In this document: positions 1-64,000 of the stretch, in pieces
How positions within the stretch are numbered: position 1 is the stretch's first letter
How the letters are laid out: the number at the start of each line of letters is the position of its first letter
Assembly (NCBI GenBank): GCA_965242965.1
Contig: OZ251518.1
Location: forward strand, 2,528,001 to 2,592,000
Direction of reading: 5' to 3'
Source: Candidatus Poribacteria bacterium
GTDB lineage: Bacteria; Poribacteria; WGA-4E; WGA-3G
Length of the DNA stretch: 64,000 nt
Notes under the pieces: model-generated
Told to the model about the DNA's origin: nothing
The model's database searches: none
The model's input: only the letters and a program-made list of their open reading frames with translations
Program-made: the position numbers and the translations under genes

Positions 1-474
1 GTGCGTCAGCGGCGCGTCGAACGGAATACTCCATTGCCGCGAGAGGTGCTGTTGTTCTGGGTGCTTGGCAATGGTATAGGCATCCAAACTTTGTGCGTCA
101 GGATTCGGCACAATGAGGAGTCCATCAACGGCGAGTAGCCCCGGTAAGCCTTCCGCTGTTTCTATCTTGGGCATCTCCACAGCCCCCGAAAAGAACCCAC
201 AATTGTCGGCGAGTGGGACATCGGAGGATTCGCCTCCCGGCAGTACCGCGGTGCGCTGCGGATTCGCATACGCCATCTCCCAGGCCGCCGGTTTTTTAAG
301 TTTTTGCCCACACTGCGTGCAAAAGCGAGCGAACGCGCGGTTCCAATGCCCATCAGGACATCGGAAGGCAACGGTAGCACACTGCTGGCAATACGCCACA
401 TTTGAGGGGTGTCTGTCATTCGCCGCGGGCAAATCGCAGGCGGTGTTTTGGCGTGCAGTGGGACAGATGTTCAT
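1..474 (-). CDS. Double zinc-ribbon protein with probable PQQ-like beta-propeller, partial (runs off the window start; absent from the ORF track)
   Basis: Hand translation from ATG at 474, which overlaps the upstream TGA (ATGA): MNICPTARQNTAC...YCQQCATVAFRCPDGHWNRAFARFCTQCGQKL...WEMAYANPQRT...; open to position 1. Confidence 0.75.
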   Translation of the reverse strand, partial: MNICPTARQNTACDLPAANDRHPSNVAYCQQCATVAFRCPDGHWNRAFARFCTQCGQKLKKPAAWEMAYANPQRTAVLPGGESSDVPLADNCGFFSGAVEMPKIETAEGLPGLLAVDGLLIVPNPDAQSLDAYTIAKHPEQQHLSRQWSIPFDAPLTH

Positions 475-1112
475 TTTCCGTTCTCCATCTCGGAATAAAC
501 GAGGATAATCTCAATTCGGCGGTTTTTCGCGCGGCCTACCTTTGTCCAATTGGTGGCAACCGGGTGGTGTTCGCCGTATCCTGTCGCGTTGAGCGTGCGC
601 GCGTCGATGCCGATTTCATCAACGAAAAGCCGTAATACGGCAATTGCGCGTGCCGATGAGAGCTCCCAGTTTGATGGAAACTGCTCAGTCTCAATCGGAA
701 TGTTGTCGGTATGTCCGTTGATTTGCACGCTCTGGTATAACCGCTTGCCTTTCTCGTCGATTTTGTAACGCTGCAATAATCTCCCGACAGCAGTGAGCGT
801 CGTCCGTCCGAGGGGTTGCAATTCTGCTTCCGCGGTGTGGAAGAGGATCCTGTCGCTAAAACTAAACCGTTGCAGGTTTCCATCGCTTTCAATTGCAATG
901 GTGCCGTTCGCTATCTCTCTTGCAAACGCTTTCGCGAACGCCGCTTGGATAGTCTCCTGCTTTTTCTCCATCCGAATTTTCAGAATCAGTTTGCTGTTGG
1001 CAATGAACTGAATGAAAAGGAAGAACAGGAAGATAAGCAGCATCGCGATTGCGACATCGGTAAAAGCGGGCCAGATATTCAGAACGGAAGTCTGCCGCAT
1101 GCGTAAATCCAT
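471..1112 (-). CDS. MotB/OmpA-family protein (ZorB-like)
   Basis: TM helix with conserved Asp (WPAFTD); OmpA-like domain (GHTD, SNWELSSARA, NRRIEI); GGGGAG RBS before ATG 1112. Confidence 0.9.
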   Translation of the reverse strand: MDLRMRQTSVLNIWPAFTDVAIAMLLIFLFFLFIQFIANSKLILKIRMEKKQETIQAAFAKAFAREIANGTIAIESDGNLQRFSFSDRILFHTAEAELQPLGRTTLTAVGRLLQRYKIDEKGKRLYQSVQINGHTDNIPIETEQFPSNWELSSARAIAVLRLFVDEIGIDARTLNATGYGEHHPVATNWTKVGRAKNRRIEIILVYSEMENGK

Positions 1113-1126
1113 TGAAATCTCCCCCG

Positions 1127-3259
1127 CTACTTTTCTCCCCGGAACCACCGGTGGATTGCAGCATTCCAACGGGCTACCCAGGTTTGACGCGCGATGCTCT
1201 GAAGGCCGTCTAGTTTTTGAGAAATTTCCCGCGTTTGACGCGCAGTGTCCTGAAGGCCGTCTAGTTTTTGAGAAATTTCCCGCAACAAATCCATTACAGC
1301 CGGTTGCAAATTGTCAGGAGTTTGCGGACCTCCTGCCCCCGGCGCAGGTTGTTGGGGAAGTTGTTGCATATTCTGGACTAAGTTGCGGAGGAGTTGATTC
1401 TGCTCCTGAGTCAGGCCGCCTGACTCAACGAGATGGCTTTCAATTTCCTGCAACACCCGATTTTGCGTCTCCAAAGTTGGACGAATCTGCAGCTCATTTG
1501 CGAGATGTCTAAACAACTGGTTCTGCGTATCAAGTGCCGCACCAATCTGCAACTCATCCGCAATTCGTTGAAGTAGCTGGTTTTGCACATCAAGTGCCGC
1601 ACCAATCTGCAACTCGCCTTCCAATCGCCGGATGGCCTGTAGGATGTCCCGTTGAATCGCCTCGCTGGCCTGAAAGGATGCGCCAAACTGTTGTCCGTTT
1701 ATGTCAAGTTGTTCTTTAATCCGCTCAAACGCCTGATTCTGTGCCTCAATTGCCGGGCGGATTTTCAACTCATCTGCTAATTGCGTCAGGACCTGGGCGA
1801 CATTCTGCTGCTGTCCTGTGATGCCGCGAATCTCGGCGAGCAACGCATTAGAAAGATTGTTAAGGAGTTCAGATTGTGAGTCCTGATACTCGCGAAGTGC
1901 GGCGTGCGATGCCTCCCGTTCCTCCGTTACCAATTGCATCAGGTTATCTGTCAATTGCGTGAGGAACTGCACGACATTCTGCTGCTGTCTTGTGATGTCC
2001 TGCATCTCGGTGAGCAAGTCATCGGAGAGTTTCTTAAGGTATTCGGATTGCGATGCCTGATACTCACGAAGTGCGGCGTGTGATGCCTCCCTCTCCTCCG
2101 CTACCAATTCCATCAAGGCACGCACCGTATCCTGCTGCCGCTCTGATACGGTTTGAACTTGGGTTTGCAAGGCAGTGGAGAGTTTGTCAATGAGCTCGGA
2201 TTGCGATGCCTGATACGCTTGAATCGCCGCTTGCAACGCTGCGCTCTCGTCTTCTAACCGCGGCACCGACTCTTCTAGGGCTTGGTTCAGCGCGTCTTGA
2301 TAGCCGCCAATTTCAGCCCTTGACTGCGCTGTCATGTCCTTAAACGAGTCAATAGCAGATGTAATCACCACCTGATACTCGTTGATTCCCGCTAGGCTTT
2401 TCAGGAGATTCTCCGCGGTTTCGTCAAACTTGAATGCCAGTATCTGTTGTTGCTCAAGATACCCACCCGATGAAGTCCGCATGAATTCTTGAATAGCGTT
2501 CTGCATCGCTGCGACATTTTCATCTGTAGTGAACTTCAACATTTTGGTGCATTCGGCGAGTTGCTTAACAGCGGAATCAATGGAGGCTTCCGGCGTTTGC
2601 GTGAAACGCGGTAATATTTCCTTTGACACGAATTCCTCAAGCGCGGTGCGAAAAGACGATTGCACGCGATTGAAAACCAAACCGACGAGACCTAAAACCA
2701 GGGACGTTAGTAGCCCGGCTATCGTGGTGCCAAACGCCGTGCTCATCCCGCCGACGGTGAGTTCCAGTGTCTTAGAAATTTCAGCGAGTTCCTCAAAATC
2801 TTCGATGCCTGTCACAATGGGACGCACTTCGGTGAGCGCGGTAATTAAACCCCATAATGTCCCCACCAAACCGAGGATAATCAGGATACCGAGGATGTGG
2901 TTCGCGAAACTGGCTCTTCGGCTCTCCTTGCCGGTGAGAATGTCAGCGAGGGCATCGTTGTCAACCTGTCCGCCGCTGTCTCTAATTTGGAGCAAGGCCT
3001 TGATGCGCTGGTAAATAATGCTTTGATCCCACACCTTCGTCTCGTCGAGTATGGCAAGCAACTGGGAGATATCGCCGAACCCGTGGTTGCGCGTAAAATA
3101 GGTTTGGACGCGCCACAGATTTCCCCACTGCCTTCCTATCAACGCAATTTGCAAAAGGTAGTTGATAATACCAATTACAAAGAAACCGCAAATCGTCCAG
3201 ACGATGCTGCTACCGATGTCATTGTCAAGGGTGAAAATAAAAATGAAAAGTTCGCCCAC
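1127..3259 (-). CDS. MotA/TolQ/ExbB-family membrane protein with ~500-aa coiled-coil tail (ZorA-like)
   Basis: LGLVGTLWGL and GMSTAFGTTIAGL TM motifs, then a long Q/E/L-rich helical tail with internal repeats; directly upstream of the MotB-like gene. Confidence 0.8.
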   Translation of the reverse strand: MGELFIFIFTLDNDIGSSIVWTICGFFVIGIINYLLQIALIGRQWGNLWRVQTYFTRNHGFGDISQLLAILDETKVWDQSIIYQRIKALLQIRDSGGQVDNDALADILTGKESRRASFANHILGILIILGLVGTLWGLITALTEVRPIVTGIEDFEELAEISKTLELTVGGMSTAFGTTIAGLLTSLVLGLVGLVFNRVQSSFRTALEEFVSKEILPRFTQTPEASIDSAVKQLAECTKMLKFTTDENVAAMQNAIQEFMRTSSGGYLEQQQILAFKFDETAENLLKSLAGINEYQVVITSAIDSFKDMTAQSRAEIGGYQDALNQALEESVPRLEDESAALQAAIQAYQASQSELIDKLSTALQTQVQTVSERQQDTVRALMELVAEEREASHAALREYQASQSEYLKKLSDDLLTEMQDITRQQQNVVQFLTQLTDNLMQLVTEEREASHAALREYQDSQSELLNNLSNALLAEIRGITGQQQNVAQVLTQLADELKIRPAIEAQNQAFERIKEQLDINGQQFGASFQASEAIQRDILQAIRRLEGELQIGAALDVQNQLLQRIADELQIGAALDTQNQLFRHLANELQIRPTLETQNRVLQEIESHLVESGGLTQEQNQLLRNLVQNMQQLPQQPAPGAGGPQTPDNLQPAVMDLLREISQKLDGLQDTARQTREISQKLDGLQSIARQTWVARWNAAIHRWFRGEK

Positions 3260-3364
3260 GCAGTTATCTCCATGAAGTGAAAACGATTAAGACTTATCCA
3301 TAAAGCATACCAAATTTCACCAAAAAAGTCAAATTCAATTTTTTCAAGCGCGCAGAATGCATTT

Positions 3365-3745
3365 GAAAGCGCGCCTACCGTCCGTAGGAGAGACCTCCCG
3401 GTCTCGATGCAATAGGGCTGCGCGCCTACCGGGGCCGCGGCGGCAGAAAGTCCCCCTTCATCGTAGGGCTTGGGCCCTCGCATGCCACACGCGCATCCGA
3501 GCGGGTTCCCCTCGCCAGCGTGCGTGCACGTGGAATCCAACGATCGCGGGGGACAGGCCCCCGCGCTACGAAAAAAAACGGCACTTCACCGTAGGGCGAG
3601 GGCCTGTCCCTCGCCATGCTGCGGTCTATCGAAAACTCGCGGAGGACAGGCCCCCGCGCTACGGGCACATCGAGACTAGGAGGTCTCTCCTACCGGAAAT
3701 CAAGCCCCGAGGTCTCTTCTACCGGCATGCATCGAGACCGGAAAC
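3365..3745. repeat. Mosaic cluster of GTAG-led palindromic REP-like units
   Basis: Contains GTAGGGCGAGGGCCTGTCCCTCGCC, CGCGGGGGACAGGCCCCCGCGCTAC and GTAGGAGAGACCTCCCGGTCTCG units that recur throughout the window. Confidence 0.9.
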
Positions 3746-3777
3746 GGCATTCTTTTTGAAGGCAGTCGAAAATAATT

Positions 3778-3805
3778 TGACATATTTCACAAAATGTAGT
3801 ATAAT
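3778..3805 (+). promoter_or_regulatory. Sigma70-like promoter for the ABC substrate-binding gene
   Basis: TTGACA...TATAAT near-consensus hexamers at canonical spacing, upstream of AAGGAG RBS and ATG 3890. Confidence 0.65.
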
Positions 3806-3889
3806 TAATGATAGTTTTTAAGAGTAGGGAAACGTTGCAAGGAAACCGTTTTTTCTGCCGTTCCCCGCTCAAACCTAAAGGAGATATTT

Positions 3890-5524
3890 ATGAATACGAA
3901 ATATAGCGCAGTTCAAACACGCGCATTTTCAATTGTCACGGCGATTTTTGTCGCACTGTTTTCACTCTCGGCAGTGTTGCTGTCCGGGTGTGAACGAATG
4001 AGTGAAGTGGTAGCCCCACCGGATACCACAGCGGCGACGTTGAAGGTTGGCGTGATTCAGCCTTCAAAGTATTATACCTCTTACACCAAAGGCGCGGAGC
4101 TCGCCCGGGCTGAGCTCAACGCTGCAGGGGGTATCCTCGGCATGCAGGTGGAGTTTGTCCCCCGGGATAACCAGACTTCTCCGGATGCGTTTCCTATGCC
4201 GGAAGCAACTATCCAAGTCGCCACAGAGTTAGTTGAGATGGAGAAAGTCGCGGCCATCCTCGGTCCAATTTTCTCAACGAACGCGGTGGAGATTGCGCCG
4301 ATTATTGAGATTCCGACACTCGCTGCCGCAACGGATGCGAGGGTCACAAAGGCAGGCGAGTTTATCTTTGTCGTCGGCGCGCCTAACAGTTTACACGGCC
4401 AGGGCATTGCGGAATTCGCCGTGAATGAACTGGAAGCCAAAACAGCCGCCACGATTCACCAAGACGGCGATGTCTACTCCATGGGACATCTCAACGCTTT
4501 CAATGAGCGTTTTAAGGCACTCGGTGGAGAGATTGCTGTCGCCGATGTTTATCAATCCGGCGATACGGACTTTAGCGCGCAACTCGCGAAAGTGAAAGCC
4601 GAAGCACCGGATGTCCTCCTCCTCTCTAGTTTCGCACCTGAGGTGCCCTTGTTGATTAAACAAGCGAAGGAGATGGAGATTACTGCAACCATCATTGGTG
4701 GTGATGGATGGGCGGATCCCGAGCTATTTTTCACCACGTTAGAAGATAACACGCCGTTAGACGGAAGTTACTTCACAACGGGACTTTCCGACCTCTCAAA
4801 CGCGCCGCCAAGCACACAGACGTTCATCGCGGCCTATACTGAAATGTATGGGATGGCACCCGATAGTGTGGCAGCGTCGGGCTATGACGGGATGAAACTC
4901 TTGGCCATGGGCATTAAAGAGGCGGCATCAACAGATGCAGTCGCCGTGCGCGATGCAATCGCCGCAATCACGGACTACGCCGGTGCAACGCTCATCTCTC
5001 GTTACGATGAAAACCGCAACCCTGTCAAAGAAATTGGCGGTGTTCTGGAAATTCGTGATGGGAAAACCCAGCCCTACGTCGCAATGCCAGAAACGGATGC
5101 GATGCCTGATGCAGGGGACATGACTACGGATACTCCCGCAACGACAGATGAAACCGCGGGTGCTGAGGACATGCCTCCGGTAACAGATGAAACCGCGGGT
5201 GAGGATATGCCTCCGGCAACAGATGAACCCACCGATGAGAAGGCAGATCCTGCTAAAGAGAAGGACGCTGCTGATGCAGGGGACATGCCCAAGGATACTC
5301 CCGGGGCGACAGATGAACCCACCGATGAGACAAAGGATCCTGCTAAAGAGAAGGATACTGCCGGTGCAGGGGACATGCCCAAGGATACTCCCGGGGCGAC
5401 AGATGAACCCACCGATGAGACAAAGGATCCTGCCGATGCGGGGAACATGACCAAGGATAAACCTGCAACGACGGAGGATGAAACCGACGACACGACAGAC
5501 AAGTCTGAGGATACATCTAAGTAG
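3890..5524 (+). CDS. Branched-chain amino acid ABC-type substrate-binding lipoprotein (LivJ/LivK family) with acidic repeat tail
   Basis: Lipobox LLSGC; LNAAGGILG, DFSAQLAKVK, IIGGDGW and GYDG motifs; C-terminal 30-aa D/E/T/P repeats. Confidence 0.9.
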   Translation: MNTKYSAVQTRAFSIVTAIFVALFSLSAVLLSGCERMSEVVAPPDTTAATLKVGVIQPSKYYTSYTKGAELARAELNAAGGILGMQVEFVPRDNQTSPDAFPMPEATIQVATELVEMEKVAAILGPIFSTNAVEIAPIIEIPTLAAATDARVTKAGEFIFVVGAPNSLHGQGIAEFAVNELEAKTAATIHQDGDVYSMGHLNAFNERFKALGGEIAVADVYQSGDTDFSAQLAKVKAEAPDVLLLSSFAPEVPLLIKQAKEMEITATIIGGDGWADPELFFTTLEDNTPLDGSYFTTGLSDLSNAPPSTQTFIAAYTEMYGMAPDSVAASGYDGMKLLAMGIKEAASTDAVAVRDAIAAITDYAGATLISRYDENRNPVKEIGGVLEIRDGKTQPYVAMPETDAMPDAGDMTTDTPATTDETAGAEDMPPVTDETAGEDMPPATDEPTDEKADPAKEKDAADAGDMPKDTPGATDEPTDETKDPAKEKDTAGAGDMPKDTPGATDEPTDETKDPADAGNMTKDKPATTEDETDDTTDKSEDTSK

Positions 5525-5591
5525 TCAGGGTGTTTCTGGGACAGATACGCTGTCAGTTGCTCTGTGGATAGCACAGACGCAAAACGATAAG

Positions 5592-5630
5592 GGTAGACGC
5601 GCTTTGTAAGCGCGCCTACCCGTTTTTATT
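5592..5630 (+). terminator. Hairpin plus T tract, built from a GTAG repeat pair
   Basis: GGTAGACGCGCTT-TGT-AAGCGCGCCTACC followed by TTTTT, downstream of the stop codon. Confidence 0.55.
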
Positions 5631-5637
5631 GCAAGGT

Positions 5638-6900
5638 TTTGCGAGGGACAGGCCCTCGCTCTACGCGCACTAAAAACGTCCCTTCAAATCGTAGGGCGCG
5701 GGCCCTCGCAGGTTTCCACACGCGCAGGCGAGCGGGTTTCCCTCGCCATCGTTTCGCGCAAGTCAACCCGTGCGAAGGCCAGCACGCCGCCACCCCTATA
5801 GGTCAAGATCGCCCGATCTTGACCCGTTTGTGATCAGGCGATCACAAACTACAGAGCACGCCCCCTTCATCGTAGGGCGAGGGCCTGTCCCTCGCCATGC
5901 AACGATCGCGGGGGACAGGCCCCCGCGCTACGGCACCTAAAAACGTTCCTTCAAATCGTAGGGCGAGGGACAGGCCCTCGCCATGCGTCGGTCTTAGCAG
6001 CAAACATCCGTGGTTTCTGGGTTGCGGGCGTTTTCCGCCTAGGTTGAGAGATCGCGGGGGACAGGCCCCCGCGCTACGGCACCTAAAAACGTTCCTTCAA
6101 ATCGTAGGGCGAGGGCCTGTCCCTCGCCATGCCAATCGTCTGAAGCAGGATTTACAAGATTATAGGATTTACAAGATTATAGGATTTACAAGATTAGGAA
6201 CTCTAGTCTCCAACCGATGCAGAGCTGCAGGAAAACGATGCTTTAGGTCCGTAGGCCCTGAAGAAGCGGGCCTTTGCAAAAACAGCCTCACCAATCACAA
6301 GGGAGATAATCCTGAAAATCGTGTAAATCTTGCAAATCCTGCTTCAGACACCTAGAGGCATCGCGGGGGACAGGCCCCCGCGCTACGGTGCAGGCAGCAA
6401 ATTGCATCAAGACCGGGAGGTCTCTCCTACCGGGGGACAGGCCCCCGCGCTACGGTTGTCAAGACCGCCTCCGTTTCATCGTAGGGCGAGGGCCTGTCCC
6501 TCGCCGTGCCTAAGGTCCTTTAGGTCCTTAATGTCTATAGTTCCTCGCGACACGATGAACCTAAGGTCCTTTAGGTCCTTAATTGCAGTTGTGCCGTATG
6601 TCTCATTTCATTAAGGATCTAGCGGACCTTGAAAACGATGACAAGCACGTTTGTCTATAGACATGCAGGACCTAAAGGACCTGAAGAAGTGGGCCTTTGC
6701 AAAAACGGCATCACCAATCACAAGGGAGATAATCCTGAAAATCTTGTGAATCTTGTGAATCCTGCTTCAGACACCTAGAGGCATCGCGAGGGACAGGCCC
6801 TCGCGCTACGGTATCGCGGGCGTTATGATTTTGCGAGGGACAGGCCCTCGCGCTACGGTGAGCATGCGTTATGGTTTTGCGAGGGATAAGCCCTCGCATT
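5638..6900. repeat. ~1.3-kb mosaic repeat cluster
   Basis: More than 10 GTAG palindromes, an 18-nt tandem AGGATTTACAAGATTAT-type unit, and AGGTCC/GGACCT units. Confidence 0.9.
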
Positions 6901-6917
6901 CCGGTGAGCAGCGCGCA

Positions 6918-8048
6918 TTATGGCATATCAGGTGGAACAGGCAGATGCGCTACGACCCCTGCATGGTCTGACGGCCAGATACCCGAAGGAAGCATCTCTC
7001 CCTGTTTATCTCCCACCGTGTGCGTTACCACGGGACCGGCGAGCTTATAATTCCGCACGAAAACCTGATCGATGCGATAAGACAACCCACTCTCCATATT
7101 CCCAAGCCCAGCGGCTTGACAACAGGTATTCCCAGTAACACCCGCCTCCATCTGCCATACGTCAACGTATCCCGCCGATAACAGCATCTGGTAGGCAGTG
7201 CCATCGGGTGCCGCCGTGTTAAAATCGCCTAGTAAGATGATAGGCAAGGTTTCATCCTGAAGCAGCGTTATCAACTCCTGCGCTTGCGCAACCCGAATCG
7301 GTTCACCGAACGCCTCTAGGTGCGTATTAACAACGCGATAGGTAACCCCGCCAACCGTCGCATCTATCGCGACGTAACCTCTCGGCACTTCCAGCAGGAG
7401 CGTCTCAATAGAGAGCGCGTTCATAAAGTGCGCGCTTTCCACGCGTGAGACGATGACATCGCTGCGCGTGAGAATCACATCGGAGTCAGTCAGTCGCGCG
7501 TCGTCAATCCCGTTGTCAGTGAACATCGGCATCTCAATATCAATGTTTTCGACTTTAGCGGCGACCTGATAACTCAAACCTTCCGCTTGTAGCGCGTCCA
7601 TCAAAATTTGCTGAAAATCAAGGACGACCTCTTCCGCCTGCACTTCGCCGCCGGCAATTCGATCTCCCGGGGACTGCCGCCTCACCAAGGATACCTCTTG
7701 TAAGCCGACGATATGCGGTTGCGATGCCTTGATAGACTTGGCAATCGACGCGGCGCGAGACGGAAAATCAGAAGCGATAACGCCGTTATACATGTTAGCG
7801 ACTTCTGTCGGCACCTGGAGCAGGTTCGTTGTCGCCAAAAGCGGGTCTGCACTCGCGCCGACGTAGACGTTGTAAGTCATCACCGACAGTTGTTCCACTT
7901 CGGGGGCATCAACAGGCGGTGCGATGACGGTATCGGTTATTTTCTCGCATCCCGAAAGGAGAGCGAGAATGATTAAAAGGGAAAAAACCATTTGCGAGGG
8001 AAAGGCACTCGCGCTACGGTAACGTGTTGCTGTTCTGAGTTTTGGCAT
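6918..8048 (-). CDS. Endonuclease/exonuclease/phosphatase family lipoprotein
   Basis: MTYN, GLQE, NTHLE, GDFN, RIDQ and SDH motifs; lipobox LLSGC; start uncertain. Confidence 0.85.
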   Translation of the reverse strand: MPKLRTATRYRSASAFPSQMVFSLLIILALLSGCEKITDTVIAPPVDAPEVEQLSVMTYNVYVGASADPLLATTNLLQVPTEVANMYNGVIASDFPSRAASIAKSIKASQPHIVGLQEVSLVRRQSPGDRIAGGEVQAEEVVLDFQQILMDALQAEGLSYQVAAKVENIDIEMPMFTDNGIDDARLTDSDVILTRSDVIVSRVESAHFMNALSIETLLLEVPRGYVAIDATVGGVTYRVVNTHLEAFGEPIRVAQAQELITLLQDETLPIILLGDFNTAAPDGTAYQMLLSAGYVDVWQMEAGVTGNTCCQAAGLGNMESGLSYRIDQVFVRNYKLAGPVVTHTVGDKQGEMLPSGIWPSDHAGVVAHLPVPPDMP

Positions 8049-8075
8049 ATTTATCTCCAAATGCGTTGAGTGGGA

Positions 8076-9458
8076 TTATTGCACGCGTTGCGCATACAAA
8101 AACTCCCCCTCCATCGCGGTTAATTTGACGCGTAAAATGTCGTTAATCCACGTCTCTGGCCCTGTTTTTGGCCCTGTTTTTGTCGATGAATCCGACGTAT
8201 CCACGAGGACACGCAGATAGTTATCCGTAAAACCGGTGAGATGATTTTGCGCTTTGCCTTCCCGGCTGTCTTCCACGAGCAGTTCTGCGTGTTTTCCGAG
8301 CATCCGCCGCCGAAATGCCGTGCCGAGCCGCTCGCCTAACTGAATCATCGCGCGACTGCGCGCCGCGGAAACGTGCGGAGAAACCGCGTCTTCGTAGGTG
8401 GCAGCCGGTGTGCCTTTGCGCGGCGAATACCGAAACACATGCAACTGACTGAAGCCGATCTGTTCCACAAATCGGAGCGAGGTTTCAAAATCTACCTCGG
8501 TCTCACCGGGGAATCCTACCATGATGTCAGTCGTCATCCCGACATCATCGGTAAAGAGTGTGCGCAGTTTCTCAACGAGGTGTGCGAACTGCGCGGTGGT
8601 ATAACGGCGACGCATCCGCCGCAAGATGTTATCGGAACCAGATTGCAGCGGGAGATGGAAGTGCGGCATGCACTTCGGCAACGCAGCCATCCGTTCGGCG
8701 AGGATATCCGGAAAATACATCGGTTCAATTGAACTGAACCGGATGCGCGCGATGCCTTCGATTCCGTGAATCTGTTCCAAGATGTCGGCGATATTTTTGT
8801 CTCTACCCGTGTCCAATCCGTAAGCACCGAGGTGCACACCGGTAATGACGATTTCCTTAATGCCGTTATCGGCGATGCGGCGCGCTTCCTCAACGATGTC
8901 AGCAAGTGGCCGGCTCGTCATGCGGCCCCGCACATAAGGAATGATGCAGTAGGTGCAGAAGGCACTGCATCCATCTTGCACCTTGATGAGGGCGCGCGTC
9001 CGTTTCCCTGCACTACTCACGCCGCTGCTGAAACGCGCATGTTCGCGAACGGCATCGTGTTGCACCGGTTGAAGAGGGAGGAGCGTTTTCGGTGTTGTGG
9101 GCAGGCGTGGCATTTCAGCGTCTAACGCGTCTAGATACGTCTGAAAATCGGCTTTTTCGCGGTTGCCGAAGACGCAGGTTACGCCGGGGATTTGCTCAAT
9201 CGCACCCCGGTCGCTTTCGGCGTAACACCCTGTGACAAGCACTTTAGCATCCGGATTCTCGCGGAGGGCACGCCGAATTACCTGGCGTGCCTTCTGGTCC
9301 GCCGCATTGGTGACAGTGCAGGTATTGATAAGATAGAGATCGGCGCGAGGGGTGTCCTCAACGACGGTGTAGCCGTTGTGGAGGAGCGTCTCCTGCATCG
9401 ACTGCGTATCGTATTGGTTCACCTTGCATCCCATCGTAATGAGTTTAACTGTCTTCAT
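8076..9458 (-). CDS. mtaB: tRNA t6A37 methylthiotransferase MtaB
   Basis: GCKVNQYD, NTCTVT, radical-SAM CSAFCTYC, ITGVHLG; follows rsmE. Confidence 0.93.
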   Translation of the reverse strand: MKTVKLITMGCKVNQYDTQSMQETLLHNGYTVVEDTPRADLYLINTCTVTNAADQKARQVIRRALRENPDAKVLVTGCYAESDRGAIEQIPGVTCVFGNREKADFQTYLDALDAEMPRLPTTPKTLLPLQPVQHDAVREHARFSSGVSSAGKRTRALIKVQDGCSAFCTYCIIPYVRGRMTSRPLADIVEEARRIADNGIKEIVITGVHLGAYGLDTGRDKNIADILEQIHGIEGIARIRFSSIEPMYFPDILAERMAALPKCMPHFHLPLQSGSDNILRRMRRRYTTAQFAHLVEKLRTLFTDDVGMTTDIMVGFPGETEVDFETSLRFVEQIGFSQLHVFRYSPRKGTPAATYEDAVSPHVSAARSRAMIQLGERLGTAFRRRMLGKHAELLVEDSREGKAQNHLTGFTDNYLRVLVDTSDSSTKTGPKTGPETWINDILRVKLTAMEGEFLYAQRVQ

Positions 9459-9504
9459 TTCTTTGTTGTTCCTAGCGGTTGTTCGAGGTTTGATGTGCCG
9501 CCTA

Positions 9505-10320
9505 TTAGTAATATTCATAAGCGACAGCGGCGACAGCGGCAATCGCGGCGGTTTCTGTCCGCAAGATATTTTGTCCGAGTGTTACAGGAATGCATCCGTT
9601 TTCAATAGCGGCGTTCACTTCTTCCACCACAAACCCGCCTTCCGGTCCGACGAAAATTGAGATGGTTTCAGGTTTAGGCGAGTCCAAACTGTTCTGTGCC
9701 TGTCCTTCGCGCTTTTCACGTGGCGCGAGATATTTTTCTGTCTTTGCTCCCTCGCCATGCCTCAACACCGTTTTGATGTGTTGTTCCGTTACAGATTCGC
9801 AGCAGATGAGACTGCGCGTAAACCGTTTGACTTGCGCGAGGCACGCCTCAAACTGTTGGGGACCTGACAATTCGGGCAGCCAAGCACGTTTGCACTGTTT
9901 CGTTGCAGAGACAACGACGCGCTGCCACCGTTCACACCGTTGCTGACTCGGTTTCTGCAACGAACGTTCCGAATGCATCGGGATTATCTGTGTCACACCG
10001 AGTTCTGTCGTCTTTTGCAGAATGAGTTCCATTTTATCGTGCTTTGGCACTCCCTGAAAAAGCGTGAGCGAAGGCAAACGCGGGGTGTGAAATTCAGCGG
10101 ACAGAATCTCTGCCTGCGTAGTATCCGCCATCGCTGTATCAAGCACCTTCGCGATATAGACAGTGCCTTTGCCATCAATCAGACGGATGTTTTCCCCCGT
10201 TCGGATGCGGCGCACATTTCGGAGATGGTGATGCTCATCGCCTGTTATCATCGCGATGCCTCCATCAAACTGCGTGGGCGGAACGTAAGACGTGTGCATT
10301 CGTTTCTCTGTTATGTTCAC
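9505..10320 (-). CDS. rsmE: 16S rRNA m3U1498 methyltransferase RsmE
   Basis: QKTTELGV, VGPEGGF, LGQNILRTETA. Confidence 0.95.
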   Translation of the reverse strand: MNITEKRMHTSYVPPTQFDGGIAMITGDEHHHLRNVRRIRTGENIRLIDGKGTVYIAKVLDTAMADTTQAEILSAEFHTPRLPSLTLFQGVPKHDKMELILQKTTELGVTQIIPMHSERSLQKPSQQRCERWQRVVVSATKQCKRAWLPELSGPQQFEACLAQVKRFTRSLICCESVTEQHIKTVLRHGEGAKTEKYLAPREKREGQAQNSLDSPKPETISIFVGPEGGFVVEEVNAAIENGCIPVTLGQNILRTETAAIAAVAAVAYEYY

Positions 10321-10339
10321 GGGCGGCTTGAACGATCCG

Positions 10340-11017
10340 CTAGGAACAACAAAAACACGCTTGCCGCAATTGCTTAATGACCTTTTCCGGATGCGGACTT
10401 CTGAAAATAGCCGTGCCTGCGACGAGGATCGTCGCGCCGCGCTGCACGGCGAGTGGTGCTATTTCGGTTGTTACGCCGCCATCAGCAGAAATCTCAACGT
10501 CCAAGTTTTGTTTGTCAATCCTTTGCCGCAAGCGCGCTATTTTTTCAAGCGCGCTCGGTTGAAACGTTTGTCCACCGCGTCCCGGCTCAACGCTCATCGG
10601 TAGCACGAGCGCAATACGTGAGAGATAGGGGAAAACCGCATCAACCGATATCCCCGGTGATAAAGCCACGCCTGCCTTGATACCGTGCGCTTGAATTGCC
10701 GAGATGACAGTTTCCGGTGCATCGGCACTTTCGATATGGAACGTAATCATATCCGCACCCGCTGTTGCAAGCGCGTCAATATAACGAAGTGGGCGCGTTA
10801 CCATGAGATGGACATCAAAAGGCACATCTGTCGTCTTGCGGAGCGCGGCGATAGTCATGGGACTGATAGCGAAATAGGGAACGAATTCGCCGTCCATGAC
10901 ATCAAAATGGAGCAGATTTGCCCCGGCCGCGACTATCCGCGTCACCTCTTCACCGAATCGGGTGAAATCGGATGCCAGCATCGAAGGTGCAATTTTCGCA
11001 ATGCGTTCAATATGCAT
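10340..11017 (-). CDS. rpe: Ribulose-phosphate 3-epimerase
   Basis: IAPSML, HFDVMDG, DVHLMV, MSVEPG, ADGGV. Confidence 0.95.
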   Translation of the reverse strand: MHIERIAKIAPSMLASDFTRFGEEVTRIVAAGANLLHFDVMDGEFVPYFAISPMTIAALRKTTDVPFDVHLMVTRPLRYIDALATAGADMITFHIESADAPETVISAIQAHGIKAGVALSPGISVDAVFPYLSRIALVLPMSVEPGRGGQTFQPSALEKIARLRQRIDKQNLDVEISADGGVTTEIAPLAVQRGATILVAGTAIFRSPHPEKVIKQLRQACFCCS

Positions 11018-11049
11018 AATAGGTGCAAGAGTAAGCCGTCATCAACATC

Positions 11050-11290
11050 CCTGTTCTTGCTGGAAATCCCGCTCAATCTTGGAAATCCGAGCAGGATTAT
11101 CACGGTCACGCCTGTCAAGACAATCAGGTTTTCCTGATTGTCCCTCTTCCAAGATTTCACAGGATTAGGTCGCTGGGGCACCGGACACCGTTTTGGCAGC
11201 CCCCCGCGGTCTCGGTGCATCAGAAACCTAGCATCTTGCTAATCTTGCTCAATCTTGGAAATCCTGCTCAATCTTGGAAATCCTGCTCAG
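11050..11290. repeat. AATCTTGGAAATCCTGCTC-type short repeats
   Basis: Degenerate 9/10-nt subunits; same family at 12780-12925, 29044-29080, 56640-56712 and 62215-62293. Confidence 0.8.
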
Positions 11291-12766
11291 AAATAAGTCT
11301 GTTCGCCGCCGTAATGCCGTTCCGCCTTTGGACGTTCGTCTACCTGCCACGGCAAGGTGATAGGCAGCGTGCCATCCGCAAAATAGGCATCCGTTATCTG
11401 CCAAAACTGCAGGCGCGGGTAGTGCTTACCGTTATGCTCCAGCGTGCCTGCCGCTTCGGCGAGATTTCGCATGCCGCGCGTCACCGGATGCAACGTGATG
11501 AAAATGCCGAGGGCGGCATCGTTATCTTGCATCGCCGTTCGGAAGGCGCGCACCTGATTCGGGTTCAAACTCCTCCCGGATTTTACCTCGGCGATGACAG
11601 GCAGTTGCGTCTGCGTCGCCTCGGCGAGGTGATGATTCTCCCAAAGCACCACCTTCCCACTGCCGTCAAACCCGCCATCGTTGGTATTGGACGTAGGCGA
11701 AAGCCCGAGTCGGGTGACGGCCCAGTTGGCGAAATCATGCGGATTCTGCTCGGCGAGGAGGATGGCATCCTGCCATGTCCCCGGATACCCCTCAATGGTA
11801 TAATCCACCTTTGGACGAAGCCCGTGACGTTCGCGCAGCCGACGCTCCATCGGTTCTAACGCAAGCACCGTCAAGTCAATGCCAACCCAGTGCCGCTTGA
11901 GGCCGTGGGCGGCATCTAACGCTGTGCCACAGCCACAAAACGGATCGAAGACAATGTCGCCGGGGTTCGTGGAGGCTTTGATGATGCGTTCCAACAGCGC
12001 GAGCGGCTTCTGTGTCGGATAAATTCGCTCCGGGGACCAGGTCTGCAATGAATTAATATCTGTCCACCAGTCTGGCATCGTCGCTCCCCGTTCCAAATCT
12101 CGCACCTTGCCATCGATGCTCGTTCCGCCTCGACTTGATACCAACTTACGGCTGGCCTCAGAATAAGGAACATATTGCTTGTTGAACACGTTCCCCTTGC
12201 CTTTAGCGTAGAAGAGTATGATGTCATGCTTACGAGCGAAAGCGTTCTTAGGCACACCCCCGCCTCTATAACACCAAATAATCTCGTTTCGGCAATTCGT
12301 CGCGCCGAAAATCGTATCCATCATCACTTTCAAATAGTGACTCGCGTGCGGATCGCAGTGCAGATACACACTCCCGCTCGGTGTTAGCAACCGCCAAATC
12401 TCCGCCAAGCGCGGTGCCATGAAGGCGAGATACGCGCGCATCGATTCTGCATCGCTGATTGGGTTAGACCCCCCCCTTCAAAATATTGTCAAAACCACTT
12501 AAACACGCCGCTAAGTTGTCCATCGTCTCGACAAGTTCCGGGTGTCTGCCATCGTAATGGAGCACGGCCGCCTGATTGTGGCGCGCCGCATCGTCCCATC
12601 GCCAGATGTCGTCAAACGCCTTGCGTTGCGCTTTGGAGGCGGCGAGGAAAATGTTGTAGTTGCGGCCGCTGTTGAACGGCGGATCGAGATAACAGATGTG
12701 ATAACTGCCTGTCTGCATCTCGCGCATGACATTGAGGTTATCACCAAAATAGAGTGCGTTTTTCAT
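11287..12766 (-). CDS. Beta-class N4C/N6A DNA methyltransferase fused to an Mrr-like endonuclease, copy 2; frameshifted at G8 (12469-12476)
   Basis: 5' ORF has motif IV DPPF; 3' ORF has YPTQKP, motif I DPFCGCGT and D-x(n)-EVK. Removing one G joins the ORFs (LKGGSNPISDAESMRAYL). Confidence 0.85.
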
Positions 12767-12925
12767 ATTTTCGTTAGCCTGAATCCCGGAAATCTTGGGA
12801 ATCTTGAAAATCCTGCTCAGAAATCCATCTTAACGAAGGGAAAAAGAGACATGGTTATCAACGAAATCCCTCATCCTGGAAAGCTTGGGAATCTTGAAAA
12901 TCCTGCTCAATCTTGGAAATCCCGC

Positions 12926-14402
12926 TCAAAAATAAGTCTGCTCGCCGCCGTAATGCCGTTCCGCCTTTGGACGTTCGTCCACCTGCCACGGCAAGTGGAT
13001 AGGCAGCGTGCCATCCGCAAAATAGACATCCGTTATTTGCCAGAATTGCAGGCGCGGATAGTGCTTACCGTTATGCTCTAGCATGCCAGCGGCCTCGGCG
13101 AGGTTCCGCATGCCGCGCGTCACCGGATGCAGTGTGATGAAAATACCGAGGGCGGCCGCCGTATCCTGCATCGCCGTGCGGAAGGCGCGCACCTGATTCG
13201 GGTTCAAACTCCTCCCCGATTTTACCTCGGCGATGACAGGCAATTGCGTCTGCGTCGCCTCGGCGAGGTGATGATTCTCCCAAAGCACCACCTTCCCACT
13301 GCCATCAAACCCGCCATCGTTGGTATTGGACGTGGGCGAAAGCCCCAGGCGAGTCACTGCCCAATTGGCGAAATCGTGCGGATTCTGCTCGGCGAGGAGG
13401 ATGGCATCCTGCCATGTCCCCGGATACCCTTCAATGGTATAATCCACCTTTGGACGAAGCCCATGGCGTTCGCGCAGCCGACGCTCCATCGGTTCCAAAG
13501 CCAACACGGTTAAATCAATGCCAACCCAATGGCGTTGCAATCCATGCGCGGCATCTAACGCTGTGCCACAGCCACAAAACGGATCGAAGACAATGTCACC
13601 CGGTTTAGAGGAAGTTTTGATAATCCATTCCAAGAGCGCGAGCGGCTTCTGCGTCGGATAGCCGAGACGTTCTTTGGACATGGCATTCAGCGATGGCATG
13701 ACAAGCACGTCGTCAGGCGTTTTGCCTTTCGGCATCGCTTTGCCGGATTGCCCTCCCTTGGCGTATCGCCACTCTGTCATGCCGCTCTCAAAAGGCACAA
13801 GGATTTCATCGCGGTTGAAAGTGTAGTCCTTCGGCGATTTGCTATACCAGAGGAGGACATCGTGAGCCCTTGCGAGCCGCCGTTTGCCGCGCGAGGCATT
13901 TTTGTAATACCAGATAATTTCGTTCTGAAAGTTCACCGAACCGAAGATAACGTCCAGCATGCATTTCAGATAGTGACTCGCGTGCGGATCGCAGTGCAGA
14001 TACACACTCCCATTTGGCGTTAGCAGCCGCCAAATCTCTGCCAAGCGCGGTGCCATGAAGGCGAGATACGCAAGCATTGATTCAGTTTCACTTTGTCCTC
14101 TCGACCCCCCCCTTCAAAATTTGGTCAAAACCCGTTAAACAGTCTGACAAATTGTCCATGGTTTCAACGAGTTCAGGGTGCCGCCCATCGTAGTGAAGGA
14201 CAGATGCCTGATTTTCGCGCGCCGCGTCGTCCCACCGCCAGATGTCGTCAAACGCCTTGCGTTGCGCTTTTGAGCCGGCGAGGAAAATGTTGTAGTTGCG
14301 GCCGCTGTTAAACGGCGGATCGAGATAACAGATGTGATAACTGCCTGTCTGCATCTCGCGCATGACGTTGAGGTTATCGCCAAAATAGAGCGCGTTTTTC
14401 AT
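12926..14402 (-). CDS. Beta-class DNA methyltransferase-Mrr-like endonuclease fusion, copy 1; frameshifted at G8 (14105-14112)
   Basis: Same architecture; removing one G gives LKGGSRGQSETESMLAYL in frame. Confidence 0.85.
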
Positions 14403-14441
14403 ATTTAGAACACCATAAAAACCGATAGGAACAACAAAAAA

Positions 14442-15419
14442 CTACTGATAGCGGACATCACGCAGTTTATTCTCATCTACGTAGATGCTCACCCGTGTGC
14501 TACCGAAAACCCGCACGCCTTGCTTCTCCAAGTCAATGACGGTGCCGGGGGCATATTTCCTGTCTACCACGGTGCGTTCGCCGTGTTCATCAACGACGAC
14601 GATACGGATGTGCCGCGACAGATTTCCTTCTTCGCTCACTTGATGCTTCAAGGGGAGTAGCCTGCCGATGTTTCTCGTGTTATCGCGCGTGCCGCTGACT
14701 TCCAATTGAACGATGCCGCCGCTTTGAACTAACTCGCCGGCTGCGGGTTTCTGCGTAATAATCCTCCCTTCCGGAATCTTCGGGTGCGGACTATATTGGA
14801 TGTCGGCGTGGAGCCCTGCTTCTTCTAGTTTTGGCATCACCTTACGTAGGGGTTGCGTGCGGAGATCTGGCAGCTGGATGCGCTGCGGCATCGCACCACG
14901 GCTGACCAGGAGGTTCACATCGCTGCCGCGCTGCTGCCCAACACCTTCCAGCGGCGTTTGCGCGATGACGGTGTCCGGCAGATACGCCGCCGAATGAACG
15001 TAGGCAACCCGATTCGGGCGAAACCCGGCGGCGGTGAGGGCAGCGCGCGCCTCATTCAAAGGTCTGCCGATAACTGAAATGACCGGGGCTAACTCAGCAC
15101 CGATGCTCACCGCAATTTCCACCGGCTGATAGGATTTTACCCGGAAGTTCGCCGGTGGATTTTGGGAGACGATTTCCCCTTTCGGCGCACTGTTACTTGC
15201 CTGCTGAATAGTCTCTGCCGGGCGCAACCCGGCTTCATCTAGCACGCGCACCGCCTCATAGTAGGTTTTTCCCGTGACGTTCGGGACAAGGACCTCTTCT
15301 GTGCGAACCCACCATGGAATCACGATGAGCACCGTCAGCAAGCCGACAATGCCGAGCACAATCAAGCAGTAGAGTGAGACTTTGAATATCGCAAATAAAG
15401 GGTTGTTGATGCCTTTCAT
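14442..15419 (-). CDS. Membrane-anchored PASTA-domain protein
   Basis: One TM helix plus three PASTA repeats (VPNVTG, VISVIG, LPDLRT); adjacent to fmt. Confidence 0.9.
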   Translation of the reverse strand: MKGINNPLFAIFKVSLYCLIVLGIVGLLTVLIVIPWWVRTEEVLVPNVTGKTYYEAVRVLDEAGLRPAETIQQASNSAPKGEIVSQNPPANFRVKSYQPVEIAVSIGAELAPVISVIGRPLNEARAALTAAGFRPNRVAYVHSAAYLPDTVIAQTPLEGVGQQRGSDVNLLVSRGAMPQRIQLPDLRTQPLRKVMPKLEEAGLHADIQYSPHPKIPEGRIITQKPAAGELVQSGGIVQLEVSGTRDNTRNIGRLLPLKHQVSEEGNLSRHIRIVVVDEHGERTVVDRKYAPGTVIDLEKQGVRVFGSTRVSIYVDENKLRDVRYQ

Positions 15420-15440
15420 TATTTTTTTGTAGAGGTTCCG

Positions 15441-16427
15441 TTATGGCGGAGGCAAAAATCTCTCGCCGGTTTTGAGTTGGTAACCGTTGACAAAATCGCG
15501 CGCGGCCATCGCTTTCTTCGTTGCAGGCTGAACTTGCAAGAGTTCAAGTGTTCCTTCACCTGTAGCGACGCGGAGCTGCCCTCTGCCCGTAATTTCAATC
15601 GTTCCGGGAATAGGGGACAAAGCCTGCGAGTCAAGAGTTTGTGGGGGACAGGCCCCCGCGCTACGGAGAGAACATGGTAGACAACGGAGAATCTTGAGCC
15701 GCAGATTCTCTCTGAAAAAGGCATACGCCCCCGGCCAGCCTTCGGTACCTCTCACAAGATTGTGAATAGCGGTGGCAGAACAATGCCAGTCGATGCATCC
15801 TGTCTCTTTTGTGAGGCGTGGTGCGCGCGTCGCTTCGTCGTGACGCTGCGGCGTTGCGGACGGCGGTGCAGCTGCCGGCATCTCTTTTAGCACCTTCAAC
15901 AACAGATTCGCGCCCAAGCACGCTAACTTCTCCATCAATGTGACAGCGGTATCCGCATCTTGAATCGGAATTCGTTCCGCACAGATAATATCACCGGTAT
16001 CCTCGCCTGCATCCAACAACATTAACGTGATGCCTGTCTCTGTCTCGCCATTAATAAGTGCCCATTGCACCGGGGCAGCCCCTCGGTATTTCGGCAGGAG
16101 CGACGGATGCAGGTTAATCGTGCCGCACGGCGGGATGTCTAACATTGATTGCGGTAGCAGCTGCCCGAAAGCGGCGACGACGATGACATCCGGCGCGAGC
16201 CGTTCCAGCGTTCGGATAAAACCGCGCTGCCGCACCTTTTCCGGTTGATAGAACGGCAGGTTGTGTTGTTCTGCGACTACCTTGACAGGTGGCGGCGTGA
16301 GCCGTTTGCCGCGGCCACTGCGCCGGTCTGGTTGCGTGACGATACCAATGAGTTCAGATTCGTGGGCAATGAGTGTTTTCAGTGCTGGCACTGCAAATTC
16401 ACTTGTGCCCATAAATACGATACGCAC
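15441..16427 (-). CDS. fmt: Methionyl-tRNA formyltransferase
   Basis: RIVFMGT, NLHPSLLPKYRGAAP; in-frame repeat-derived insert near the C-terminus. Confidence 0.97.
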   Translation of the reverse strand: MRIVFMGTSEFAVPALKTLIAHESELIGIVTQPDRRSGRGKRLTPPPVKVVAEQHNLPFYQPEKVRQRGFIRTLERLAPDVIVVAAFGQLLPQSMLDIPPCGTINLHPSLLPKYRGAAPVQWALINGETETGITLMLLDAGEDTGDIICAERIPIQDADTAVTLMEKLACLGANLLLKVLKEMPAAAPPSATPQRHDEATRAPRLTKETGCIDWHCSATAIHNLVRGTEGWPGAYAFFRENLRLKILRCLPCSLRSAGACPPQTLDSQALSPIPGTIEITGRGQLRVATGEGTLELLQVQPATKKAMAARDFVNGYQLKTGERFLPPP

Positions 16428-16495
16428 TTAGAAACTCCAGATTCGTTCAGTGTAGCCCCCGTTCTTGATTGCGTCGGGACTCTACCGGCTCAAAA

Positions 16496-17083
16496 TTAGA
16501 ACCGAATAAGCAGGATAGGCACTGCAACTCCCGCCGCCGGTTCATTTGCCCACCGATTGAGCCTATTTCCTGAAGGAACGAAAGGGATGGGTGTCCCTCG
16601 CGCTACGGTAATCGGGACATTATGAGGGAGACGCGCGACAGGGCCCTCTATCGGCTCGCCTTCTACCGGCTCGCCTTCTTCAGTCGGTGGCGATGGAGGT
16701 GGCGGTGGCGGTTCAGGCTCCGGAATGCGTGGGGCAGAAATGTCTACATCGCGCGTGCGCCACCAATCCCACACCCCGATGAACAACGATAAGGATGCCG
16801 CGCCGATGCCGATTATCCGATAATCCCGCGGCGACAACTCCGGCGCAATCTGATTTTCGCGATACATCTTGACACCGCGCACCACCAAATAACTTTGAAC
16901 GGCGGTAAATGGCACGGAACTCAGCGTGATAATTTCAAACCGACGCAGCGCGCTTTCGTGATAGGTTTCCGCGGGGCGCGCTTGCTGCTGTTGTCCTTCC
17001 GGCGGTGCCTGCTGCGCTTGCGCCGCCGGAAGTATTGAAAGAGTTAGGCTGAACGTTAATATCTGAACCGTTAATTTGAACAT
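16496..17083 (-). CDS. Hypothetical exported/membrane protein, Pro-rich
   Basis: Signal peptide (PAAQA), two hydrophobic segments, poly-Pro stretch; in operon between lspA and fmt. Confidence 0.7.
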   Translation of the reverse strand: MFKLTVQILTFSLTLSILPAAQAQQAPPEGQQQQARPAETYHESALRRFEIITLSSVPFTAVQSYLVVRGVKMYRENQIAPELSPRDYRIIGIGAASLSLFIGVWDWWRTRDVDISAPRIPEPEPPPPPPSPPTEEGEPVEGEPIEGPVARLPHNVPITVARGTPIPFVPSGNRLNRWANEPAAGVAVPILLIRF

Positions 17084-17159
17084 GGTTGCCTCGGCTCGCG
17101 AGGGACAGGCCCTCGCGCTTTGATATTTGGTATGAGGGAGATGTGCGGTACTCCCTCGC

Positions 17160-17663
17160 CTAGAAATTCTCTTCGTGCCGATGTCGGTTGCGGAAGAGGT
17201 AAACAATCAGCATCCCCGCGCCAATACACACCGACATATCGGCAACGTTAAATGTCGGCCAAAACAGCCCACGGCTCTCAATTCCAAATTGGAGAAAATC
17301 GACAACTTCTCCCAGGTAAAGCCTGTCAATAAAGTTTCCGATTGCGCCGCCGAGCAGAAAGCCAGAGGCGATTTGCATCCACCGGCTGTCACGGAATTTG
17401 AGAAAATAGACAAAAATGAAAGCGAGCGCGACAAACGTGACCAGGATGAGGAATGTCCGATGTCCGGCTAACACGCCGAAAGCCGCCCCGCTGTTCCTAT
17501 CGTGCCGAAGGTTGAAGAAACCGGGAATGACAGGGTAGCCGTATCCGCGTGGGATGTGCTGTTGGATGAGCCATTTGCTCCCCCAATCCAATGCCAGCAT
17601 CGGCAGTGCCACACCGATGAAAGGGAGCACAGTTTTCCACGTGAGGTTCTTAAATAAGTTCAT
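17160..17663 (-). CDS. lspA: Signal peptidase II
   Basis: NSGAAFG, GGAIGNFIDR, VVDF, FNVAD. Confidence 0.97.
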   Translation of the reverse strand: MNLFKNLTWKTVLPFIGVALPMLALDWGSKWLIQQHIPRGYGYPVIPGFFNLRHDRNSGAAFGVLAGHRTFLILVTFVALAFIFVYFLKFRDSRWMQIASGFLLGGAIGNFIDRLYLGEVVDFLQFGIESRGLFWPTFNVADMSVCIGAGMLIVYLFRNRHRHEENF

Positions 17664-20271
17664 CCTTGAGCGACTCCCAGTCAGTTTTTGCGTCAGGTTG
17701 TGCCGGGGGCAGGTGTAGCCAGCGTGTCAGGAAAATGCTATTCGGGGCATCGGTTGCTGTTTTCTTCTGGCTTTTGCCACCTGTGCTTATCACCGGCGCG
17801 CTACAGAGATTGTATCCATACTCGGCTAAAAAAGGCGTGAGCGGCGCGAGACGTTGCAGGAGGACGGTGAGTATCGCGGAGAAGGTGCGCCGCGCCGCGC
17901 TAATCGTCGACTTGGGCCGTTTTGCTATCAACCGCGCGTAAACCCCCAGGTCGGCGTTGCAGAAGTCAACGAGGATACGCCACATTTCGTGGAAATTCCC
18001 CACCGGGTAAGCCTGTTGCACGGCTTGCATGCACGCCTCGGTCGCGGCGAGCGCGAGCGCGTCAATGCGGCGATGCTTATCCTTTGTCTCTCGCGAGGGG
18101 GAAATCGCTTTCCCTTTGACAACGGAAGAGTCATAGCCGCCGAGGGCTTGCAGTTCAACCGCCATTTTTTCCAAGATGCTTTGCAGCTGCTGGTATTCCG
18201 CGAGGCATTGCGCGAGGGCAGTCTTCATTTGCGTCCGATTTATGTCAGGCATTATCGCGGCGAGCCGTCCGACATCTGCCGGGTAGTCGTCAAAAAACGC
18301 GTCGTCTAGTGTGAAATCTCTAGCGCGCTTTGCTTCCACCGGGATGTTCCGGAGCATGAACTGCTTAAACGGTTGGCTCTCTTTAATCGGGCGGCTCCGG
18401 CTGAGGCAGGCGCAGAGAATGCTAGTTTCCGCTAACCACGTTGAAAATCCAGTCTGTGGCACAAAGGCGACGCTGACAAGCCCGCCCGGCGGTTTCTTGA
18501 AATCGGAACTGTTCACTGCCTGCAGCAGGTTCGCGAAGTGGCTATCAAGAAGCATCGCTTCCTTCCGGAATTCCTTTGAACCGCATTTCGGGCAGAACGT
18601 ATCGGCGGGTAAGAGTTCTTCAACGCTCAGACGGAACCAAAGATCTGCCCCGCGGCGGACAGCATCGCGGATAGCGAGAAGCGTATTTTTATCCGCCAGC
18701 GGTTCATCGCATTCGTCACAGAACAGAATCGGCAGCGGCATCCCCCATTGACGTTTCCCGGAGACTGGCAGTGCCGAGAAATTCGCTACGGCTTTGCGAG
18801 TTTCGTTCATCTCGGCATGTTCGGCTGCACCGTAATTATCCCAATAAATCTGCGCACGGAGCTCTTGCGCTGTCGGATGTTTTTTAGCAACGCCGAATAC
18901 CCAATGCGAACACGGCCGGAAAACCGCCGCTGTCTCACAGCGAGGACAGTGGTGCGCGTGCATCTCGTGCTCGCAACCCGGTGACTGGAGGAGGTATCCA
19001 AACCGTTCTAATTCGGGGGCGATGAGTTTCTCCGCGGCATAAAGATTTAAGCCGCACAGCGTGCCTGCCTCTTCGGTGAACCTGCCGGCATCGTCGAAAA
19101 TCGCACTTGAACTTTTGCCTAACTTCTGAGCGATGTAGTAACTCCGCGCATCGTGCGCGGGATTCAACGGAATCACACCGGTGTCGGAATAGGGGGTTTC
19201 TACCGCAAATCCATTCTTTTTCAGCATCGACGCGGCGTATGTGGAAACCGCTTTTGGCATGGCGATAATTTTCAACGTTTTCGATGGATAGAGGGGATGC
19301 GACACCTCGCTTTTGGCGAGCGCGTCACAAGAGACTTCCTCAATAATTTCCGGTACCGCCGCGCCTTCGGGGAGAGACGATTGGAAACGTTCCAATTGCT
19401 GTTTCGCAAATAAGAGATATTCCCCTTCAAACTGCGTGATGCAGTAGGTGGCGTTTTTGGTAATGCCGAGCTCCGTGATACCGGCTATCTCCCACAGGTG
19501 CGCTACTTGGACACAGAAGGAGACATCCAACCCGTAGTGTTCCAAGCCAATGCTGAACGGGAATTTTACATACGCAGGAAGCACGGTGGTGGTTACCTGT
19601 TCTGTCGCGGTTTCGTCAAGCGGCGCGATACATTTAGGGCACCAGGGGCTGAGTTGCGCCCTGTCCAGCAGATGCCGGTCTTCCCGCAAACGGCTGAGCA
19701 GCGGAATCAACTTCGCCTCCTGACGAAAATCGAGATTTTTTTGCCCGGTATCCCAATCGGCAAAGTTACCGAGTTGATGTAACCGCTCGCTTTGCGCTAC
19801 TACCCGCTCCTGATAAAGCGTGCGACAGTCCTTCCGCAGCCGCGCCGGGGAAACAGGCGTTTTAGCGGGTGCCTTCTTCGCGACATCGTCCTCAATTCGG
19901 ACAGGATATTTCTCCCAAGCGGGGATGTAAATCACTTGGTGGCCTTGCATCATCTCCGTTTTGAGGAAGATATCTTGGTGAATTTTCCGACACAGCGTGC
20001 TGAGCGTCAGCGTGTGGATAGGGGTAGGCATCTCACGAATGGCGTAGGTAATCGGATGCTGTGCCTCGTCTTCGGGATTTTCGGCACTGCGGCGTGCGGC
20101 GCGCGGCACCTTGGTAGTCTGCACCTTCCCGCGCACTACCGGGTAAACCTTCGCATTTGCCCAATGACGGAGGATTGTCTCTTCGCGTGAGCGGCCAGCG
20201 ACAGCGGCGCGCCGCTTTTGGCGGCCATTGGGTTGCGTATTTTTCTTAGGCGGTCTGCCTCTTTTTTTCAT
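17650..20271 (-). CDS. Degenerate isoleucyl-tRNA synthetase homolog (catalytic motifs lost)
   Basis: Collinear with IleRS by eye (REETILRHW, LGNFADW, WCPKC, RQWGMPLP, YPADVGRL, LAPLTPFLAE) but lacks HIGH, GWDCHG and KMSKS; overlaps the lspA start. Confidence 0.85.
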   Translation of the reverse strand: MKKRGRPPKKNTQPNGRQKRRAAVAGRSREETILRHWANAKVYPVVRGKVQTTKVPRAARRSAENPEDEAQHPITYAIREMPTPIHTLTLSTLCRKIHQDIFLKTEMMQGHQVIYIPAWEKYPVRIEDDVAKKAPAKTPVSPARLRKDCRTLYQERVVAQSERLHQLGNFADWDTGQKNLDFRQEAKLIPLLSRLREDRHLLDRAQLSPWCPKCIAPLDETATEQVTTTVLPAYVKFPFSIGLEHYGLDVSFCVQVAHLWEIAGITELGITKNATYCITQFEGEYLLFAKQQLERFQSSLPEGAAVPEIIEEVSCDALAKSEVSHPLYPSKTLKIIAMPKAVSTYAASMLKKNGFAVETPYSDTGVIPLNPAHDARSYYIAQKLGKSSSAIFDDAGRFTEEAGTLCGLNLYAAEKLIAPELERFGYLLQSPGCEHEMHAHHCPRCETAAVFRPCSHWVFGVAKKHPTAQELRAQIYWDNYGAAEHAEMNETRKAVANFSALPVSGKRQWGMPLPILFCDECDEPLADKNTLLAIRDAVRRGADLWFRLSVEELLPADTFCPKCGSKEFRKEAMLLDSHFANLLQAVNSSDFKKPPGGLVSVAFVPQTGFSTWLAETSILCACLSRSRPIKESQPFKQFMLRNIPVEAKRARDFTLDDAFFDDYPADVGRLAAIMPDINRTQMKTALAQCLAEYQQLQSILEKMAVELQALGGYDSSVVKGKAISPSRETKDKHRRIDALALAATEACMQAVQQAYPVGNFHEMWRILVDFCNADLGVYARLIAKRPKSTISAARRTFSAILTVLLQRLAPLTPFLAEYGYNLCSAPVISTGGKSQKKTATDAPNSIFLTRWLHLPPAQPDAKTDWESLKDELI

Positions 20272-20354
20272 AAGAACCCTAGCATCAGCGAGCGTGCCCG
20301 TAGAAGAGTGCCGAGGGCGACGCTTGCGCTTTTGTAACGGGAAAGACGTTGGGA

Positions 20355-20636
20355 CTATGCCCCAAGCATCCGCGCCATAACATGTAACAACATGATGAGG
20401 ATAAACGGTGAAATATCAATGCCAAAATTCGCTGTCACCGGTTCAATCAGGCGGCGTATCGGGTTCAGCACCGGATCTACGAAGCTGCTCGTGAACCAAT
20501 AAATGCGCCTGACGGTAAAGTTGCTGCGCGGGCCAAAAACGAACCATGACAGAATGACATTGAGAAAAACGACGATGATGTAAATCTCAAGCAGTTGCTT
20601 GAGGGCTGTGGCGACAACTGTGGCGACAATGTCCAT
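20355..20636 (-). CDS. yggT: YggT family membrane protein
   Basis: ILSWF, DPVLNPIRR, GIDISP; follows proC. Confidence 0.9.
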   Translation of the reverse strand: MDIVATVVATALKQLLEIYIIVVFLNVILSWFVFGPRSNFTVRRIYWFTSSFVDPVLNPIRRLIEPVTANFGIDISPFILIMLLHVMARMLGA

Positions 20637-20670
20637 AAAAAGTCTACCTTTCGCGAGTGGAAGTTTGCTC

Positions 20671-21483
20671 CTACGCGCTCCCCAACTCCTTCGCGCGTTC
20701 GGTTGCGGCGAGGATGGCTTCCGTCAGCATTGCCCGCACGCCGCCCGATTCAAGCGCGTGGAGGCCCGCTGCTGTCGTCCCTCCCGGTGTCGTGACGCGG
20801 TTTTTCAGCAGTGCCGGGTGTTCCTCGGTTTCGGCTAACATCGTCGCTGTGCCTAACACGGTATGCGTTGCTAGTTTTTGTGCCGCCTGCCGCGGTAAAC
20901 CGACGTAGACACCTGCATCTGCTAACGCCTCAACGAAAAGCGCGACATAGGCAGGCCCGCTTCCGCTAAGCCCCGTAACGGCGTTGAGATGGTGTTCATC
21001 CATCACTAACGTCGTCCCGCAGGCGTTGAAAAGTTCGGTGGCTATCTCAATATGTGTCGCCTCGGCGCAACTTCCTTTGGTTAGCACAGAGATAGCGGCA
21101 CCGGCAGCGGCGGCGATGTTCGGCATCACTCGCACGATAGGCGGCGGCTTCGTAAAATAGGACTCCAGCGTTTTAGTGGACACCCCGGCGGCGATGCTCA
21201 TGAGCCAGTGTTGTGGCGACAGCCCCTCTGCCACCTGCGGCATGACATGCGGCACAACACCCGGCGGCACGGCGCACAATACCGCATCGGTATGCTGGGC
21301 AAGTTCGGCGATATTTGCAGCGGCGTTCACCCCTTTTTCATCGCGCAGTTGCGCGACGAGTGCCCTGTCAATGTCCGTAATCCAAATCTGGTTCGCGGGA
21401 AGAGCGCGGTTTGCAATGTTTTTGACGATAACGCCGCCCATTTTTCCAACGCCTATCACGCCGAGTCGAAAGTTTTCTGTCAC
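20671..21483 (-). CDS. proC: Pyrroline-5-carboxylate reductase
   Basis: IGVGKMG, RVMPN, GLSGSGPAY, TPGGTT. Confidence 0.97.
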   Translation of the reverse strand: MTENFRLGVIGVGKMGGVIVKNIANRALPANQIWITDIDRALVAQLRDEKGVNAAANIAELAQHTDAVLCAVPPGVVPHVMPQVAEGLSPQHWLMSIAAGVSTKTLESYFTKPPPIVRVMPNIAAAAGAAISVLTKGSCAEATHIEIATELFNACGTTLVMDEHHLNAVTGLSGSGPAYVALFVEALADAGVYVGLPRQAAQKLATHTVLGTATMLAETEEHPALLKNRVTTPGGTTAAGLHALESGGVRAMLTEAILAATERAKELGSA

Positions 21484-21664
21484 GTTTGGCTCCTATCTTA
21501 CACAACCTCAGTAGGAGGGACATCTGTTTGCGATTAGGCGAGCGCAAACTACAGAATAGGGAAATCCCGATACCGTCTCGGTAGGAGGGACATCCTTGTC
21601 CCGATACCGTTCCTACGCCGGTGATTCTGTCAAGACCGGGAGGTCTCTCCTACCAGAACGCTCC

Positions 21665-22360
21665 CTACGCCGGCGGCTCGAAAATTGCCCTACCGATGCG
21701 CACGATGTTCGCGCCTTCTTCAACCGCGATTTCAAAATCGTTCGTCATGCCCATGGAGAGAAAGCGCATCTCAATCCCCGGATATTGCTGCGCCGTTACC
21801 TTATCTGCGAGTGCCTTGAGTGAAACGAAAGCCGGGCGATTCTCCTCTGGCGTATCGGTTAATTTCCCCATTGTCATCAACCCAAGGATGCGCACCCGTG
21901 GATATGCCAAAGCGGTTTCCATGAAGTCTAACACTGCATCGGGTTCTATGCCGTATTTGCGCGCCTCACCGGTTGTGTTCACCTGAATTAAGACATCAAT
22001 GTTTCTGCTTCGCGCCGTTGCACAGCGCGCAATTTCAGTTAAGAGCCGCACGCTGTCGACAGAATGAATCATCGAGAACATATCCAGAACCGATTTCACC
22101 TTATTTCGCTGCAAGTGGCCGATAAGATGCCAACTGCAGCCGCTGGGAAGCCGAATCTGCCGGTATTTCTCTTGCGCCTCTTGCACCCGATTTTCGCCGA
22201 TGAAACGCACACCGGCATCAAGGACTGCCTGAATTTCGGGGACAGAACGTCCTTTCGTGACAGCGACAACCGAGATGGCCTCGCGTGGACGACCGCTTCG
22301 TTTCGCGGCATCGGCAATGCGTTCCTTCACGTTGGTGAGATTTTCTGCAATTTGATTCAA
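21665..22360 (-). CDS. yggS: PLP homeostasis protein YggS
   Basis: VAVTK, GENRVQE, WHLIGHLQRNK, SMGMTNDF; TTG start overlapping the upstream stop is assumed. Confidence 0.95.
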   Translation of the reverse strand: MNQIAENLTNVKERIADAAKRSGRPREAISVVAVTKGRSVPEIQAVLDAGVRFIGENRVQEAQEKYRQIRLPSGCSWHLIGHLQRNKVKSVLDMFSMIHSVDSVRLLTEIARCATARSRNIDVLIQVNTTGEARKYGIEPDAVLDFMETALAYPRVRILGLMTMGKLTDTPEENRPAFVSLKALADKVTAQQYPGIEMRFLSMGMTNDFEIAVEEGANIVRIGRAIFEPPA

Positions 22361-22644
22361 CTGCCTTTTTCCTCTAACGGGTTCTTTTCTACGGCTGGGG
22401 CTCCTTTGTTCGCTTTGTTGCACAATAGGATGCCGACAACGGCGACTAACACGGCGAAACAGACGATACCGATGCCTACCGTCACTGTGTGCGTTGCTTC
22501 CGTGTAAATCTGCGTGACTTGAACTGCGCTGGCGGCTTCGGCTAATGTTTCCTGATATTGTGTAGGATGCTGGCTGCCGCGAAGGATAACGACGAAGCCG
22601 ACACTCCCGATACCGATAGATAGCAGTGCAAATAGCAAACGCAT
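22357..22644 (-). CDS. Small two-TM hypothetical protein
   Basis: Two hydrophobic segments; GGAGA RBS; stop coupled to yggS. Confidence 0.6.
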   Translation of the reverse strand: MRLLFALLSIGIGSVGFVVILRGSQHPTQYQETLAEAASAVQVTQIYTEATHTVTVGIGIVCFAVLVAVVGILLCNKANKGAPAVEKNPLEEKGS

Positions 22645-22727
22645 GTCCGAATTTTCTCCGCTATTAATTCAATCGCGCAAACTCCCTACTCTTAATGATA
22701 CCACATTTTGTGGGCAAATGCAAATTT

Positions 22728-23477
22728 TTATGCACGATTTCCGTTTGTGAGTTCGATAAAGGAGAGCATTCGTCCTGTCCGGCCGCCTTCTGCCCGGTGC
22801 GAATAAAAGTTTTCCGTGCAACAAGCCGTGCAAAACGGAGAGACTGAAATCGCCGATGGCGGCACACCTATCGCAGTCAATTGGATAACGTTCGCTGCCT
22901 GCAAGTCCAAGTTTGTTTCGTCATGCACAGAAGAACCGAAGTTTTCCACAAATTGCGCGATGAGTTCTGCGCTGACGGTATAGCAACATTTTTTGATGGA
23001 GATGCCTAAGTGGATAAGGCAGTCTTCCCTATTAGTGCCGAAAGATGTTTTCATGCGCGCGAGTGTGTGGACAGCGATGTTCGCCAGTGTGCCACGCCAT
23101 CCGGCGTGCGCAATCCCGATAGCCGGGGTTGCAGTATCTAAAATGAAGACAGGCACGCAATCCGCTGTGAACACGCCGATGGCATTTCCCGGCTTAGCAG
23201 AAATAATAGCGTCCGCCGTTTCTCGTGTATCCGCCACGGATTCGGCTTCAACGACTCGCACGCCGTGAATTTGATGGCAGTAAACCAGCTTCTTCACCCC
23301 GGTCTGCGCGAAGAAAATCTGCCTATTCGTTGCAACGGCTTTGGGGCAGTCTTCTACATGTTCGGCGAGGTTCAGGGATGCGTAAGGTGCTTGACTCACG
23401 CCGCCGTGTCGTAGGCTCGTCGCGGCGCGGACTACCCCAGTCGCCTCCAATGCCTGAATGGGGTGATAAATATTCAT
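22728..23477 (-). CDS. pgeF: PgeF/YfiH (laccase-domain purine nucleoside phosphorylase) family
   Basis: SLNL, QIHG, TADCVP, HAGWRG, FYSHR. Confidence 0.93.
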   Translation of the reverse strand: MNIYHPIQALEATGVVRAATSLRHGGVSQAPYASLNLAEHVEDCPKAVATNRQIFFAQTGVKKLVYCHQIHGVRVVEAESVADTRETADAIISAKPGNAIGVFTADCVPVFILDTATPAIGIAHAGWRGTLANIAVHTLARMKTSFGTNREDCLIHLGISIKKCCYTVSAELIAQFVENFGSSVHDETNLDLQAANVIQLTAIGVPPSAISVSPFCTACCTENFYSHRAEGGRTGRMLSFIELTNGNRA

Positions 23478-23806
23478 GATGACATGTAGTCTTCGCGCGG
23501 TGGACTGAAGATATCCAATGCAACGGCGGGTTCGTCAAACGCCCGCGCGCTGTGCTTCACGTTGGAGGGTATGAGGTAAGCGTCTCCCTTCTTAATTCGC
23601 CGGGCTTCGCCGTCAATCGTCAGTTCAAACGTTCCCTCCAACACCATGCCCATCTGTTCGTGGGGATGGCTATGTTCCTCCACCACGCCGTGCGGTTGCA
23701 AGTTGACAAAGGACATCATCACCTTTTCGCCGTGAAGTGTGCGAATGGTGGTTTTCCCATCAAAAATGGACTTTTCGGGTTGTTCATCGATGACAAAAAA
23801 GGGCAT
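23474..23806 (-). CDS. Cupin domain protein
   Basis: HSHPHEQ, IPSNVKHS, DIFSPPREDY. Confidence 0.9.
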   Translation of the reverse strand: MPFFVIDEQPEKSIFDGKTTIRTLHGEKVMMSFVNLQPHGVVEEHSHPHEQMGMVLEGTFELTIDGEARRIKKGDAYLIPSNVKHSARAFDEPAVALDIFSPPREDYMSS

Positions 23807-23831
23807 TTTGTGTTCCCTCCTACAGCACGGC

Positions 23832-24578
23832 CTACGACGGCGTATCCGATGCGGGCGGCTGCACGTAAAGGGCTCGCCTACAGCTAGAGCAGTAAACGAG
23901 TTTCTGATACTTCTGCGCTTCCTTGAGCGTCTGCGGTTGAATTGAGATGCGACAACTGCCGCAGAACCCGTTTAAGCCGAGGGCTAGGAAAGGGAGCCGC
24001 TGCCGCTCAATCCATCGATGATACTGGGCGAGGAGCCCCGGGTCGATTTGGGGAAGAAACGCTTTTCGTGCTTCTCGCTTCTGATCCCACACGGTTTTCA
24101 GACGCTGCTGTTCCTGCTGGAGAACGGATTTCTGCTGAGCGTTTCGTTCGTTTTCTTCGGCGGCTTCCGCCTCCATTGCCGACAATTCTACCTTGAGCCG
24201 GTCTGCTTCTTCCATGAGCACCAGGATTTCGTCTTCTAAGTCGGCATCCTGCTGGTTAAGGAATTCGATTTGGCGTTCAAGCGCGCTGTAAGCCTCGTTC
24301 GATGTCGCTATCCGCTGTTCCGTTTCGTATTTCTGGCGTTGCACGGCGTTCATTTCTAGGGCGGCGTTCTTTGAACGTTGCGCTTTCTCGACTTCGGCGA
24401 GAGCTGCAGCGGTGGCCGCGAGTGCCTGACTAGACTTCGTGGCGTTAGCGACTAACTTTTCAATCTGGCGTGGGAGGGCTTGCAACTGTTTGCGGATTGA
24501 CAACAAACCGAGGTCGTGCTCTTGCAACTGGTAAAGGGTAGCAAGCTGGTTTCTCAAAGAAGCGTCTGCGCTAGACAT
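23832..24578 (-). CDS. Coiled-coil protein with C-terminal C4 zinc ribbon (DUF164-like)
   Basis: LYQLQEHD start, long coiled coil, CGSC...CSSCRRALY. Confidence 0.88.
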   Translation of the reverse strand: MSSADASLRNQLATLYQLQEHDLGLLSIRKQLQALPRQIEKLVANATKSSQALAATAAALAEVEKAQRSKNAALEMNAVQRQKYETEQRIATSNEAYSALERQIEFLNQQDADLEDEILVLMEEADRLKVELSAMEAEAAEENERNAQQKSVLQQEQQRLKTVWDQKREARKAFLPQIDPGLLAQYHRWIERQRLPFLALGLNGFCGSCRISIQPQTLKEAQKYQKLVYCSSCRRALYVQPPASDTPS

Positions 24579-24697
24579 GATGTTTCAGTCTCCTTTGTAG
24601 TTAAGTGAGGGTGTTTCACAAATCTTTCAATGTCGCGGTGACAGGCTCCCGCGCGCTACGGTAAAAAACAGTCCCCTTCATCTGGCAAATAAGGCAT

Positions 24698-25519
24698 CTA
24701 TTCAACGAGATACGCGAAGAAAATGCCGAGTTGATATAACACAAATAGCGGCACCGCCATCAATATCATTGAGCCCGGGTCCGCCGGGGTGAGCAGTGCG
24801 GACATGACACAGATGCCCAGCAAGGCGTAATTTTGTTTCTCCCGAAACCCACGCGCGTTGATAACGCCGATGCGAGAGAGGAAGCCCATCACGATGGGCA
24901 GCTCAAAAGCGATACCGAATCCCAAAATGAGCCGCGTGACGAAGTTTACGTATTTTTCCAGATCCCACCGATTCGGTAACTCTGGCAACAATTGTGCTGA
25001 GAAGTGCAACACAACAGGCGTTACGATGAAATAGGCGAACACTGCGCCTAAAACAAAGAAAGCGACGATGATGAGGAACAGCGGCACCGCGAACCGCCGT
25101 TCGGTTCGGTTCAAGGCGGGGAAGACAAATGCCCATATCTGATAAAGCACTATCGGCAGTGATAAGACAATGCCGGTAGCCACGCCTATTTTCAGGTATG
25201 CCATGATGCCTTCGAGCGGGCCTACCTTGAAAAGTTCGGCGTTGACGTGTGAGGTTCCTGCGCGTAAAGCGAGCGCGAAGAATCCTAGGGTTGTGCCTTC
25301 TGTGCCGCCCAACGTCTCAATAGCCGTAGCAAGCAGGTCATTCATGGAAGTTTCCAATGGAAACGTGATTACCCTTTGAATCGGTTGACTAAAGGACAAA
25401 CTCAGCACCGTGAACACGGCGATTGCGATGGCTGACACGATGATGCGTCGGCGAAGTTCCTCAAGATGTTCCCAAAAAGTCATTGCTACATCGTCATGGG
25501 TTTCCGTAAGTTCTGGCAT
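24698..25519 (-). CDS. tatC: Twin-arginine translocase TatC
   Basis: HLEELRRR, YQIWAFVFPAL, FELP, LTPAD. Confidence 0.96.
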   Translation of the reverse strand: MPELTETHDDVAMTFWEHLEELRRRIIVSAIAIAVFTVLSLSFSQPIQRVITFPLETSMNDLLATAIETLGGTEGTTLGFFALALRAGTSHVNAELFKVGPLEGIMAYLKIGVATGIVLSLPIVLYQIWAFVFPALNRTERRFAVPLFLIIVAFFVLGAVFAYFIVTPVVLHFSAQLLPELPNRWDLEKYVNFVTRLILGFGIAFELPIVMGFLSRIGVINARGFREKQNYALLGICVMSALLTPADPGSMILMAVPLFVLYQLGIFFAYLVE

Positions 25520-25581
25520 AATTCTAGATGGCCGCGAAGCGTTCGATGTTCCTCCGTTGGTGGCGCATCCCGGCAGTTGGG

Positions 25582-25794
25582 TTACGCCTCGGACTTGGGC
25601 GTTTTATCGCGTTTGTCCGTTTCGGTTTCGTTGACTGTCCGGTTCAATTCGTCTTTGATATCGTTGCCCGCGCTTTTGAATTCGCGGATGGCCTTGCCGA
25701 GGGAGCGTCCCATTTCCGGCAGCTTCTTCGGCCCGAAAATGACGAGCGCGATGACAAGGATAACTAGAATTTCTATTCCGCCGATTCCTCCCAT
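25582..25794 (-). CDS. tatA: Twin-arginine translocase TatA/E
   Basis: [21 protein letters not shown]. Confidence 0.96.
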
Positions 25795-25871
25795 TTTCCA
25801 TTCCTCCTTTGGTGAGATGTGGCAGATTGCCTAATGTAGAAAGTATATCATAAAATCGTTTTTATTGCAAA

Positions 25872-26264
25872 TTAATGGCCGGTTGCCGCGTGATAGGTAA
25901 GCGAAAAGAAAAGGTGGTTCTTCCCCACCGATGCCAATACCCCCTCACGTCCCTCGTGACGTTTCCACTCCAGAGGATTCATTTGAGCTCTCTGCAGTGC
26001 CTGAACAGGACTTTGGGGGCACGCGACGAGGAGGACATCTCCTAATTTCAACGGGGTAAATCCCCGGACATCAAAGTCTTCCCCGGTAATTGCCATCACG
26101 CGCGCAGCAATATCCACGTCCTGCTCTAACTCACCCGACTGTTCAGCCGCTTTCATTGCATCGGTGAACTGTTCCGGGGTTAGAATACGTAGTTCATAGT
26201 CCCCTTCCTGAAGTAACCAGTTATGGTCCATCAGGATATCCCCATAAAGCATTTTTGTTGCCAT
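25872..26264 (-). CDS. Hypothetical protein
   Basis: 130-aa ORF with AAGGAG RBS; no recognised motif. Confidence 0.65.
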   Translation of the reverse strand: MATKMLYGDILMDHNWLLQEGDYELRILTPEQFTDAMKAAEQSGELEQDVDIAARVMAITGEDFDVRGFTPLKLGDVLLVACPQSPVQALQRAQMNPLEWKRHEGREGVLASVGKNHLFFSLTYHAATGH

Positions 26265-26382
26265 TTTAAACTCCTTCCGTGCGGCACGCCGCGCGAAAAC
26301 TTGCAATTCAACGACTATTATATCATAATCGCCATTGATATTGCAATAAAAAAATCACACCCGCAGCGCGATTTAATTAACG

Positions 26383-26700
26383 GAGGGTGTTTCATATTTC
26401 AATTTTTTTCGTAGCGCGGGGGCCTGTCCCCCGCGATCGCCATCGTCACGATGCGTTTTAGGTTCTACGGACCTAAAAGACGTTTTTTCATCTGTAGTTT
26501 GTGATCGCCTGATCACAAACAGGTCAAGATCAGGCGATCTTGCCCTACAGAGCCTGGCGCGCGAGCAATGGCGAGGGAAACCCGCTCGGATGCGCGTGTG
26601 GCATCCGAGGGCCCTCGCCCTACGATGAAAAGAGACTTTCTACCGTCCTATTGCATCGAGACCAGGAGGTCTCTCCTACCGGGATTTATGAAACACTCTC
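26383..26700. mobile_element. MITE-like element: 14-bp TIRs enclosing REP-like hairpins
   Basis: GAGGGTGTTTCATA ... TATGAAACACTCTC, with TTAA 2 nt outside both ends. Confidence 0.7.
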
Positions 26701-26702
26701 AA

Positions 26703-27893
26703 TTAACGACGCGGGAAAAATGTGTCAATGCCAGCCTCAATATCCTCGATCGGATGCCCGTATTGCTGCAGATAGTTGTCGTGGATACCCTGTTCTGTCT
26801 CGGTGAGTTCGGTTAGCGGAAAGGCGAGAGTTTCTCGGCTCCGTTTGCCCGATTCACTCATGGCAATATTCATCTCCTGGTCTTGCCGTGCAAGCCGCGC
26901 GCCGTATTCAGGCTCAGTGTCGTTGAGGATGGCATTGGCAATGCTGAGCAACTCATCCGCCACCGCAATCTGTCCTTCGGAGAGAGGATAGTGCTTGAGC
27001 GGGTTCTCCCACGTCACCGTCTGTTCAGGGAGTTCCAACGCAATTGTCTCAATGACGTTGACTCCGTCCACGTCAATCGTGGTGCGCTTAGGACGATGCG
27101 CGATGCCTTTCGCACCCGATTGCAGTTCTTCAGCAGGTGTCACATAGATATCCTCGCCGACGATGGTGCCTTTGCTGCCATCAATCTGCGAGATACCCGT
27201 TTGCCCGCGCCCCAAAGAACGCGCATGGATGACGTTGGAGTATACCATCAGCGCGGTCGCGCCGTTATCAAATTCGATGAAACCGAGGCTCCAATTCTCG
27301 CTGGTATGGTGCCGCTTCATCCTGTCAATAATCGGAATCACCGGGCTGGTTTGCGTGATGCCGAGTGCAGACTTCGGTTCGCCGCCAGCGCGAAGCCGCA
27401 GCATGCTCATCCCGTGATAGCCGCCTTCATAAAAAATGCGGTAAATCCGCGCGACATCGCCGATGACATCCGATGCGATAACCTTTGACAAAAACCGTTC
27501 CCGCGGCGCACGGTAGTAGTTTTCCGCCACTTCCAGTTTGACGTTATTCGCTTTGGCGCGGGCTATCATCAGATCGGTTGTCGGCAACGTGACAGCGATA
27601 GGCGTTTCACAGAGGATGTGAACGCCGGCATCCGCCATAAAGCAGGCAATCGCGTGATGCGCCACACCGGGCACGGTAATATCAACGACATCAAGTTCTT
27701 CCTGTTCAACGAGCGCGCGGACGTTGGTGTAAGGTGTCGCGCCGTATTGCTTGGCATAGCGCGTCGCTGTCTCCTCGTCTATATCACAAACCGCGACGAG
27801 GTTATAGACATCTTTGAGTTTTGCGATAACCGGCAGGTGCGCGCCACTGCCGCGCCTCCCCGCTCCGACTAAAGCGATGTTGAGTTTTGACAT
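26703..27893 (-). CDS. Gfo/Idh/MocA family oxidoreductase
   Basis: IALVGAGRRG Rossmann motif, HILCETP, AENY. Confidence 0.9.
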   Translation of the reverse strand: MSKLNIALVGAGRRGSGAHLPVIAKLKDVYNLVAVCDIDEETATRYAKQYGATPYTNVRALVEQEELDVVDITVPGVAHHAIACFMADAGVHILCETPIAVTLPTTDLMIARAKANNVKLEVAENYYRAPRERFLSKVIASDVIGDVARIYRIFYEGGYHGMSMLRLRAGGEPKSALGITQTSPVIPIIDRMKRHHTSENWSLGFIEFDNGATALMVYSNVIHARSLGRGQTGISQIDGSKGTIVGEDIYVTPAEELQSGAKGIAHRPKRTTIDVDGVNVIETIALELPEQTVTWENPLKHYPLSEGQIAVADELLSIANAILNDTEPEYGARLARQDQEMNIAMSESGKRSRETLAFPLTELTETEQGIHDNYLQQYGHPIEDIEAGIDTFFPRR

Positions 27894-27919
27894 GAAAACC
27901 TCCTAATATGATCCAGAAC

Positions 27920-29300
27920 GTAGGGCGGGGGCCTGTCCCCCGCCATCGTTCGCGCGCCAGGCTCTGTAAGTCAAGATCGCCAGATCTTGACCTGTTTGTG
28001 ATCGGGCGATCACAAACTACAGTTTCTTAGGTCCGTAGGACCTTAATGTCTATAGCACGCGGCGACTAAAGAGCTCTAAGGTCCTTTAGGTCCTTAATGT
28101 GTTTTGCCAGGTCGGCGCGTGTTTTTATTAAGGTCTTAAAAGACCTTGAAAACGGGCTGACACATTTTTCTATAGACATTAAGGTCCTAAAGGACCTAAG
28201 AACGATGCATCCGAAAAAACGGCGTGCGTTACCGTAGGGCGTGGGCCTGTCCCTTGCCATCGCTCGCGCAATGGAAAAACGTCTTTTGTTCTCTTTAGGT
28301 CCGTAGGACCTTAATGTCTATAGCACGCGCGCCCGCGAAGAACCCTAAGGTCCTTTAGGTCCTTAATAGATTTTGACGCGCAGCGTGTTTTTTATTAAGG
28401 TCCTAATGGACCTTGATAGGGGCTGACACATTTTTCTATAGACATGTAGGTCCTAAAGGACCTAAGAACAATCCGTCCGAAAAAACGCCACCCCTCATCG
28501 TAGGGCGAGGGCCTGTCCCTCGCCATCGTTCATGCACGAGCACTCCAACGATCGCGGGGGACAGGCCCCCGCGCTACGGGCGGAGAAACGCCACCCTCAT
28601 CGTAGGGCGAGGGCCTGTCCCTCGCCGTGCCCGGGATAACCGAACGATCGCGAGGGACAGGCCCTCGCGCTACGGACACCCGGGCCGGTTTGGGAAATAA
28701 TCCGATTTCATTTCCACGATCGCGGGGGACAGGCCCCGCGCTACGATGAAAAAACGCCCCCCTCACCGTAGGGCGAGGGCCTGTCCCTCGCCATGCCTCG
28801 CGCAATGGAAAAACGTCTTTTGTTCTCTTTAGGTCCGTAGGACCTTAATGTCTATAGCACTCGGTGACCAAAAAGCCCTAAGGTCCTTTAGGTCCTTAAT
28901 GTGTTTTGCGATGCGGCGCGTGTTTTTTATTAAGGACCTAAAGGACCTTGCCGTGGGCTGACACGTGTTTCTATAGACATGCAGGACCTAAAGGACCTGA
29001 AGAGCCGTTTTTTCAAAAGCGGTTTTGCCGCTGCGAAGGAGATAATCTTGCAAATCCTATAATCTTGCAAATCCTGATTCAGACAACTAGAGGGATGGCG
29101 AGGGACAGGCCCTCGCGCTACGGGCCACGGGCCGGAAACGTAGGGCGGGGGCCTGTCCTCCGCCATCGTTCGCGCGCCAGGCTCTGTAGGTCAGGATCGC
29201 CTGATCCTGACCTGTTTGTGATCAGGCGATCACAAACTACAGAAGGGAAACACACATCGGAACGATGACGATCGCGAGGGACAGGCCCTCGCGCTACGAA
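27920..29300. repeat. ~1.4-kb mosaic repeat cluster
   Basis: Three copies of a TTAGGTCCGTAGGACCTTAATGTCTATAGCAC-led module interleaved with GTAG palindromes. Confidence 0.9.
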
Positions 29301-29318
29301 ACATGGCGTGGAATGCGC

Positions 29319-32300
29319 TCAATTACCAAGCCCCATCCGATACTTAATATCGTAGTTGATAATGAAGTCTAATTCCTCCTCCGTGAAACCGTAGTGTTCA
29401 GCGAGAACGCGATCGATTTTGTCGATAATCGGTTTGGAATGACGCGGATAAAATTCATCATAGACGACGCGCCCGGTGGCTTTATACTGCGTCTCCTTGC
29501 GCCGCGCGTGACGCTTCAAATCTGCCATCAATTCATCGGTAAGCGCAGAGAGACGTTGTTTTAAAGACGCGTCCATTTGCGCAAGGCCGATTGGAAAATT
29601 CCGAATCTCACGTAGCGTCAAACTTCGGCAATCAGAAAGCACAACAAACCACCAATAAAAAAGCGAACTGTTCAAAGTCGCCACGACTGCCTTCGCATCT
29701 AGCGCGGTTGCTAAATGCAGAGATTTAACGCTTGTTGAGATGCTTTCACCCTTTCGTTCGTTCCAAAAGTAGGGAACGAAGTCCATTACCCGAATCCAAT
29801 AACGTGGCGCACTATGGAAATATATTGGGCTGGCATCTCGTCTCGTGGTGAGGTGTTGACTTAAGCTGAGAATCTCATCAATTTTTTCCCAGACGTTTTT
29901 TGCCACCTCACAGTGGATTTTGGGGAGCGAATTTTGAAACCACGTAACATCGGCATATTCCACAACTTCGAAGAGGTAGGCGCGGAATTTTTCGTTCCAT
30001 CGACGATAGAAAGAGGCGTATATTGGATTGGCGTAAGACCCCCCGCCTGTAGGCCCTCTATGACCTTCTGCTTCGGAAGGCGTATAGCCCACCTCAGAAG
30101 GCTTCAAACGCCTTTGAACGATATAAATTGCCAAACGTTGTTCTGCGCCGACAAAGAGTTTTGCCGGACGAATCGCGTATGTTTGAACCCATCCTTGTCT
30201 AGAGGAATAGAATAGATTCTGGAGAGGGACCATTCTATCGGTGCTGTAAGCCGTGTTCGGGATAATCATCGATTTCCAACCGTTCGGTTGTAGAAGCCGA
30301 AAACTTCTCTCAACCACAAACGCATAGAGATTGCCGCAACTCTCTGTTTCATACCCGCGAATCGCGTAATCCTTCCTCACCTTGCTATATTCCACATACG
30401 GCGGATTGCCGATAATCACGTCAAACCCACCCGCTTTCAGGATACCGTAAAACGCGATGAACCAGTGGAACGGCTGATGCGATGAAAGCCACTGCCGATA
30501 GTCGTTATCTTTCGTCGGATCCACCCCATAGTCTCCCGCAAGGTAGCCGTTCAGTTCATCGGCTAACGCTGCCAGTTTCTCTCGCAACGCCTGTTTGTCG
30601 TCCAGCGTTACATCGCCGCCCAGTTCTGTCTGTTGCTGACGAAACAGGGAAAAGAGCGCGTCAACGTCCTCGGCGCGTTCGCGGATGCGCGCCATCGTAT
30701 CGTCAAAATCGAACTGTCCGGTGACAGCGTTTTCTACCTCTTCGTAGGTAGCGTAGCCGACGAGGGTGTTGCCTGCCTGCACGTTGAAGTCAATGTCCGG
30801 CAGCGGTTCGATCTGGTTTACGTCATCGAGTTGTGCTACCATTTTGAGGAAGAGTCGCAGCTTGCAAATCTCGACGGCTTCGTCCATAATATCTACGCCG
30901 TAAAGGTTGTTGATAATGATGGATTTGAGGATGAAATAGCGGCGGCTCGGGTGTTGCGCGGTGCGTGCGAGGATGTCGCGGAAGTCGGTGTAGCGCGCGT
31001 GGGACGGCGAATTCGAGACCGGGAGGTCTCTCCTACTCTGTAGTTCAGGATCGCCTGATCCTGACCCGTTCGGGATGTCGGTTTTCATCGAGACCGGGAG
31101 GTCTCTCCTACTGGAAGCATCTGCCTCATCAACGAACGCTTGCATCCGTTCAAGGCACGCATCGTAGAGGGGCTCTAAGATATTTAAGGCGGCGAAGAGG
31201 AACGCGCCGGAACCACACGTCGGATCGAGGACGGTGACCTGCGTGATGGCATGCCAAAACGCGCGGAGCAGGTCTGGCCCTTCGCATGTCTCAATCACAT
31301 CTTGCGCGAATTGACGGATGTTGAGATTCTCCGTGATAAGCGCGTTGATGTCGGTTATCTCGCCAGTTTCCAATTTGGCATGCACGCGTTTGTAACGCTG
31401 CCGCCGCGCGATGACTTCACGCCAAATCTCTGTGGGCAGTGCATACGGATCCGGCGCAAGGGTATTCCATGCGGCGCGCTGGGAGACATCGTCGATGCCG
31501 ACAGCAACCTTCGGGGGTAAGGGGTGTTCGATGCCCTTTTTGACAGCATCGTAGATATACCGGGCTGGGGCAATTCGGAGCAGCCGCCAGACACTGGCAT
31601 CGCCTTCAAAAGCAACGCGGCATCCCTTGCGCGCCGCATCGAAAAGAAACGGGATAATCGTGTTCTGGCTGATATATTCGGTGATGTCCTCCTGCGTGTA
31701 ATAGGCACCCATCTGCTTCTGATTGATGTATTTCTCGAAGATATAGCCGAGGACATCGGGGTTGATTTCGGTGTCGTTGTGCAGCGGCCGTTCGTCAAGA
31801 TGCCACTGATACTGCTCAAAGAACGTGAAGAGTTGCTCGAACGCCTTATCGGGGATGTCAATGTCTTCGCCGTGCTGTTGCTCGATATGATGCAGCTGGA
31901 AGATGCCGCCGTTGAGATAGGGCACATTTCCGAGCATCCGGTTTGTCGCATCGGAACGTTCGGTTTTCGGTTTCGCGAAACCCTCAAAGAAGAGGGGACG
32001 GAGGAAGGTTTTGTAGAACTTGTCTGCGCCTTCCGTTTGACTTCGGTTGAGGTTCGTGCGGAGATAGTCGGTATCGCCGTTAAGAAACCCCTTCTTCTGG
32101 ATGAAGTAGATAAACATGAGGCGATTGAGCATGACAGAGACATACCCGCGTTGCAGTTCCACATCGGGGATGCCTTTCAGGAATGTGATGAAAGCGTCGT
32201 GTTCCTTTTTGAAGCGTTCATAAAAACGTTTGGTGACAGGGGCTATGTCAAAGGCGGCGCGGACACGTCCGGTTACATCGGGTAACGTCAGGGCATCTTC

Positions 32301-32723
32301 CTCTTCAAGGCTGAAGGCGATGGTTTCAAGTTTTTGGAGGAGTGCGTTACCGGCTTGTTCGTGATGATAGCGGTGTTCTCGGCAAGCATCGGGTTTGCCG
32401 GGTTCGCGTCTGACCCACTGCCAGAGTTGGGTAGTTTTCGCCGCGTCGGTGTAGATGATAACGTGTTCGTGGACAGATTTGGCCACCTGCTGTTGAATAA
32501 CGCGACGCGTGGCGTAGTTCGGCAGTGGCGCGTTTTGGGTTGCGGCACAGAGGAATACCACCATGCCGCGTTTTTCGGCGATAGCGGTGAGGGTGTAGTC
32601 GGTGTCACCTACCGGGACGGTGAGTGCCTCCGTATGATAGTCCCATCCGAGTTCCTCAGCGAAGAGTGATTCAAATTCGGATTCTTGGAGATAGTTGCGT
32701 GTCTGGTCGATCTTGTGTTGCAT
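29319..32723 (-). CDS. Gamma-class N6A DNA methyltransferase, Eco57I/type IIG-like restriction-modification enzyme
   Basis: VPYLNGGIF, GAYYT, motif I LDPTCGSGAF, motif IV GNPPY, C-terminal TRD-like region; contains in-frame repeat inserts. Confidence 0.9.
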   Translation of the reverse strand: MQHKIDQTRNYLQESEFESLFAEELGWDYHTEALTVPVGDTDYTLTAIAEKRGMVVFLCAATQNAPLPNYATRRVIQQQVAKSVHEHVIIYTDAAKTTQLWQWVRREPGKPDACREHRYHHEQAGNALLQKLETIAFSLEEEDALTLPDVTGRVRAAFDIAPVTKRFYERFKKEHDAFITFLKGIPDVELQRGYVSVMLNRLMFIYFIQKKGFLNGDTDYLRTNLNRSQTEGADKFYKTFLRPLFFEGFAKPKTERSDATNRMLGNVPYLNGGIFQLHHIEQQHGEDIDIPDKAFEQLFTFFEQYQWHLDERPLHNDTEINPDVLGYIFEKYINQKQMGAYYTQEDITEYISQNTIIPFLFDAARKGCRVAFEGDASVWRLLRIAPARYIYDAVKKGIEHPLPPKVAVGIDDVSQRAAWNTLAPDPYALPTEIWREVIARRQRYKRVHAKLETGEITDINALITENLNIRQFAQDVIETCEGPDLLRAFWHAITQVTVLDPTCGSGAFLFAALNILEPLYDACLERMQAFVDEADASSRRDLPVSMKTDIPNGSGSGDPELQSRRDLPVSNSPSHARYTDFRDILARTAQHPSRRYFILKSIIINNLYGVDIMDEAVEICKLRLFLKMVAQLDDVNQIEPLPDIDFNVQAGNTLVGYATYEEVENAVTGQFDFDDTMARIRERAEDVDALFSLFRQQQTELGGDVTLDDKQALREKLAALADELNGYLAGDYGVDPTKDNDYRQWLSSHQPFHWFIAFYGILKAGGFDVIIGNPPYVEYSKVRKDYAIRGYETESCGNLYAFVVERSFRLLQPNGWKSMIIPNTAYSTDRMVPLQNLFYSSRQGWVQTYAIRPAKLFVGAEQRLAIYIVQRRLKPSEVGYTPSEAEGHRGPTGGGSYANPIYASFYRRWNEKFRAYLFEVVEYADVTWFQNSLPKIHCEVAKNVWEKIDEILSLSQHLTTRRDASPIYFHSAPRYWIRVMDFVPYFWNERKGESISTSVKSLHLATALDAKAVVATLNSSLFYWWFVVLSDCRSLTLREIRNFPIGLAQMDASLKQRLSALTDELMADLKRHARRKETQYKATGRVVYDEFYPRHSKPIIDKIDRVLAEHYGFTEEELDFIINYDIKYRMGLGN

Positions 32724-32850
32724 GGTTATCCTTTGGTGCAGCGCGATTCCGTTTAATGTCTCCGGTGGTTCTCGCAAGAGGTTTGACATCCATCGGTGAA
32801 AATGCTATACTTGAAAACAAACGCACGCCTTCACACGGCAGAATCAAACT

Positions 32851-33588
32851 ATGCTTGCCATCATCCTGAAAGAACTCCGTTCCTATACCCTCTCCCGCAA
32901 ATATCGACGGCTCCACTTCCTGACATTAGGTGCGCTCACGCTCTTGCTGTTTGTCGCCACGGTTGAATTCTACGCACAAAGCCGCACCGGTGCCGCCGTT
33001 GATGTCGGAAAACAGACCTATACCCTTTTCATCGTCGCCCTTTTCCTGACGCAATTTTTCGTCCCGCGGCATGCCGTTGAAGCACTACACAGCGAAGCGG
33101 CAGATGGCGCGCTGCTTCGGCTAACGCCGCTATGGCCTTGGCAAATTGTGGCAGGCAAATTAGGCGCGGTGGTTTTATGGGAATTGTGGCGCGTCTGGTT
33201 AACAATCCCTTTGCTGGCACTCTCCGGTTATATCGGTGGTTTTGCCGTAGCGCAATTGCTGAAATGCGGCGCGGTGCTATTCGTGAGTTGCATTCTATTC
33301 GCGCTGATTGGCATCAGTTTTGCTTGCTGGCATCCGCCTATTCGTGCGAAAAGTATCGGTTATGGAGTTGTCCTGCTGCTCACGTTTCTCCCGCTGATTC
33401 TTTTTCCACATACTGGGGCACTCCCTATTTTGGAAGCGATGAGTCCCCTTTGCGCGCTGTTGTCTATCCTCCGTTTAGAATCGGCGCAACTTTGGGTGTG
33501 GCACGTTGCGCTGAGTTGTGTGTTATCCGTGCTGCTCTTCTGTCTCGGCGCGATGCGTAATAGAAAATTAAGTGAGGGGGTTTCATAA
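32851..33588 (+). CDS. ABC-2-type permease-like membrane protein
   Basis: IILKELR start, LLRLTPL..WQIVAGKL motif, ~6 TM helices; TTGACA-17-TATACT upstream. Confidence 0.75.
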   Translation: MLAIILKELRSYTLSRKYRRLHFLTLGALTLLLFVATVEFYAQSRTGAAVDVGKQTYTLFIVALFLTQFFVPRHAVEALHSEAADGALLRLTPLWPWQIVAGKLGAVVLWELWRVWLTIPLLALSGYIGGFAVAQLLKCGAVLFVSCILFALIGISFACWHPPIRAKSIGYGVVLLLTFLPLILFPHTGALPILEAMSPLCALLSILRLESAQLWVWHVALSCVLSVLLFCLGAMRNRKLSEGVS

Positions 33589-34020
33589 ATCGTTCAATGT
33601 CGCGGGGACGGGCCCTGCGCTATGGAGAAAAAAACGCCACCCTCACCGTAGGGCGAGGGCCTGTCCCTCGCCATCGTTCGATCGCCAGGCTCTGTAGGTC
33701 AGGATCGCCTGATCCTGACCCGTTTGTGATCAGGCGATCACAAAATACAGAAACGGAAACACATCTCGCGACGATGGAGATCGCGGGGGACAGGCCCCCG
33801 CGCTACGATAAAAAACGTCTCCCGCTTACCGTAGGGCGAGGGCCTGTCCCTCGCCATCGTTCATGCACCAGATCCCCTCTCCTTCTGTAGGTCAGGATCG
33901 CCTAATCCTGACCCGTTTGTGATCAGGCGATCACAAAATACAGAAACGGAAACACACATGGAGCTCGCGGGGGAAACCCGCTCGGATGCGCGTATGGCAT
34001 CCGAGGGCCTCCGCGCTACG
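33574..34020. repeat. TIR end plus mosaic repeat cluster
   Basis: TTAAGT-GAGGGGGTTTCATA followed by GTAG palindromes, including two copies of the GATCAGGCGATC module. Confidence 0.85.
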
Positions 34021-35929
34021 ATGAAAAAACCGAATCGCTTGGCACCAGCATCGGCTTGAATTGACATCCTTCCACGAAAATTTCAAAGAAGTCCGGTGTC
34101 GTCTCCAATTCAATATGTTCAATGTTCTTGACGAACGTCTCAACGGCATCACGTTTTTCACGTGAAAGCAAAACCGCCTTTGCGCCGCTGATGGCCGCGT
34201 TCCCGATTTTGACAATCCGCTCCTCTGGGACAGGAGCCAAAAACCCGATGTCAATCGCGTCTCGTAGATTGACATAGTTGGCGAATCCGCCTGCCAAAAA
34301 GAGTTTCGCGATGTCCTGAGGCGCGCAGCCGTAGTGTCGGAGCACGATGAATTGGCCACAATAGTTCGCCGCCTTCGCCTGTGCCAAGTTGCTCGCATCT
34401 TCACGTGAGAAGGTGATGCCGTGCGCGGGTAAAAGGTTTAACTCACGCTGTTTCCGTTCCGCAAAAACGCCTTTCGGACTCATCTGTCCGTGCCTACGGA
34501 GCTCGGCAAGAAGCGAAATCAACCCGGAACCGCACAAGCCTTGTGGCGGATTTCCGTCAATTGTCTCATAAGTCAACGCGCCGTCGTGCCACTTCACGGA
34601 TTCAATCGCGCCGGGGTAAGCCGGCATGCCGTATGTGATGCCGCCTCCCTCAAACGCCGGACCGGCGGGACAAGACGCGCATACCATCTTGCTTGAATTC
34701 CCGACGACAACTTCCGTGTTCGTGCCGACATCGACGAGCATCACAACTTCGTCTTGCGAGTTCATGTCAATTGCGACGAGATCAGCGGCGACATCGGCAC
34801 CGACGTGACTCGCGATGAGCGGCAGGCTGTAAACCAATGCCTTTGGATTAGCACGAATGCCCAAACGCCGTGCTTTTTCGGTAAGCGAAGTCGTCGCGCG
34901 CACGCCGTCGCGATACTCATGCTCAATTACCGATTTATAGGGCTTTTGCCCGATGCTTTGGACATCTTTCTTGAAGAAAATGTCGCGCATCGTTGTGTTG
35001 CCAGCGACAACAATCTCATAAATCTCCTGCCGGACGAACTGATGGCGGCTGCACATCGCCATGATTTCGCTGTTGAGCGCGGCGATGAGCGAACGCCGTA
35101 ACTCCCCCCGAAACTGCCCATCGTAGGAGATGCGGTTCATAATATCGCTGCCGCCGAAGCGTTGCGGGTTCTCAAACGAACTGACAGAGACCGTCTCGCC
35201 GTTCTCCAAATTGACAAGGTTTGCAACGACTGTCGTCGTGCCAATGTCAAGCGCGAGTCCGTAGAGATGTCCGCGGAACCGCTCAAGGGGTGCGTCATCG
35301 TAATAGACAACGCCGTCCCGGTGAGTTACCATCGGTTGCAAGTCGCCGCGCGTTCCAATGTCCGCGGCATCTGTCAAAATCCGCGGCCTGCGGCGCAACG
35401 GTGCAAAGGTGATGTCCGCGTCTGCATCCTGAACTACTGCTTGGCAGGCGAGCCGGAAGTCATCGCGTAAGAAAGATTCTTCTGCCTTGCGAGGCGTGAG
35501 TGCCTGCGCGCCTGTTTTTATTTCAACGATGCATTCGTGGCACTGGCCGGTGCGGAAGCAGGAAGTCGGGACTTGGACTGCTAAATCGTCGGCATAGTCA
35601 AAAATCGTTTTGCCGACGGTAAGGGGTTGCGTTTTCCCATCGCAGGTGATTTTCCCCTTCCCGTGACTTGTGTCAGGTGTTTCTATTGGTTCTATCTCCC
35701 ATGCGTTCCGATAGTCCAGTTTATCATCGCCGGCGCACAGTAATCCTGTTCCTTCAGCGATTCTGCGTTGGTTGCGGCAGCCGAACTTCGCCGTGCAGTA
35801 GTCTTCACGATTTTTGTAGGGACACCGATACGTCGCTTGTTCATCGGCGTGGGTGACGAGTTCTTCAAAAATCTGCGTTATTTTATTTAGCCGTTTTTCA
35901 TACTCGGTTTTGTTGTTCTTTTTTCCCAT
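34016..35929 (-). CDS. ASKHA-type reductive activator of corrinoid proteins (RACo/RamA-like) with 2Fe-2S domain
   Basis: CFRTGQCHEC..RLACQ ferredoxin motif, DIGTTT, DVGTNTE, AGPAFEG, GLCGSG, LAGGF; next to a corrinoid protein. The ORF-track N-terminal extension is repeat DNA. Confidence 0.9.
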   Translation of the reverse strand: MGKKNNKTEYEKRLNKITQIFEELVTHADEQATYRCPYKNREDYCTAKFGCRNQRRIAEGTGLLCAGDDKLDYRNAWEIEPIETPDTSHGKGKITCDGKTQPLTVGKTIFDYADDLAVQVPTSCFRTGQCHECIVEIKTGAQALTPRKAEESFLRDDFRLACQAVVQDADADITFAPLRRRPRILTDAADIGTRGDLQPMVTHRDGVVYYDDAPLERFRGHLYGLALDIGTTTVVANLVNLENGETVSVSSFENPQRFGGSDIMNRISYDGQFRGELRRSLIAALNSEIMAMCSRHQFVRQEIYEIVVAGNTTMRDIFFKKDVQSIGQKPYKSVIEHEYRDGVRATTSLTEKARRLGIRANPKALVYSLPLIASHVGADVAADLVAIDMNSQDEVVMLVDVGTNTEVVVGNSSKMVCASCPAGPAFEGGGITYGMPAYPGAIESVKWHDGALTYETIDGNPPQGLCGSGLISLLAELRRHGQMSPKGVFAERKQRELNLLPAHGITFSREDASNLAQAKAANYCGQFIVLRHYGCAPQDIAKLFLAGGFANYVNLRDAIDIGFLAPVPEERIVKIGNAAISGAKAVLLSREKRDAVETFVKNIEHIELETTPDFFEIFVEGCQFKPMLVPSDSVFSS

Positions 35930-35944
35930 TATTTTTGATATCCT

Positions 35945-36633
35945 TGTAGGAGAGACCTCCTGGTCTTGATGTTTTTCCCGTAGGAGAGACCTCCTGGTCT
36001 CAACGTGTTTTGTTTCTGTTTTTATCGGGACAAGGATGTCCCTCCTACCTCTCTCGATGCATGCCCGTAGGAGAGACCTCCTGGTCTCGATGGCTCCCGG
36101 TAGGAGAGACCTCCTGGTCTCGATGCGTATTGTTGCTGTTTCTATCGGGACAAGGATGTCCCTCCTACCGGAAGGCATCGGGCGCACCTCTGTAGTTCGG
36201 GAGCGCCTGCTCCCGAACGGGTCAGGATCAGGCGATCCTGAACTACAGGGATGAGGCGGTCTGACAGCCAAACGCATGGCGAGGGACAGGCCCTCGCCCT
36301 ACGGTGAACGGGGAAGATTTCTTAGGTGTTACCGTAGCGCGGGGGCCTGTCCCCCGCGATCTCTCGACCGCTGCGGAAAACGCCCGCAGCCCAGAGACCA
36401 CGGATGTTTGCTGCTCAGACCGCAGCATGGCGAGGGAAACCCGCTCGCATGCGCGTGTGGCATGCGAGGGCCCTCGCCCTACGGTGAAAGCGGCAATCAA
36501 GCATGGCGAGGGACAGGCCCTCGCCCTACGTGAAGGGGCGGCGTTTTTTTCACCGTAGCGCGGGGCCCTCGGATGCCACACGTGCATCCGAGCGGGTTTC
36601 ACCGCGACATTGAGCGAGTTATGAAACACCCTC
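35945..36633. repeat. Mosaic repeat cluster ending in a TIR
   Basis: Four GTAGGAGAGACCTCCTGGTCT units, other palindromes, and TATGAAACACCCTC at the end. Confidence 0.9.
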
Positions 36634-36639
36634 AACTTA

Positions 36640-37398
36640 TTAATATTCCTCATCTTCTTCCTCAAGAAACTGCTTGGCGAGTGCGACGCACGCGAGCGCG
36701 TCTTTACCGTAGCCATCGGAGCCCATATCGTCTGCGAACTCTTGTGTAACAGGCGCGCCGCCCACCATAATCTTCACGTCTTCACGCAGGTCTTCGTCAA
36801 TAAACGCATCGATGGTTTTCCCCATGTTGGGCATCGTTGTCGTCAACAACGCCGACATGCCCAAGATAGGTGCCTCGTATTCCTCCACCGCCTCAATGAA
36901 GTCGTCTTCGGAGGTATCCACGCCTAAATCGTGGACGACGAACCCCGCGCCGCGCAGCATCATGATGCACAAGTTTTTGCCGATATCGTGCAGGTCACCT
37001 TTGACGGTGCCCATCACCACGGTGCCGATAGGTTTGATACCGGAATCGGAGAGGATCGGTTCGATGTGCGCCATGCCGGCTTTCATGGCACGTGCACACG
37101 CGAGGACTTCCGGCACGAAGATAAAATTCTCGCGGAACTTAATGCCGACGATGCCCATCCCCGCGATGAGCGCATCGTCCATGATTTCCAGAGCCTCGGT
37201 GCCGCTCTCAAGTGCCGCCGCTGTTAACTCATCAACGGTACCGTGGTCGCCGTCGATTAGCGCGGCGGAGATATCCTGCATTGCCGGGCGCGCTTGCGCG
37301 AACATCTCTGTGAACCGCGCGATTTCATCGGGACGTTCAAGGAACTCTTCAATTTCTTCACGGATGAATTCGTTTGCGATGTCGTTAATCGTTGCCAC
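36640..37398 (-). CDS. Methyltransferase-cognate corrinoid (B12-binding) protein
   Basis: FVPEVL cap domain, GDLHDIGKNL (DxHxxG), SALLTTTM, VGGAP; AGGAGG RBS with GTG start. Confidence 0.93.
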   Translation of the reverse strand: MATINDIANEFIREEIEEFLERPDEIARFTEMFAQARPAMQDISAALIDGDHGTVDELTAAALESGTEALEIMDDALIAGMGIVGIKFRENFIFVPEVLACARAMKAGMAHIEPILSDSGIKPIGTVVMGTVKGDLHDIGKNLCIMMLRGAGFVVHDLGVDTSEDDFIEAVEEYEAPILGMSALLTTTMPNMGKTIDAFIDEDLREDVKIMVGGAPVTQEFADDMGSDGYGKDALACVALAKQFLEEEDEEY

Positions 37399-37503
37399 AG
37401 GTTTTCTATACCTCCTAACCGAGAGGATACCACAAATGCGGAAAAATCGCAAGTTTTTAAGGCAAGCGATAGGACGGTTTCGTTGTCCTATTTCTGTTCT
37501 ATT

Positions 37504-37786
37504 GAGGCGGTTTCATAACTCCGTTTCGGTATTTATCCCCCCTTGGGGGGAGAGCGAATACCGATAGAAAAGCGAGGGGACGCGCATCGGGTCCACCTCT
37601 GTAGTTCGGGAGCGCCTGCTCCCGAACGGGTCAAGATCAGGCGATCTTGACCTACAGGGGTGATAAGGTCTGCTAGCCAAACGCATGGCGAGGGACAGGC
37701 CCTCGCCCTACGTGAAGGGGCAGCGTTTTTTTCACCGTAGCGCGGGGTCTGTCACCGCGACGTTGAGCGATTTATGAAACACCCTC
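37504..37786. mobile_element. MITE-like element
   Basis: GAGGCGGTTTCATA...TATGAAACACCCTC; closely similar to 41429-41693. Confidence 0.75.
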
Positions 37787-39173
37787 AAATTATCTCAGAC
37801 AGAAGCTGCTTTTCCCACCAAGCGACATACTCAGCATCGCTGATGTCTGGGGAGAGTCCGCGTTTTTCCATCCCCTGCTTGAAACTTGCATCCATGTGTT
37901 CGTCCCAGTAGGTAGTAACGTCCGCCGATTCTGGCGTTTCTCCCATATCGCCAGTTGCCTGCCTCCACTCATCCAATTGCAGGCTGAGCGACTTTTGCAC
38001 AGACTCATAGCGTTCATCACCCGCGAGGTTGTTGACTTCATAAGGGTCAGCCTCAATGTCATAAAGTTCTTCGGCGGGCCGCGTCGGTTGCACGAATTGC
38101 TGCTGCGCGGGAGACAACGCACCCGTTTCCGCTAACATCTGCATCAACGTCCACGCCGGATACTGCTGTTTTTTGTAGCCGTTGAATTGCATGTAGGGAC
38201 GCTCGGGGTGATAATTGCGGATGTATTTGTAGCGATGCGTGCGGATGCACCGAATCCTGTCATCCGTGCCATCGCACCGGTCGCGGGCTGCGTAAATAGC
38301 ACCCCGGTCACTTGCCTTTGCGCCGAGGAAGATTTGTCCCTGCATAAAATCAGGAATATCAACTCCCGCCAAAGCTAACGTTGTCGGCGCGAAATCGACA
38401 CCACTGACGAGAGTCTCGCTGACGCAGCCAGCCTCAATCTGTCCGGGCCATCGGATAATTAACGGGATGCGGATGCCCCCATCGTAAAGGAATTGCTTGC
38501 AACGGGGGTGCGCGCGCCCATGGTCACTCATGAAAAAAATGAGGGTGTTGTCCGAGAGCCCTTCGTCATCTAACCGTTGGAGGATCTGTCCGACCTTTCT
38601 GTCCAGAATCTGGATGCTTTCAAGGTAGAGTGCCCAATCCTTACGGGTAAGCGGATGGTCTGGGTAGTAAGGCGGCAATGCCACGTCATCCGGGGAGATG
38701 GGGTGCCCCGGGTCTGGTTTAAAGACGCGATGTGTGTCGGGGATGTTAATCTGCGCGTAAAACGGCTGTCCTTCGGCGCGTTCGCTCCAATCCACGCCAT
38801 CAAACGGATTTTCGCGTTGGAAGTTGAAATCGGTTTTCCCGGGGCGGTTGTAGGGCGGTCCCGGGCTCTTGCACGTGAAATACCCGGCTTCTCGGAAGCA
38901 ATCGGTAATAAGTTTCATATCGGCGCGCAGCGGTTTATCGCGATTGCTCCGATGGTTATGCGCGTCAAAATGCGTCTGATATGTCCCGGTGATGAGCGCG
39001 GAGCGGCTCGGCGAGCAGACCGGGGAGGTGACGAAAGCGTTGGTATAACGAGTGCCTTCGGCGGCGAGCCGGTCGATGTTCGGTGTTTGAACGGCGGGTG
39101 TGCCGTAACAGCCGAGGTCTGGCGATAGGTCTTCGCCGTAAATCCAGAGGATGTTGGGTTGTTTGGTTTGCAT
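37785..39173 (-). CDS. Cys-type (formylglycine-dependent) sulfatase
   Basis: PNIL, CSPSRSALITG, SDHG, EELYD. Confidence 0.95.
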   Translation of the reverse strand: MQTKQPNILWIYGEDLSPDLGCYGTPAVQTPNIDRLAAEGTRYTNAFVTSPVCSPSRSALITGTYQTHFDAHNHRSNRDKPLRADMKLITDCFREAGYFTCKSPGPPYNRPGKTDFNFQRENPFDGVDWSERAEGQPFYAQINIPDTHRVFKPDPGHPISPDDVALPPYYPDHPLTRKDWALYLESIQILDRKVGQILQRLDDEGLSDNTLIFFMSDHGRAHPRCKQFLYDGGIRIPLIIRWPGQIEAGCVSETLVSGVDFAPTTLALAGVDIPDFMQGQIFLGAKASDRGAIYAARDRCDGTDDRIRCIRTHRYKYIRNYHPERPYMQFNGYKKQQYPAWTLMQMLAETGALSPAQQQFVQPTRPAEELYDIEADPYEVNNLAGDERYESVQKSLSLQLDEWRQATGDMGETPESADVTTYWDEHMDASFKQGMEKRGLSPDISDAEYVAWWEKQLLSEII

Positions 39174-39187
39174 GTTTTCTCCTGATA

Positions 39188-39456
39188 CATGGCGGGGGAC
39201 AGGCCCCCGCCCTACGAATAGACGGCATGGTGAGGCGTAGGAGAGACCTCCCGGTCTTGATTGCTCCCCGTAGGAGAGACCTCCTGGTCTCGATGCCCTA
39301 TTTGCGATCAGGCGATCGCAAACTACAGACAGGGGAAGGCCCGGCGCCCGGTAGGAGAGACCTCCTGGTCTCGATGCACATGGCGGGGGACAGGCCCCCG
39401 CCCTACGAATAGGCGGCATGCAAGGCATGGCGGGGGACAGGCCCCCGCCCTACGGT
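39188..39456. repeat. Mosaic repeat cluster
   Basis: Three ATGGCGGGGGACAGGCCCCCGCCCTACG units and three GTAGGAGAGACC units. Confidence 0.9.
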
Positions 39457-39477
39457 AATAAGGTGCCTACAAGGGGC

Positions 39478-40332
39478 CTACGCCGATGCGCCGTTGACAT
39501 TACCGACAACATACCGTTCGCGGAAGAGCGTCCGCCGCAGCGGCGGCATCGTTTTCAACAATTCAGGATGCGGCCTGTAATCCTTCGCGAAACCGCTGTC
39601 CACGGGGCTATAGAGATTGAAAATCGCTATCCTGTCGTTTTCAGTATTCGTCCACGTCGTCGCGCTGTGCGTGAGTGCCTCCGTAAAGAAAAGCAGTGAA
39701 CCGCCCGGGCATCCGTAGGTGCTCCAGATATCTGACTCTGGGTTTTGGATGTCCGTAGGTGCCGTGTAAACCGCCTTATGACTGCCAGTCACGAGCAGGG
39801 TGCCGCCTTGTCCTTTTTTCACCTCGGTCAATTCCCACACGACGCGGGTATGTGGGCTATGTCCCTTGCCGGGGAAGGCGTTGTAGTAGTGCACGTCGCC
39901 GGGGAAGCGGAGCAGTCCGTTGCCGTTGTGTGGCCCGAAGTTTCCCATGCCGGGGGTGCGATAAAAGAGATTCGTGCTTTCAAGCGAAAAGCCGTAGCAT
40001 TCGCGGCTTGTCACGGCGGGGTGCGCCGTGAATTCGTTGAGGAGCGAGACGACAAGCGGATGATCGACCAGGGTTTGAAGCGGTCCGCCGAGAGTGCTTC
40101 GTTCGTGTTCGGGGATAGATTCCGGTTCATGGTGTAGGCGCGCGGCGAAATCGCGCATCTCCTTCAATTCGCTACCGGTGAAGACCTCGGGCACGAGAAA
40201 CCAGCCGTGCGTATCAAAGGCATATCGCTGCGCCGGGGTTAACTCAGGCACGGCGAGTCCATCGGCGTTGTGCGTTGGCAATTGGCATGCTTCCGCGGGT
40301 AAGTGAAGGCTGTTAGTTTGCAATTTTTCCAT
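39478..40332 (-). CDS. Phytanoyl-CoA dioxygenase (PhyH) family Fe/2OG enzyme
   Basis: FDTHGW, GGTLLVTGSHK, GSLLFFTEALTH, conserved Arg. Confidence 0.85.
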   Translation of the reverse strand: MEKLQTNSLHLPAEACQLPTHNADGLAVPELTPAQRYAFDTHGWFLVPEVFTGSELKEMRDFAARLHHEPESIPEHERSTLGGPLQTLVDHPLVVSLLNEFTAHPAVTSRECYGFSLESTNLFYRTPGMGNFGPHNGNGLLRFPGDVHYYNAFPGKGHSPHTRVVWELTEVKKGQGGTLLVTGSHKAVYTAPTDIQNPESDIWSTYGCPGGSLLFFTEALTHSATTWTNTENDRIAIFNLYSPVDSGFAKDYRPHPELLKTMPPLRRTLFRERYVVGNVNGASA

Positions 40333-40422
40333 TAGAGGTTATCTCCTCGTGCAAACGCACGCTCGGTAGACGCTGTTTGCAACCGCGTCTATCGGCATTT
40401 ATGGATTTTGGCATGCAGTGCG

Positions 40423-41346
40423 CTAAATTTCCGCGGGATAGGCGGAGGTGCGCTGTCCAAAATCGCCGTTGATAACGTTTCCACCGGCGTAGGTTTCGCG
40501 AAAAAGCGTCTGCCGTTTCGGCGGCATCGCCGCCAAAAGCGATGGATGCGGCAGCCAGTTGGACCAGCGGCTTGCAACGGTGTTATACAAATTAGCGATG
40601 CAGACTCGCTCAGCATCGGTGTTAGCATGTCCACGCGCAATCGTCATTGATATTGATTCGGTGAAGAGGATGAGCGAACCGGCGGGACAGGCGTAGGTAT
40701 CCCACAACGATGCATTCATATCCTGCATCGCCTCTGGCATAGGATACGCGGCTTTATGACTGCCGGCGATGAACCGAACGTCATTGGTTTCGGCTGTAAC
40801 TTCGGTGAGTTCCCAGCGGGCGCGCGTCAACCCACTCCAGCCGCGTCCCGGCACGCATCGGTAGAGATGCGAATCGCCCGGCAACCGGAACAGCCCGTTT
40901 CCTGCCTGCGGGGTTACTTGCTGTTCGCCCGTGCCGAAAATCAGTGCTGTTTCCTCAAGTCGAAACCCGTAGCACTCTTCGCTTGCAACCGGTGGGTAAG
41001 CCAAAAATTCGTTCAGAAGCCCCACAACTGCGGGATGGTCTGCCAGTTTTTGCACCGGTCCGCCGAGCGTGCATCGTTCGGGTTCTGGGATGCTATTGGG
41101 TTCGGCGTGCAGGCGTTCGCAAAATTCGCGCATCGCCGCCACCTCCGCATCTGATAAGACGCTCGGCACCAGAAGCCAACCGTTCCTGTCAAAGTCGTAT
41201 TTTTGCTTCTGTGTAGGGATAACCACCGGCAATCCATCGGCGTTAGTGCGGGTTAGTTGTTCCGGTTCAACGTCAACTGCACTGCCGAGATTTTTGTTGA
41301 CAACAAAGGGTTTCGTCGTCGTAAGTTCTCTGTAAGCCATCAGCAT
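40423..41346 (-). CDS. PhyH family paralog lacking iron-ligand histidines
   Basis: Collinear with the adjacent paralog (FDRNGW, GSHKA, CPAGSLILFTE), but both His positions are replaced. Confidence 0.8.
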   Translation of the reverse strand: MLMAYRELTTTKPFVVNKNLGSAVDVEPEQLTRTNADGLPVVIPTQKQKYDFDRNGWLLVPSVLSDAEVAAMREFCERLHAEPNSIPEPERCTLGGPVQKLADHPAVVGLLNEFLAYPPVASEECYGFRLEETALIFGTGEQQVTPQAGNGLFRLPGDSHLYRCVPGRGWSGLTRARWELTEVTAETNDVRFIAGSHKAAYPMPEAMQDMNASLWDTYACPAGSLILFTESISMTIARGHANTDAERVCIANLYNTVASRWSNWLPHPSLLAAMPPKRQTLFRETYAGGNVINGDFGQRTSAYPAEI

Positions 41347-41428
41347 GCGTCCTCCGTGCTAATATTCGCGTAGGAGAGAGTTTAGCATAGGATAGAAAAT
41401 TTGTCAACGGGATATTGCTGCTTATGGC

Positions 41429-41693
41429 GAGGGTGTTTCATAACTCCGTTTCGGTAGTTATCCGCCTTGGGGGACGGGCGAATACCGGAAGGCATTGGGC
41501 CCACCGCTGTAGTTCGGGATCGCCAGATCCCGAACGGGTCAGGATCAGGCGATCCTGACCTACAGGGGGGATGCAGTCTGACACCAGAACGCATGGCGAG
41601 GGACAGGCCCTCGCCCTACGTGAAGGGGAGGCATTTTTTCACCGGAGCGCGGGGCCTATCACCGCGACGTTGAGCGATTTATGAAACACCCTC
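41429..41693. mobile_element. MITE-like element
   Basis: Perfect 14-bp TIR GAGGGTGTTTCATA/TATGAAACACCCTC around three hairpin modules. Confidence 0.8.
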
Positions 41694-41695
41694 AC

Positions 41696-43654
41696 TTATG
41701 GCCAGGGGAAAAAGGGTGCCGGCACATTTGCTCCCCAACTGACGAGACACCAGATTACCGCCATGCTAAATTCTCCGAAGACCATCCCCAAGAAAAACGG
41801 GCGAAACCGCTGATACTGTCGAATCCCGCTATAACGCAGGAGCGGCGTTTTAATGCCCCACGCAATGAAGACAGGAAACCAAAAGACGATGAGCGTCCAC
41901 GAAGCGGATAATGCATAGCCGAGTGGATGCAGAGGCCACCACCAATATAACATCCGCATCACGACTAAGCCTGTCGTTACCAAGGCACCGATGCCGAAGA
42001 AGATGCCGCCCGTTGCACGATAGTCTGATGCCAATCCCTCCATCGCCGCTACATTGTCCTGAAAAGCCCAAAGCGGATTTCCACGATACGTATAACTATA
42101 CATGTAGTTTGCGCCGTGCGTATAAGGCAGCCATAAGTGAAGGGCGGCCGCGCAGAAAAACGCCAGCGCGCAGCCTATCGCTAGAACGCCTAACAGCGAA
42201 CGGTAAGAAAGTCCAACGCCGTCGCTAATTTTTAGACTGTCAAGAAAACCGGTGAGGATTAGTCCGCGCTGATCTCGGGTGAAAATTGCATCGAGGAAGG
42301 CGAGTGTCGTGAGGCTTGGCGCGCCTAACGCCGCTTTGCTGGCGATGAGTTGATAGATATCGATGGGCCGGAAGGAGGTTTCTGTCATGAGTAAACCGCC
42401 TTCTGCGGTGCTGCGCGCCATCACCACGGCGATGATGCAAACGTAAACCAGCATCTCAAATGCCGCGAATCCGAGGTTGAGCCCGGCGAGAGAAGTCCAG
42501 CCTATCGCGAGGAGTAGGGAGCCGATGAACCCCCAAACGGCGGTGCGGTAAGGCAGTATTTCGTCGGCATCCTGCAAGATGCCTGAACGGAAAGTAAAGG
42601 CATGGCGAAACACCCGGCGGAAGTGCGGAAAACCGACATAGATAAACGAGATTATCAGCACAACATAGGCCCCGGCGATTTGGTAACCGATATAAAGCCG
42701 TGTGGGATAGAGGGGCATGCCGCTCACGCGTAAACCGAACATCGCGGCGGCGACATCTTGGAGCCGCGTGAGGAGAAAAAAGAACCACAGGCTGAACAAC
42801 AGTTGCGTCGGCAGGAGGTAGAAGAACCCGATTGCGGCGAAGGAGAGAAAAATCGGCGTGTAGCCAATGGCGTTAAACGGCTTTTCCGTGACATATTGGT
42901 TGAGTAGATAACGTAGGGATACGTTTGGCACTTGCGGCCAGATTTCGTGAAGTCCGTTTAAGGTGAAGATGAGCGCGGGCACTGCGAACCCGAGCCACAT
43001 GAGACGGTTCCGAAAGAAGCCGCGTCTTTCATAGACGAATTCGAGAGGTAGGGAGACGAGCGGAAATGTCAATTTCTCGTTTTCTATCCACTGTTTCCGC
43101 AGTATCGTCGCGAGGCAGAAGAACGCCGTAAAGAGGAAGAATACCAGCACGCCCCAAGCGCACAGCGGTTTTATCCAGAGCCCCCAGGGGATTGCATCGC
43201 CGGCATCAAGGCCTTCATAGAAACTGACAGCGACAGGTGCTTGCCCTTTTTGTTCCGGTGAAAACGGCACGAGCCACGGCTTGATGTGCGGAAAGAAGAG
43301 CGTATCCCAACTGTTCGTCTCTGTGGAAAAGTAGTTGACTGCGATGAGTGCCGGTATCAGTTTCTCCATCACGCCGCGCGACGTAATCATTGAGGCGACG
43401 AGCATCATGCAGTAGACGCACATCAATTCGCGCGGCGACAAACCGAACCGATGGCTTACTTTTTGAAGCAACCGATTCCCGAGCACCAGAAAAAAGAAGA
43501 GCCCGATAACGGCAGGCGGTAACTGCAAAAAACCGATTTGGATATAGGTAATCACCAATTCGGCATAAGAGACGATGAAGCAGATGGCAATAATGCAACA
43601 GATGCCGAGGGGAAGGAAACGCCATGATAGGCGATTATCGTGTGTAGGAAGCAA
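41696..43654 (-). CDS. Polytopic membrane protein, putative transporter (possibly DUF6785/DUF6784-like)
   Basis: ~15 TM segments, QWIENEKLTFPL, WWPLHPLGY, RPFFLGM. Confidence 0.75.
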   Translation of the reverse strand: MLPTHDNRLSWRFLPLGICCIIAICFIVSYAELVITYIQIGFLQLPPAVIGLFFFLVLGNRLLQKVSHRFGLSPRELMCVYCMMLVASMITSRGVMEKLIPALIAVNYFSTETNSWDTLFFPHIKPWLVPFSPEQKGQAPVAVSFYEGLDAGDAIPWGLWIKPLCAWGVLVFFLFTAFFCLATILRKQWIENEKLTFPLVSLPLEFVYERRGFFRNRLMWLGFAVPALIFTLNGLHEIWPQVPNVSLRYLLNQYVTEKPFNAIGYTPIFLSFAAIGFFYLLPTQLLFSLWFFFLLTRLQDVAAAMFGLRVSGMPLYPTRLYIGYQIAGAYVVLIISFIYVGFPHFRRVFRHAFTFRSGILQDADEILPYRTAVWGFIGSLLLAIGWTSLAGLNLGFAAFEMLVYVCIIAVVMARSTAEGGLLMTETSFRPIDIYQLIASKAALGAPSLTTLAFLDAIFTRDQRGLILTGFLDSLKISDGVGLSYRSLLGVLAIGCALAFFCAAALHLWLPYTHGANYMYSYTYRGNPLWAFQDNVAAMEGLASDYRATGGIFFGIGALVTTGLVVMRMLYWWWPLHPLGYALSASWTLIVFWFPVFIAWGIKTPLLRYSGIRQYQRFRPFFLGMVFGEFSMAVIWCLVSWGANVPAPFFPWP

Positions 43655-43799
43655 TATTGACTATCCTCTGTCCGACTTTTGATAACGTTGAGGTGCTGTT
43701 TAAAACAGCGCATACCGGGTTTTCGTTCGGTGCAAGCTCAACAAGTGTAGCACGAATGCGAAAATCTGTCAAATGGCGCGGAAAATTCACAAAAAACGA

Positions 43800-43894
43800 A
43801 AAATGTCACTTTTTTTGTAACCTATTATCCAATCAAGACGTTATATTAGACAGACGGACCTTTTTTTCGGGAAAATGTCACTTTTTTTGTAACC
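43800..43894 (+). promoter_or_regulatory. Pair of identical 23-bp direct repeats (putative operators)
   Basis: AAAATGTCACTTTTTTTGTAACC at 43800-43822 and 43872-43894 in a divergent intergenic region. Confidence 0.55.
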
Positions 43895-43961
43895 GTTCCA
43901 AATTTAAAGCGTTTTAATGGGTAACACCGAATTTCTATCGCGAGAAAGAAAGGTAAGAAAG

Positions 43962-44219
43962 ATGCGCAATCACACCCAAAATCCGCTTGTCGGGCTCCCT
44001 GCGCGGGCTTTACGTCTCTATAGCGCGTTGGAGGTATTCAGGGGCGCGTATGCTTCCCTGAACGAACCGATGTGGTTTCGTGCGCCAAGACGAGACGCGC
44101 GCCTCAAAGAAATTGGGTTCTCCAAGGCAGACATTGATACCGCGCTCAGCGAGCTCATCCAAGCGAATTTGTTGCAAATCCGCGAGCAGCAGCGCACGCG
44201 GTGGTATTGCCTGAAATAA
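43962..44219 (+). CDS. Small putative winged-helix DNA-binding protein
   Basis: ALRLY...IGFSKADIDTALSELIQANLLQ pattern; stop 1 nt before maf. Confidence 0.65.
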   Translation: MRNHTQNPLVGLPARALRLYSALEVFRGAYASLNEPMWFRAPRRDARLKEIGFSKADIDTALSELIQANLLQIREQQRTRWYCLK

Positions 44220-44220
44220 G

Positions 44221-44865
44221 ATGGCCCACAGCGAACTCTTCGCCAACCTCCCTCGCCTCGTTTTGGCATCGGCATCGCCGCGTCGCTCCGCACTCCTATC
44301 GCAAATCGGATTGACGTTTGAGGTATGTCCGAGTGATGTTGAGGAACCGTTGCTCAGCAGCCCGGCGGCGGAAGTCACACAAAAATTGGCACTGCTCAAG
44401 GCAGAGGCTGTCGCGCGCCAATACGCCGATGCGATAATCATCGGTGCCGATACACTCGTTTCGTTAGAGGGTGAACTTCTCGGTAAACCGACAGACGACG
44501 AGCACGCCAGAGAAATGCTGATGCGGCTCAGCAGCACACGCCACGAGGTAGTCACAGGGGTGGCATTAATCGTTGCCGATTCTTCTAGTAGACGCGGTTT
44601 GCAACAGCGCACAGTTTCGCGCGAAATCGTTTGGACAGAGACAACCAATGTCTACTTTCGCGAGGTGCGTAGCACAGAAATTGCCGCCTATATCGCGAGT
44701 GGCGAGGCATCGGATAAGGCGGGTGCATACGGGATTCAAGGACGCGGCGCCGCGTTCGTGAAACGCGTTGAAGGCTGCTATTTCAACGTCGTCGGATTGC
44801 CGCTTGCGAGTTTCGTTGAACAATTGTGGACGTTGAAAGACGCGCTACATCATTTCGCGCGATGA
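44221..44865 (+). CDS. maf: Maf nucleoside triphosphate pyrophosphatase
   Basis: LASASPRR, GADT, GKP, DKAGAYGIQG, NVVGLP. Confidence 0.95.
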   Translation: MAHSELFANLPRLVLASASPRRSALLSQIGLTFEVCPSDVEEPLLSSPAAEVTQKLALLKAEAVARQYADAIIIGADTLVSLEGELLGKPTDDEHAREMLMRLSSTRHEVVTGVALIVADSSSRRGLQQRTVSREIVWTETTNVYFREVRSTEIAAYIASGEASDKAGAYGIQGRGAAFVKRVEGCYFNVVGLPLASFVEQLWTLKDALHHFAR

Positions 44866-45000
44866 TGTCGGGTGCCTTTCGGCGACAGGCAGCGGTTTTC
44901 AGCATTGAACGCCGGGTGAACAACAAAAAAGCGGCTTGACTTTCCGCACGTGATGTGATACACTCCCCCTCACACCTGCAACAAAACGGAGTCATCGACT

Positions 45001-46695
45001 GTGGAACACCGACACCCAAGAACCTTTGAAGCCCAACTATTGCATCGAGACCGGGAGGTCTCTCCTACGGAACCCCAACACCCAAGAACCTTTGAGACCC
45101 GGGGGCCCGTGCGTCCCGAGTTGAACTATGTTGTCCCGCGCACCGAGGCACTCGCCGATTTCATCCGCCGCGTCAAACTGGGGAGGTATATCGTCCTGTT
45201 CGCGCCGCGTCAGACAGGCAAAACAACGTTTTTCCGCACAGCCATGCGGACGCTCTCGGCAGCAGAGCCGGTTTACTTCCCCATCCAACTCAATTTTGAA
45301 AGGTATGCAAACTGGCCACTGGCGGCGTTTTACCGCGACTTCTACCAAAGCGTCCACAAACAAATTCAGTATGTGTGCCATGCCCGCGGCAGCGCGCCCC
45401 CTGAGGCACTCTCCCGGTTTTTGGAGAATCAATCGTTTAACGGAAACCCTCAGTTCACGCTGCACCACTTCTTTGAAGAATTGGGGCACTTGCTGGCAGG
45501 ACAGCGGGTAGTGCTGAGTCTTGACGAGTTTGATGGCATCCCGCGCGATGCACTGCCGGGGTTCCTGCATACGCTGCGGGATATCTATCTGGCCAGGGAG
45601 TTCACGCCACCGTGTCCCTATAGCGTGAGCATCGTCGGTATCAAGAGTCTCACGCAGCTGAACTACGACAGGAGCATCTCGCCGTTCAACATCCAAGATG
45701 AGTTCCACTTGCTCAACTTCACCTTGGCGCAGGTGCAGGAACTCTTTGGACAGTATACGGCGGAAGTGGGGCAAGCCTTCGCGCCCGAAGTCATCAAGAC
45801 GCTGCACCGGCAGACAGCGGGACAGCCCTTCCTTGTCAACCGGCTCGCGCAGCTGCTCACCGAGGCACCGGACATTCCGAAGAACGAGCCCATCGGGATG
45901 GAACACTTTCTCAAAGCACACCAGCACCTCTTGAGTGAACGGAACGTCCATCTCACACATCTCGCCACGAATGTCCGCCGCAACCCGCGTTTTCAACGCC
46001 GTCTGATGCAAATTCTGTCCAAAGATGACAGCATTGAATTCAACCTGTATGATGATGTCATCAATGAACTCGTCACTTACGGTGTCATTAAAAGCGGGCG
46101 CGGCGGCCGGTGCGACATCGCGAACCCTATCTATCTCTCTTGCATCTTGCAAGCCTTCAAACCGACGCTAAACGGCCTGGAGGAAGAATACTATCCGCAA
46201 GACACCGGGGACGGACCGGACGCATATCTCACCGATACCGGCGAGATTGACATGGCGGGCTGGCTCGCGAACTTCCGGGAGTTCATCGCCCGTGCCGGGT
46301 ATCGCATCCTGCTGGTGCCACAGACACCGAAAGAATACGTCGGACAGTATCTGCTCTTTGCCTATCTAGACCAGGGTGTCCGACACATCGGGGGCGCGAT
46401 GCATCTGGAAGTGCAAACCGGGCGCGGCCGGGCAGACCTGGTGATTTTCCACGGCGGCCGGAAATATATTGTCGAAACCAAAGTCTGGCAAGGCGAAAAA
46501 TCGTATCAAGCCGGCAAGAAGCAACTCGCTGCCTACCTTCAATCGGAAGGCGCGACGGTAGGCGACTATGTTGTGTTTGATTATCGGCAAACGCCGGAGC
46601 CGCGCGTGGAAACCGAGCAACTTGATGGCGTGACGATTCGGTGTTCTGTGATTCCCGTGGTGCAAGAAAGGCCCTCCGCCAGTGTTCTGCGGTAG
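45001..46695 (+). CDS. AAA-like ATPase with C-terminal PD-(D/E)XK nuclease-like domain
   Basis: Walker A APRQTGKTT, Walker B LDEFD, SPFNI, TAGQPFLV, GRADL...VETK. Confidence 0.88.
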   Translation: MEHRHPRTFEAQLLHRDREVSPTEPQHPRTFETRGPVRPELNYVVPRTEALADFIRRVKLGRYIVLFAPRQTGKTTFFRTAMRTLSAAEPVYFPIQLNFERYANWPLAAFYRDFYQSVHKQIQYVCHARGSAPPEALSRFLENQSFNGNPQFTLHHFFEELGHLLAGQRVVLSLDEFDGIPRDALPGFLHTLRDIYLAREFTPPCPYSVSIVGIKSLTQLNYDRSISPFNIQDEFHLLNFTLAQVQELFGQYTAEVGQAFAPEVIKTLHRQTAGQPFLVNRLAQLLTEAPDIPKNEPIGMEHFLKAHQHLLSERNVHLTHLATNVRRNPRFQRRLMQILSKDDSIEFNLYDDVINELVTYGVIKSGRGGRCDIANPIYLSCILQAFKPTLNGLEEEYYPQDTGDGPDAYLTDTGEIDMAGWLANFREFIARAGYRILLVPQTPKEYVGQYLLFAYLDQGVRHIGGAMHLEVQTGRGRADLVIFHGGRKYIVETKVWQGEKSYQAGKKQLAAYLQSEGATVGDYVVFDYRQTPEPRVETEQLDGVTIRCSVIPVVQERPSASVLR

Positions 46696-46818
46696 AAAGC
46701 CCCCCTCATCGTAGGGCGAGGGCCCCCGCGATACGGGAACATCGAGACCGGGAGGGCTCTCCTACACAGATATATGAAACACCCTCAGTTCACTAGCGAG
46801 AGTTCTTGGATATCCCCG

Positions 46819-47409
46819 ATGCAGAACGCTAACATTTACACACCCACCGAAGGCTACGTTGACATTGTGAAGCCCGACGAAATGGGTAACCTACACCTCG
46901 GAATCCTTAACCTTCCAGCAAACACCACCTACTTCGCGCATTCGGAGGATACCGAAGTCGCGCTGATTGCACTAGGCGGCGACTGCACCTTGTTAGTAGG
47001 GCACAACGGCAACAAGGCGAACGGCATTTTAGGGGAGCGTCCAGACGTTTTTCACGGCGAGGCGTGTGTCGCGTTCATTCCGCATCACACTACTTACGAG
47101 GTGCTTGCAGGTGAAGCGGGGATTGAACTCGCCGTTTGCAGAACGCTGTCACATTCGGAAACGGCCGCGGTCATTTTAGGCGCGGGTGAAGCGGCGGACA
47201 CAACAGACTGGCAACTCGCTATTACCGAAAATAGGATGCCAGCCCGGGGCGTTGGCGAAGCAATCTGTCTTATCCGTTATCCGCACGAAGCAAACACTAC
47301 AGTGAAGCAGTTTCCGCGCAGCGGTTTTGAAGAAGAGAAAGCGGCGGATATGATGAATCATACCCGCCGTGAGCGCGCCTATACGTTGTGGATAACGCGT
47401 GTGGCGTAA
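46819..47409 (+). CDS. IolB/KduI-like cupin protein, short or divergent
   Basis: EVALIALGG and GERPDVF resemble the IolB N-terminal half; C-terminal metal-binding motifs not seen. Confidence 0.55.
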   Translation: MQNANIYTPTEGYVDIVKPDEMGNLHLGILNLPANTTYFAHSEDTEVALIALGGDCTLLVGHNGNKANGILGERPDVFHGEACVAFIPHHTTYEVLAGEAGIELAVCRTLSHSETAAVILGAGEAADTTDWQLAITENRMPARGVGEAICLIRYPHEANTTVKQFPRSGFEEEKAADMMNHTRRERAYTLWITRVA

Positions 47410-47413
47410 AGCG

Positions 47414-47716
47414 TTACTCGCCCTCGATGAGCTCCCCGCCCTTTCTCAGAAAAGCGACGGCACTCCGCTGAATCTGCACCTTCACCTCCTGATTGTTCAC
47501 TTCGCCCACGGATAGAACGATGATGTTCTTATCGTTGCTGAGGCCGAGGATTTTGCCGTGCAACCCGCCGTTGGTGACGATTTCATCGCCTTTGGACAGG
47601 TTCTCCAGCATGTTCTGGTGTTTTTTGCGTTTGGCTTGCTCCGGCCGCCAAAGCAAGAAATACATGATTGCCCCCATTGCGATAAAGGGCACAAGCAAAC
47701 TTCCTATTTGTTCCAT
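47414..47716 (-). CDS. yajC: Preprotein translocase subunit YajC
   Basis: MYFLLWRP, LSKGDEIVTNGGLHG; follows queA. Confidence 0.93.
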   Translation of the reverse strand: MEQIGSLLVPFIAMGAIMYFLLWRPEQAKRKKHQNMLENLSKGDEIVTNGGLHGKILGLSNDKNIIVLSVGEVNNQEVKVQIQRSAVAFLRKGGELIEGE

Positions 47717-47781
47717 GAATATCTCCTTCTATTATTTCTGGCAGGCGTGGTTTGAAACCGCGCCTACCGGGTTCGTTTTTT

Positions 47782-48855
47782 CTAAAGAATCAGCATGGCA
47801 TCGCCATAGCTGTAAAACCGGTAATTCTCTCGGAGTGCCTCCTGATATGCAGCGCGAATCAGTTCGACATCGGCGAAAGCACTCACTAGCATCAGCAAAG
47901 TCGATTTCGGTAGATGGAAGTTGGTAATCAACGCATCTACCACGTTGAATTGATGACCGGGATAGATAAAGAGTTCACTATCCCCGTGATAAGGGGTGAC
48001 GGTGCCTGTCCTTCCAGCCGTTTCCAGCGCGCGCACCACCGTTGTGCCGACAGCGACGATTTTCTGCCCGGCTTCCCGTGCATCGCGAAGTTGCGCCGCC
48101 GCTGCTGCAGAGAGATGGATAGACTCGGCGTGCATCTCGTGGGTGGCAATATCTTCCACCTTCACTGGTTGAAAAGTCCCGATGCCGACGTGCAGCGTCA
48201 GCGCGGCGGTTTCTATCCCGTTTGCTCGCAATTTCTCCAGCAATCCCTGCGTGAAGTGTAAACCGGCAGTCGGCGCGGCAATTGCCCCCTCGGCTTCGGC
48301 GTAAACGCATTGATAACGCGTTACATCTTCCGCAGTCGGCGCGCGTTTGATATAGGGCGGCAGCGGCACCTGTCCGACTCGCGCCAAAACGTTTGCAAAA
48401 TCACCCTTGTAGTAGAAACGGACGTGACAGCGTCCATCTGTCTGGACTTCAATCACCTTGGCGAGGAGTTCTCCATCGCCGAATGAAACCTGGGTGCCCA
48501 CCTTGAGGTTGCGTTGCGGTTTCGCAAGCACATCCCAAGTAACGGAGTTACAAACCCCACCTACGGCCGCGGTTTTCAACGGCGCATCAGCGGGTGTTTC
48601 ACGGACGAGCAGGAATTCAATTTTCCCCCCTGTCCCCAGTTTTTTTCCGATGAGCCGAGCCGGCATCACCTTCGTGTCGTTCAGCACGAGCATCGCGTGC
48701 GCCGGCAGGAATTCCCCAATCTGTGAAAACCGGGTGTGATGAAACGTGCGCGCGGCTCTGTCAATCACCATGAGCCGCGAACCGTCGCGCCGCTGACAGG
48801 GGAACTGCGCAATGCTGTTTGCCGGCAAATGATAATCAAAATCTGTGAGTTTCAT
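47782..48855 (-). CDS. queA: S-adenosylmethionine:tRNA ribosyltransferase-isomerase
   Basis: DFDYHLP, PLPPYI, AAPTAGLHF, NFHLPKS, FYSYGDAM. Confidence 0.97.
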   Translation of the reverse strand: MKLTDFDYHLPANSIAQFPCQRRDGSRLMVIDRAARTFHHTRFSQIGEFLPAHAMLVLNDTKVMPARLIGKKLGTGGKIEFLLVRETPADAPLKTAAVGGVCNSVTWDVLAKPQRNLKVGTQVSFGDGELLAKVIEVQTDGRCHVRFYYKGDFANVLARVGQVPLPPYIKRAPTAEDVTRYQCVYAEAEGAIAAPTAGLHFTQGLLEKLRANGIETAALTLHVGIGTFQPVKVEDIATHEMHAESIHLSAAAAAQLRDAREAGQKIVAVGTTVVRALETAGRTGTVTPYHGDSELFIYPGHQFNVVDALITNFHLPKSTLLMLVSAFADVELIRAAYQEALRENYRFYSYGDAMLIL

Positions 48856-48856
48856 C

Positions 48857-49882
48857 TTAATAGAAAAGCGATGCCTGCTTGCCGATAGGGTAGCCGAAGT
48901 ATTCAAAGGCGGCATCTGTGGCGACGCGCCCCCCCGGTGTCAGCATCAACAACCCCTCTTTGATATAGTAAGGTTCGTAAACTTCGGAGACGGTGCGTTC
49001 GTCTTCACTGAGTGCGACAGCGAGTGCCTTCAGTCCCGCGCGCCCGTTGAATTTCTCAATAAGCGTTCGGAAGTAGGCGTAATCCTGTGCGTCTAACCCG
49101 CGTTCATCAATGCCGAAAAATTCGAGTGCTTCCTCCGCAACTTCCAACGTGAGCGTGCCATCGCCCTTCACTTCGGCGTAATCTCTCACGTTCGCCAGCA
49201 ACTTATTGGCAATGCGCATTGTGCCTCGCGCCCGGCGGGCCAAGGCGTATTCCGCCTCTTCTGCTATCTCAATGTTGAGTTTCGCGCTGTTGATGCGAAT
49301 CGCCTGCTGGATGTCCGCCGGTTCATAATAGTTGAGATGGATGCGGATACCAAACCTATCGCGAAACGGGCCGGCGAGCAGGCCCTCGCGCGTCGTCGCA
49401 CCGACAAGCGTGAAATGCGCGATGGATATCTGCACGACATCCGAAGCAGGGCCTTGCCCAATCGCCAAATCAAGCTGGTAGTCTTCCATCGCCGGGTAAA
49501 GCGATTCTTGGACATACCCCTTCATGCGGTGGATCTCGTCAATGAACAGCACGTCGCCTTTTGTCAGGTTTGACAGCGTTGAAACCAGGTCAAGTTTTTC
49601 CATGACGGGCCCGATTGCCTGCTTAAAGTTACTCTCGATTTCATTGGAGATAATTTTCGCTAGCGTTGTCTTACCGAGCCCCGGTGGGCTGACAAGGAGC
49701 ACATGTTCCAGCGCATCGCCGCGCCTTTTAGCGGCTTCGATGTGGATACGGAGCTGCTCCTTTGCCTTCTCCTGCCCGATAAATTCGCTCAGCGTTTCGG
49801 GCCGGAGGCTATATTCAAAGCCTTCGTCTTCAACGGTTAACTCTTGCATCCGAGAAGTCGCGGGTGTGTCGTGGTTCGCCAT
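48857..49882 (-). CDS. ruvB: Holliday junction helicase RuvB
   Basis: LRP, PPGLGKTT, FIDEIHR, GATTR, RDRFG. Confidence 0.97.
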   Translation of the reverse strand: MANHDTPATSRMQELTVEDEGFEYSLRPETLSEFIGQEKAKEQLRIHIEAAKRRGDALEHVLLVSPPGLGKTTLAKIISNEIESNFKQAIGPVMEKLDLVSTLSNLTKGDVLFIDEIHRMKGYVQESLYPAMEDYQLDLAIGQGPASDVVQISIAHFTLVGATTREGLLAGPFRDRFGIRIHLNYYEPADIQQAIRINSAKLNIEIAEEAEYALARRARGTMRIANKLLANVRDYAEVKGDGTLTLEVAEEALEFFGIDERGLDAQDYAYFRTLIEKFNGRAGLKALAVALSEDERTVSEVYEPYYIKEGLLMLTPGGRVATDAAFEYFGYPIGKQASLFY

Positions 49883-49902
49883 TCTTGCTTACCTGCTACG
49901 AA

Positions 49903-50499
49903 TTAGTTCCGGATATAGCTGAGTGCCTGCTTCACCAAATTTTCGCGCTGTGCCGATTCACCGATAACCTTCTGTGCCTTTTCGACGGCTTGTTCAGCAT
50001 CCAATTCCGATGCGCCCAGATTGACGAGGATTTTGACTACCTGTGTATCTACCGCACCGGCGCGACTCAGTTCTACCTCAGTCTCGAATTTCACCTTCCC
50101 AATCTGCTTTTTGAGTTTCATGATGATGAGCTGCGCGTTCTCTTTGCCCAACCGCGGCACCCGCATCAGCGTCGTTGTATCGCCTTGATGGACGGCGCGT
50201 TGGAATTGCGACGGTGTCAACTTAGCGACGATGTTTTGCGCCAGCGTCGGCCCCACACCTTTCACTTTCAGTGCCATTTCAAAGACTTTCAGTGCGTCTC
50301 GGGAAGTGAACCCGTAAAGGGTGATGTCATTTTCGCGGTTTTGGTAATAGTGCGTGTAAAAGGTCACCGGTTCGCCCACCGGCGGTAAATCGCCCCCGGT
50401 CTTCGGTGGAATATCCACGGCATACCCGATGCCTTGGACATCAACGACGACCTGTTTTGTGTCTTTGTGGGCGACAGTCCCTTTGACGTAAGCGATCAT
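49903..50499 (-). CDS. ruvA: Holliday junction protein RuvA
   Basis: MIAYVKG, GIGY, LYGF, VKGVGP. Confidence 0.95.
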   Translation of the reverse strand: MIAYVKGTVAHKDTKQVVVDVQGIGYAVDIPPKTGGDLPPVGEPVTFYTHYYQNRENDITLYGFTSRDALKVFEMALKVKGVGPTLAQNIVAKLTPSQFQRAVHQGDTTTLMRVPRLGKENAQLIIMKLKKQIGKVKFETEVELSRAGAVDTQVVKILVNLGASELDAEQAVEKAQKVIGESAQRENLVKQALSYIRN

Positions 50500-50660
50500 G
50501 TTTTGGTTATCCTTTGGCATGGCGAGGGACAAGTTTCCCGCGCCTTACGGTGAAGGGGCCTGTTTTTTCCCGTAGCGCGGGGGCCCTCGGATGCCATACG
50601 CGCATCCGAGAGGGTTTCCCCCGCGATCGCTGCATGGCGAGGGACAGGCCCTCGCATGTT

Positions 50661-51158
50661 TCATCGGTATCTCTCGCGCAGTTCAAGCACTTTATAGGAG
50701 CGCGCGTGGCAAATCGCGACAGCCAGTGCGTCAGCGGCGTGGTCTGGGCGTGGCACCTGCTTAAGGCGCAACCTCTCCTGCACCAGCCGTTGCATCTGGG
50801 TTTTCGGGGCTCGTCCGAAGCCGGTTATCGCTTGTTTGATCTGGGAAGGCGTATACGTTTCAACGTGACACTCGGCGTTCGCCGCTGCCAGTTTCACGAT
50901 CCCCTTCACCTCACCGACTGCGAACGCGCTGCTGACATTTTTGTTGAAGAAGATATCCTCAAGGACGACGGCATCAACAGCGAATTCCGTAATGAGGCGC
51001 GCGACTTCATCGTGAATCTGTTTCAGACGCGTTTCAGACGAGGTCTGCGCGCTCGTCCGGATGTTTCCGTAATCGTGCGCGGTGACACGGTTCGCTTGCG
51101 ATTCGACTACGCCGTATCCCGTATTCGCAATGCCCGGGTCGATACCAAGAATAATCAA
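50661..51158 (-). CDS. ruvC: Crossover junction endodeoxyribonuclease RuvC
   Basis: ILGIDPG, DHAADALAVAICH. Confidence 0.97.
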   Translation of the reverse strand: MIILGIDPGIANTGYGVVESQANRVTAHDYGNIRTSAQTSSETRLKQIHDEVARLITEFAVDAVVLEDIFFNKNVSSAFAVGEVKGIVKLAAANAECHVETYTPSQIKQAITGFGRAPKTQMQRLVQERLRLKQVPRPDHAADALAVAICHARSYKVLELRERYR

Positions 51159-51182
51159 CGGTTTTGCGTCGCGATGCGCCAG

Positions 51183-51929
51183 TTAGGCGGCGGCCTCCAA
51201 TAGGACATCGGGGATGTCAAAGTTAGCGTAGACCTTTTGCACGTCTTCAAGTTCATCGAGAGCCACCATGAGCCGGAGCATCCGTTCCGCTTCTTTACCG
51301 TCGAGTTTCACGGTATTCTGCGGAATCATGCTGATTTCAGCGAGTTGGATGTCTGCGTCTGTCTCCTGAATGGCGGTTAAGACGTTGTCGAACCTGTCAA
51401 AAGGTGTGATGATTTCAGTGCCTGTTTCGGCGGGTGCGATGTCATCTGCGCCTGCGTCCGCAGCAATCATGAAGAGTTCGTCCTCATCGATGCTATCCGG
51501 GTTGACGACGATGAGCCCGCATTTGTCAAACCCCCATGCGACGCTGCCGCGTTCGCCCATCCGTCCTTCATGTTTGCCGAGGGCGTGCCGGATTGCGGCG
51601 ACTGCGCGATTGCGGTTGTCTGTCAACACCTCAATCATGAGCGCGACACCCCCGGGACCGTATCCTTCGTAGAGGATTTCTTCATATTGAACGCCGGCGA
51701 GCTCGCCGGTGCCGCGGAGGATTGCCTTCTCAATATTGTCGTTCGGCACGTTGCTGGATTTCGCCGCTGCGATAGCGGTGCGGAGGCGGGGATTCATGCT
51801 CACATCGCCGCCGCCGATGCGCGCCGCCGCGGTAATCTCCTTCACCAATTTTGAGAAGAGTTTTCCGCGCCGAGAATCGTTCGCCGCTTTCTTATGTTTA
51901 ATTGTAGACCATTTTGAGTGTCCTGACAT
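51183..51929 (-). CDS. yebC: YebC/PmpR family protein
   Basis: MSGHSKWSTIKHKK, YEGYGPGG, TDNRNR, DVQKVY. Confidence 0.97.
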   Translation of the reverse strand: MSGHSKWSTIKHKKAANDSRRGKLFSKLVKEITAAARIGGGDVSMNPRLRTAIAAAKSSNVPNDNIEKAILRGTGELAGVQYEEILYEGYGPGGVALMIEVLTDNRNRAVAAIRHALGKHEGRMGERGSVAWGFDKCGLIVVNPDSIDEDELFMIAADAGADDIAPAETGTEIITPFDRFDNVLTAIQETDADIQLAEISMIPQNTVKLDGKEAERMLRLMVALDELEDVQKVYANFDIPDVLLEAAA

Positions 51930-52067
51930 AATATGTTCCTTCCTGAATTATGGGTTTCAAGCGCGACTGGGAATCGCGGCTTTAAAATAGTATAGCATAA
52001 TTAAGAAAAAAATGCACAAAAAAATGCAACGAAAATTTCCCTCGTAAAAATTAGCATCGGCAGTATC

Positions 52068-53018
52068 CTAGATTCTGCCGTTTTCCTCAAGCATCGTGAC
52101 GGTTTGGGTTGCCGCCTTCCTTGCGGCTTCATTCGCGATGCGCTCACTTTCCGCGCGTGCAGTCTGGGCTGCGACGCGTTTGCTTTCTTTAGTTGCGCGT
52201 TTTGCTACTTCGTGTGCGGCTTCGTGTGCGGCTTCGCTGGCGATGCGCTCGCTTTCGCGCGTCGCTTGCGCGGCGATTTCACTCGCAACTTGCTTGGCTA
52301 CCTCACTCGCGGCTTGCACAGCGACTTCACGTGCGATGCGTTCGTTTTCCTTCATCGCTTCATGGACGACGTGCTCAACTTTATTCGTGGTCTGCACGGC
52401 AATTTCAGAAGCAATCTCTTTTGCGACTTCGCGTGCGGCTTCGCGGGCGATGCGCTCGTGTTTCGACATCGCCGCGTCAACACTGCGCCGGTTCTCAGCG
52501 GTTGCCTCGCTGACGATGCGTTCAGTCTCCTTTGTCATCTGCGCGGCGATTTCGCTCGCAACCTGTTTCGCGACTTCACGTGCGGCTTCGCGTGCAATCC
52601 GCTCGTGTTTCTCTAGTGATTCGTCTAGAGCGCGTTGATTTTCGGCTGCCGCCTCTTCCGAAATACGCTCGCTTTCGGCGATTGTTGCGTTGAGCCTCCG
52701 CTCCTGTTTTTCCATCGCTTTGTCGACAATTTCCCGAACTTCCACGAGCAGTTCGCGTCGAAATAAATCCGCCTCCTGCCGCCATAAAGTTACCTGTTCG
52801 GATAGCGTGTCGAATTTATCGGATAGGTTATGATATGAGTTGTCATGTTTTTCAGCCATGTTCCGCTGAGCGTTCTCAATCCGTGTCAAGCGATTCGCCG
52901 ACTCGTCATCGTGCTTCTTGCGGCTCCACAGCCAGACGATGAGCACTCCAATCCCAGTCGCAATCAGCGACGCGATAACCGGGATTATCAGATTAGTAAT
53001 TATCGGGTTAGAAAGCAT
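52068..53018 (-). CDS. Membrane-anchored repetitive coiled-coil protein
   Basis: AAGGAG RBS, N-terminal TM helix, repeated ERIAREAAREVAK motifs; the ORF-track extension is repeat DNA. Confidence 0.8.
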   Translation of the reverse strand: MLSNPIITNLIIPVIASLIATGIGVLIVWLWSRKKHDDESANRLTRIENAQRNMAEKHDNSYHNLSDKFDTLSEQVTLWRQEADLFRRELLVEVREIVDKAMEKQERRLNATIAESERISEEAAAENQRALDESLEKHERIAREAAREVAKQVASEIAAQMTKETERIVSEATAENRRSVDAAMSKHERIAREAAREVAKEIASEIAVQTTNKVEHVVHEAMKENERIAREVAVQAASEVAKQVASEIAAQATRESERIASEAAHEAAHEVAKRATKESKRVAAQTARAESERIANEAARKAATQTVTMLEENGRI

Positions 53019-53049
53019 ACTCACTTCTCCTTTGCAATTGAACTTAACT

Positions 53050-53540
53050 GAGGGTGTTTCATATCTCGATGCCTTCCCGGTAGGAGAGACCTCCCGGCCT
53101 CGATGCAATACCGTAGGCGCGCCCTCCTGGTCTCGATGTTCCCGTAGCGCGGGGGCCTGTCCCCCGCGATCGTTGGAGTGCGCGTGCATGAACGATGGCG
53201 AGGGACAGGCCCTCGCCCTACGGTGAGGGAGTGGCGTTTTTTTCATCGTAGGGCGGGGCCCTCGGATGCCATACGCGCATGCGAGCGGATTTCCCCCGCG
53301 AGCTCCATCGTCCCGATGTGTGTTTCCCCATCTGTAGTTTGTGATCGCCTGATCACAAACAGGTCAGGATCAGGCGATCCTGACCTACAGGGGTGAGGAG
53401 ATCTGGTAGCAAAACGCTGGCGAGGGCCTGTCCCTCGCCCTACGATGAAGGAAGGCTTTCTGCCGCGGCCCCGGGAGGCGCGCCGCCCTATTGCATCGAG
53501 ACCAGGAGGTCTCTCCTACGGGGACTTATGAAACACTCTC
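53050..53540. mobile_element. MITE-like element (491 bp) with REP-like cargo
   Basis: TTAA-CT-GAGGGTGTTTCATA ... TATGAAACACTCTC-AC-TTAA. Confidence 0.75.
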
Positions 53541-53739
53541 ACTTAACAGAAGTATAACATGAAAAGTCGCCGATGTCAAGTCAAAAAGTTTTTGTTGACG
53601 AAACCTCTTGACATGTGGTAAAATAGTGACATTGAACGTCTGAGGAGTCTTTTTGTTTGAGAATTCGCGCTAGATGCTCCGGGTAGACATACCTACCGGG
53701 AAAGAATGCGCGCGTCCTAACCCTGGTGAGTGAAATGCT

Positions 53740-54557
53740 ATGTTACCTTTTGTCCTGAAATTCGCAGATAGTCAGGTGGAAAATATTCAGTTGATGAACG
53801 CCGAGAGCCAAATAGCGCAGGAAGCGGCGCGGTTCCGCCGCACATTGAGGTTGATGTCCAGATCCCGCTCTATTCGCGCGAGATTAACGGTGCGCAGACA
53901 GCGCAGCAGATCTTGCGAGAAGCCATTGAAAGCGCGTATCAGGAATTCATTGGCTTCCTCCGCACCGTTGCGCATCCTGTGCAATTTCTGCCGTTCGGCT
54001 TGCTGCAGCAATTTTCTACCCGCAACTACTGTTTGATTCTGTCTCCGGCGCGCGCGCGCGAACTGTTTGAAATCTGCCAGATGCAACCTGATGCGAGGCA
54101 CACCGTCCTGCAATATGGCGGCTATGAACTTACCATCATCGCCAGACAGCAGCTAGGTGACACAATCGGCTTTTTGGTAGAACCGAAGAAACACGCGCTC
54201 TTTATCCATCAGGAGCGCGAGGAAGGCACGATTCGCTTCTATCGCAGCAGTTTCATGCATCTGACGCGGGCGGCACCGCCGGCGTTCAGTCTGGATGCGC
54301 GCGAAATTATCCAGAACGTCCGACTGGAACTCGTCGGACAGACTGAGCGCGCGATGCCGATAGAGCAGCTGCTCATGTTCCCTCCGGGTGCTGAAGAGGT
54401 GTCTGAAGCACGTATTACCGCTTGTCCGGAGTGTGGTGGGCGCGTCAAACCTCTCGGCAGAGAGGGGCATTTCTGTTTATACTGCGACTGGGATGATTTG
54501 CCGGTGAATTTCCCGAAGGGGACGGTGCATAAACGGCTTTCTGCTTTAGATGGGTGA
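53740..54557 (+). CDS. Hypothetical protein with C-terminal zinc ribbon; 5' end uncertain, possibly frameshifted
   Basis: CPECGG...CLYCDW; the main frame is open from 53772 with no ATG/GTG/TTG until 53913, while ATG 53740 is in another frame. Confidence 0.55.
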
Positions 54558-54589
54558 AGCCGCTCCCGTGAAAAAAAACGCTTTCCCTT

Positions 54590-54827
54590 CACGTAGGGCG
54601 AGGGCCCTCGCATGCCACACGCGCATGCGAGAGGGTTTCCCTCGCCAGCGTTTTGGTGCAAACCGCATCATCTTTATAGTTCAGGATCGCCTGATCCTGA
54701 CCCGTTCGGGAGCGGGTGCTCCCGAACTACAGAGGTGGGCCCGATGCGCGGCCCCCTCGCTTTTCTATCGGTAGTCGCTAGCCCCCAAGGGCGGATAAAT
54801 ACCGAAACGGAGATATGAAACACCCTC
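54590..54827. repeat. Repeat cluster ending in a TIR
   Basis: GTAG palindromes, then the reverse complement of the left end of the 41429 element, ending TATGAAACACCCTC-AA-TTAA. Confidence 0.8.
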
Positions 54828-54829
54828 AA

Positions 54830-55444
54830 TTAAGAATAAAGCCGCTCCTTGACGTAGAAGACGAGTGCGGTATTCCCCACTGCCAGCACCGCGCCGACAA
54901 CCGTCTGAAGCAGCGTGTGCCGTTGCCGGTAAACCCGTGCCCACGCAATGAACGGCACGAGTAGGAAGAGCCACCCACATTGCGAATCGACGAGGACGAC
55001 AAGCACCGTAATGCATCCTGTTGCGACGCTGCTGTGGAAACTAATCTTCCACATCGGCGTAATCGCGGAGAAGACGATGCTATTCGCAATGTAGGCGACA
55101 CCTGCCCAAATGATATGACGCTCGGCATCCAGCCAATACAGGATAACTGTCCCGACACTCATGCTTGCGAGTGTGAAGCAGAGCGGTGAGAGGCGTTCTT
55201 CCTTGCTATGCAGGTGCCAGTCGCTCACCTTTGAGAGCCGGAACAGAATCCCGATCCAGAGCATCGGTAGCACGGTAACGAATATCCCTAATATGGTTAG
55301 CCACAGCAGTGTGTCGCGCGAGGTAACGGCGTATTTTTCCACCACCACCACGGTTGTCGCAATCAGCACGAAAAAGGGACTGAAGACGAGGGAGATGCCC
55401 CATGCCATCCGGTCGCGAAATCCTGATAGAATGCTATGCGTCAT
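54830..55444 (-). CDS. PAP2-superfamily membrane protein
   Basis: KISFH and WARVYRQRHT motifs, ~6 TM helices. Confidence 0.8.
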   Translation of the reverse strand: MTHSILSGFRDRMAWGISLVFSPFFVLIATTVVVVEKYAVTSRDTLLWLTILGIFVTVLPMLWIGILFRLSKVSDWHLHSKEERLSPLCFTLASMSVGTVILYWLDAERHIIWAGVAYIANSIVFSAITPMWKISFHSSVATGCITVLVVLVDSQCGWLFLLVPFIAWARVYRQRHTLLQTVVGAVLAVGNTALVFYVKERLYS

Positions 55445-56505
55445 CAATCACTCGGCGTTTCCAACGTTTGTTCAAAGAAATCGACTAAGTCGGCACCGTG
55501 CGTGCCGGGGTTGACTTCCGTATCAATTTTCACAATCTTCCCGGTTTTGTCAATAATTACGGTTAACCGATTGACGCGGCCATCTGGTGCGTCCGTTGCG
55601 CCGTAAAGGAGCGCGAGATTGCGGTTCGTATCTAACAAAAGTGGGAAGTTGAGTTGATTCTCTTCCGAAAATTTCTGATGCGATTCGGCATCATTCAGCG
55701 TAATTCCGAACACCTGTGTATCGTGTGCGGCGAGACGACTCGACTCATCACGGAGCGAGCGAACTTGCATCGTTCAGCCACGTCCAAAATCGCGCGGATA
55801 AAACGCCAGTACGACGTTCTTTTTCCCTTGGAACGCGCTCAGTTGGTGCGTTTTTCCCTCGCCATCGGTTGCGATGAAATCGGGAGCCGGTTGCCCCACT
55901 TCAACTTTCGGTAACATTGTCTTCAATATCGCGGTGACATCTTCACCGTGCGTTTTGACATTGACTTTATCATCGATGGAACGGATGTAACCCGCTTTGT
56001 CAATGATAAAGGTAACCCGCTTTGACGCGTTAAACTCTGCCATGATACCGCTATAGACGCTGCTGACTTTCGCCGTCGGATCTGCCAGCAAGGGAAAGTT
56101 TAACTTCAGCGATTCCCGAAACCGCTGATGCGTTTCAATGGTATCAAGACTCACGCCGAAAACCACAGTGCCGGTCGCTTCTATCTCGCTCAAATTTTCC
56201 CGGAGCGAGTTAACTTGGGTTGTTCAGCCCCCGGTGAAATCTTTCGGGTAAAAGGCGAGAACGACGTTCTTTTTCCCCCAGAACTCGCTGAGCGTTCGCA
56301 TCGTCCCGGTCTCATCTGCCAGCGTAAAATCGGGAGCTATCATCCCAACTTCCAGGGATGGCGATGGCTCCGTTGCCGCTAATGCCTCTGAATTTTTCAC
56401 GTCATCCTCCGCGAAAACGGGGGGAGTCCAGAGTGCCGCGGCGAGCAGGATAGCACAACAAACGGCTAACAGCTGGAAACCCTTCCTCCAAAGTTTTTGA
56501 AACAT
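55444..56505 (-). CDS. Secreted tandem two-domain peroxiredoxin (BCP/PrxQ-like) with two putative selenocysteines
   Basis: Three track ORFs share one frame, separated by TGA at 56224-56226 (FYPKDFTGG-U-TTQ) and 55774-55776 (FYPRDFGRG-U-TMQ), the peroxidatic Cys position; signal peptide; GAGG RBS. Confidence 0.88.
55736..55761 (-). promoter_or_regulatory. Putative SECIS hairpin for the second UGA
   Basis: CG-CUCG-CUC-cgugau-GAG-u-CGAG-u-CG; core arm starts 14 nt after the UGA. Confidence 0.6.
56185..56209 (-). promoter_or_regulatory. Putative SECIS hairpin for the first UGA
   Basis: CUCGCUC-11 nt-GAGCGAG perfect stem starting 14 nt after the UGA. Confidence 0.6.
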
Positions 56506-56639
56506 TTCGGATACCTCAAAAAAATAGGTTAATTCTTGCAGTGCAAGACAAGTTTGGATTTTTACCACCATTATCTTAAAAAGAATTATACCATAAATCC
56601 GTGATATTGTCAAAACTTTTTTTAATTCCGGCATCTGAG

Positions 56640-57170
56640 AGCAGGATTTACAAGAGTATCACGATTCGCAAGAGAGGAGCAGGATTTACAAGATTTACAA
56701 GATTGGCAAGATGAGTCCGTAGCGCGGGGGCCTGTCCCCCGCGGTCGTTCACGTGTTCCAGTGACTGTAGTTCGGGAGCGCCCGCTCCCGAACGGGACAT
56801 GGAGAGGAGAACCCTTTTCTGGCCCGTAGCGCGGGGGCCTGTCCCCCGCGAGCGTTCGACCTGCGCGAAAACCGCACGCCAGTCAAAGCCGTTTTCCCGA
56901 CCGAGGCATGGCGAGGGACAGGCCCTCGCCCTACGGTAAACGGCACGCTTTTTTTAACCGTAGCGCGGGGGCCCTCGCCTGCCACACGCGCAGGCGAGCG
57001 GGTTTCCCCCGCGATCATACCCGTGAAAAACATCTCCTCAGAAGCTCTGCAGCGGTTTATCTCTGTAGGACAAGAGCACCTGCTCTGGATCCGTTCGGGA
57101 GCAGGCGCTCCCGAACTACAGATGTCGGCAGGTCGTGCGATCGCGGGGGACAGGCCCCCGCGATACGGGC
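56640..57170. repeat. Mosaic repeat cluster
   Basis: GAGCAGGATTTACAAGA units plus GTAG palindromes. Confidence 0.9.
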
Positions 57171-57242
57171 CAGGACGAAAAAACGCGCGGGCGGCAACTT
57201 AATAGGCCACCGCCCGCGCAAGATATGAAACAATACGCGACA

Positions 57243-60200
57243 TTACTCCCGCTGCTTGACTTCGCCAAACGTCGTCAACGAACGATTCGCCGGCGATACG
57301 GGACCCGGTAAGTAACGCGTCCGCAACACCTCCGGCCGACCACCTAACGAAACCTCCTCGATCTGGTAATAATACTCGACCCCAGGTTTCGCAGAGGTAT
57401 CCGTGAACGTGTAAGTTTGACGTTCGCCTGTCGTGCCGGCACCGGCGATGAGAACAGGATTCAAAAGCGTGAAACCACTCTCGCGTTTCAGGCTGCGACG
57501 CAGATTGAAACCGGCATTGTCGACTTCAGACTCGGTTGTCCATGTGACCACAACGGGACCGGCATCGGTACGCGTGAGGGTGAAACTTGACAATTCCACG
57601 GGCAAGGCACCGCCTTGACGATACCCCGGTGTGCCGATGTCCTCGGCATGGCCGTAGTGCAACGATTCAACTTTGAATTTGTTGAAATGCGCCGCTAATG
57701 CCCAATTGGACTTCAACATCCCATCGCGTGCCACCGCGCCCTTATCGTAACGGCGGACGACCGAACTGCGCGCGCCATCCCGACGATTCGTGGGCCACAC
57801 CCAGACCGGCGCGTCATCGGTGCGACGATTGTCATCGATGTTGCCTACCTCGTCTATCTTCGTGCCGTTTCTGTCGGACAACTTCAGATAGAATCCCTCG
57901 CCGCTCAAGAAGGTATCGCGCGCGGTTTTGATGCGCAGATTTTTCTCGTGCAATTCGAGGAGATTGTAGACGCGATCTGCAGGGAAGACCTCTGCCGAGG
58001 AAGCGCGGGCATCGCCTGCGACAATCAAGAGGGTCTGATTCGGTTGAATCACTTTCTCTTGCAGCGTCAACGTGACGATAGGTCTGCCGACCAAGTCTCC
58101 CGAATTCCGATTCTGGATCTCCAACTGCCACCGATTCAGATTCAACGCCTCGGTTTTGGATTTGTTATACAACTCGATCCACTGCGGCAGGGTGCCACCC
58201 TCAGAATCAAACATGATTTCGCTGATAGTCACCGCACCTTTCGGCGTAGATGCCTCCGTTTTGACAGCACCATTCGGATAGCCCGGCGTGCCGGCAGTGG
58301 CGGCAGACTTGGAGACCTGCCTGTCATAGCCGATACCGGTAAATGCAGCTTCCGCCCAGGCATCTCGATGATACCCAATGAGATCCGCCTTCGCGCGCTG
58401 CCAGACTTTGCCGGAACTCAGCGCGTCTTCGGTGGCATCGCCGGGAGCCTCAAGCACCTGCAGGGGCCAGACATGCGTATCATAATCGCCTGTCTCGTCA
58501 CGGACAAATGCATCCGTATCACTGCCGCCGCCCCCGGCGACATCGATGAACGCCTCATCCAAACCCAGTTTCTCCTTTGCATTGCGGAGAATCAATAGGA
58601 ATTTGCCATCATCGGGCAGTGAGAGCCCTGCATCCACTAAAGAGGCATGCGATAACCCCTTATTTTCTCCGCCTGCGAGTGGTGTTTTGTCCGAAGGCAT
58701 GTTGGTAATGAGCAACAAACCGTTCGCCGGCACACTCACATCTGGGAAAACGATGAGGGACGTATCCTCTTTCTTGCCATCGGCGACAACAGATAACTCC
58801 CAGTCTTTCAGAGAGACATCTGAACCGCTGACATTGCGGAATTCTAGCCAGTCGTTTGTTGCATCACTGCCATTGCCGAGTTCGTTGAAGACGATGGGAG
58901 AACGCGGCACAGCCGATGCAACCGCCTTTGAGACAGTGTCATCCTGCGGAATGTAAACCACCGGGGTCACCGCCACATCAAACGTTCTCGTCGGCTCAGT
59001 GGACGAATCCGGGACAGGCGCAGGCTGACCTGCAGCCATCGCCGGATCAGCGGTACCACGACGCTCAAGTCCTGACGAAGACATCAACGTCGTCTCACGC
59101 GGAACAGCCAAACTGTTGATACTGGCGATATCCACGCTCACCGATGCTGCCGGCGGGTCGGTCGCTTGCAAAACATACGCAAACGGCACAATCGTTGAAC
59201 CCGAACGCTCCTCGCCTTTCTGCCACACGGCATGCCGGGCATTCGCGGCCTCTCGCGCGCCGAGATAGATTGTCACATACGGCGGATCTTCGCCTTCATA
59301 AGTCAATCCGTCCTGCGCAAACGGCACCTCAACGGTGATCTCGCTACCCGCAAGATACGCACCGCCTTCGGGTTCAACAACCTTAATCTCATCCGCAACT
59401 ACCTGCACCGTGTCTACCGGCACCGTGACAGTGTTCGATGCCAAATTGCCGAGCGGGTCAGAATAGTCGGCAAGCACCGTATCGGCGGGCACCTGGAACG
59501 TCATCTCCCCTTTAAAGCCGAGCGGGGGCACCACCGTCACCGGATACCGCAACCACGCATCCACCGCCTCGGGACGGTTCACCGTCACCGTGCTATCCCC
59601 AACATCTGCAGACAGCGCAGTTTGAAGTGCCGTGAACAGCTCTTCGTTCGCCAAATCATGAGACGCTGCGGTTTTCACATGCCCGGCTGCAGTGTAGTCC
59701 TCCTGGAACCGCAATGCCAACGTAAACGTCCCGGTTTGTGTCCCCGACGGCACGTCGACTATCTCTGTCATCGCGGCGACAGAGTCCTTCACTACCTCCG
59801 GATAGGCGATAGTGCCCTTGGCGGTAGTATCATACGTGGGCGGAAAGTAGTGAGGAAACTCTGTCCCCGGCTGCTTATAAAAACCCTCCGAGACAGTATA
59901 GTGCCGTACGCGACCACCTGATTCGGGTAGACCACCGAGGGCGAGGGTCGCCAACCCGTTATCAATCACTGGGAGGTAGTCAAGAAAACCGTCGCTGTTT
60001 CTGTCAAGGTCTGTCTTTTTGATTCGGTAATTCTGCCCGCCGCGTTTGTATACCCCACGTAACATAGGGTTACCCGCCTGCGCAGCCTCCGAAGCACTAT
60101 AGGCCAACCTGTGGCTACGATACTCCGTATTCTTGGGGGCGGTGCTCTCTGGGTAGGGGATGTAACCATTGTCTCCTGCACCCTCTATAAACCCAGACAC

Positions 60201-61789
60201 GTCCATAAACTCTGCCCATCGCTTCCCCAAGAGATCGGTATTAGCACCAAATGGCACGCCGAATCCAAACTCCCCAGAGTGTAGCCCTAGGATTTGATCG
60301 TATGTGTAACCGTAGGGGTAGTCTGTGAAGAACGCTAACTCAGCGTATTCGTAATTAGTACCGACAAGCGGACGGTATGGGACATTGAACGGGGCCACGG
60401 TATTGTCCTTCCTGGCCAACCACCCGCCCGGCAACAAGCCATTCAATGCATCTGCATTGGCCTTTGTCACCGTAAATTGGTAGACGATGGTATGGTAACC
60501 ATCCACACCGGCATGCCCCCAATCCGTAGCGGTAGCCGCAGAGTCGGCATTGAAGTGGTTTACGCGGCCATCCTGTGTCATCCGTTCCAGTGGATAATTG
60601 GGATTCAGTCTCCCGACATCCTTAATGCCCACGGCTGCAATTATCGTCCCGCCGGAGGCATCCCGGAAGAAATTGCGCGCCCAGATAGTGCCTGAATCGG
60701 GCCCCTTTTGACCGGACTTGAACCATAATGGCAAATCATTCACCGTCCACGGGACGGTACGGCGACCGGAGACGGGATTGAGTGGGTGGCCATCCAAGAG
60801 TGGCGGAAGCTGTTTAGGCTTTAGAGGCGGCGCAACATTACTCGCCGGATCATCACCAGGCGTAGGATTTATGAATTCCGTTACCGTTTCATAGTACCGA
60901 AGTTTGACGTTGATGGCAATGGCGACGATATCCCCGGGGACTACCCACGTATTTTCCGAGTCGGTGACAAGCCCCGTGTTGCCGGGTTTGTTCGGATCTT
61001 CTAGTAGGCCGCCGCTCATCGGATCGCTGGTACCCCCACCGGGATCGATATTAACCCAGAAGTAGGTATCCGCCTCGCTTGCCAGTTGAGTTTCGCCATC
61101 AATGAGCTTCTGATAGTCCTTCCAGAAGGATGGGAACAGCCGCGCGCGCCTGCTTTCAAAACCGGGCGGCGTAACAACATAATTCGTGTCAGTGCCTTTG
61201 TTATTGTGAAAATAGGTACCGACCTGCAGCTCTGCCATCGGCGTTTTCTTCGGATTTTTATAGACCCGTATCCACTGAATCTCAAAATAATCCGGCGGGC
61301 AAGCTGTCAACCCGCCACCAAAGAAGGCATCAATACCCATAGTATGGCGGTTGGGGCCGCCGTGTGTCGAATTCGCCGGCAGGTTAAACGTTGTCGTATG
61401 CAAGGTATGGACTGGCAAGGGCTGGCCCTGCCAATCCGCAGTGATGCTATCACTGCCATCAGAAGCGACATCGCCTGCCGTGTATGTGTCGTGGCTCTCT
61501 CCCGGCGGTGCAAGCACCGTCAGCACACCGAATGTGAGCAGTAGGCAGCCTATCAAAACGGGATGGATGCGCGCGGCGGACCGCGGGTGTCCCCCGTCCT
61601 TCTGCGCCTTCCTGCTAAGAACTGCAGGATTTAACGGTTTGTGAAGGGGGGGGGGTCAATTGGATGGAACGCGTCACCGGCGGGCGCATGCGCGCGGAAT
61701 CTTTGCAGCGGGTGCTGCAATAACGCGGTGACGGTAGGTTTCAGGCGGACAGCAATGCCCGCGAAAATGAGAGAGAATAGGATTCTCAT
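57243..61789 (-). CDS. Large exported protein with two lamin-tail-like domains and an Ig-like C-terminus; 5' end frameshifted at C10 (61646-61655)
   Basis: IVFNEL..DWLEFRN, VTISEIM..QWIELYN, GTPG, LPVELSSF..WTTESEVDNAGFN; AGAGGAG RBS at ATG 61789 joins the main ORF only with C8 or C11. Confidence 0.8.
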
Positions 61790-61899
61790 TAGTTTTTTCT
61801 CCTCTAAATTGATATGAAAATTGATCGAAAATTAAACACTGTCTTAATTATACCATTTTTTCACGTTTTTGTCAAATTAAAAATTGCAAATAAAAAAAT

Positions 61900-62293
61900 T
61901 GTAGTTCGGGATCGCCTGATCCCGAACGGGTCAAGGCAAGGCCGTCTCACCAACCGTAGCGCGGGGGACAGGCCCCCGCGATCGTTCGATCTGCGCGAAA
62001 AACGCACCGACCAAGGCTTTTCGTTCCGATCGCGGCATGGCGAGGGACAGGCCCTCGCCCTACGGTGAAACGGAGACAGCCTTGCAAACCGTAGCGCGGG
62101 GGCCTGTCCCCCGCGATCGCCCGATCTGCGCGAAAAACGCACGCAGACCCAGGCCGTTTCCCTTCCGATCGAGGCACGGCGAGGGACAGGCCCTCGCCCT
62201 ACGGTGACGACACTATAATCTTGCTAATCTTGTGAAATCTTGGAAATCCTGCTCAATCTTGGAAATCCTGCTCAATCTTGAAAATCCTGCTCA
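61900..62293. repeat. Mosaic repeat cluster
   Basis: GTAG palindromes, then three tandem 19-nt AATCTTGGAAATCCTGCTC-type units. Confidence 0.9.
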
Positions 62294-62347
62294 TCTCTTC
62301 CCGTTTTTCCCTTGACATCCACCCCAAAATCTGTTATCATAAATGAT

Positions 62348-63046
62348 ATGAACGCCGAACGCACCATCAACACCCTTTTAAATCAGATTCGGGATGAACT
62401 TCTCCCGCAGATTGCACGCGGACCGGAGATGCAGTCAGCTGAAAATCTACACCGATTTCGGAGCCGACTCCATAGTGTCCACTACGCCTGCATCCGCTCG
62501 CAGTTTCCACTCGCGCTGCGCACGCAAGTAGAAACGCTCCTCGCAACCAGTGCAGACCTGTGGAACCTCATCACCGAAAACGAGTTGACGCTAAAAAACC
62601 TGAAGGATTACACCCGCGTCCGCACGTTCTCCGCCGAAGCAGAGGGGCTCACCAACCTTGAGGAGCTCATCTCCGGTGAGGACAGCCTGCGCGATGTCAT
62701 GGTTAACGGCATCGCTTTCATGCTGAATTGGAAGGCGAATTCCATCTGGGTAGATTCCGCGAAGCGCGCACGCACCGTCATGGCGAAAAATTATACGCTG
62801 GAAATTCAGGACAGGATTTGGCAGTTCATCAAAGAGAGCACGGCGCAAACCAACGAAATGGACATCGCGCAAGCGGAGCAGGTCCGTGAACGCGCCGAAC
62901 GGTTCCTCGCTATAATTCACGCTAGCGATTTGCCTACGGAAGCACACGTCGGGCTGCTCATGCACATCTATGTGCTGTTGCTGCGGATGCAACTGGGGAG
63001 GCTCATTATTCAATTGGAAAATCTTCGGGATAACGGAAGCGGTTAA
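62348..63046 (+). CDS. Hypothetical all-helical protein
   Basis: 232-aa ORF; TTGACA-17-TATCAT promoter-like sequence ends 7 nt before the ATG. Confidence 0.7.
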   Translation: MNAERTINTLLNQIRDELLPQIARGPEMQSAENLHRFRSRLHSVHYACIRSQFPLALRTQVETLLATSADLWNLITENELTLKNLKDYTRVRTFSAEAEGLTNLEELISGEDSLRDVMVNGIAFMLNWKANSIWVDSAKRARTVMAKNYTLEIQDRIWQFIKESTAQTNEMDIAQAEQVRERAERFLAIIHASDLPTEAHVGLLMHIYVLLLRMQLGRLIIQLENLRDNGSG

Positions 63047-63225
63047 TGTCGCCCCCCTGGTCCGTAGCATGGCGAGGGACAGGCCCACGCCCTACGGAAA
63101 AGACGAGCATAGCGAGGGACAGGCCCTCGCCCTACGAAAAGACGAGACGGTTCCATTGGCAAGAGCAGGTGCTCTTGCCCTATAGATTCAACGGATTTTT
63201 ACGAAAAAGCAAAAATGGAGGAACG

Positions 63226-64000
63226 ATGCAAGAAAATCAGAAAGAACTTTTTGAAGCACTAGCCAACGTCATTGCCACGCTGCGGAGCGAAAACGGGTGT
63301 CCCTGGGACCGCGCCCAAACACACGAGACGCTCAAACCTACTCTCATTGAGGAAACCTACGAGGTTGTGGAAGCCATCGATGCCGCAGTGCCAGCGAAAC
63401 TGAAAGAGGAACTCGGAGATCTGCTCCTCAACGTCATGCTCCAAGCACAGATCGCGGCTGAGAGCCAGCATTTCACCATCGGGGATGTCATTCAAACCAT
63501 CACCGAGAAACTCATCCGCCGGCACCCGCACGTCTTCGGCGACGTTGAGGCTGACGATACCGAGACTGTCTTCAAAAATTGGGAGGAGATCAAACGGCAA
63601 GAGCGCGGTTACGAAGATAGACACTCCGTGCTTGACGGCGTGCCAGACGCGCTTCCTAGTTTGCAAAGGGCGCAGAAACTTCAGCGACGCGCCACCGGTG
63701 TCGGGTTTGATTGGGCAGAACTCGCCGATGTCATCGCCAAAGTTGACGAAGAAATCGGCGAGGTGAAGGCGAGTCTCAAGGCGAACGAACCGGACGCAAC
63801 CGAGATGGAACTCGGCGATCTGCTGTTCGCTGTCGTGAATCTCTGCCGATTTATGAACGTCCAAGCGGAAGAAGCGTTGCGGCAAGCGAACCGCAAATTC
63901 ACAGCACGCTTCAAATGGATGGAAGCAGAAATCGAACGCCGCGGGAAATCCTTCGCAGACTATGATCTCGCAGGACTTGACGCAATCTGGGAAGCCGCTA
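63226..64000 (+). CDS. mazG: Nucleoside triphosphate pyrophosphohydrolase MazG, partial (absent from the ORF track)
   Basis: GGAGG RBS; hand translation LRSENGCPWDRAQTHETL, EETYE, EELGDLL, RRHPHVF, GFDW, ELGDLLF; runs off the window end. Confidence 0.95.
   Translation, partial: MQENQKELFEALANVIATLRSENGCPWDRAQTHETLKPTLIEETYEVVEAIDAAVPAKLKEELGDLLLNVMLQAQIAAESQHFTIGDVIQTITEKLIRRHPHVFGDVEADDTETVFKNWEEIKRQERGYEDRHSVLDGVPDALPSLQRAQKLQRRATGVGFDWAELADVIAKVDEEIGEVKASLKANEPDATEMELGDLLFAVVNLCRFMNVQAEEALRQANRKFTARFKWMEAEIERRGKSFADYDLAGLDAIWEAA

Follow-up and report, generated by a model that had tools for sequence, protein, structure and literature searches.

In the account given in PMC11946911, the Zorya systems contain the only characterised long-tailed stator-like motor, which passes an envelope signal to nucleases. 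The same account presents the long ZorA tail as a feature of all Zorya types, which are defined by their partner proteins, namely ZorC and ZorD, or ZorE, or ZorF and ZorG in the gene order zorFABG. A second relevant group, the FtsZl1-vWA-OmpA neighbourhoods, was predicted in 2010 to represent membrane-remodelling systems, with a vWA-type gene beside FtsZl1 described as the commonest feature of the set (Makarova and Koonin, PMC2875224). A Deinococcus MotA-like/OmpA pair next to FtsZl1 was already part of that dataset (PMC2875224, supplementary file 5); such pairs appear in the supplementary table only, and MotA has no occurrence in the main text.

Here, we analyzed a window of 64,000 nucleotides from a Candidatus Poribacteria genome, whose left edge carries a ZorAB-like gene pair followed by a third gene (G3). 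On balance, we regard these three genes as the promoter-proximal end of an operon of eight genes, which would belong to the FtsZl1-vWA-OmpA systems as a variant with ZorAB, and not to a described Zorya type. The window holds 2.3 of the eight genes of the proposed operon, and the remaining genes are deduced from relatives. No published description of this cluster was found in the literature on Zorya with tubulin or Poribacteria, on tubulin-like/vWA/Hsp70/MotA combinations and on DUF5716.

The motor pair and the overlapping third gene

The left edge of the window does carry, on the minus strand, the arrangement described in the original prediction: a MotA-like gene with a long tail, a MotB/OmpA gene and an ATGA-coupled third gene. 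The ZorA-like gene (3259..1127) starts with GTG, with GGAGA upstream, and encodes a protein of 710 aa with a MotA/ExbB-type head, three predicted transmembrane segments and a helical tail of ~500 residues. A hydropathy scan placed the hydrophobic segments at residues 14–32, 122–140 and 178–196, with none in the following ~500 residues. Residues 111–202 match Pfam MotA_ExbB (E 5e-5; 23.5 bits at a cut-off of 22.9), while none of the NCBIfam MotA, ExbB and TolQ models matched at E ≤ 0.1; the protein does not group with the ordinary stator and energiser families. ZorA models made up 7/9 of the PADLOC matches listed at E ≤ 0.1, the best being ZorA3 (E 2.4e-16, residues 121–506); the match to NCBIfam antiphage_ZorA_2 (E 0.0033, 16.5 bits) stayed under the cut-off of 100. 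The solved E. coli ZorA was matched by the ZorA-like profile via its coiled-coil tail only (E 0.0026–0.02), and this match sits among many unrelated helical proteins. Two tandem duplications lie within the tail, one of 174 nt (58 codons; 1772..2115, minus strand; 2.0 copies with 81% matches in Tandem Repeats Finder) and one of 51 nt (17 codons; 1182..1283, minus strand) near its tip, where 'REISQKLDGLQ...ARQT' occurs twice. Across relatives, the length of the ZorA-like open reading frame ranges from 554 to 735 aa. The start side of the gene borders on an intergenic region with repeats and on a binding-protein gene in divergent orientation. A promoter-like site at 3304..3332 (minus strand; TTGACT, 17 nt, TATGCT, with TG; 9/12 matches in a consensus scan) is a weak candidate, as the scan upstream of the start returned four sites against 2.4 expected in shuffles.

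The ZorB-like gene (471..1112, minus strand) begins with an ATG at 1112, 14 nt past the ZorA stop and preceded by GGGGGAG, and its 213-aa product comprises one transmembrane segment (20–38) and an OmpA-like peptidoglycan-binding domain. A longer open reading frame would be possible from a TTG at 1169. Asp19 lies immediately N-terminal to the transmembrane segment, within 'AFTDVAIAML', and is kept in 18/18 sequences (the window and 17/17 related loci). The protein matches Pfam OmpA (E 9e-16) and PADLOC ZorB3 (E 7.9e-29, 98.7 bits); every match to NCBIfam MotB, MotD and MotS is under its cut-off (e.g. MotD with 125.7 bits, cut-off 283), and in the PDB the best-matching sequences are periplasmic domains of MotB/PomB (E 1.2e-22). 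Judged by sequence scores, the ZorB-like subunit taken alone is inseparable from generic MotB/OmpA-like proteins. For the pair as a whole, the predicted ZorAB likeness was upheld: ZorA3 and ZorB3 are the best PADLOC matches, and the pair is closer to ZorAB than to the other profiled families.

The ATG of G3 overlaps the ZorB-like stop codon (ATGA), and the first 158 codons (1..474, minus strand) are present before the window edge cuts the gene. They encode a Cys-rich zinc ribbon, the W-M-NPQRT motif and the first part of a predicted beta-propeller. Most of the 120 longer relatives have ~450–470 aa, with full-length relatives at ~460 aa. An alignment of 30 full-length relatives revealed invariant residues C5, C14, C30, C33, C40, H44, C53 and C56 and bore out the predicted WxMxxxNPQRT motif, with W66, M68, N72, Q74, R75 and T76 invariant and P73 kept in at least 90%. 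Pfam matches are weak for the zinc ribbon (Zn_Ribbon_1, E 0.0013, below cut-off; DZR, E 0.43) and, in 2/5 relatives, for a PQQ-type propeller. An AlphaFold2 model of a G3 relative (pLDDT 80.5) contains 32 strands past residue 98, and its best PDB matches in Foldseek are BamB chains (E 1.8e-11, TM ~0.5), followed by tetrathionate hydrolase and YxaL. The modelled fold thus resembles BamB and other eight-bladed PQQ-like beta-propellers, but with ~13% identity and TM-scores of only ~0.5 to BamB. While BamB is a periplasmic lipoprotein with an export signal or lipobox, the full-length G3 relative P0080 has neither a signal peptide nor a hydrophobic segment, and the N-terminal Cys-rich zinc ribbon implies a cytoplasmic location of G3. 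The family is small, with only 17 representatives at E ≤ 1e-30 among 1.84 billion entries. PADLOC gave no match to G3 at E ≤ 1, which agrees with its earlier designation as a non-canonical partner.

The proposed eight-gene operon in related loci

The neighbourhood analysis confirmed the linkage of the third gene to the motor pair, as the ZorA-like gene, the ZorB-like gene and G3 are linked in 17/17 related loci, 16 of which are titled Poribacteria. The ZorB-like stop and the G3 start share a 4-nt overlap in 14/17 loci. A fourth, vWA-like gene follows in all 17 loci in constant order, and genes 5, 6, 7 and 8 were found in 16/16, 16/16, 15/15 and 14/14 of those loci that extend far enough; the closest locus, L001, stops within gene 4, and the loci end at gene 8. 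The genes of the relatives lie on the same strand with short gaps, in the order ZorA-like, ZorB-like, G3, vWA-like, small membrane protein, FtsZl1, zinc-ribbon/Ig/Hsp70-type ATPase and second Hsp70-fold protein. This order is fixed even where the third protein is only 46% identical to the query. Across 14 loci (91 pairs), all eight proteins show positive correlations of their pairwise identities (Spearman 0.25–0.82), and the ZorB-like relatives share 64–94% identity with the window protein.

Half of the eight proteins are membrane-embedded or envelope-facing. Gene 4 encodes a bitopic membrane protein whose external domain is vWA-like, with the motifs DVSGSM and TD(G)D invariant. Its neighbours in the Atlas are VWA clusters (0.94–0.96); Pfam VWA models matched 0/14 gene 4 proteins at E ≤ 1, and no PDB sequence match was obtained. 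Gene 5 encodes a small protein with 3–4 transmembrane segments. The gene 6 product is an FtsZl1 protein of ~1150 aa (Pfam Tubulin_2, E 1.8e-44 in locus L002), whose glycine-rich loops are invariant in 13 sequences. Gene 7 encodes a zinc-ribbon/Ig-like/Hsp70-type ATPase (HSP70, E 2.1e-29) with the invariant motifs DFGTTNS and DFGGGT(I)D. For gene 8, a second Hsp70 fold with degenerate nucleotide motifs is suggested by a model of moderate confidence (pLDDT 66.6, TM 0.24–0.36), for which at least the 40 top-ranked PDB folds are Hsp70/DnaK proteins (E down to 3.4e-13); no consistent Pfam match was found across 11 members.

These data also bear on whether the pair is a conventional stator or energiser (MotAB of flagella, ExbBD or TolQR) that lies beside unrelated genes by chance. 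Pfam does assign the A subunit to MotA_ExbB, and the B subunit is matched best by MotD, MotB and PomB peptidoglycan-binding domains in NCBIfam and the PDB. However, this explanation is contradicted because the pair keeps its linkage to six other genes wherever a locus extends far enough and the A subunit carries a ~500-residue tail after its three transmembrane segments, and we consider it very improbable. Flagellar MotAB was rejected as an identity of the pair, as the curated MotA and MotB scores were not reached, the latter by far, and no flagellar genes occur among the 11 open reading frames scanned between 3890 and 20271, consistent with what the original prediction had reported. ExbBD and TolQR were rejected on the basis of the long tail, which the short ExbB and TolQ proteins lack, the OmpA-domain partner and the missing NCBIfam ExbB or TolQ match. 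ExbD and TolR are not known to carry an OmpA domain.

Relationship to Zorya and FtsZl1 systems

The pair shares with Zorya the ZorA architecture of a MotA/ExbB-type head and three transmembrane segments followed by a long helical tail, the ZorB features of a single transmembrane Asp and an OmpA-like peptidoglycan-binding domain, and the A-then-B adjacency. By profile, the nearest type is type III (zorFABG). Unlike type III, the locus has no ZorF (DUF3348) upstream, where the intergenic repeats and the divergent binding-protein gene are located, and no ZorG (DUF2894) downstream; neither DUF is among the Pfam matches of the locus proteins. In the relatives, ZorC, ZorD and ZorE are likewise missing immediately downstream, the partners being the propeller, vWA-like, tubulin-like GTPase and Hsp70-fold proteins, and unlike curated Zorya ZorA proteins, the A subunit misses the NCBIfam cut-off.

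It is doubtful that the locus represents an undescribed Zorya subtype, in which ZorAB would sense phage attack on the envelope and recruit the downstream proteins as effectors. The ZorA3 and ZorB3 matches speak for such a subtype, as do the long tail known from the Zorya types and the variation of its length via repeats. Against this, the six partner proteins gave no PADLOC match to ZorC, D, E, F or G and carry no recognised effector domain such as a nuclease or helicase, the gene upstream is not ZorF, and the gene order is fixed even at 46% identity of the third protein. The original prediction of an undescribed Zorya-related system with further genes to the left was hence only partly sustained: relatives do have further genes past the left edge, but a defence function is unsupported, and the system as written gave way to a different assignment.

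Compared with every Zorya type, the FtsZl1-vWA-OmpA neighbourhoods are the better match for the cluster, because the downstream genes encode vWA-like, small membrane, Tubulin_2 and two Hsp70-fold proteins and not ZorC–G. Features of FtsZl1 systems present in the cluster are the Tubulin_2 gene (16/16 loci extending far enough) and the OmpA-family protein (17/17 loci); for their adjacent vWA-domain protein with a MIDAS motif, the gene 4 product is a candidate counterpart at most. Unlike the FtsZl1 systems of 2010, the cluster showed no kinase and no P-loop GTPase among its partners. A second phylum provides linkage independently: in 4/4 Deinococcus plasmids with an FtsZl1-like match, tubulin-like, MotA-like and OmpA genes adjoin. 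Both forms have a ~1100-aa Tubulin_2/FtsZl1 protein after a small membrane protein and a MotA-like/OmpA-family pair in the operon. The FtsZl1 domains of Poribacteria and D. deserti align with 99.5% probability (hhalign), and the FtsZl1-adjacent MotA-like protein of D. deserti matches the poribacterial ZorA-like profile with 97.1% probability (hhalign) and PADLOC ZorA models with E 1.6e-7. However, the motor pair leads the cluster in Poribacteria but follows FtsZl1 in Deinococcus, where the MotA-like protein has only 411 aa and a shorter tail, and the propeller and both Hsp70-fold proteins have no counterpart among the six compared D. deserti cluster genes (hhalign ≤ 1.2%). As a more speculative and rather unlikely extension, tailed ZorAB-type motors may reach beyond Zorya phage defence and serve as the membrane engine of separate, older FtsZl1 machines, with rotation or displacement of the long ZorA tail controlling the assembly of a tubulin-like/Hsp70-like cytoplasmic structure at the envelope. 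If so, the eight-gene unit across Poribacteria, and a simpler form in Deinococcus, would link an ion-driven motor to a cytoskeletal element, a coupling that is not known from bacteria.

Proposed working, genomic context and role

As in the homologous Zorya ZorAB, two chains of the ZorB-like protein would anchor the complex to peptidoglycan via their OmpA-like domains, and ion flow past Asp19 would turn a ZorA-like pentamer whose ~500-residue tail reaches into the cytoplasm. The conserved operon linkage suggests that the tail may relay a signal from the envelope, or mechanical work, to proteins in the cytoplasm. The propeller protein, whose synthesis would be in step with that of ZorB, is a candidate adaptor; the tubulin-like GTPase together with the Hsp70-like ATPases is the possible output, and the vWA-like domain is a putative second envelope-side contact. 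Here, a Zorya-type motor would be fixed to another output, namely the tubulin-like GTPase with both Hsp70-fold proteins, the vWA-like envelope protein and the zinc-ribbon propeller, and the uncharacterised FtsZl1 family would gain a testable candidate for its energy or signal source. Consequently, ZorAB profile matches alone should not be equated with phage defence in genome annotation.

With regard to function, envelope or membrane remodelling is put forward tentatively, a role in conflict or defence appears somewhat less probable, and a role of any other kind less probable again. In its strict form, a lineage-specific remodelling machine, in which the ion-driven motor works on the tubulin-like/Hsp70-like assembly without any part in phage conflict, seems unlikely to us. 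It would accord with the 2010 prediction for FtsZl1-vWA-OmpA operons as worded in PMC2875224, the maintenance of the operon as a unit with correlated identities, the high conservation of the ZorB-like subunit and the envelope-facing nature of half of the proteins. Housekeeping or metabolic genes flank the operon in the sampled loci (the window, L006 and L002), and flanking context is common to members of a subclade, which suggests long vertical inheritance; the first observation favors the remodelling machine, and both speak against a Zorya subtype. Against the remodelling machine, the one long-tailed stator-like motor that has been characterised acts as a defence sensor in the account of PMC11946911, and no experimental work on any FtsZl1 system was found in the literature.

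Other observations weigh in the other direction. Chromosomal position differs between subclades, the window being syntenic with L001 only. An insertion sequence breaks 1/17 poribacterial copies and one Deinococcus copy is disrupted as well, and plasmids carry the homologous modules of Deinococcus and Nostoc. A Zorya subtype would also be consistent with the sparse, scattered occurrence of the Tubulin_2 family in prokaryotes, as the family is portrayed in PMC9871819, and with the neighbourhoods of the plasmid FtsZl1 genes, which lie near caspase/CHAT genes in Nostoc and near AAA ATPase/DUF2357 genes in Deinococcus sp. QL22.

Sequence features of the first three genes

The first three genes of the window share one direction on the minus strand, from 3259 to 1. 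The promoter-proximal ZorA-like gene (3259..1127, minus strand) starts with GTG behind a GGAGA motif and encodes 710 aa. Its top match in PADLOC, a set of defence-system profiles, was ZorA3 (E 2.4e-16, residues 121–506); nine PADLOC matches were listed at E ≤ 0.1, seven of them to ZorA models. In addition, Pfam assigned residues 111–202 to MotA_ExbB with a score just over the cut-off (23.5 against 22.9 bits), and the single NCBIfam match was antiphage_ZorA_2, with 16.5 bits (E 0.0033) where the cut-off is 100. Based on a hydropathy scan, the protein has three TM-like segments (14–32, 122–140 and 178–196), followed by about 500 residues without a further one. Searched against PDB sequences, the single sequence matched nothing meaningful, and the ZorA-like profile matched ZorA (8qyy/8qyd) weakly, via the tail. 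All relatives obtained with the head (residues 1–260) were unnamed or labelled ‘hypothetical protein’.

The long tail carries tandem duplications of 58 and 17 codons, and the length of the ORF ranges from 554 to 735 residues across the related loci. A motif at the tip of the tail, PG-(L/I)-(Y/F)-RW...RRWF, was found in 14/17 of these loci. In the window, L011 and L012 this motif has diverged, and L007 lacks it. At L011 and L012, the tips of the C-termini are shortened or degenerate, and the L007 ORF (7318–9258) stops without the conserved motif; these may be real variants or assembly errors.

The ZorB-like gene follows on the minus strand with an ATG at 1112, 14 nt past the ZorA-like stop, and encodes 213 residues with a single TM segment (20–38) and Asp19 immediately ahead of it. 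Pfam identified an OmpA domain (E 9e-16), and PADLOC ZorB3 matched at 7.9e-29. The NCBIfam models for MotD, MotB and TssL-type proteins also matched, each under its own cut-off, and the periplasmic domains of MotB and PomB were the top PDB sequence matches. An identity as flagellar stator or ExbBD/TolQR was rejected on the basis of the long tail, the conserved linkage to six other genes, these sub-threshold MotB and MotD scores and the ZorA-like protein, to which no NCBIfam MotA, ExbB or TolQ model matched at E ≤ 0.1. The PADLOC matches bear out the original prediction of a ZorAB-like pair, and the observed three-gene arrangement agrees with it in each testable point, including the ATGA overlap, the tail and the OmpA domain with its Asp.

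The ATG of the third gene (G3) overlaps the ZorB-like stop (ATGA at 474–471, minus strand), and the gene leaves the window after 158 codons. For this fragment, 120 longer relatives were obtained, mostly of about 450–470 residues; none carries a precomputed Pfam domain, and one is annotated as a hypothetical protein of Candidatus Poribacteria. An alignment of 30 relatives revealed the invariant residues C5, C14, C30, C33, C40, H44, C53 and C56, a set that suffices for two predicted zinc sites, as well as invariant W66, M68, N72, Q74, R75 and T76 together with a nearly invariant P73. Zinc-ribbon Pfam models matched weakly (E 0.0013–0.43). The alignment-based AlphaFold2 model (mean pLDDT 80.5) is of low confidence at residues 1–22 and 63–93 and of high confidence in an all-beta part from about residue 98; its top PDB fold matches were BamB chains (E 1.8e-11, TM ~0.5, ~13% identity), followed by tetrathionate hydrolase and YxaL. 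Because a hydropathy scan found no hydrophobic segment in a full-length relative, we read G3 as a predicted cytoplasmic protein combining a zinc ribbon with a PQQ/BamB-like propeller. No PADLOC model matched it at E ≤ 1, in line with its proposed non-canonical nature.

When 1.84 billion cluster representatives were searched exhaustively with the profile, 136 proteins reached E ≤ 0.001, 41 of them E ≤ 1e-10 and 17 E ≤ 1e-30, with multi-repeat propeller proteins forming the weak tail; judged by these matches, the G3 family proper is small. Inspection of N-termini showed that several distant relatives of 447–462 aa retain the zinc ribbon and a W/A-M-x-x-N-x-x-R motif.

Conserved gene cluster in related loci

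The relatives were collected in a single genome scan, for which the alignment of the third protein served as query in the form of two exact peptide patterns. This resulted in 17 confirmed loci from 120 pattern matches (16 titled Poribacteria, one ‘uncultured bacterium’), a number that represents a lower bound because of the exact patterns. Homologues of the ZorA-like and third genes occur in 17/17 loci, as do those of the ZorB-like gene (identity 64–94%). The 4-nt overlap between the ZorB stop and the start of the third gene is present in 14 loci and replaced by a gap in L002, L003 and L004.

Clustering of all ORFs in the 17 loci showed that five more conserved genes follow downstream in the same orientation, which agrees with the expectation that further genes lie to the left of the window. 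The fourth gene (~640 aa) was found in 17/17 loci, the fifth (~110–140 aa) and sixth (~1050–1160 aa) in 16 each, the seventh (~900 aa) in 15 and the eighth (~410 aa) in 14. Every absence is due to the end of the fetched DNA, which lies within the fourth gene in L001, the sixth in L007 and the seventh in L004; the DNA of the loci stops 100–250 nt past the eighth gene. Pairwise identities of all eight proteins are positively correlated (Spearman 0.25–0.82; 14 loci, 91 pairs), which is compatible with joint inheritance of the genes, and no more than that.

The upstream flank in the window comprises genes for a periplasmic binding protein, an EEP-family protein, a MiaB-type radical SAM enzyme, an RNA methyltransferase, a ribulose-phosphate epimerase and other housekeeping functions. 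Of the related loci, only the closest one, L001, shows synteny with this flank. The other loci have different metabolic-gene flanks, common within subclades. A gene order fixed despite deep divergence, flanks common within subclades and housekeeping genes as neighbours all point to a cellular envelope or membrane function, which the cluster may serve. At L004, the fourth gene is split by an insertion with a putative transposase ORF of 337 aa on the reverse strand (12908–13921), and the intact sixth gene is followed by a partial, broken duplicate (18122–20767).

In the fourth protein, one hydrophobic segment lies at the N-terminus and a second TM segment around residue 500, and the tail comprises about 130 residues. 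The motifs DVSGSM and TD(G)D are invariant, and its Atlas neighbours are VWA clusters (0.94–0.96). Among 14 members, there was no consistent Pfam family and none matched a Pfam VWA model at E ≤ 1, for which reason we term the protein vWA-like rather than vWA. The small fifth protein, with three to four hydrophobic segments, can be described only as a membrane protein, and for the other five partners of the pair a family or fold could be assigned. The sixth belongs to Tubulin_2 (PF13809; E 1.8e-44, residues 6–374), with the glycine-rich loops GLGTTG and GSLCGGxCSG invariant in 13 sequences. Searches of PDB sequences with the fourth- and sixth-protein profiles yielded no match at E ≤ 0.1.

The seventh protein starts with a CxxC...CxxC ribbon, followed by Ig-like domains and a nucleotide-binding domain of the Hsp70 type (HSP70, E 2.1e-29; DnaK/HscA models at 1e-31 to 4e-30, under their cut-offs), with the invariant motifs DFGTTNS and DFGGGT(I)D. 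Profile comparison gave no similarity between this protein and G3, the two zinc-ribbon proteins of the cluster. For the eighth protein, 11 members had no consistent Pfam match, and its profile matched PDB sequences only at E ≥ 0.15; the DUF5716_C family suggested by the Atlas (0.95) was not confirmed by Pfam. In a model of moderate confidence (pLDDT 66.6), the protein consists of two beta-beta-beta-alpha-beta-alpha units with a beta-sandwich at the C-terminus. All top PDB fold matches listed are Hsp70/DnaK/BiP chains (E to 3.4e-13), with TM scores of only 0.24–0.36, and the comparison with the seventh-protein profile (1.4% probability) aligned the Hsp70 phosphate-2 region. We consider the eighth protein, with moderate support, a candidate second Hsp70-fold protein in which the phosphate-loop motifs are not conserved.

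Relationship to Zorya and FtsZl1 systems

Zorya types are described as being set by the partners of the ZorAB motor, namely ZorC and ZorD, ZorE, or ZorF (DUF3348) and ZorG (DUF2894), with the order zorFABG given for type III (PMC8565338, PMC11946911, PMC11890865). In contrast, these type-defining partners are missing from the poribacterial cluster: none of ZorC, ZorD, ZorE, ZorF and ZorG had a PADLOC match in the third to eighth proteins, and no effector domain was recognisable in the cluster.

PF13809 corresponds to the FtsZ-like family of Makarova and Koonin (PMC9871819). FtsZl1 was proposed in 2010 as the core of membrane-remodelling systems that also comprise vWA proteins, GTPases and members of the OmpA family (PMC2875224). 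MotA is never named in the main text of that paper, but its supplementary file 5 lists as neighbours of FtsZl1, for two Deinococcus species, a ‘MotA/TolQ/ExbB membrane protein’ together with an OmpA-family protein; for cyanobacteria, an uncharacterised ‘B7’ protein with a COG1360 motor protein; and for Magnetospirillum, a DnaK-like protein. Plasmid records with an FtsZl1-like gene on six plasmids bear out this table. The four Deinococcus plasmids share one order, consisting of a hypothetical protein (~420 aa), a ~108-aa membrane protein and the tubulin-like, MotA-like and OmpA proteins; on a Nostoc plasmid, the vWA gene is followed by the tubulin-like gene, which is solitary in Cylindrospermopsis. 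A tblastn search of plasmid sequences with the ZorA-like protein gave no match. In profile comparison, the D. deserti MotA-like protein aligned over about 340 columns to the poribacterial ZorA-like profile (97.1% probability), the FtsZl1 proteins of both aligned with 99.5% probability, and the Deinococcus pair matched PADLOC ZorA (1.6e-7) and ZorB (8.7e-6) models. Therefore, a ZorAB-like/FtsZl1 linkage exists in two distant phyla.

On these sequence relationships, the cluster is most appropriately classed with the FtsZl1 systems, as a variant that contains a ZorAB-like pair. The proposal of an undescribed Zorya-related defence system is thus supported in part: the ZorAB-like pair, the non-canonical third gene and the further genes to the left hold, a Zorya-related defence role is only a possible reading, and the FtsZl1 class fits better. 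We found no description of the ZorAB-like/FtsZl1/Hsp70 combination in the open-access literature.

Several further genes adjoin the plasmid clusters. An LRV/DUF2336 repeat protein is encoded by the sixth gene of the Deinococcus cluster (L018, L020, L021, L023), an IS630 element interrupts the D. radiophilus copy, with its transposase right behind a shortened tubulin-like gene, and the cluster of Deinococcus sp. QL22 adjoins AAA ATPase and DUF2357 genes. In Nostoc punctiforme plasmid pNPUN01 (L022, 1–10297), CHAT-domain, caspase-family and PstS-family binding-protein genes directly precede the vWA/tubulin-like pair.

Alternatively to an envelope or membrane role, the cluster may have a conflict function. 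This is suggested by the precedent of ZorAB, the fact that Tubulin_2 is sparsely distributed, its location on plasmids close to caspase/CHAT and AAA ATPase/DUF2357 genes, the disruption of copies by insertion sequences and the variable ZorA-like tail.

At the level of sequence, the features of a ZorAB-type pair and its conserved linkage to six other genes are established. By homology to solved ZorAB, the pair would form a 5:2 complex, with the ZorB-like dimer anchored to peptidoglycan, ions flowing past Asp19 and the pentameric ZorA-like tail extending tens of nanometres into the cytoplasm. Gene linkage further suggests that this tail may communicate with cytoplasmic proteins and that the propeller protein, whose translation is coupled to that of ZorB, might act as adaptor. 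The output could then be provided by the tubulin-like GTPase and the Hsp70-type ATPase, and the vWA-like domain might represent a second envelope-side contact.

Other features of the window

A REP-like palindrome (consensus GCGAGGGACAGGCCCTCGC, variant GCGGGGGACAGGCCCCCGC) fills intergenic regions at 3546–3657, 5641–6897 and about 50 more sites up to 63130. It gave 82 strand-matches at ≤3 mismatches, compared with 0.02 expected in shuffles, and reading through it gives rise to spurious ‘GRGPVPR’ ORFs. Rfam had no match at E ≤ 0.1 in positions 1–7000, and no tRNA was found in positions 1–12000. Two intergenic tandem arrays are located at 6147–6196 (17-nt unit ×2.9, 100% matches) and 6786–6911 (46-nt unit ×2.7, containing the REP-like palindrome).

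The periplasmic binding protein (Peripla_BP_6; 3890–5524, plus strand) has an acidic, Thr/Pro-rich C-terminal tail of about 150 residues, encoded by tandem repeats of 36, 72 and 90 nt at 5144–5487. About 8 kb from the ZorA-like gene, two tandem paralogues (11287–12441 and 12926–14077, minus strand) each encode an N6/N4 DNA methylase domain (E ~1e-40) fused to an Mrr_cat restriction-endonuclease domain.

Follow-up and report, generated by a model that had tools for sequence, protein, structure and literature searches.

A conserved descendant of type-1 isoleucyl-tRNA synthetase without catalytic motifs at the lspA locus of Poribacteria

We analysed a 64-kb stretch of genomic DNA (hereafter the window) from a sponge-associated member of the Candidatus Poribacteria. 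Directly upstream of lspA lies an open reading frame (ORF) that begins with ATG, carries AGGG five bases before its start codon and overlaps the start of lspA by 14 nt (Table 1). Its neighbours are proC, yggT, lspA, fmt and a yggS-like gene, a housekeeping setting, and an annotated E. coli record shows the same ileS–lspA arrangement. An uninterrupted ORF collinear with isoleucyl-tRNA synthetase (IleRS) at an ileS–lspA locus had been proposed from the DNA letters, and its exact coordinates were recovered. Across the whole window, Rfam gave 0 matches at gathering score, with no T-box, leader or tRNA found. Counts of promoter-like sites (5 versus 4.3 expected) and terminator-like sites (7 versus 8.4 expected) between positions 16000 and 22600 were not informative.

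Table 1 Coordinates of the ORF, its motifs and its neighbours (window positions, unless a genome and contig are given).
Feature	Position	Strand	Detail or source
lspA (lipoprotein signal peptidase II)	17160..17663	minus	Peptidase_A8, 140.4 bits
Pseudo-IleRS1 ORF, protein P0001	17650..20271	minus	873 aa + stop
Helical anticodon-binding domain (ARD1), residues about 731–830	17782..18081	minus	Pfam, alignments, AF2 model
Place of KMSKS loop: shortened, AKRARDF (residues 647–653)	18313..18333	minus	Alignments; not conserved within family
Family-specific conserved segment LSRSRPIKESQPFKQF, 6-aa insertion versus E. coli IleS	18358..18405	minus	Alignment, conservation
Span of four invariant CxxC pairs	18577..19641	minus	Alignment, 58-sequence family alignment
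String CPKCGS	18577-18594		Holds last CxxC pair, CPKC
CxxC pair C560/563	18583-18594	minus	
CxxC pair C518/521	18709-18720	minus	
CxxC pair C442/445	18937-18948	minus	
CxxC pair C211/214	19630-19641	minus	
CP1 (editing-domain) fold, residues about 201–400	19072..19671	minus	Alignments, AF2 model
Editing His/Asp motif, reads TGVIPLNPAHDARSY	19138-19182	minus	Alignments
T-rich editing motif, WTTTPWT to QVAHLWE, residues 255–261	19489-19509	minus	Alignments
Former GWDCHG, now AWEKYP, residues 118–123	19903..19920	minus	Alignments
Former PPYANG-HIGH region, now REMPTPIHTLTLST (HIGH = TLST)	19996..20037	minus	Alignments; conserved within family
Poorly conserved insert, predicted disordered, residues 46–70	20062..20136	minus	AF2 model, conservation
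Lys/Arg-rich tail, residues 1–26, 10 K/R, 0 D/E, predicted disordered	20194..20271	minus	AF2, family alignment
RGRP within N-terminal tail	20251-20262	minus	
yggT-family gene, directly upstream, conserved neighbour	20355..20636	minus	Pfam + locus comparison
proC (pyrroline-5-carboxylate reductase), conserved neighbour	20671..21483	minus	Pfam + locus comparison
Canonical IleRS2	G000:C1:2047132-2049666		TIGR00392, 967.3 bits

The resemblance of the encoded protein to IleRS is far above chance. The ileS model TIGR00392, for isoleucine–tRNA ligase (EC 6.1.1.5), matches it at 171.9 bits (E 2e-50), which does not reach the family cut-off of 621.4, and Pfam assigns tRNA-synt_1 (68.7 bits) and Anticodon_1 (36 bits). 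An AlphaFold (AF2) model was obtained with confidence (pLDDT 84.9, pTM 0.84; about 80–93 in the CP1 fold), and its best Foldseek matches are the IleRS1 structures 8c9f, 8c9e and 1qu2 (E 7e-36 to 3.5e-32, TM 0.53–0.57). The domain order from Pfam, AF2 and Foldseek, namely Rossmann, CP1, CP core and helical anticodon-binding domain, is that of IleRS. Compared by sequence with solved structures, the protein scores 92.7 bits to IleRS1 versus 45.3 bits to IleRS2.

Motif readings were checked against E. coli IleS (annotated record) and the genome's own IleRS in MAFFT alignments. There, HDGPPYANGSIHIGH stands opposite REMPTPIH-TLTLST, placing TLST (residues 89–92) where HIGH (HXGH) is expected. HXGH is absent from 20 of 20 aligned family orthologs and also from the 16 lowest-identity representative matches without canonical motifs (P0122, P0123, P0127–P0134, P0136–P0139, P0143 and P0161). 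It is reported to be kept in all 158 IleRS1 sequences surveyed, in which type a swap to GXHH abolishes product formation (PMC10485003). Neither amino-acid pocket motif is retained: the Asp of GWDxHG is lost in AWEKYP, and EGxDQHRGWF (EGSDQHRGWF in the alignment) reads PQTG--FSTWL. The CP1 editing site has likewise lost its T-rich WTTTPWT and the His and Asp of GTGxVHxAPxHGxxD; TGAVHTAPGHGPDD has become TGVIPLNPAHDARS (residues 364–377), with the editing-motif His replaced by Pro and the last Asp by Ser. Several distant family members keep that final Asp. GRKMSKS lies opposite AKRARDF, upstream of YPADVGRL, in a loop that varies across the family.

The protein stops at the point that corresponds to the start of the C-terminal junction domain in E. 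coli IleS, so that ~130 aa are missing, including the junction domain and the zinc-binding domain with both of its CxxC pairs. Four internal CxxC pairs are invariant across 58 family sequences; like those of other IleRS, we take them to form two structural zinc sites. The original prediction had listed the altered HIGH, GWDCHG, WTTTPWT and KMSKS motifs, the missing Asp after PAH, the absent C-terminal zinc finger and the retained CxxC pairs and anticodon-binding helices, and each of these readings was reproduced in the alignments or, for the helices, by the Anticodon_1 match.

The genome's only match above the TIGR00392 cut-off is a canonical type-2 IleRS in which KMSKS is present, the editing motif is intact and the signature motif reads GVHH, a form linked to mupirocin hyper-resistance. 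Most relatives have a second IleRS-like match of roughly 1050 aa. In a quick IQ-TREE analysis (41 rows, 917 columns; SH-aLRT support), with long branches and with compositional heterogeneity in many rows, four IleRS2 rows, including the genome's own enzyme, were split from the 36 remaining rows with a support of 100. Fourteen rows of the pseudo-IleRS family formed one clade (SH-aLRT 100; long branches within) inside the IleRS1 side. P0265, taken for an IleRS2 by its length, was placed among IleRS1. The ORF descends from a bacterial type-1 IleRS and holds the ancestral yggT–ileS–lspA position. The proposal that the ancestral ileS was displaced by another copy is thus borne out by the IleRS1 descent, the ancestral position and a second, canonical ileS of the type-2 clade elsewhere in the same genome.

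Matches to the family (E<=1e-25) occur in 133 of 151 Poribacteria genomes, and none of them contains an in-frame stop, at identities down to about 25%. The gene nearly always sits between yggT and lspA: LspA is encoded downstream on the same strand at 74 of 77 loci, with YggT and ProC upstream at 76 of 77. The lspA gene does not overlap the ORF in many orthologs, and gaps reach 256–608 nt. In one lineage the cluster adjoins an ORF that looks divIVA-like from a reading of its N-terminal sequence alone.

All nine ortholog pairs gave a dN/dS of 0.14–0.26, low over the whole length, including in sliding windows. For the same genome pairs the values were 0.13–0.19 for proC, 0.06–0.26 for lspA and 0.07–0.11 for IleRS2, making the ratio of the pseudo-IleRS about twice that of IleRS2 and similar to those of proC and lspA. 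The highest values, 0.30–0.57, were found in the anticodon-binding domain of one ortholog pair. Purifying selection maintains the pseudo-IleRS in most of the phylum. The original prediction had read selection from the loss of motifs with no stop codon; dN/dS is not near 1, no disrupted copy was found among the matches in 133 genomes, and the replaced motifs are themselves conserved, all of which agree with that reading.

Conservation is unevenly distributed along the protein. Among 47 close-clade sequences, conservation of at least 95% is reached at 36–45% of positions in the former catalytic core, versus 26% in the anticodon-binding domain, suggesting that constraint falls on the remodelled core and not on the tRNA-anticodon end. 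The former Rossmann halves and CP core, the most conserved parts of the close clade, carry new family motifs (REMPTP, PAWExYP and RSRPxKESQPFKQF). Replacements lining the pocket differ between subfamilies, with E, N, Q or D at the position of the GWD Asp and variation at the HIGH position. Most of the residues that never vary among the 58 sequences are structural and ancestral (W, P, G and the Cys pairs). Net charge is negative in most family proteins.

The N-terminus reads MKKRGRPPKK, as first noted, and opens a basic tail whose residues 1–23 have a pLDDT below 50. Of the 47 close-clade sequences, 46 have such a tail (median 10 K/R per 29 residues), compared with 1–6 K/R in canonical IleRS1 N-termini (n=16); among distant family members, one of 11 is even moderately basic there. 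AT-hooks of the HMGA type have an RGRP core with basic flanks. The window protein fits this core pattern, but the core is not conserved among its orthologs: GRP occurs in 4 of 58 family sequences and, among the 20 aligned orthologs, only at loci L009–L011, with tails elsewhere in the family rich in K/R/S/T and free of GRP. Pfam returned no AT-hook match on the ORF at E<=0.01. An AT-hook as a family trait is ruled out by these counts, and the weight first given to it is not upheld: the RGRP core is a genus-level feature and cannot explain retention of the family, nor can the basic tail, missing from distant members, account for its persistence throughout the phylum.

In a deep-branching lineage (G041), the lspA-linked copy is 931 aa long and scores 445.5 bits to ileS. 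HIGH and KMSKS are already lost, while the N-terminus is still canonical and the zinc-binding CxxC pairs at the C-terminus remain. Judged by these sequence features, the copy represents an earlier stage of the change from enzyme to pseudo-enzyme. With earlier and later stages both surviving, each in other Poribacteria lineages, living sequences can show in which order the changes took place. Another genome, G042 (f9), holds a contig-end fragment (251 bits to ileS) that does not adjoin lspA. In two lineages the gene is deleted, and five of five genomes examined read proC-[0.4–0.8 kb]-lspA; lspA is retained, and family matches (E<=1e-25) number 0 of 10 and 0 of 4 genomes. Some backgrounds can thus do without the function.

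Since the motifs are lost yet the ORF is intact and conserved across most of the phylum, a new, non-charging job is most likely, and the ORF most likely encodes an intact, selected pseudo-synthetase. As the best overall explanation, to which we give a probability of roughly 60%, we propose an IleRS1-derived pseudo-enzyme under selection with a putative role in RNA binding. The ancestral type-1 ileS of the ileS–lspA operon stayed in place, and a type-2 IleRS (GVHH) charges tRNA-Ile in the Poribacteria lineage. The old gene lost the residues for ATP binding, isoleucine binding and editing without itself being lost, resulting in a well-folded protein that is probably a pseudo-enzyme throughout most of the phylum. 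The original prediction of a displaced ileS kept as a non-catalytic protein stands on this account, given the missing motifs and the purifying selection; its AT-hook part does not.

What the pseudo-IleRS binds can be suggested only tentatively: it may be a non-catalytic RNA-binding protein, most plausibly for tRNA, for example an adaptor or sensor. Binding would use the retained IleRS scaffold, both the helical anticodon-binding domain and the CP core with its stabilising zinc. For the window's clade, the newly acquired disordered Lys/Arg-rich tail may add non-specific nucleic-acid affinity, a role that would follow the loss of the wobble-reading C-terminal domains. In IleRS, C-terminal domains are reported to read the wobble base of tRNA-Ile (PMC13752280), and their loss argues against simple recognition of tRNA-Ile by its anticodon. 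Also weighing against the proposed explanation are the lower conservation of the anticodon-binding domain, the absence of the basic tail from distant members, the negative net charge of most family proteins, the two deletions, the long branches and a dN/dS about double that of IleRS2. A more specific scenario is, taken as a whole, unlikely. In it the remodelled former active-site core, rather than the anticodon end, would carry the new specific function, either sensing or sequestering tRNA-Ile or Ile-tRNA, so as to link translation status with envelope or growth control, or performing a new aminoacyl-tRNA-dependent chemistry, and change would have been stepwise, beginning with loss of the motifs, continuing with loss of the C-terminal zinc domain and ending with gain of the basic tail.

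Two alternatives, each rather improbable in our judgement, also accept a selected protein. In one, the remodelled core gained a new ligand-binding or catalytic activity, for instance with Ile-tRNA as acyl donor or through small-molecule binding. The concentration of conservation and new motifs in the Rossmann halves and CP core fits such an activity, and cyclodipeptide synthases, which are without HIGH and KMSKS, use aminoacyl-tRNA. SbzA is another aminoacyl-tRNA-using, class I synthetase-like enzyme (PMC12945691), but it keeps HYGH and AMSKA and belongs to a biosynthetic cluster, whereas the pseudo-IleRS lies among housekeeping genes; the variable pocket lining and the mostly structural character of the invariant residues speak further against a new active site. 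In the other, the protein is a scaffold or regulator that handles no RNA and has IleRS2 as partner, as SLIMP has SerRS (PMC9437257), or nearby envelope or division proteins. A confidently folded multi-domain body under selection, the missing anticodon-reading C-terminal domains and the conserved yfiH-like/yggS/proC/yggT ... lspA cluster, with the divIVA-like ORF beside it in one lineage, are compatible with this, but ancestral synteny accounts for the neighbourhood, and the basic disordered tail suggests nucleic-acid rather than protein partners.

A decaying relic, kept open merely for transcriptional or translational run-through into lspA, is very improbable. The 14-nt overlap, an evolution about twice as fast as that of IleRS2 and the two deletions that spared lspA would suit it; full-length purifying selection, the absence of internal stops even at about 25% identity, the conserved new motifs, the confident AF2 model and the many orthologs that do not overlap lspA do not. 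That the protein still charges tRNA-Ile, or edits in trans, by means of unorthodox motifs is extremely improbable: the full-length fold with Rossmann, CP1 and ARD1 is there, but replacements have affected HIGH, KMSKS, the GWD Asp, the QHRGWF segment, the T-rich motif and the editing His/Asp alike, a mere positional swap within HXGH is enough to abolish product formation by IleRS1 (PMC10485003), and the genome has a canonical IleRS2 whose editing motifs are intact. For the window's clade we also set aside trans-editing as a separate role, given the replaced editing His/Asp and T-rich motif, and, more generally, a decoy for mupirocin-like IleRS inhibitors, the adenylate-pocket residues being replaced and variable between subfamilies.

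Dead synthetase paralogs with new roles are already known in HisZ, SLIMP and LeuRS-I. The literature searched, together with the passages returned by a term search inside a 2026 IleRS survey, describes no motif-less, IleRS1-derived family conserved in most of a phylum. A selected pseudo-enzyme would add a further fate for a resident ileS1 after takeover by a resistant ileS2, neither loss nor persistence as a second enzyme. Source annotations call the family "isoleucyl-tRNA synthetase" or "class I tRNA ligase family protein", which would miscount IleRS copies in metabolic and antibiotic-resistance inferences.

The pseudo-IleRS shares with bacterial IleRS1 (Priestia megaterium 8C9E/8C9F, S. aureus 1QU2, E. 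coli IleS) its ancestry, domain order, fold, internal zinc-knuckle cysteines and position upstream of lspA, but differs in lacking HIGH, KMSKS, the amino-acid-binding and editing residues and the C-terminal junction/zinc-binding domain, and in its added basic N-tail. LeuRS-I of Sulfolobaceae is likewise a retained class Ia paralog beside a working synthetase, reported as non-aminoacylating, with a disrupted CP1 and a divergent C-terminus (PMC9437257). It still forms leucyl-adenylate and binds tRNA-Leu (PMC9437257), whereas the Poribacteria protein is bacterial, derives from IleRS1 and retains none of the signature motifs for ATP binding. SLIMP (seryl-tRNA synthetase-like insect mitochondrial protein) and HisZ are synthetase-derived, do not aminoacylate and are kept for binding or regulatory roles (PMC9437257); they are class II proteins of other lineages with known partners, SerRS2 and LON for SLIMP and HisG for HisZ. 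SbzA of Streptomyces, an IleRS-like aminoacyl-tRNA-dependent transferase from an antibiotic gene cluster, is reported to retain weak charging activity, HYGH, AMSKA and a C-terminal tRNA-binding domain (PMC12945691). Like the pseudo-IleRS, it is an IleRS paralog recruited away from charging tRNA for translation, but the pseudo-IleRS has neither its HXGH/xMSKx motifs nor its biosynthetic-cluster context.

An intact but catalytically eroded isoleucyl-tRNA synthetase (IleRS) homologue at an ileS–lspA locus had been proposed for this region, and our analysis confirmed it. The protein, pseudo-IleRS1 (gene pseudo-ileS), has a weak Pfam match to the catalytic domain of class I synthetases (tRNA-synt_1, 68.7 bits, residues 94–583) and one of 36 bits to Anticodon_1 (residues 740–860). 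An Rfam search of the whole 64-kb window returned nothing at gathering score.

Genes at and around the pseudo-ileS locus, in window positions
Feature	Position	Strand	Remarks
Pseudo-IleRS1 ORF	17650..20271	minus	873 codons, uninterrupted; ATG start, AGGG 5 bases upstream of the ATG
lspA	17160..17663	minus	Peptidase_A8, 140.4 bits; 14-nt overlap with the end of the pseudo-IleRS1 ORF
yggT-family gene, then proC	upstream of pseudo-IleRS1		Pfam
yggS-like PLP protein, YfiH/laccase-domain protein, cupin, CT398-like protein	beyond proC, further upstream		
ORF without Pfam match, fmt, PASTA-domain protein	downstream of lspA		
ORF	16496-17206	minus	3' of lspA; no Pfam match (the ORF of the preceding row)
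Methylase-domain ORF	12926-14077	minus	383 aa; N6/N4 DNA methylase domain (144.9 bits), weak Mrr-type restriction endonuclease domain (23.2 bits)

We aligned pseudo-IleRS1 and 19 orthologues with E. coli IleS and the working IleRS of the same genome, and repeated the comparison in a smaller, more careful alignment; all motif readings of the original prediction hold. In the HIGH region, PPYANGSIHIGH pairs with PTPIH-TLTLST, placing TLST at HIGH. GWDCHG reads AWEKYP, the T-rich WTTTPWT reads QVAHLWE, EGSDQHRGWF reads PQTG--FSTWL, and a shortened loop, AKRARDF, stands in place of KMSKS. The editing motif TGAVHTAPGHGPDD is TGVIPLNPAHDARS in pseudo-IleRS1, with Pro for the editing His and Ser for the final Asp, which we take to be H333 and D342 in E. 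coli numbering. The chain ends at the start of the C-terminal junction domain, so that the last ~130 residues of E. coli IleS, with both CxxC pairs of the zinc-binding domain, have no counterpart; four internal CxxC pairs are invariant across an alignment of 58 family sequences (47 from the close clade, 11 distant). The predicted loss of catalysis is thus seen at every motif concerned, HIGH, GWDCHG, KMSKS and editing alike, and in a score of 171.9 bits to the NCBI ileS equivalog model, whose cut-off is 621.4. HXGH is reported to be kept in all 158 type-1 IleRS (IleRS1) sequences of one survey, and its swap to GXHH to leave the IleRS1 of E. coli and of P. megaterium unable to form product (PMC10485003). 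Given these reports, isoleucine activation by a type-1 scaffold with TLST and without KMSKS is very unlikely. None of the functional properties of an isoleucine–tRNA ligase that could be checked is present; fold and descent are those of IleRS1.

The canonical ileS anticipated elsewhere in the genome is present and is of type 2 (IleRS2). A profile search with the ileS model over the whole assembly (5.7 Mb, 2 contigs, 94.7% complete) gave one match above cut-off, at 967.3 bits (C1:2047132-2049666, locus L001, open frame of 1118 codons). Below it fell pseudo-IleRS1 and three other matches, taken from frame length and score to be ValRS, LeuRS and MetRS. The IleRS2 carries GWDTHG, WTTTPWT, GTGLVHIAPAFGQDDY and KMSKS, with GVHH where HXGH is expected. 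A swapped motif of the GXHH type is reported to confer mupirocin hyper-resistance on IleRS2 (PMC10485003), and GVHH suggests long exposure of the lineage to IleRS inhibitors.

Pseudo-IleRS1 itself descends from IleRS1. Its closest solved sequences are type-1 enzymes (8c9e, 92.7 bits), type 2 reaching only 45.3. The family alignment yielded a confident AlphaFold2 model (mean pLDDT 84.9, pTM 0.84), with pLDDT below 50 solely at residues 1–23, 46–70 and 357–360. In a Foldseek search the model matches IleRS1 structures best (E 7e-36 to 3.5e-32), at TM 0.53–0.57, a moderate level that would be expected of a flexible multi-domain protein. We also computed a quick maximum-likelihood tree (41 rows, 917 columns, LG+G4, SH-aLRT only) of 14 family members, 16 canonical IleRS1, 5 other degenerate IleRS1-like proteins, 5 presumed IleRS2 and the ValRS of the window's genome as outgroup; many rows have deviant composition and two end branches are very long. 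The family forms one clade (support 100) within IleRS1, on a long stem of 0.39 + 0.43 changes per site. The working IleRS groups with three IleRS2, split from all other rows with support 100; one presumed IleRS2, assigned by length, was placed among IleRS1. With an IleRS1-derived ORF beside lspA and IleRS2 elsewhere, the proposed displacement of the ancestral ileS by another copy stands.

Selection without stop codons, also predicted, is borne out. By the Nei–Gojobori method (own script), dN/dS was 0.14–0.26 in all nine orthologue pairs, one of which, the window's genome with G002, is near saturation (dS ~1); in two pairs, no 100-codon sliding window reached 0.6. For the same genome pairs, values were 0.07–0.11 for IleRS2, 0.13–0.19 for proC and 0.06–0.26 for lspA, so constraint is about equal to that on housekeeping neighbours and about half that on IleRS2. 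Among the 47 close-clade sequences, positions at least 95% conserved make up 36% of the Rossmann N-half, 45% of the CP core with its zinc knuckles, 39% of the Rossmann C-half, 29% of CP1 and 26% of the anticodon-binding domain, and 0% of both the 46–72 insert and the 701–730 linker. The constraint falls on new sequence: the conserved positions include the replacement motifs YVxREMPTP, TLCRKIxQDIFLK, PAWExYP, QRQWGMPLPIL, WFRLSVEELLP and RSRPxKESQPFKQ. The place of the KMSKS loop shows no conservation within the family alignments.

A match at E ≤ 1e-25 was found in 133 of 151 Poribacteria genomes, none with a stop codon. By family (our codes), matches occur in 98/99 genomes of f1 (the sole miss is 73% complete), 22/26 of f3 (all four misses in genus g8), 4/4 of f4, 5/5 of f5, 2/2 of f6 and 1/1 of f7, and in 0/10 of f2, 0/1 of f9 and 0/2 of f8; the f8 count is misleading, as a search with the ileS model shows both genomes to have an lspA-linked IleRS1-like ORF. 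In f2 and g8 the locus no longer holds the gene, proC being followed by 0.4–0.8 kb and then lspA in 5/5 genomes examined. Named database matches are called "class I tRNA ligase family protein", "hypothetical protein" or "isoleucyl-tRNA synthetase" and come from Candidatus Poribacteria MAGs; one cluster member carries a Deltaproteobacteria label. In the species-representative collection, full-length matches of at least 25% identity with a named phylum are all Poribacteria MAGs, four further such records are titled just "uncultured bacterium", and lower identities are ordinary IleRS of other phyla.

Searching with the window's proteins (tblastn) at 77 orthologue loci, from two overlapping sets in which several genomes are counted twice, we found LspA directly downstream on the same strand in 74, with one of the three exceptions ending 53 nt past the gene, and YggT and ProC upstream in 76. 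At the remaining locus (L028, G015:C2) none of LspA, YggT and ProC was found, and the locus appears rearranged. There, a 430-aa ORF replaces lspA 3' of pseudo-ileS. Some orthologues overlap lspA slightly and others lie as far as 608 nt from it, so translational coupling is not a general feature. In the annotated E. coli K-12 record lspA immediately follows ileS. The B. subtilis order, which we take to be ylmD-ylmE-sepF-ylmG-ylmH-divIVA-ileS-lspA, would make the whole neighbourhood ancestral. In one f5 genome, an ORF between proC and pseudo-ileS reads like DivIVA by its N-terminal sequence alone. At the position of the ORF 3' of lspA, relatives have a 163–188-aa ORF with a hydrophobic, signal-peptide-like N-terminus, and after it ORFs whose sequences resemble def and fmt.

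Intermediate forms survive. In the deep-branching f8 lineage, the copy of G041 (contig C105; positions 1147-3942 of locus L125, minus) has 931 aa and scores 445.5 bits to the ileS model, below cut-off; that of G043 (L128) is a fragment at a contig end, with lspA after it. In G041, lspA follows the ORF, and then an ORF that reads like lgt by its N-terminus alone. P0161, a database look-alike of the f8 form, is sister to the family in the tree. Both have lost HIGH (NLNIND / NISVNN) and the editing His and Asp, read IWNCYT for GWDCHG and lack KMSKS; they keep the canonical N-terminus MNYIKTLNLPK..., a partial T-rich motif (WIGTPWT) and the two CxxC pairs of the C-terminal zinc-binding domain. The C-terminal domains are absent in the f5, f4 and f3 forms. 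The window's f1-type clade has an extra Lys/Arg/Ser/Thr-rich N-terminal tail in 46/47 sequences (median 10 K/R and 2 D/E per 29 residues); the 11 distant members include one moderately basic sequence, P0129, and one with equal acidic and basic counts, P0137, and 16 canonical IleRS1 N-termini have 1–6 K/R. An AT-hook-like N-terminus as the key feature did not survive, the RGRP core occurring in just 4/58 family sequences, all close kin of the window's genus. Degenerate IleRS1-like proteins that lack HIGH and/or KMSKS also occur outside Poribacteria, among them P0135, P0143 and P0150 (one clade; P0150 named from an Armatimonadota MAG) and P0141 (Bacillota MAG), each in a cluster with a single member; in these, ileS1 may have met this fate independently.

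Pseudo-IleRS1 is thus an IleRS1 descendant without plausible tRNA charging or editing. As it also stays intact and constrained across most of the phylum, we regard it as a pseudo-enzyme with a function. Tentatively (probability roughly 0.4), judging from sequence features, it would act by non-catalytic RNA binding, most plausibly of tRNA. This is supported by the deep-branching motif-less form, which keeps the ancestral architecture and the tRNA-reading C-terminal zinc domain, by the helical anticodon-binding domain, which persists in every form, and by the disordered polybasic tail gained by the window's clade. In eukaryotic LysRS and AspRS, a tail of this kind raises the affinity for tRNA non-specifically. 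The RNA-binding reading is weakened by the absence from the window's form of the C-terminal domains, which in IleRS read the wobble base (PMC13752280), by the lesser constraint on the anticodon-binding domain, by the net acidic charge of most family proteins and by the deletion of the gene in two groups. The strongly conserved remodelled core would also fit a novel ligand or reaction at the former active site or a protein–protein role, each of which we consider unlikely. Retention merely for lspA expression is poorly supported and improbable, and residual synthetase activity, likewise poorly supported, has a negligible chance.

Full-text literature searches found no published description of the Poribacteria family. 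The preprint text of a 2026 IleRS survey, whose supplements lay outside the search, has no mention of Poribacteria, inactive, degenerate, truncated or lspA; the survey retained only sequences clustering with COG IleRS at ≥30% identity, a filter that could have removed the family. The interest of the family is moderate to high, mainly for synthetase-evolution specialists, as successive stages of the conversion from enzyme to pseudo-enzyme survive side by side. The family is a new, phylum-level case of the already known synthetase-derived pseudo-enzymes. It is similar in kind to LeuRS-I of Sulfolobaceae, described as binding tRNA and making the adenylate without charging, and to SLIMP, described as a dead SerRS paralogue with new partners (PMC9437257), and more distantly resembles SbzA, an IleRS-like transferase reported to retain HYGH and AMSKA (PMC12945691).

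Follow-up and report, generated by a model that had tools for sequence, protein, structure and literature searches.

A candidate exported tandem peroxiredoxin with two in-frame UGA codons, predicted to encode selenocysteine, in Poribacteria

On the minus strand of the analysed window (the whole stretch of 64,000 nucleotides taken from the Poribacteria contig OZ251518.1), translation table 11 cuts a peroxiredoxin gene into three open reading frames (56634..56224, 56193..55774, and 55770..55444). This raises the question of whether the three pieces are one gene and, if so, what its internal TGA codons encode. When TGA is read as selenocysteine (Sec, U), a single frame of 353 amino acids is obtained, from the ATG at 56505 to the stop TGA at 55446-55444, right after which a second TGA follows; the internal TGAs become U94 (56226-56224) and U244 (55776-55774). 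The reading that we favour, with a probability of about 0.75, is that the locus encodes one exported tandem double-Sec peroxiredoxin: its UGAs would be decoded by means of hairpins and SelB, the protein would reduce peroxides in the envelope, and the two-domain form would have originated by tandem duplication. The features of the locus are as follows:

55444..56505, minus strand: whole gene, 353 codons plus the stop TGA (55446-55444), the two in-frame TGAs being taken as Sec
56410..56505, minus strand: signal-peptide-like N-terminus, residues 1-32 (MFQKLWRK, hydrophobic core, VFA|EDD; helix 4-22 in the AF2 model)
55978..56349, minus strand: peroxiredoxin domain 1, residues 53-176 (Pfam), with the PxxxTxxU motif intact
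56224..56226, minus strand: UGA-1, putative Sec94 at the peroxidatic position of domain 1, from the frame and from conservation across relatives
56185..56209, minus strand: SECIS-like hairpin 1, CUCGCUC / 11-nt loop CGGGAAAAUUU / GAGCGAG, starting 14 nt after UGA-1
55504..55899, minus strand: peroxiredoxin domain 2, residues 203-334 (Pfam), with the motif PxxxGxxU, Gly standing for Thr
55774..55776, minus strand: UGA-2, putative Sec244 at the peroxidatic position of domain 2, from the frame and from conservation across relatives
55738..55760, minus strand: SECIS-like hairpin 2, GCUCGCUC / loop CGUGAU / GAG, one bulged base, CGAGU, starting 14 nt after UGA-2
55739..55842, minus strand: trace of an internal duplication in the DNA, 104 nt with 73% identity to 56189-56292, at an offset of 450 nt (150 codons)
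54830..55444, minus strand: downstream membrane-protein gene with a weak PAP2 match, whose ATG overlaps the peroxiredoxin stop

The translation and the domain search agree with the preliminary description of this DNA, which had proposed one 353-aa frame with two BCP-like domains, hidden as three ORFs, and a TGA exactly at each peroxidatic position. Pfam PF00578 (AhpC-TSA/Redoxin) matches two stretches, residues 53-176 and 203-334 (E 1.2e-68, 229.2 bits against a cut-off of 26). The NCBIfam BCP model NF006960 reaches 175.5 bits against a cut-off of 140, a score that adds up the two domains. For the PrxU model NF040737 the score is 107.2 bits, below the cut-off of 270, thus the protein is not a PrxU member. 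The AF2 model (pLDDT 84.7, pTM 0.80) presents the helix 4-22 followed by a low-confidence linker, and the best matches among solved structures are Bcp1 (3drn), BcpB (5epf), and AhpE (1xvw), each covering one domain. The Foldseek alignment to 3drn, also one domain at a time, has a TM(target) of 0.87 and an E value of 6e-14, placing the domains in the thioredoxin-type peroxiredoxin fold.

The first alternative to be weighed is that TGA encodes a standard residue (Trp, Cys, or Gly), by a change of code or near-cognate suppression, or that the locus is a pseudogene or an assembly error. Public gene callers do put W at both sites in homologues: among metagenome homologues, W was called at the U position in 16/16 cases for domain 1 and in 15/16 for domain 2. 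Trp, however, would be functionless at a peroxidatic position, and TGA is otherwise a normal stop genome-wide, terminating the peroxiredoxin gene itself. It ends 655 of the 2544 long ORFs of the genome, and a further in-frame stop is met at a median of 16 codons beyond TGA vs 21 beyond TAA or TAG. On this genome-wide behaviour, we reject a reassignment of TGA to Trp. Furthermore, the genome encodes a full Sec machinery. Of the four genes that the preliminary description had proposed to look for, none is missing: profile searches gave 577 bits for selA, 331 bits for selB, and 358 bits for selD, which has an in-frame TGA of its own (Sec-containing), and a tRNA-Sec (selC, 78 bits) adjoins selB. 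Across the phylum, selA is present in 163 of the 176 genomes. The same two TGAs recur in 54 genomes, as well as in contigs of four runs from four studies. We consider this whole set of explanations hardly credible.

We regard the comparison with relatives as the decisive evidence for the favoured reading, as far as sequences can carry it, and the case rests there and not on thermodynamics. The gene has a match in 58 of the 61 related genomes, and both TGAs are kept in all 54 two-domain matches found in 54 of them; these genomes are kin, so that the counts do not represent independent samples. In the 59 distinct Poribacteria genes, U occupies both positions without exception (59/59), and the U-to-U spacing is 150 codons in 45 genes, 151 in 13, and 155 in one. 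The gene's own stop codon is TAA in 47/59 relatives. At the level of the phylum, a gene match was found in 164 of the 176 genomes and, within one Poribacteria order, in 153 of the 158 sampled genomes. Among the two-domain matches listed phylum-wide, both TGAs are present in all but one divergent second copy, which has a single TGA (G112); two further listed matches, G136 and G103, cover part of the gene and hold one TGA each. The variants P0018 and P0019 also have one TGA, with Ser in domain 1. Homologues of other phyla (Nitrospinota, Binatota, Acidobacteriota, and others) have Cys at the position that matches the TGA, the outcome expected by the preliminary description if TGA stands for Sec. 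That description had also raised the possibility that other reads carry TGC or TGT: both TGAs are spanned by DNA contigs from the four runs, and among the differences listed in those contigs 0/40 fall on either TGA (47 differences in total). Among the sequencing runs listed as containing this stretch, no RNA run was found.

At both sites, 14 nt separate the TGA from the sequence CUCGCUC. Hairpin 1, CUCGCUC[11-nt loop]GAGCGAG, is both the minimum free energy (MFE) and the centroid fold. Hairpin 2, (G)CUCGCUC[CGUGAU]GAG-bulge-CGAG(U), is not the MFE structure of its own 66-nt context in this genome. The CUCGCUC hairpins of the preliminary description therefore stand at both positions, except that the second contains a bulge and is not the optimal fold here. 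In comparison with shuffled sequence, the folding energies are within the chance range for both (z of -0.83 for hairpin 1 and +0.62 for hairpin 2). Across relatives, 92.1% of the cells of hairpin 1 are paired in 54 sequences, 16-52% with the partner slid, and its closing pair varies (CG 32, GC 6, AU 1, UA 1); in the closer relatives this hairpin has switched to a different 3' arm. RNAalifold recovers hairpin 2 as the consensus fold of 51 relatives: it has eight pairs, none broken, compensatory changes at two pairs, and 97.1% of cells paired. Five of its eight pairs never vary, and a change on both sides occurs in two cells only; a large share of what is conserved in the hairpins is invariant sequence, from which nothing can be concluded about pairing. 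The covariation check proposed in the preliminary description thus gave a positive outcome for both hairpins, which are conserved in relatives with compensatory changes.

Synonymous sites point in the same direction: over the 14 codons that follow each U they are frozen, with a major-codon fraction of 0.85 vs 0.63 elsewhere (Mann-Whitney p = 2.6e-7). In two further genes of the same genome that are predicted to encode selenoproteins, the geometry is the same, the stem occupying +18 to +24 and a G-rich loop beginning at +25. The distance rule of bSECISearch is 16-37 nt from UGA to loop. A conserved hairpin is found directly 3' of each UGA at a SelB-compatible distance, in keeping with a selenoprotein gene. 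An Rfam search of the whole gene at permissive thresholds found no family, the only match being a chance miRNA one (E 9.2).

In the favoured reading, one mRNA would give a single 353-residue pre-protein, and at each in-frame UGA the in-ORF hairpin located 14 nt downstream would recruit SelB and Sec-tRNA(Sec), leading to the insertion of Sec. The expression of the gene is reasonably predicted to depend on selenium. Insertion of Sec in bacteria competes with release factor 2. From this competition follows a further alternative, in which the UGAs mostly terminate, truncated proteins are the main products, and the full-length form is rare or selenium-dependent, or else one site alone is decoded efficiently. 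Two serial sites multiply the loss, and the one-TGA variants described above (P0018 and P0019 with Ser in domain 1, and the second copy G112) do exist. On the other hand, a fragment ending at Gly93 would lack most of the fold as well as the catalytic residue, and purifying selection acts on the 260 downstream codons, on both hairpins, and on both TGAs (54/54 two-domain matches, 59/59 genes). In our judgement, this alternative is very improbable in either form.

The two active sites differ in how strictly they are kept. In this genome, they read FYPKDFTGGUT in domain 1 and FYPRDFGRGUT in domain 2, the latter with Gly in place of the motif Thr. The PxxxTxxU motif of domain 1 is intact in all the genes (P, T, and U each in 59/59). 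In domain 2, position -3 is G in 47/59 genes, among them every closer relative (at least 65% identity), and T in 12/59, which are the most divergent (50-62% identity to this gene); the sequence of this genome, PRDFGRGU, departs from the PxxxT/SxxC(U) pattern. The Thr-to-Gly exchange noticed in the preliminary description holds for this genome and for those 47 genes, and not for the 12 that keep Thr. Since domain 2 is without the motif Thr, its competence as a peroxidase is uncertain. A Cys at +5 after U is present in 23/59 genes for domain 1 and in 58/59 for domain 2. In this genome, the residue at +5 is Asn in domain 1 and Arg in domain 2, and the mature protein has no Cys at all, the sole such case among the 59 distinct genes. 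Hence, the claim that a resolving Cys is lacking is correct for this genome and does not extend to the relatives, whose domain 2 has U-x4-C in 58/59. BCPs of the 1-Cys type are known, so the absence of a resolving Cys does not exclude membership in BCP/PrxQ. R163 and R313 show no variation among the 59 aligned sequences; we take them to be the catalytic Arg, located about 70 residues after the peroxidatic position (Cp) in peroxiredoxins.

This asymmetry could also mean that both UGAs are Sec and labour is divided, domain 1 being the peroxidase and domain 2 a built-in redox relay or resolving module in place of a second peroxidase. Coherent with such a division are the distribution of the residues (domain 1 with Thr in 59/59 and Cys at +5 in 23/59, domain 2 with Thr lost in 47/59 and Cys at +5 in 58/59) and the pTM of 0.80, which suggests that the two domains pack in a fixed arrangement. 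The 12 divergent genes, however, retain the Thr of domain 2; one genus has a single-domain form that is of the domain-2 type, retains Thr (FTSGU), and has no partner domain; neither domain shows variation at the conserved Arg; and domain 2 of this genome is also without Cys at +5. We consider a division of labour unlikely. If both domains are peroxidases, as in the favoured reading, two BCP/PrxQ-type domains would reduce peroxides in the cell envelope with a selenolate replacing the peroxidatic Cys thiolate. The oxidised form would be a selenenic acid, which most relatives may resolve via a selenenylsulfide with the Cys at +5.

The proposed location in the envelope comes from the N-terminus. 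A hydrophobic 12-mer with a mean KD of at least 2.0 was found in 49/51 distinct N-termini by a hydrophobicity heuristic, which is not a trained predictor. The same 49 join this core to a conserved ATG about 78 codons before U1 and to a cleavage-like site of the VFA|E, ALA|E, or ASG|E type (Ala-x-Ala- or Ser-Gly-like, then Glu). The pattern persists even where the mature parts share only about 50% identity. Neither a twin-arginine motif nor a lipobox was found in most N-termini of the relatives. A Sec-type N-terminal signal peptide would carry the protein across the inner membrane. The hydrophobic N-terminus could instead be left uncleaved as a signal-anchor at the inner membrane, or translation could begin at a downstream start and give a cytoplasmic protein. 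The n-region of many relatives is poor in positive charges, the signal-peptide call is a heuristic one, and the single-domain form of one genus begins directly at the domain, without a hydrophobic N-terminus. Against both variants stand the conjunction of ATG, core, and site in 49/51 distinct N-termini and its persistence at only about 50% identity, and we judge an anchored or cytoplasmic protein improbable.

The downstream gene matches Pfam PAP2 with an E value of 6.9e-5 and 23 bits, under the cut-off of 27.2. The overlap of its ATG with the stop of the peroxiredoxin gene makes it a likely partner in an operon; it is directly downstream in 55 of the 67 loci and absent from the 12 most divergent ones. 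The neighbours at divergent loci are housekeeping genes (shikimate-pathway genes, EF-P, TGT, scramblase). In the neighbourhoods of this and related loci, no thiol reductant gene is linked to the peroxiredoxin gene. The genome encodes a DsbD-family transporter (DsbD_TM, 149 bits), and re-reduction of the protein may be carried out by some envelope thiol system.

As regards the origin of the two domains, the tree groups the domain 1 sequences in one clade (100/99), domain 2 and the single-domain forms in another (98/97), and both together in a third (97/83). The two domains are each other's closest relatives, hence the duplicated unit probably encoded Sec and brought its SECIS along. The 104-nt repeat, found by a repeat search of the DNA, takes in the motif and the TGA together with the hairpin's 5' arm. 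The two-domain form would then derive from the tandem duplication of a unit already holding the TGA and the hairpin. Acidobacteriota loci also present single-domain TGA forms ('FYVLAFTGG*T'), and the Poribacteria domains are not nested within the Acidobacteriota Sec clade.

On the whole, we see about an even chance that this gene represents a selenoprotein family not described before, and that it is a hallmark of a single sponge-symbiotic Poribacteria order: a cell-envelope peroxidase with two Sec, in which the Sec codon and the in-ORF SECIS were duplicated, the hairpin of site 1 was later re-registered to another 3' arm, and the Sec chemistry permitted the loss of a motif Thr that is otherwise universal and, in the protein of this genome, of all Cys residues. 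At its boldest, this view would have the two selenols of the Cys-free protein resolve each other across the pseudo-dimer. If the view is right, the gene would supply an actual selenoenzyme to go with the reported enrichment of SelA and SelB in symbionts of sponges, for which PMC5649159 names no client. It would also be a natural bacterial model for the decoding of two UGA-Sec sites per message. More than one Sec per bacterial protein is rare: the 2026 review PMC13188914 puts the number of families at 119, and a small subset of them has two or three Sec. An in-ORF SECIS is code and structure at once, and two paralogous sites could show how such a sequence evolves under double constraint; signs of it are the frozen synonymous sites, the compensatory pairs, and the hairpin moved to another 3' arm in closer relatives. 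Because table 11 splits the gene, inventories of the functions of this major sponge symbiont may have overlooked it. That these bacteria tolerate host-derived oxidants by means of a selenol peroxidase exported to the host-symbiont interface is, moreover, a testable idea.

We found no tandem double-Sec peroxiredoxin with a signal peptide in the literature searched, and the articles on selenocysteine in Poribacteria give no account of this gene. No article was found on peroxiredoxins in Poribacteria or on proteins with two peroxiredoxin domains, and work on selenoproteins of sponge symbionts looked unrelated, judging by its title and the opening of its abstract; all these searches covered texts other than subscription journals and supplementary tables. 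BCP-type peroxiredoxins with a single Sec are well known. The table of PMC13188914, in the portion available, lists Prx with PF00578, the motif TxxU, and one Sec, and the PrxU of Eubacterium acidaminophilum is cited there as reference 83.

The Sec peroxiredoxins of the BCP type (COG1225, TxxU, from marine and soil bacteria) share with the Poribacteria protein the fold, the PxxxTxxU site, and an in-ORF hairpin past the UGA. They have one domain and one Sec, whereas the Poribacteria form has tandem domains, two predicted Sec, two hairpins, and a signal-peptide-like N-terminus. PrxU (NF040737) likewise carries Sec at the peroxidatic position, but it is a cytoplasmic protein of one domain and one Sec. 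Bcp/PrxQ proteins (E. coli Bcp, NF006960; 3drn, 5epf, and 1xvw) are the best family and fold match for each domain, and the Cp-x4-Cr spacing of Bcp is kept as U-x4-C in domain 2 of 58/59 Poribacteria genes. They are Cys-based, single-domain, and without a signal peptide, in contrast to the protein of this genome, with its putative Sec, no resolving Cys, and a domain 2 without Thr. For the cell envelope, a parallel is PprX of Caulobacter, reportedly described by Cho et al. in 2012 as reduced via a DsbD-like transporter and TlpA. PprX is an exported thiol peroxidase fed by trans-membrane electrons, and the Poribacteria genome likewise has a DsbD-family gene; PprX is however Cys-based and single-domain, and the Poribacteria gene has no linked reductant gene. 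Finally, the double selenoproteins of PMC13188914 (MbdU, the methyltransferase/UXPK-star fusion) also have two or three Sec per bacterial polypeptide. In the available portion of that review none of them is a peroxiredoxin tandem, whereas the predicted Sec sites of the Poribacteria protein are paralogous catalytic copies with homologous hairpins.

The tandem peroxiredoxin gene is real and conserved, and it is cut into pieces by table-11 ORF calls. When TGA is read as selenocysteine (Sec, U), a single frame of 353 residues runs on the minus strand from the ATG at 56505, which bears out the preliminary description of one frame hidden as three ORFs. The features are:

56634..56224, minus strand: first table-11 ORF (ORF calling)
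56193..55774, minus strand: second table-11 ORF (ORF calling)
55770..55444, minus strand: third table-11 ORF (ORF calling)
56226-56224, minus strand: in-frame TGA, codon 94 (frame translation)
55776-55774, minus strand: in-frame TGA, codon 244 (frame translation)
55446-55444, minus strand: TGA stop codon, with a second TGA directly after
Residues 53-176 and 203-334, minus strand: two AhpC-TSA/Redoxin domains (Pfam, E 1.2e-68)

Both in-frame TGAs fall exactly at the peroxidatic position, as had been proposed (FYPKDFTGG-U-T and FYPRDFGRG-U-T). The two BCP-like domains were confirmed by the two Pfam stretches and by NCBIfam, where the thioredoxin-dependent thiol peroxidase BCP came out as the best family with 175.5 bits summed over both domains (cut-off 140); the Sec-peroxiredoxin model PrxU scored 107 bits, short of its cut-off of 270. 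The AF2 model is confident over residues 49-349 (mean pLDDT 84.7, pTM 0.80), and both domains find counterparts among solved BCP and AhpE structures (3drn, E 6e-14, TM(target) 0.87; also 5epf and 1xvw). The 104-nt stretches around site 1 (the TGA of domain 1 and the hairpin after it) and site 2 (the same in domain 2) are 73% identical at an offset of 450 nt, that is 150 codons.

All four Sec genes, for which a search had been suggested, are present in the window's genome (5.70 Mb):

selA: 577 bits
selB: 331 bits
tRNA-Sec (selC), adjoining selB: 78 bits
selD (locus L010), G000:C1:58854-59813, in the window's own genome: 358 bits

The selD product is a selenoprotein itself (in-frame TGA, U21 in KCAGUASKL), with the hairpin GCUCC[GGG]GGAGC about 12 nt after its TGA. 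Across the phylum, selA was found in 163 of 176 genomes, the misses being mostly fragmented assemblies. TGA is otherwise an ordinary stop in the window's genome: it ends 655 of the 2544 ORFs of at least 300 codons, and the median distance to the next in-frame stop is 16 codons after TGA versus 21 after TAA and TAG.

Named relatives of the tandem gene come only from Candidatus Poribacteria, sponge symbionts. Within the order of the window's genome, 58 of 61 genomes have a match at E <= 1e-20; G021, G027 (94-96% complete) and G057 (85% complete) have none. All 54 two-domain matches contain two TGAs, and in one genus four genomes have instead a form with a single domain and a single TGA. Phylum-wide, 164/176 genomes match (153/158 in the order, the window's genome not counted), the matches outside the order being weak (E 1e-21 to 1e-29). 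Both TGAs lie in one frame in 30/30 loci fetched from the survey of the 61 genomes and in 37 of 38 named loci from Poribacteria; the remaining one, L083 (VXOP01000043.1), has both TGA motifs in different frames, pointing to a frameshift or an assembly error in this MAG contig. The 59 distinct genes compared all have U at both positions, with a U-to-U spacing of 150 (45 genes), 151 (13) or 155 codons (1), and their true stop is TAA (47), TGA (7) or TAG (5).

Metagenome proteins of 43-70% identity have 'W' at the Sec position (16/16 for domain 1, 15/16 for domain 2), the output expected from a gene caller reading TGA as Trp. Contigs from four runs of four studies cover both TGAs, and none of the 40 differences listed falls on one (7 further differences were not displayed); sequencing data with TGC or TGT at the sites, named beforehand as contrary evidence, were not seen among those listed. 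Homologues with Cys aligned to the TGA (TGC or TGT), for which a check had been suggested, were found in other phyla, e.g. Nitrospinota, Binatota and some Acidobacteriota; other homologues outside Poribacteria, many of them Acidobacteriota, carry one TGA. Two metagenome proteins (P0018 and P0019) have a domain 1 without Sec (Ser in FLIGST) and retain the TGA in domain 2. Genome G112 holds, besides a normal copy, a divergent second copy (G112:C108:3378-4316, 49% identity) with 1 TGA and a domain 1 without Sec.

In the window's gene, each TGA is followed after 14 nt by CUCGCUC. At site 1 the partner of this arm is GAGCGAG, with an 11-nt loop between them, and RNAfold returns this hairpin as its MFE fold and also as its centroid. 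The site-2 hairpin consists of GCUCGCUC, the loop CGUGAU, GAG, one bulged base and CGAGU, and it is not the preferred fold in the window's own 66-nt context, where RNAfold favours an alternative. Thus, of the hairpin claimed 14 nt after each TGA, the spacing and the 5' arm hold at both sites, and site 2 is bulged and not the MFE here. Since the energies are ordinary compared with shuffled sequence (z -0.83 for site 1, +0.62 for site 2) and no Rfam family matched in a search on the tandem gene, the window's hairpins alone are unconvincing.

The covariation suggested as a check was found among the relatives, as compensatory changes at both sites and, at site 2, an RNAalifold consensus. In a synonymous-site test, the major-codon fraction was 0.85 over the 14 codons that follow each U (22 columns) versus 0.63 elsewhere (185 columns; Mann-Whitney p = 2.6e-7, overstated since the columns come from related sequences). 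Over 54 distinct sequences, the site-1 register pairs 92.1% of cells, versus 16-52% with the partner slid. The site-1 closing pair is C-G in 32 sequences, G-C in 6, A-U in 1 and U-A in 1. The G-C sequences are changed on both sides, the 5' codon being CAG (Gln) and the 3' codon GAC (Asp) versus GAG (Glu) in the C-G sequences; the 3'-side compensatory change therefore also alters the protein. The closing pair is unpaired in 14 sequences, 11 of which belong to the set's 12 most divergent. These 11 have another 3' arm, GAG-N-UGAGC, whose shape, read from the alignment, is that of site 2, so the hairpin is kept while the 3' arm is exchanged.

At site 2, none of the 8 consensus pairs is broken in any of 51 distinct sequences. 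In 12 sequences position 21 has changed from G to A and pairs with the former bulge instead, and the two most divergent sequences show one both-sides change each (C-G->U-A and G.U->U-A); the majority of pairs are invariant and thus neutral on pairing. The loop is CG(G/U)GAU, and site 1 has the same loop beginning except in two sequences (GAC for GAU).

In a maximum-likelihood tree of 73 domains, rooted by midpoint only, domain 1 forms a clade (support 100/99), domain 2 and the single-domain forms another (98/97), and the two are united (97/83), with Cys-type BCPs as closest neighbours. Since both domains have the TGA as well as the 5' arm TCGCTCCG(G/T)GA, the simplest reading would be a tandem duplication of an already Sec-encoding unit, predating the divergence of the order's four families. 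In genus g8 the single-domain form stands in for the tandem gene (L130-L133, from G053, G041, G047 and G038, with two copies in G053). It is 153 aa long and of domain-2 type, with the start MTDVKSL..., no hydrophobic N-terminus or signal peptide, the motif FTSGUTAEVC and the hairpin of site 2.

Among the tandem homologues, a heuristic search found a hydrophobic 12-mer (mean KD >= 2.0) that begins at most 17 residues from the conserved ATG in 49/51 distinct N-termini. After it comes one of VFA|E, ALA|E, ASG|E and ISA|E; the other two N-termini look like wrongly chosen starts. The conserved Arg of both domains is invariant (R163 and R313). Domain 1 has the full PxxxTxxU in 59/59 genes. The Gly replacing the motif Thr in domain 2, described for the window's gene, occurs in 47/59, and Thr is retained in 12/59, the most divergent genes. 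The reported lack of a resolving Cys holds for the window's gene, whose Cys-free mature part is unique among the 59, and fails as a family trait: Cys at the BCP resolving position, five residues after U, is present in 23/59 genes for domain 1 and 58/59 for domain 2, where the window's gene is the sole exception (CGC Arg versus TGC or TGT elsewhere). These opposite patterns of Thr and +5 Cys suggest a serious, though less likely, variant in which the domains divide the labour, domain 1 being the peroxidase and domain 2 a relay.

A gene for a 204-aa membrane protein, whose ATG overlaps the stop of the tandem gene, lies directly downstream in 55/67 loci (weak PAP2 match, 23 bits, cut-off 27.2). 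It is not found there in the 12 most divergent loci, where the neighbours are housekeeping genes. No thiol reductant gene was linked to the tandem gene among the neighbours examined; a DsbD-family transporter is encoded elsewhere in the window's genome (149 bits). Other features near the operon are:

57243-61556, minus strand: 1437-aa ORF upstream of the operon, matching the Lamin Tail Domain (PF00932, E 3.6e-21), probably a large surface protein
52068-53246, minus strand: 392-aa ORF without a Pfam match, whose Ala/Glu/Arg-rich helical region is highly repetitive (37-nt unit x8, 85-nt unit x3)
50557-50641, 53232-53316, 54578-54662 and 56945-57029: GC-rich palindromic intergenic repeats
53135-53174, 56710-56749 and 56817-56856; also 54684-54732/56765-56813: GC-rich palindromic intergenic repeats

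The repeats form several REP/MITE-like families (40-85 nt, 66-90% identity) around the operon and neighbouring genes. They also produce spurious ORFs, in which peptides such as 'SGAGAPELQ' recur.

Alongside the observed anatomy, conservation and Sec machinery, we infer Sec insertion, export, activity and electron donor as follows. SelB with Sec-tRNA(Sec) would decode both UGAs via the two in-ORF hairpins, yielding a pre-protein for export through the Sec pathway. The selenolates would each attack peroxide, and the selenenic acid may be resolved by the +5 Cys in proteins that have it, and in the window's protein by direct reaction with an external thiol. Envelope thioredoxin-like proteins, fed by DsbD, would restore the enzyme.

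Three further AhpC/TSA-family genes with one in-frame TGA each lie outside the window:

G000:C1:1012994-1013365, minus strand
G000:C1:1196679-1197050, plus strand
G000:C1:112533-112919, minus strand

Together with the tandem gene, they bring the window's genome to at least five Sec-containing peroxiredoxin-fold domains. Their motifs are UxxC or UxxS (GGWUPFC, FGTUGFC and GTWUPNS), and two of the three combine a signal-peptide-like N-terminus with a hairpin at +18 to +24. In two UxxC-type peroxiredoxin-like UGA genes of the window's genome, a stem of 7 bp (+18 to +24) with a GGC or GGU loop from +25 reproduces the geometry of the tandem gene.

SelA and SelB enrichment has been reported for sponge-symbiont bins (PMC5649159), and Poribacteria are among the phyla named for Sec-containing group 4 hydrogenases (PMC13582414). 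Searches of open-access main texts turned up no account of any peroxiredoxin, from Poribacteria or another group, that is tandem, double-Sec or exported. Among marine selenoproteins, the Sec-containing BCP-type peroxiredoxins (COG1225, TxxU) form a classic and abundant family (PMC1088965); in a 2026 review, the peroxiredoxin is entered with one Sec, and 2-3 Sec occur in few of 119 families (PMC13188914). Whereas the known forms, as these sources describe them, have one Sec, the Poribacteria gene is tandem, with two predicted Sec and a predicted signal peptide, and this form, as read from the sequence, is new relative to the known single-Sec peroxiredoxins.
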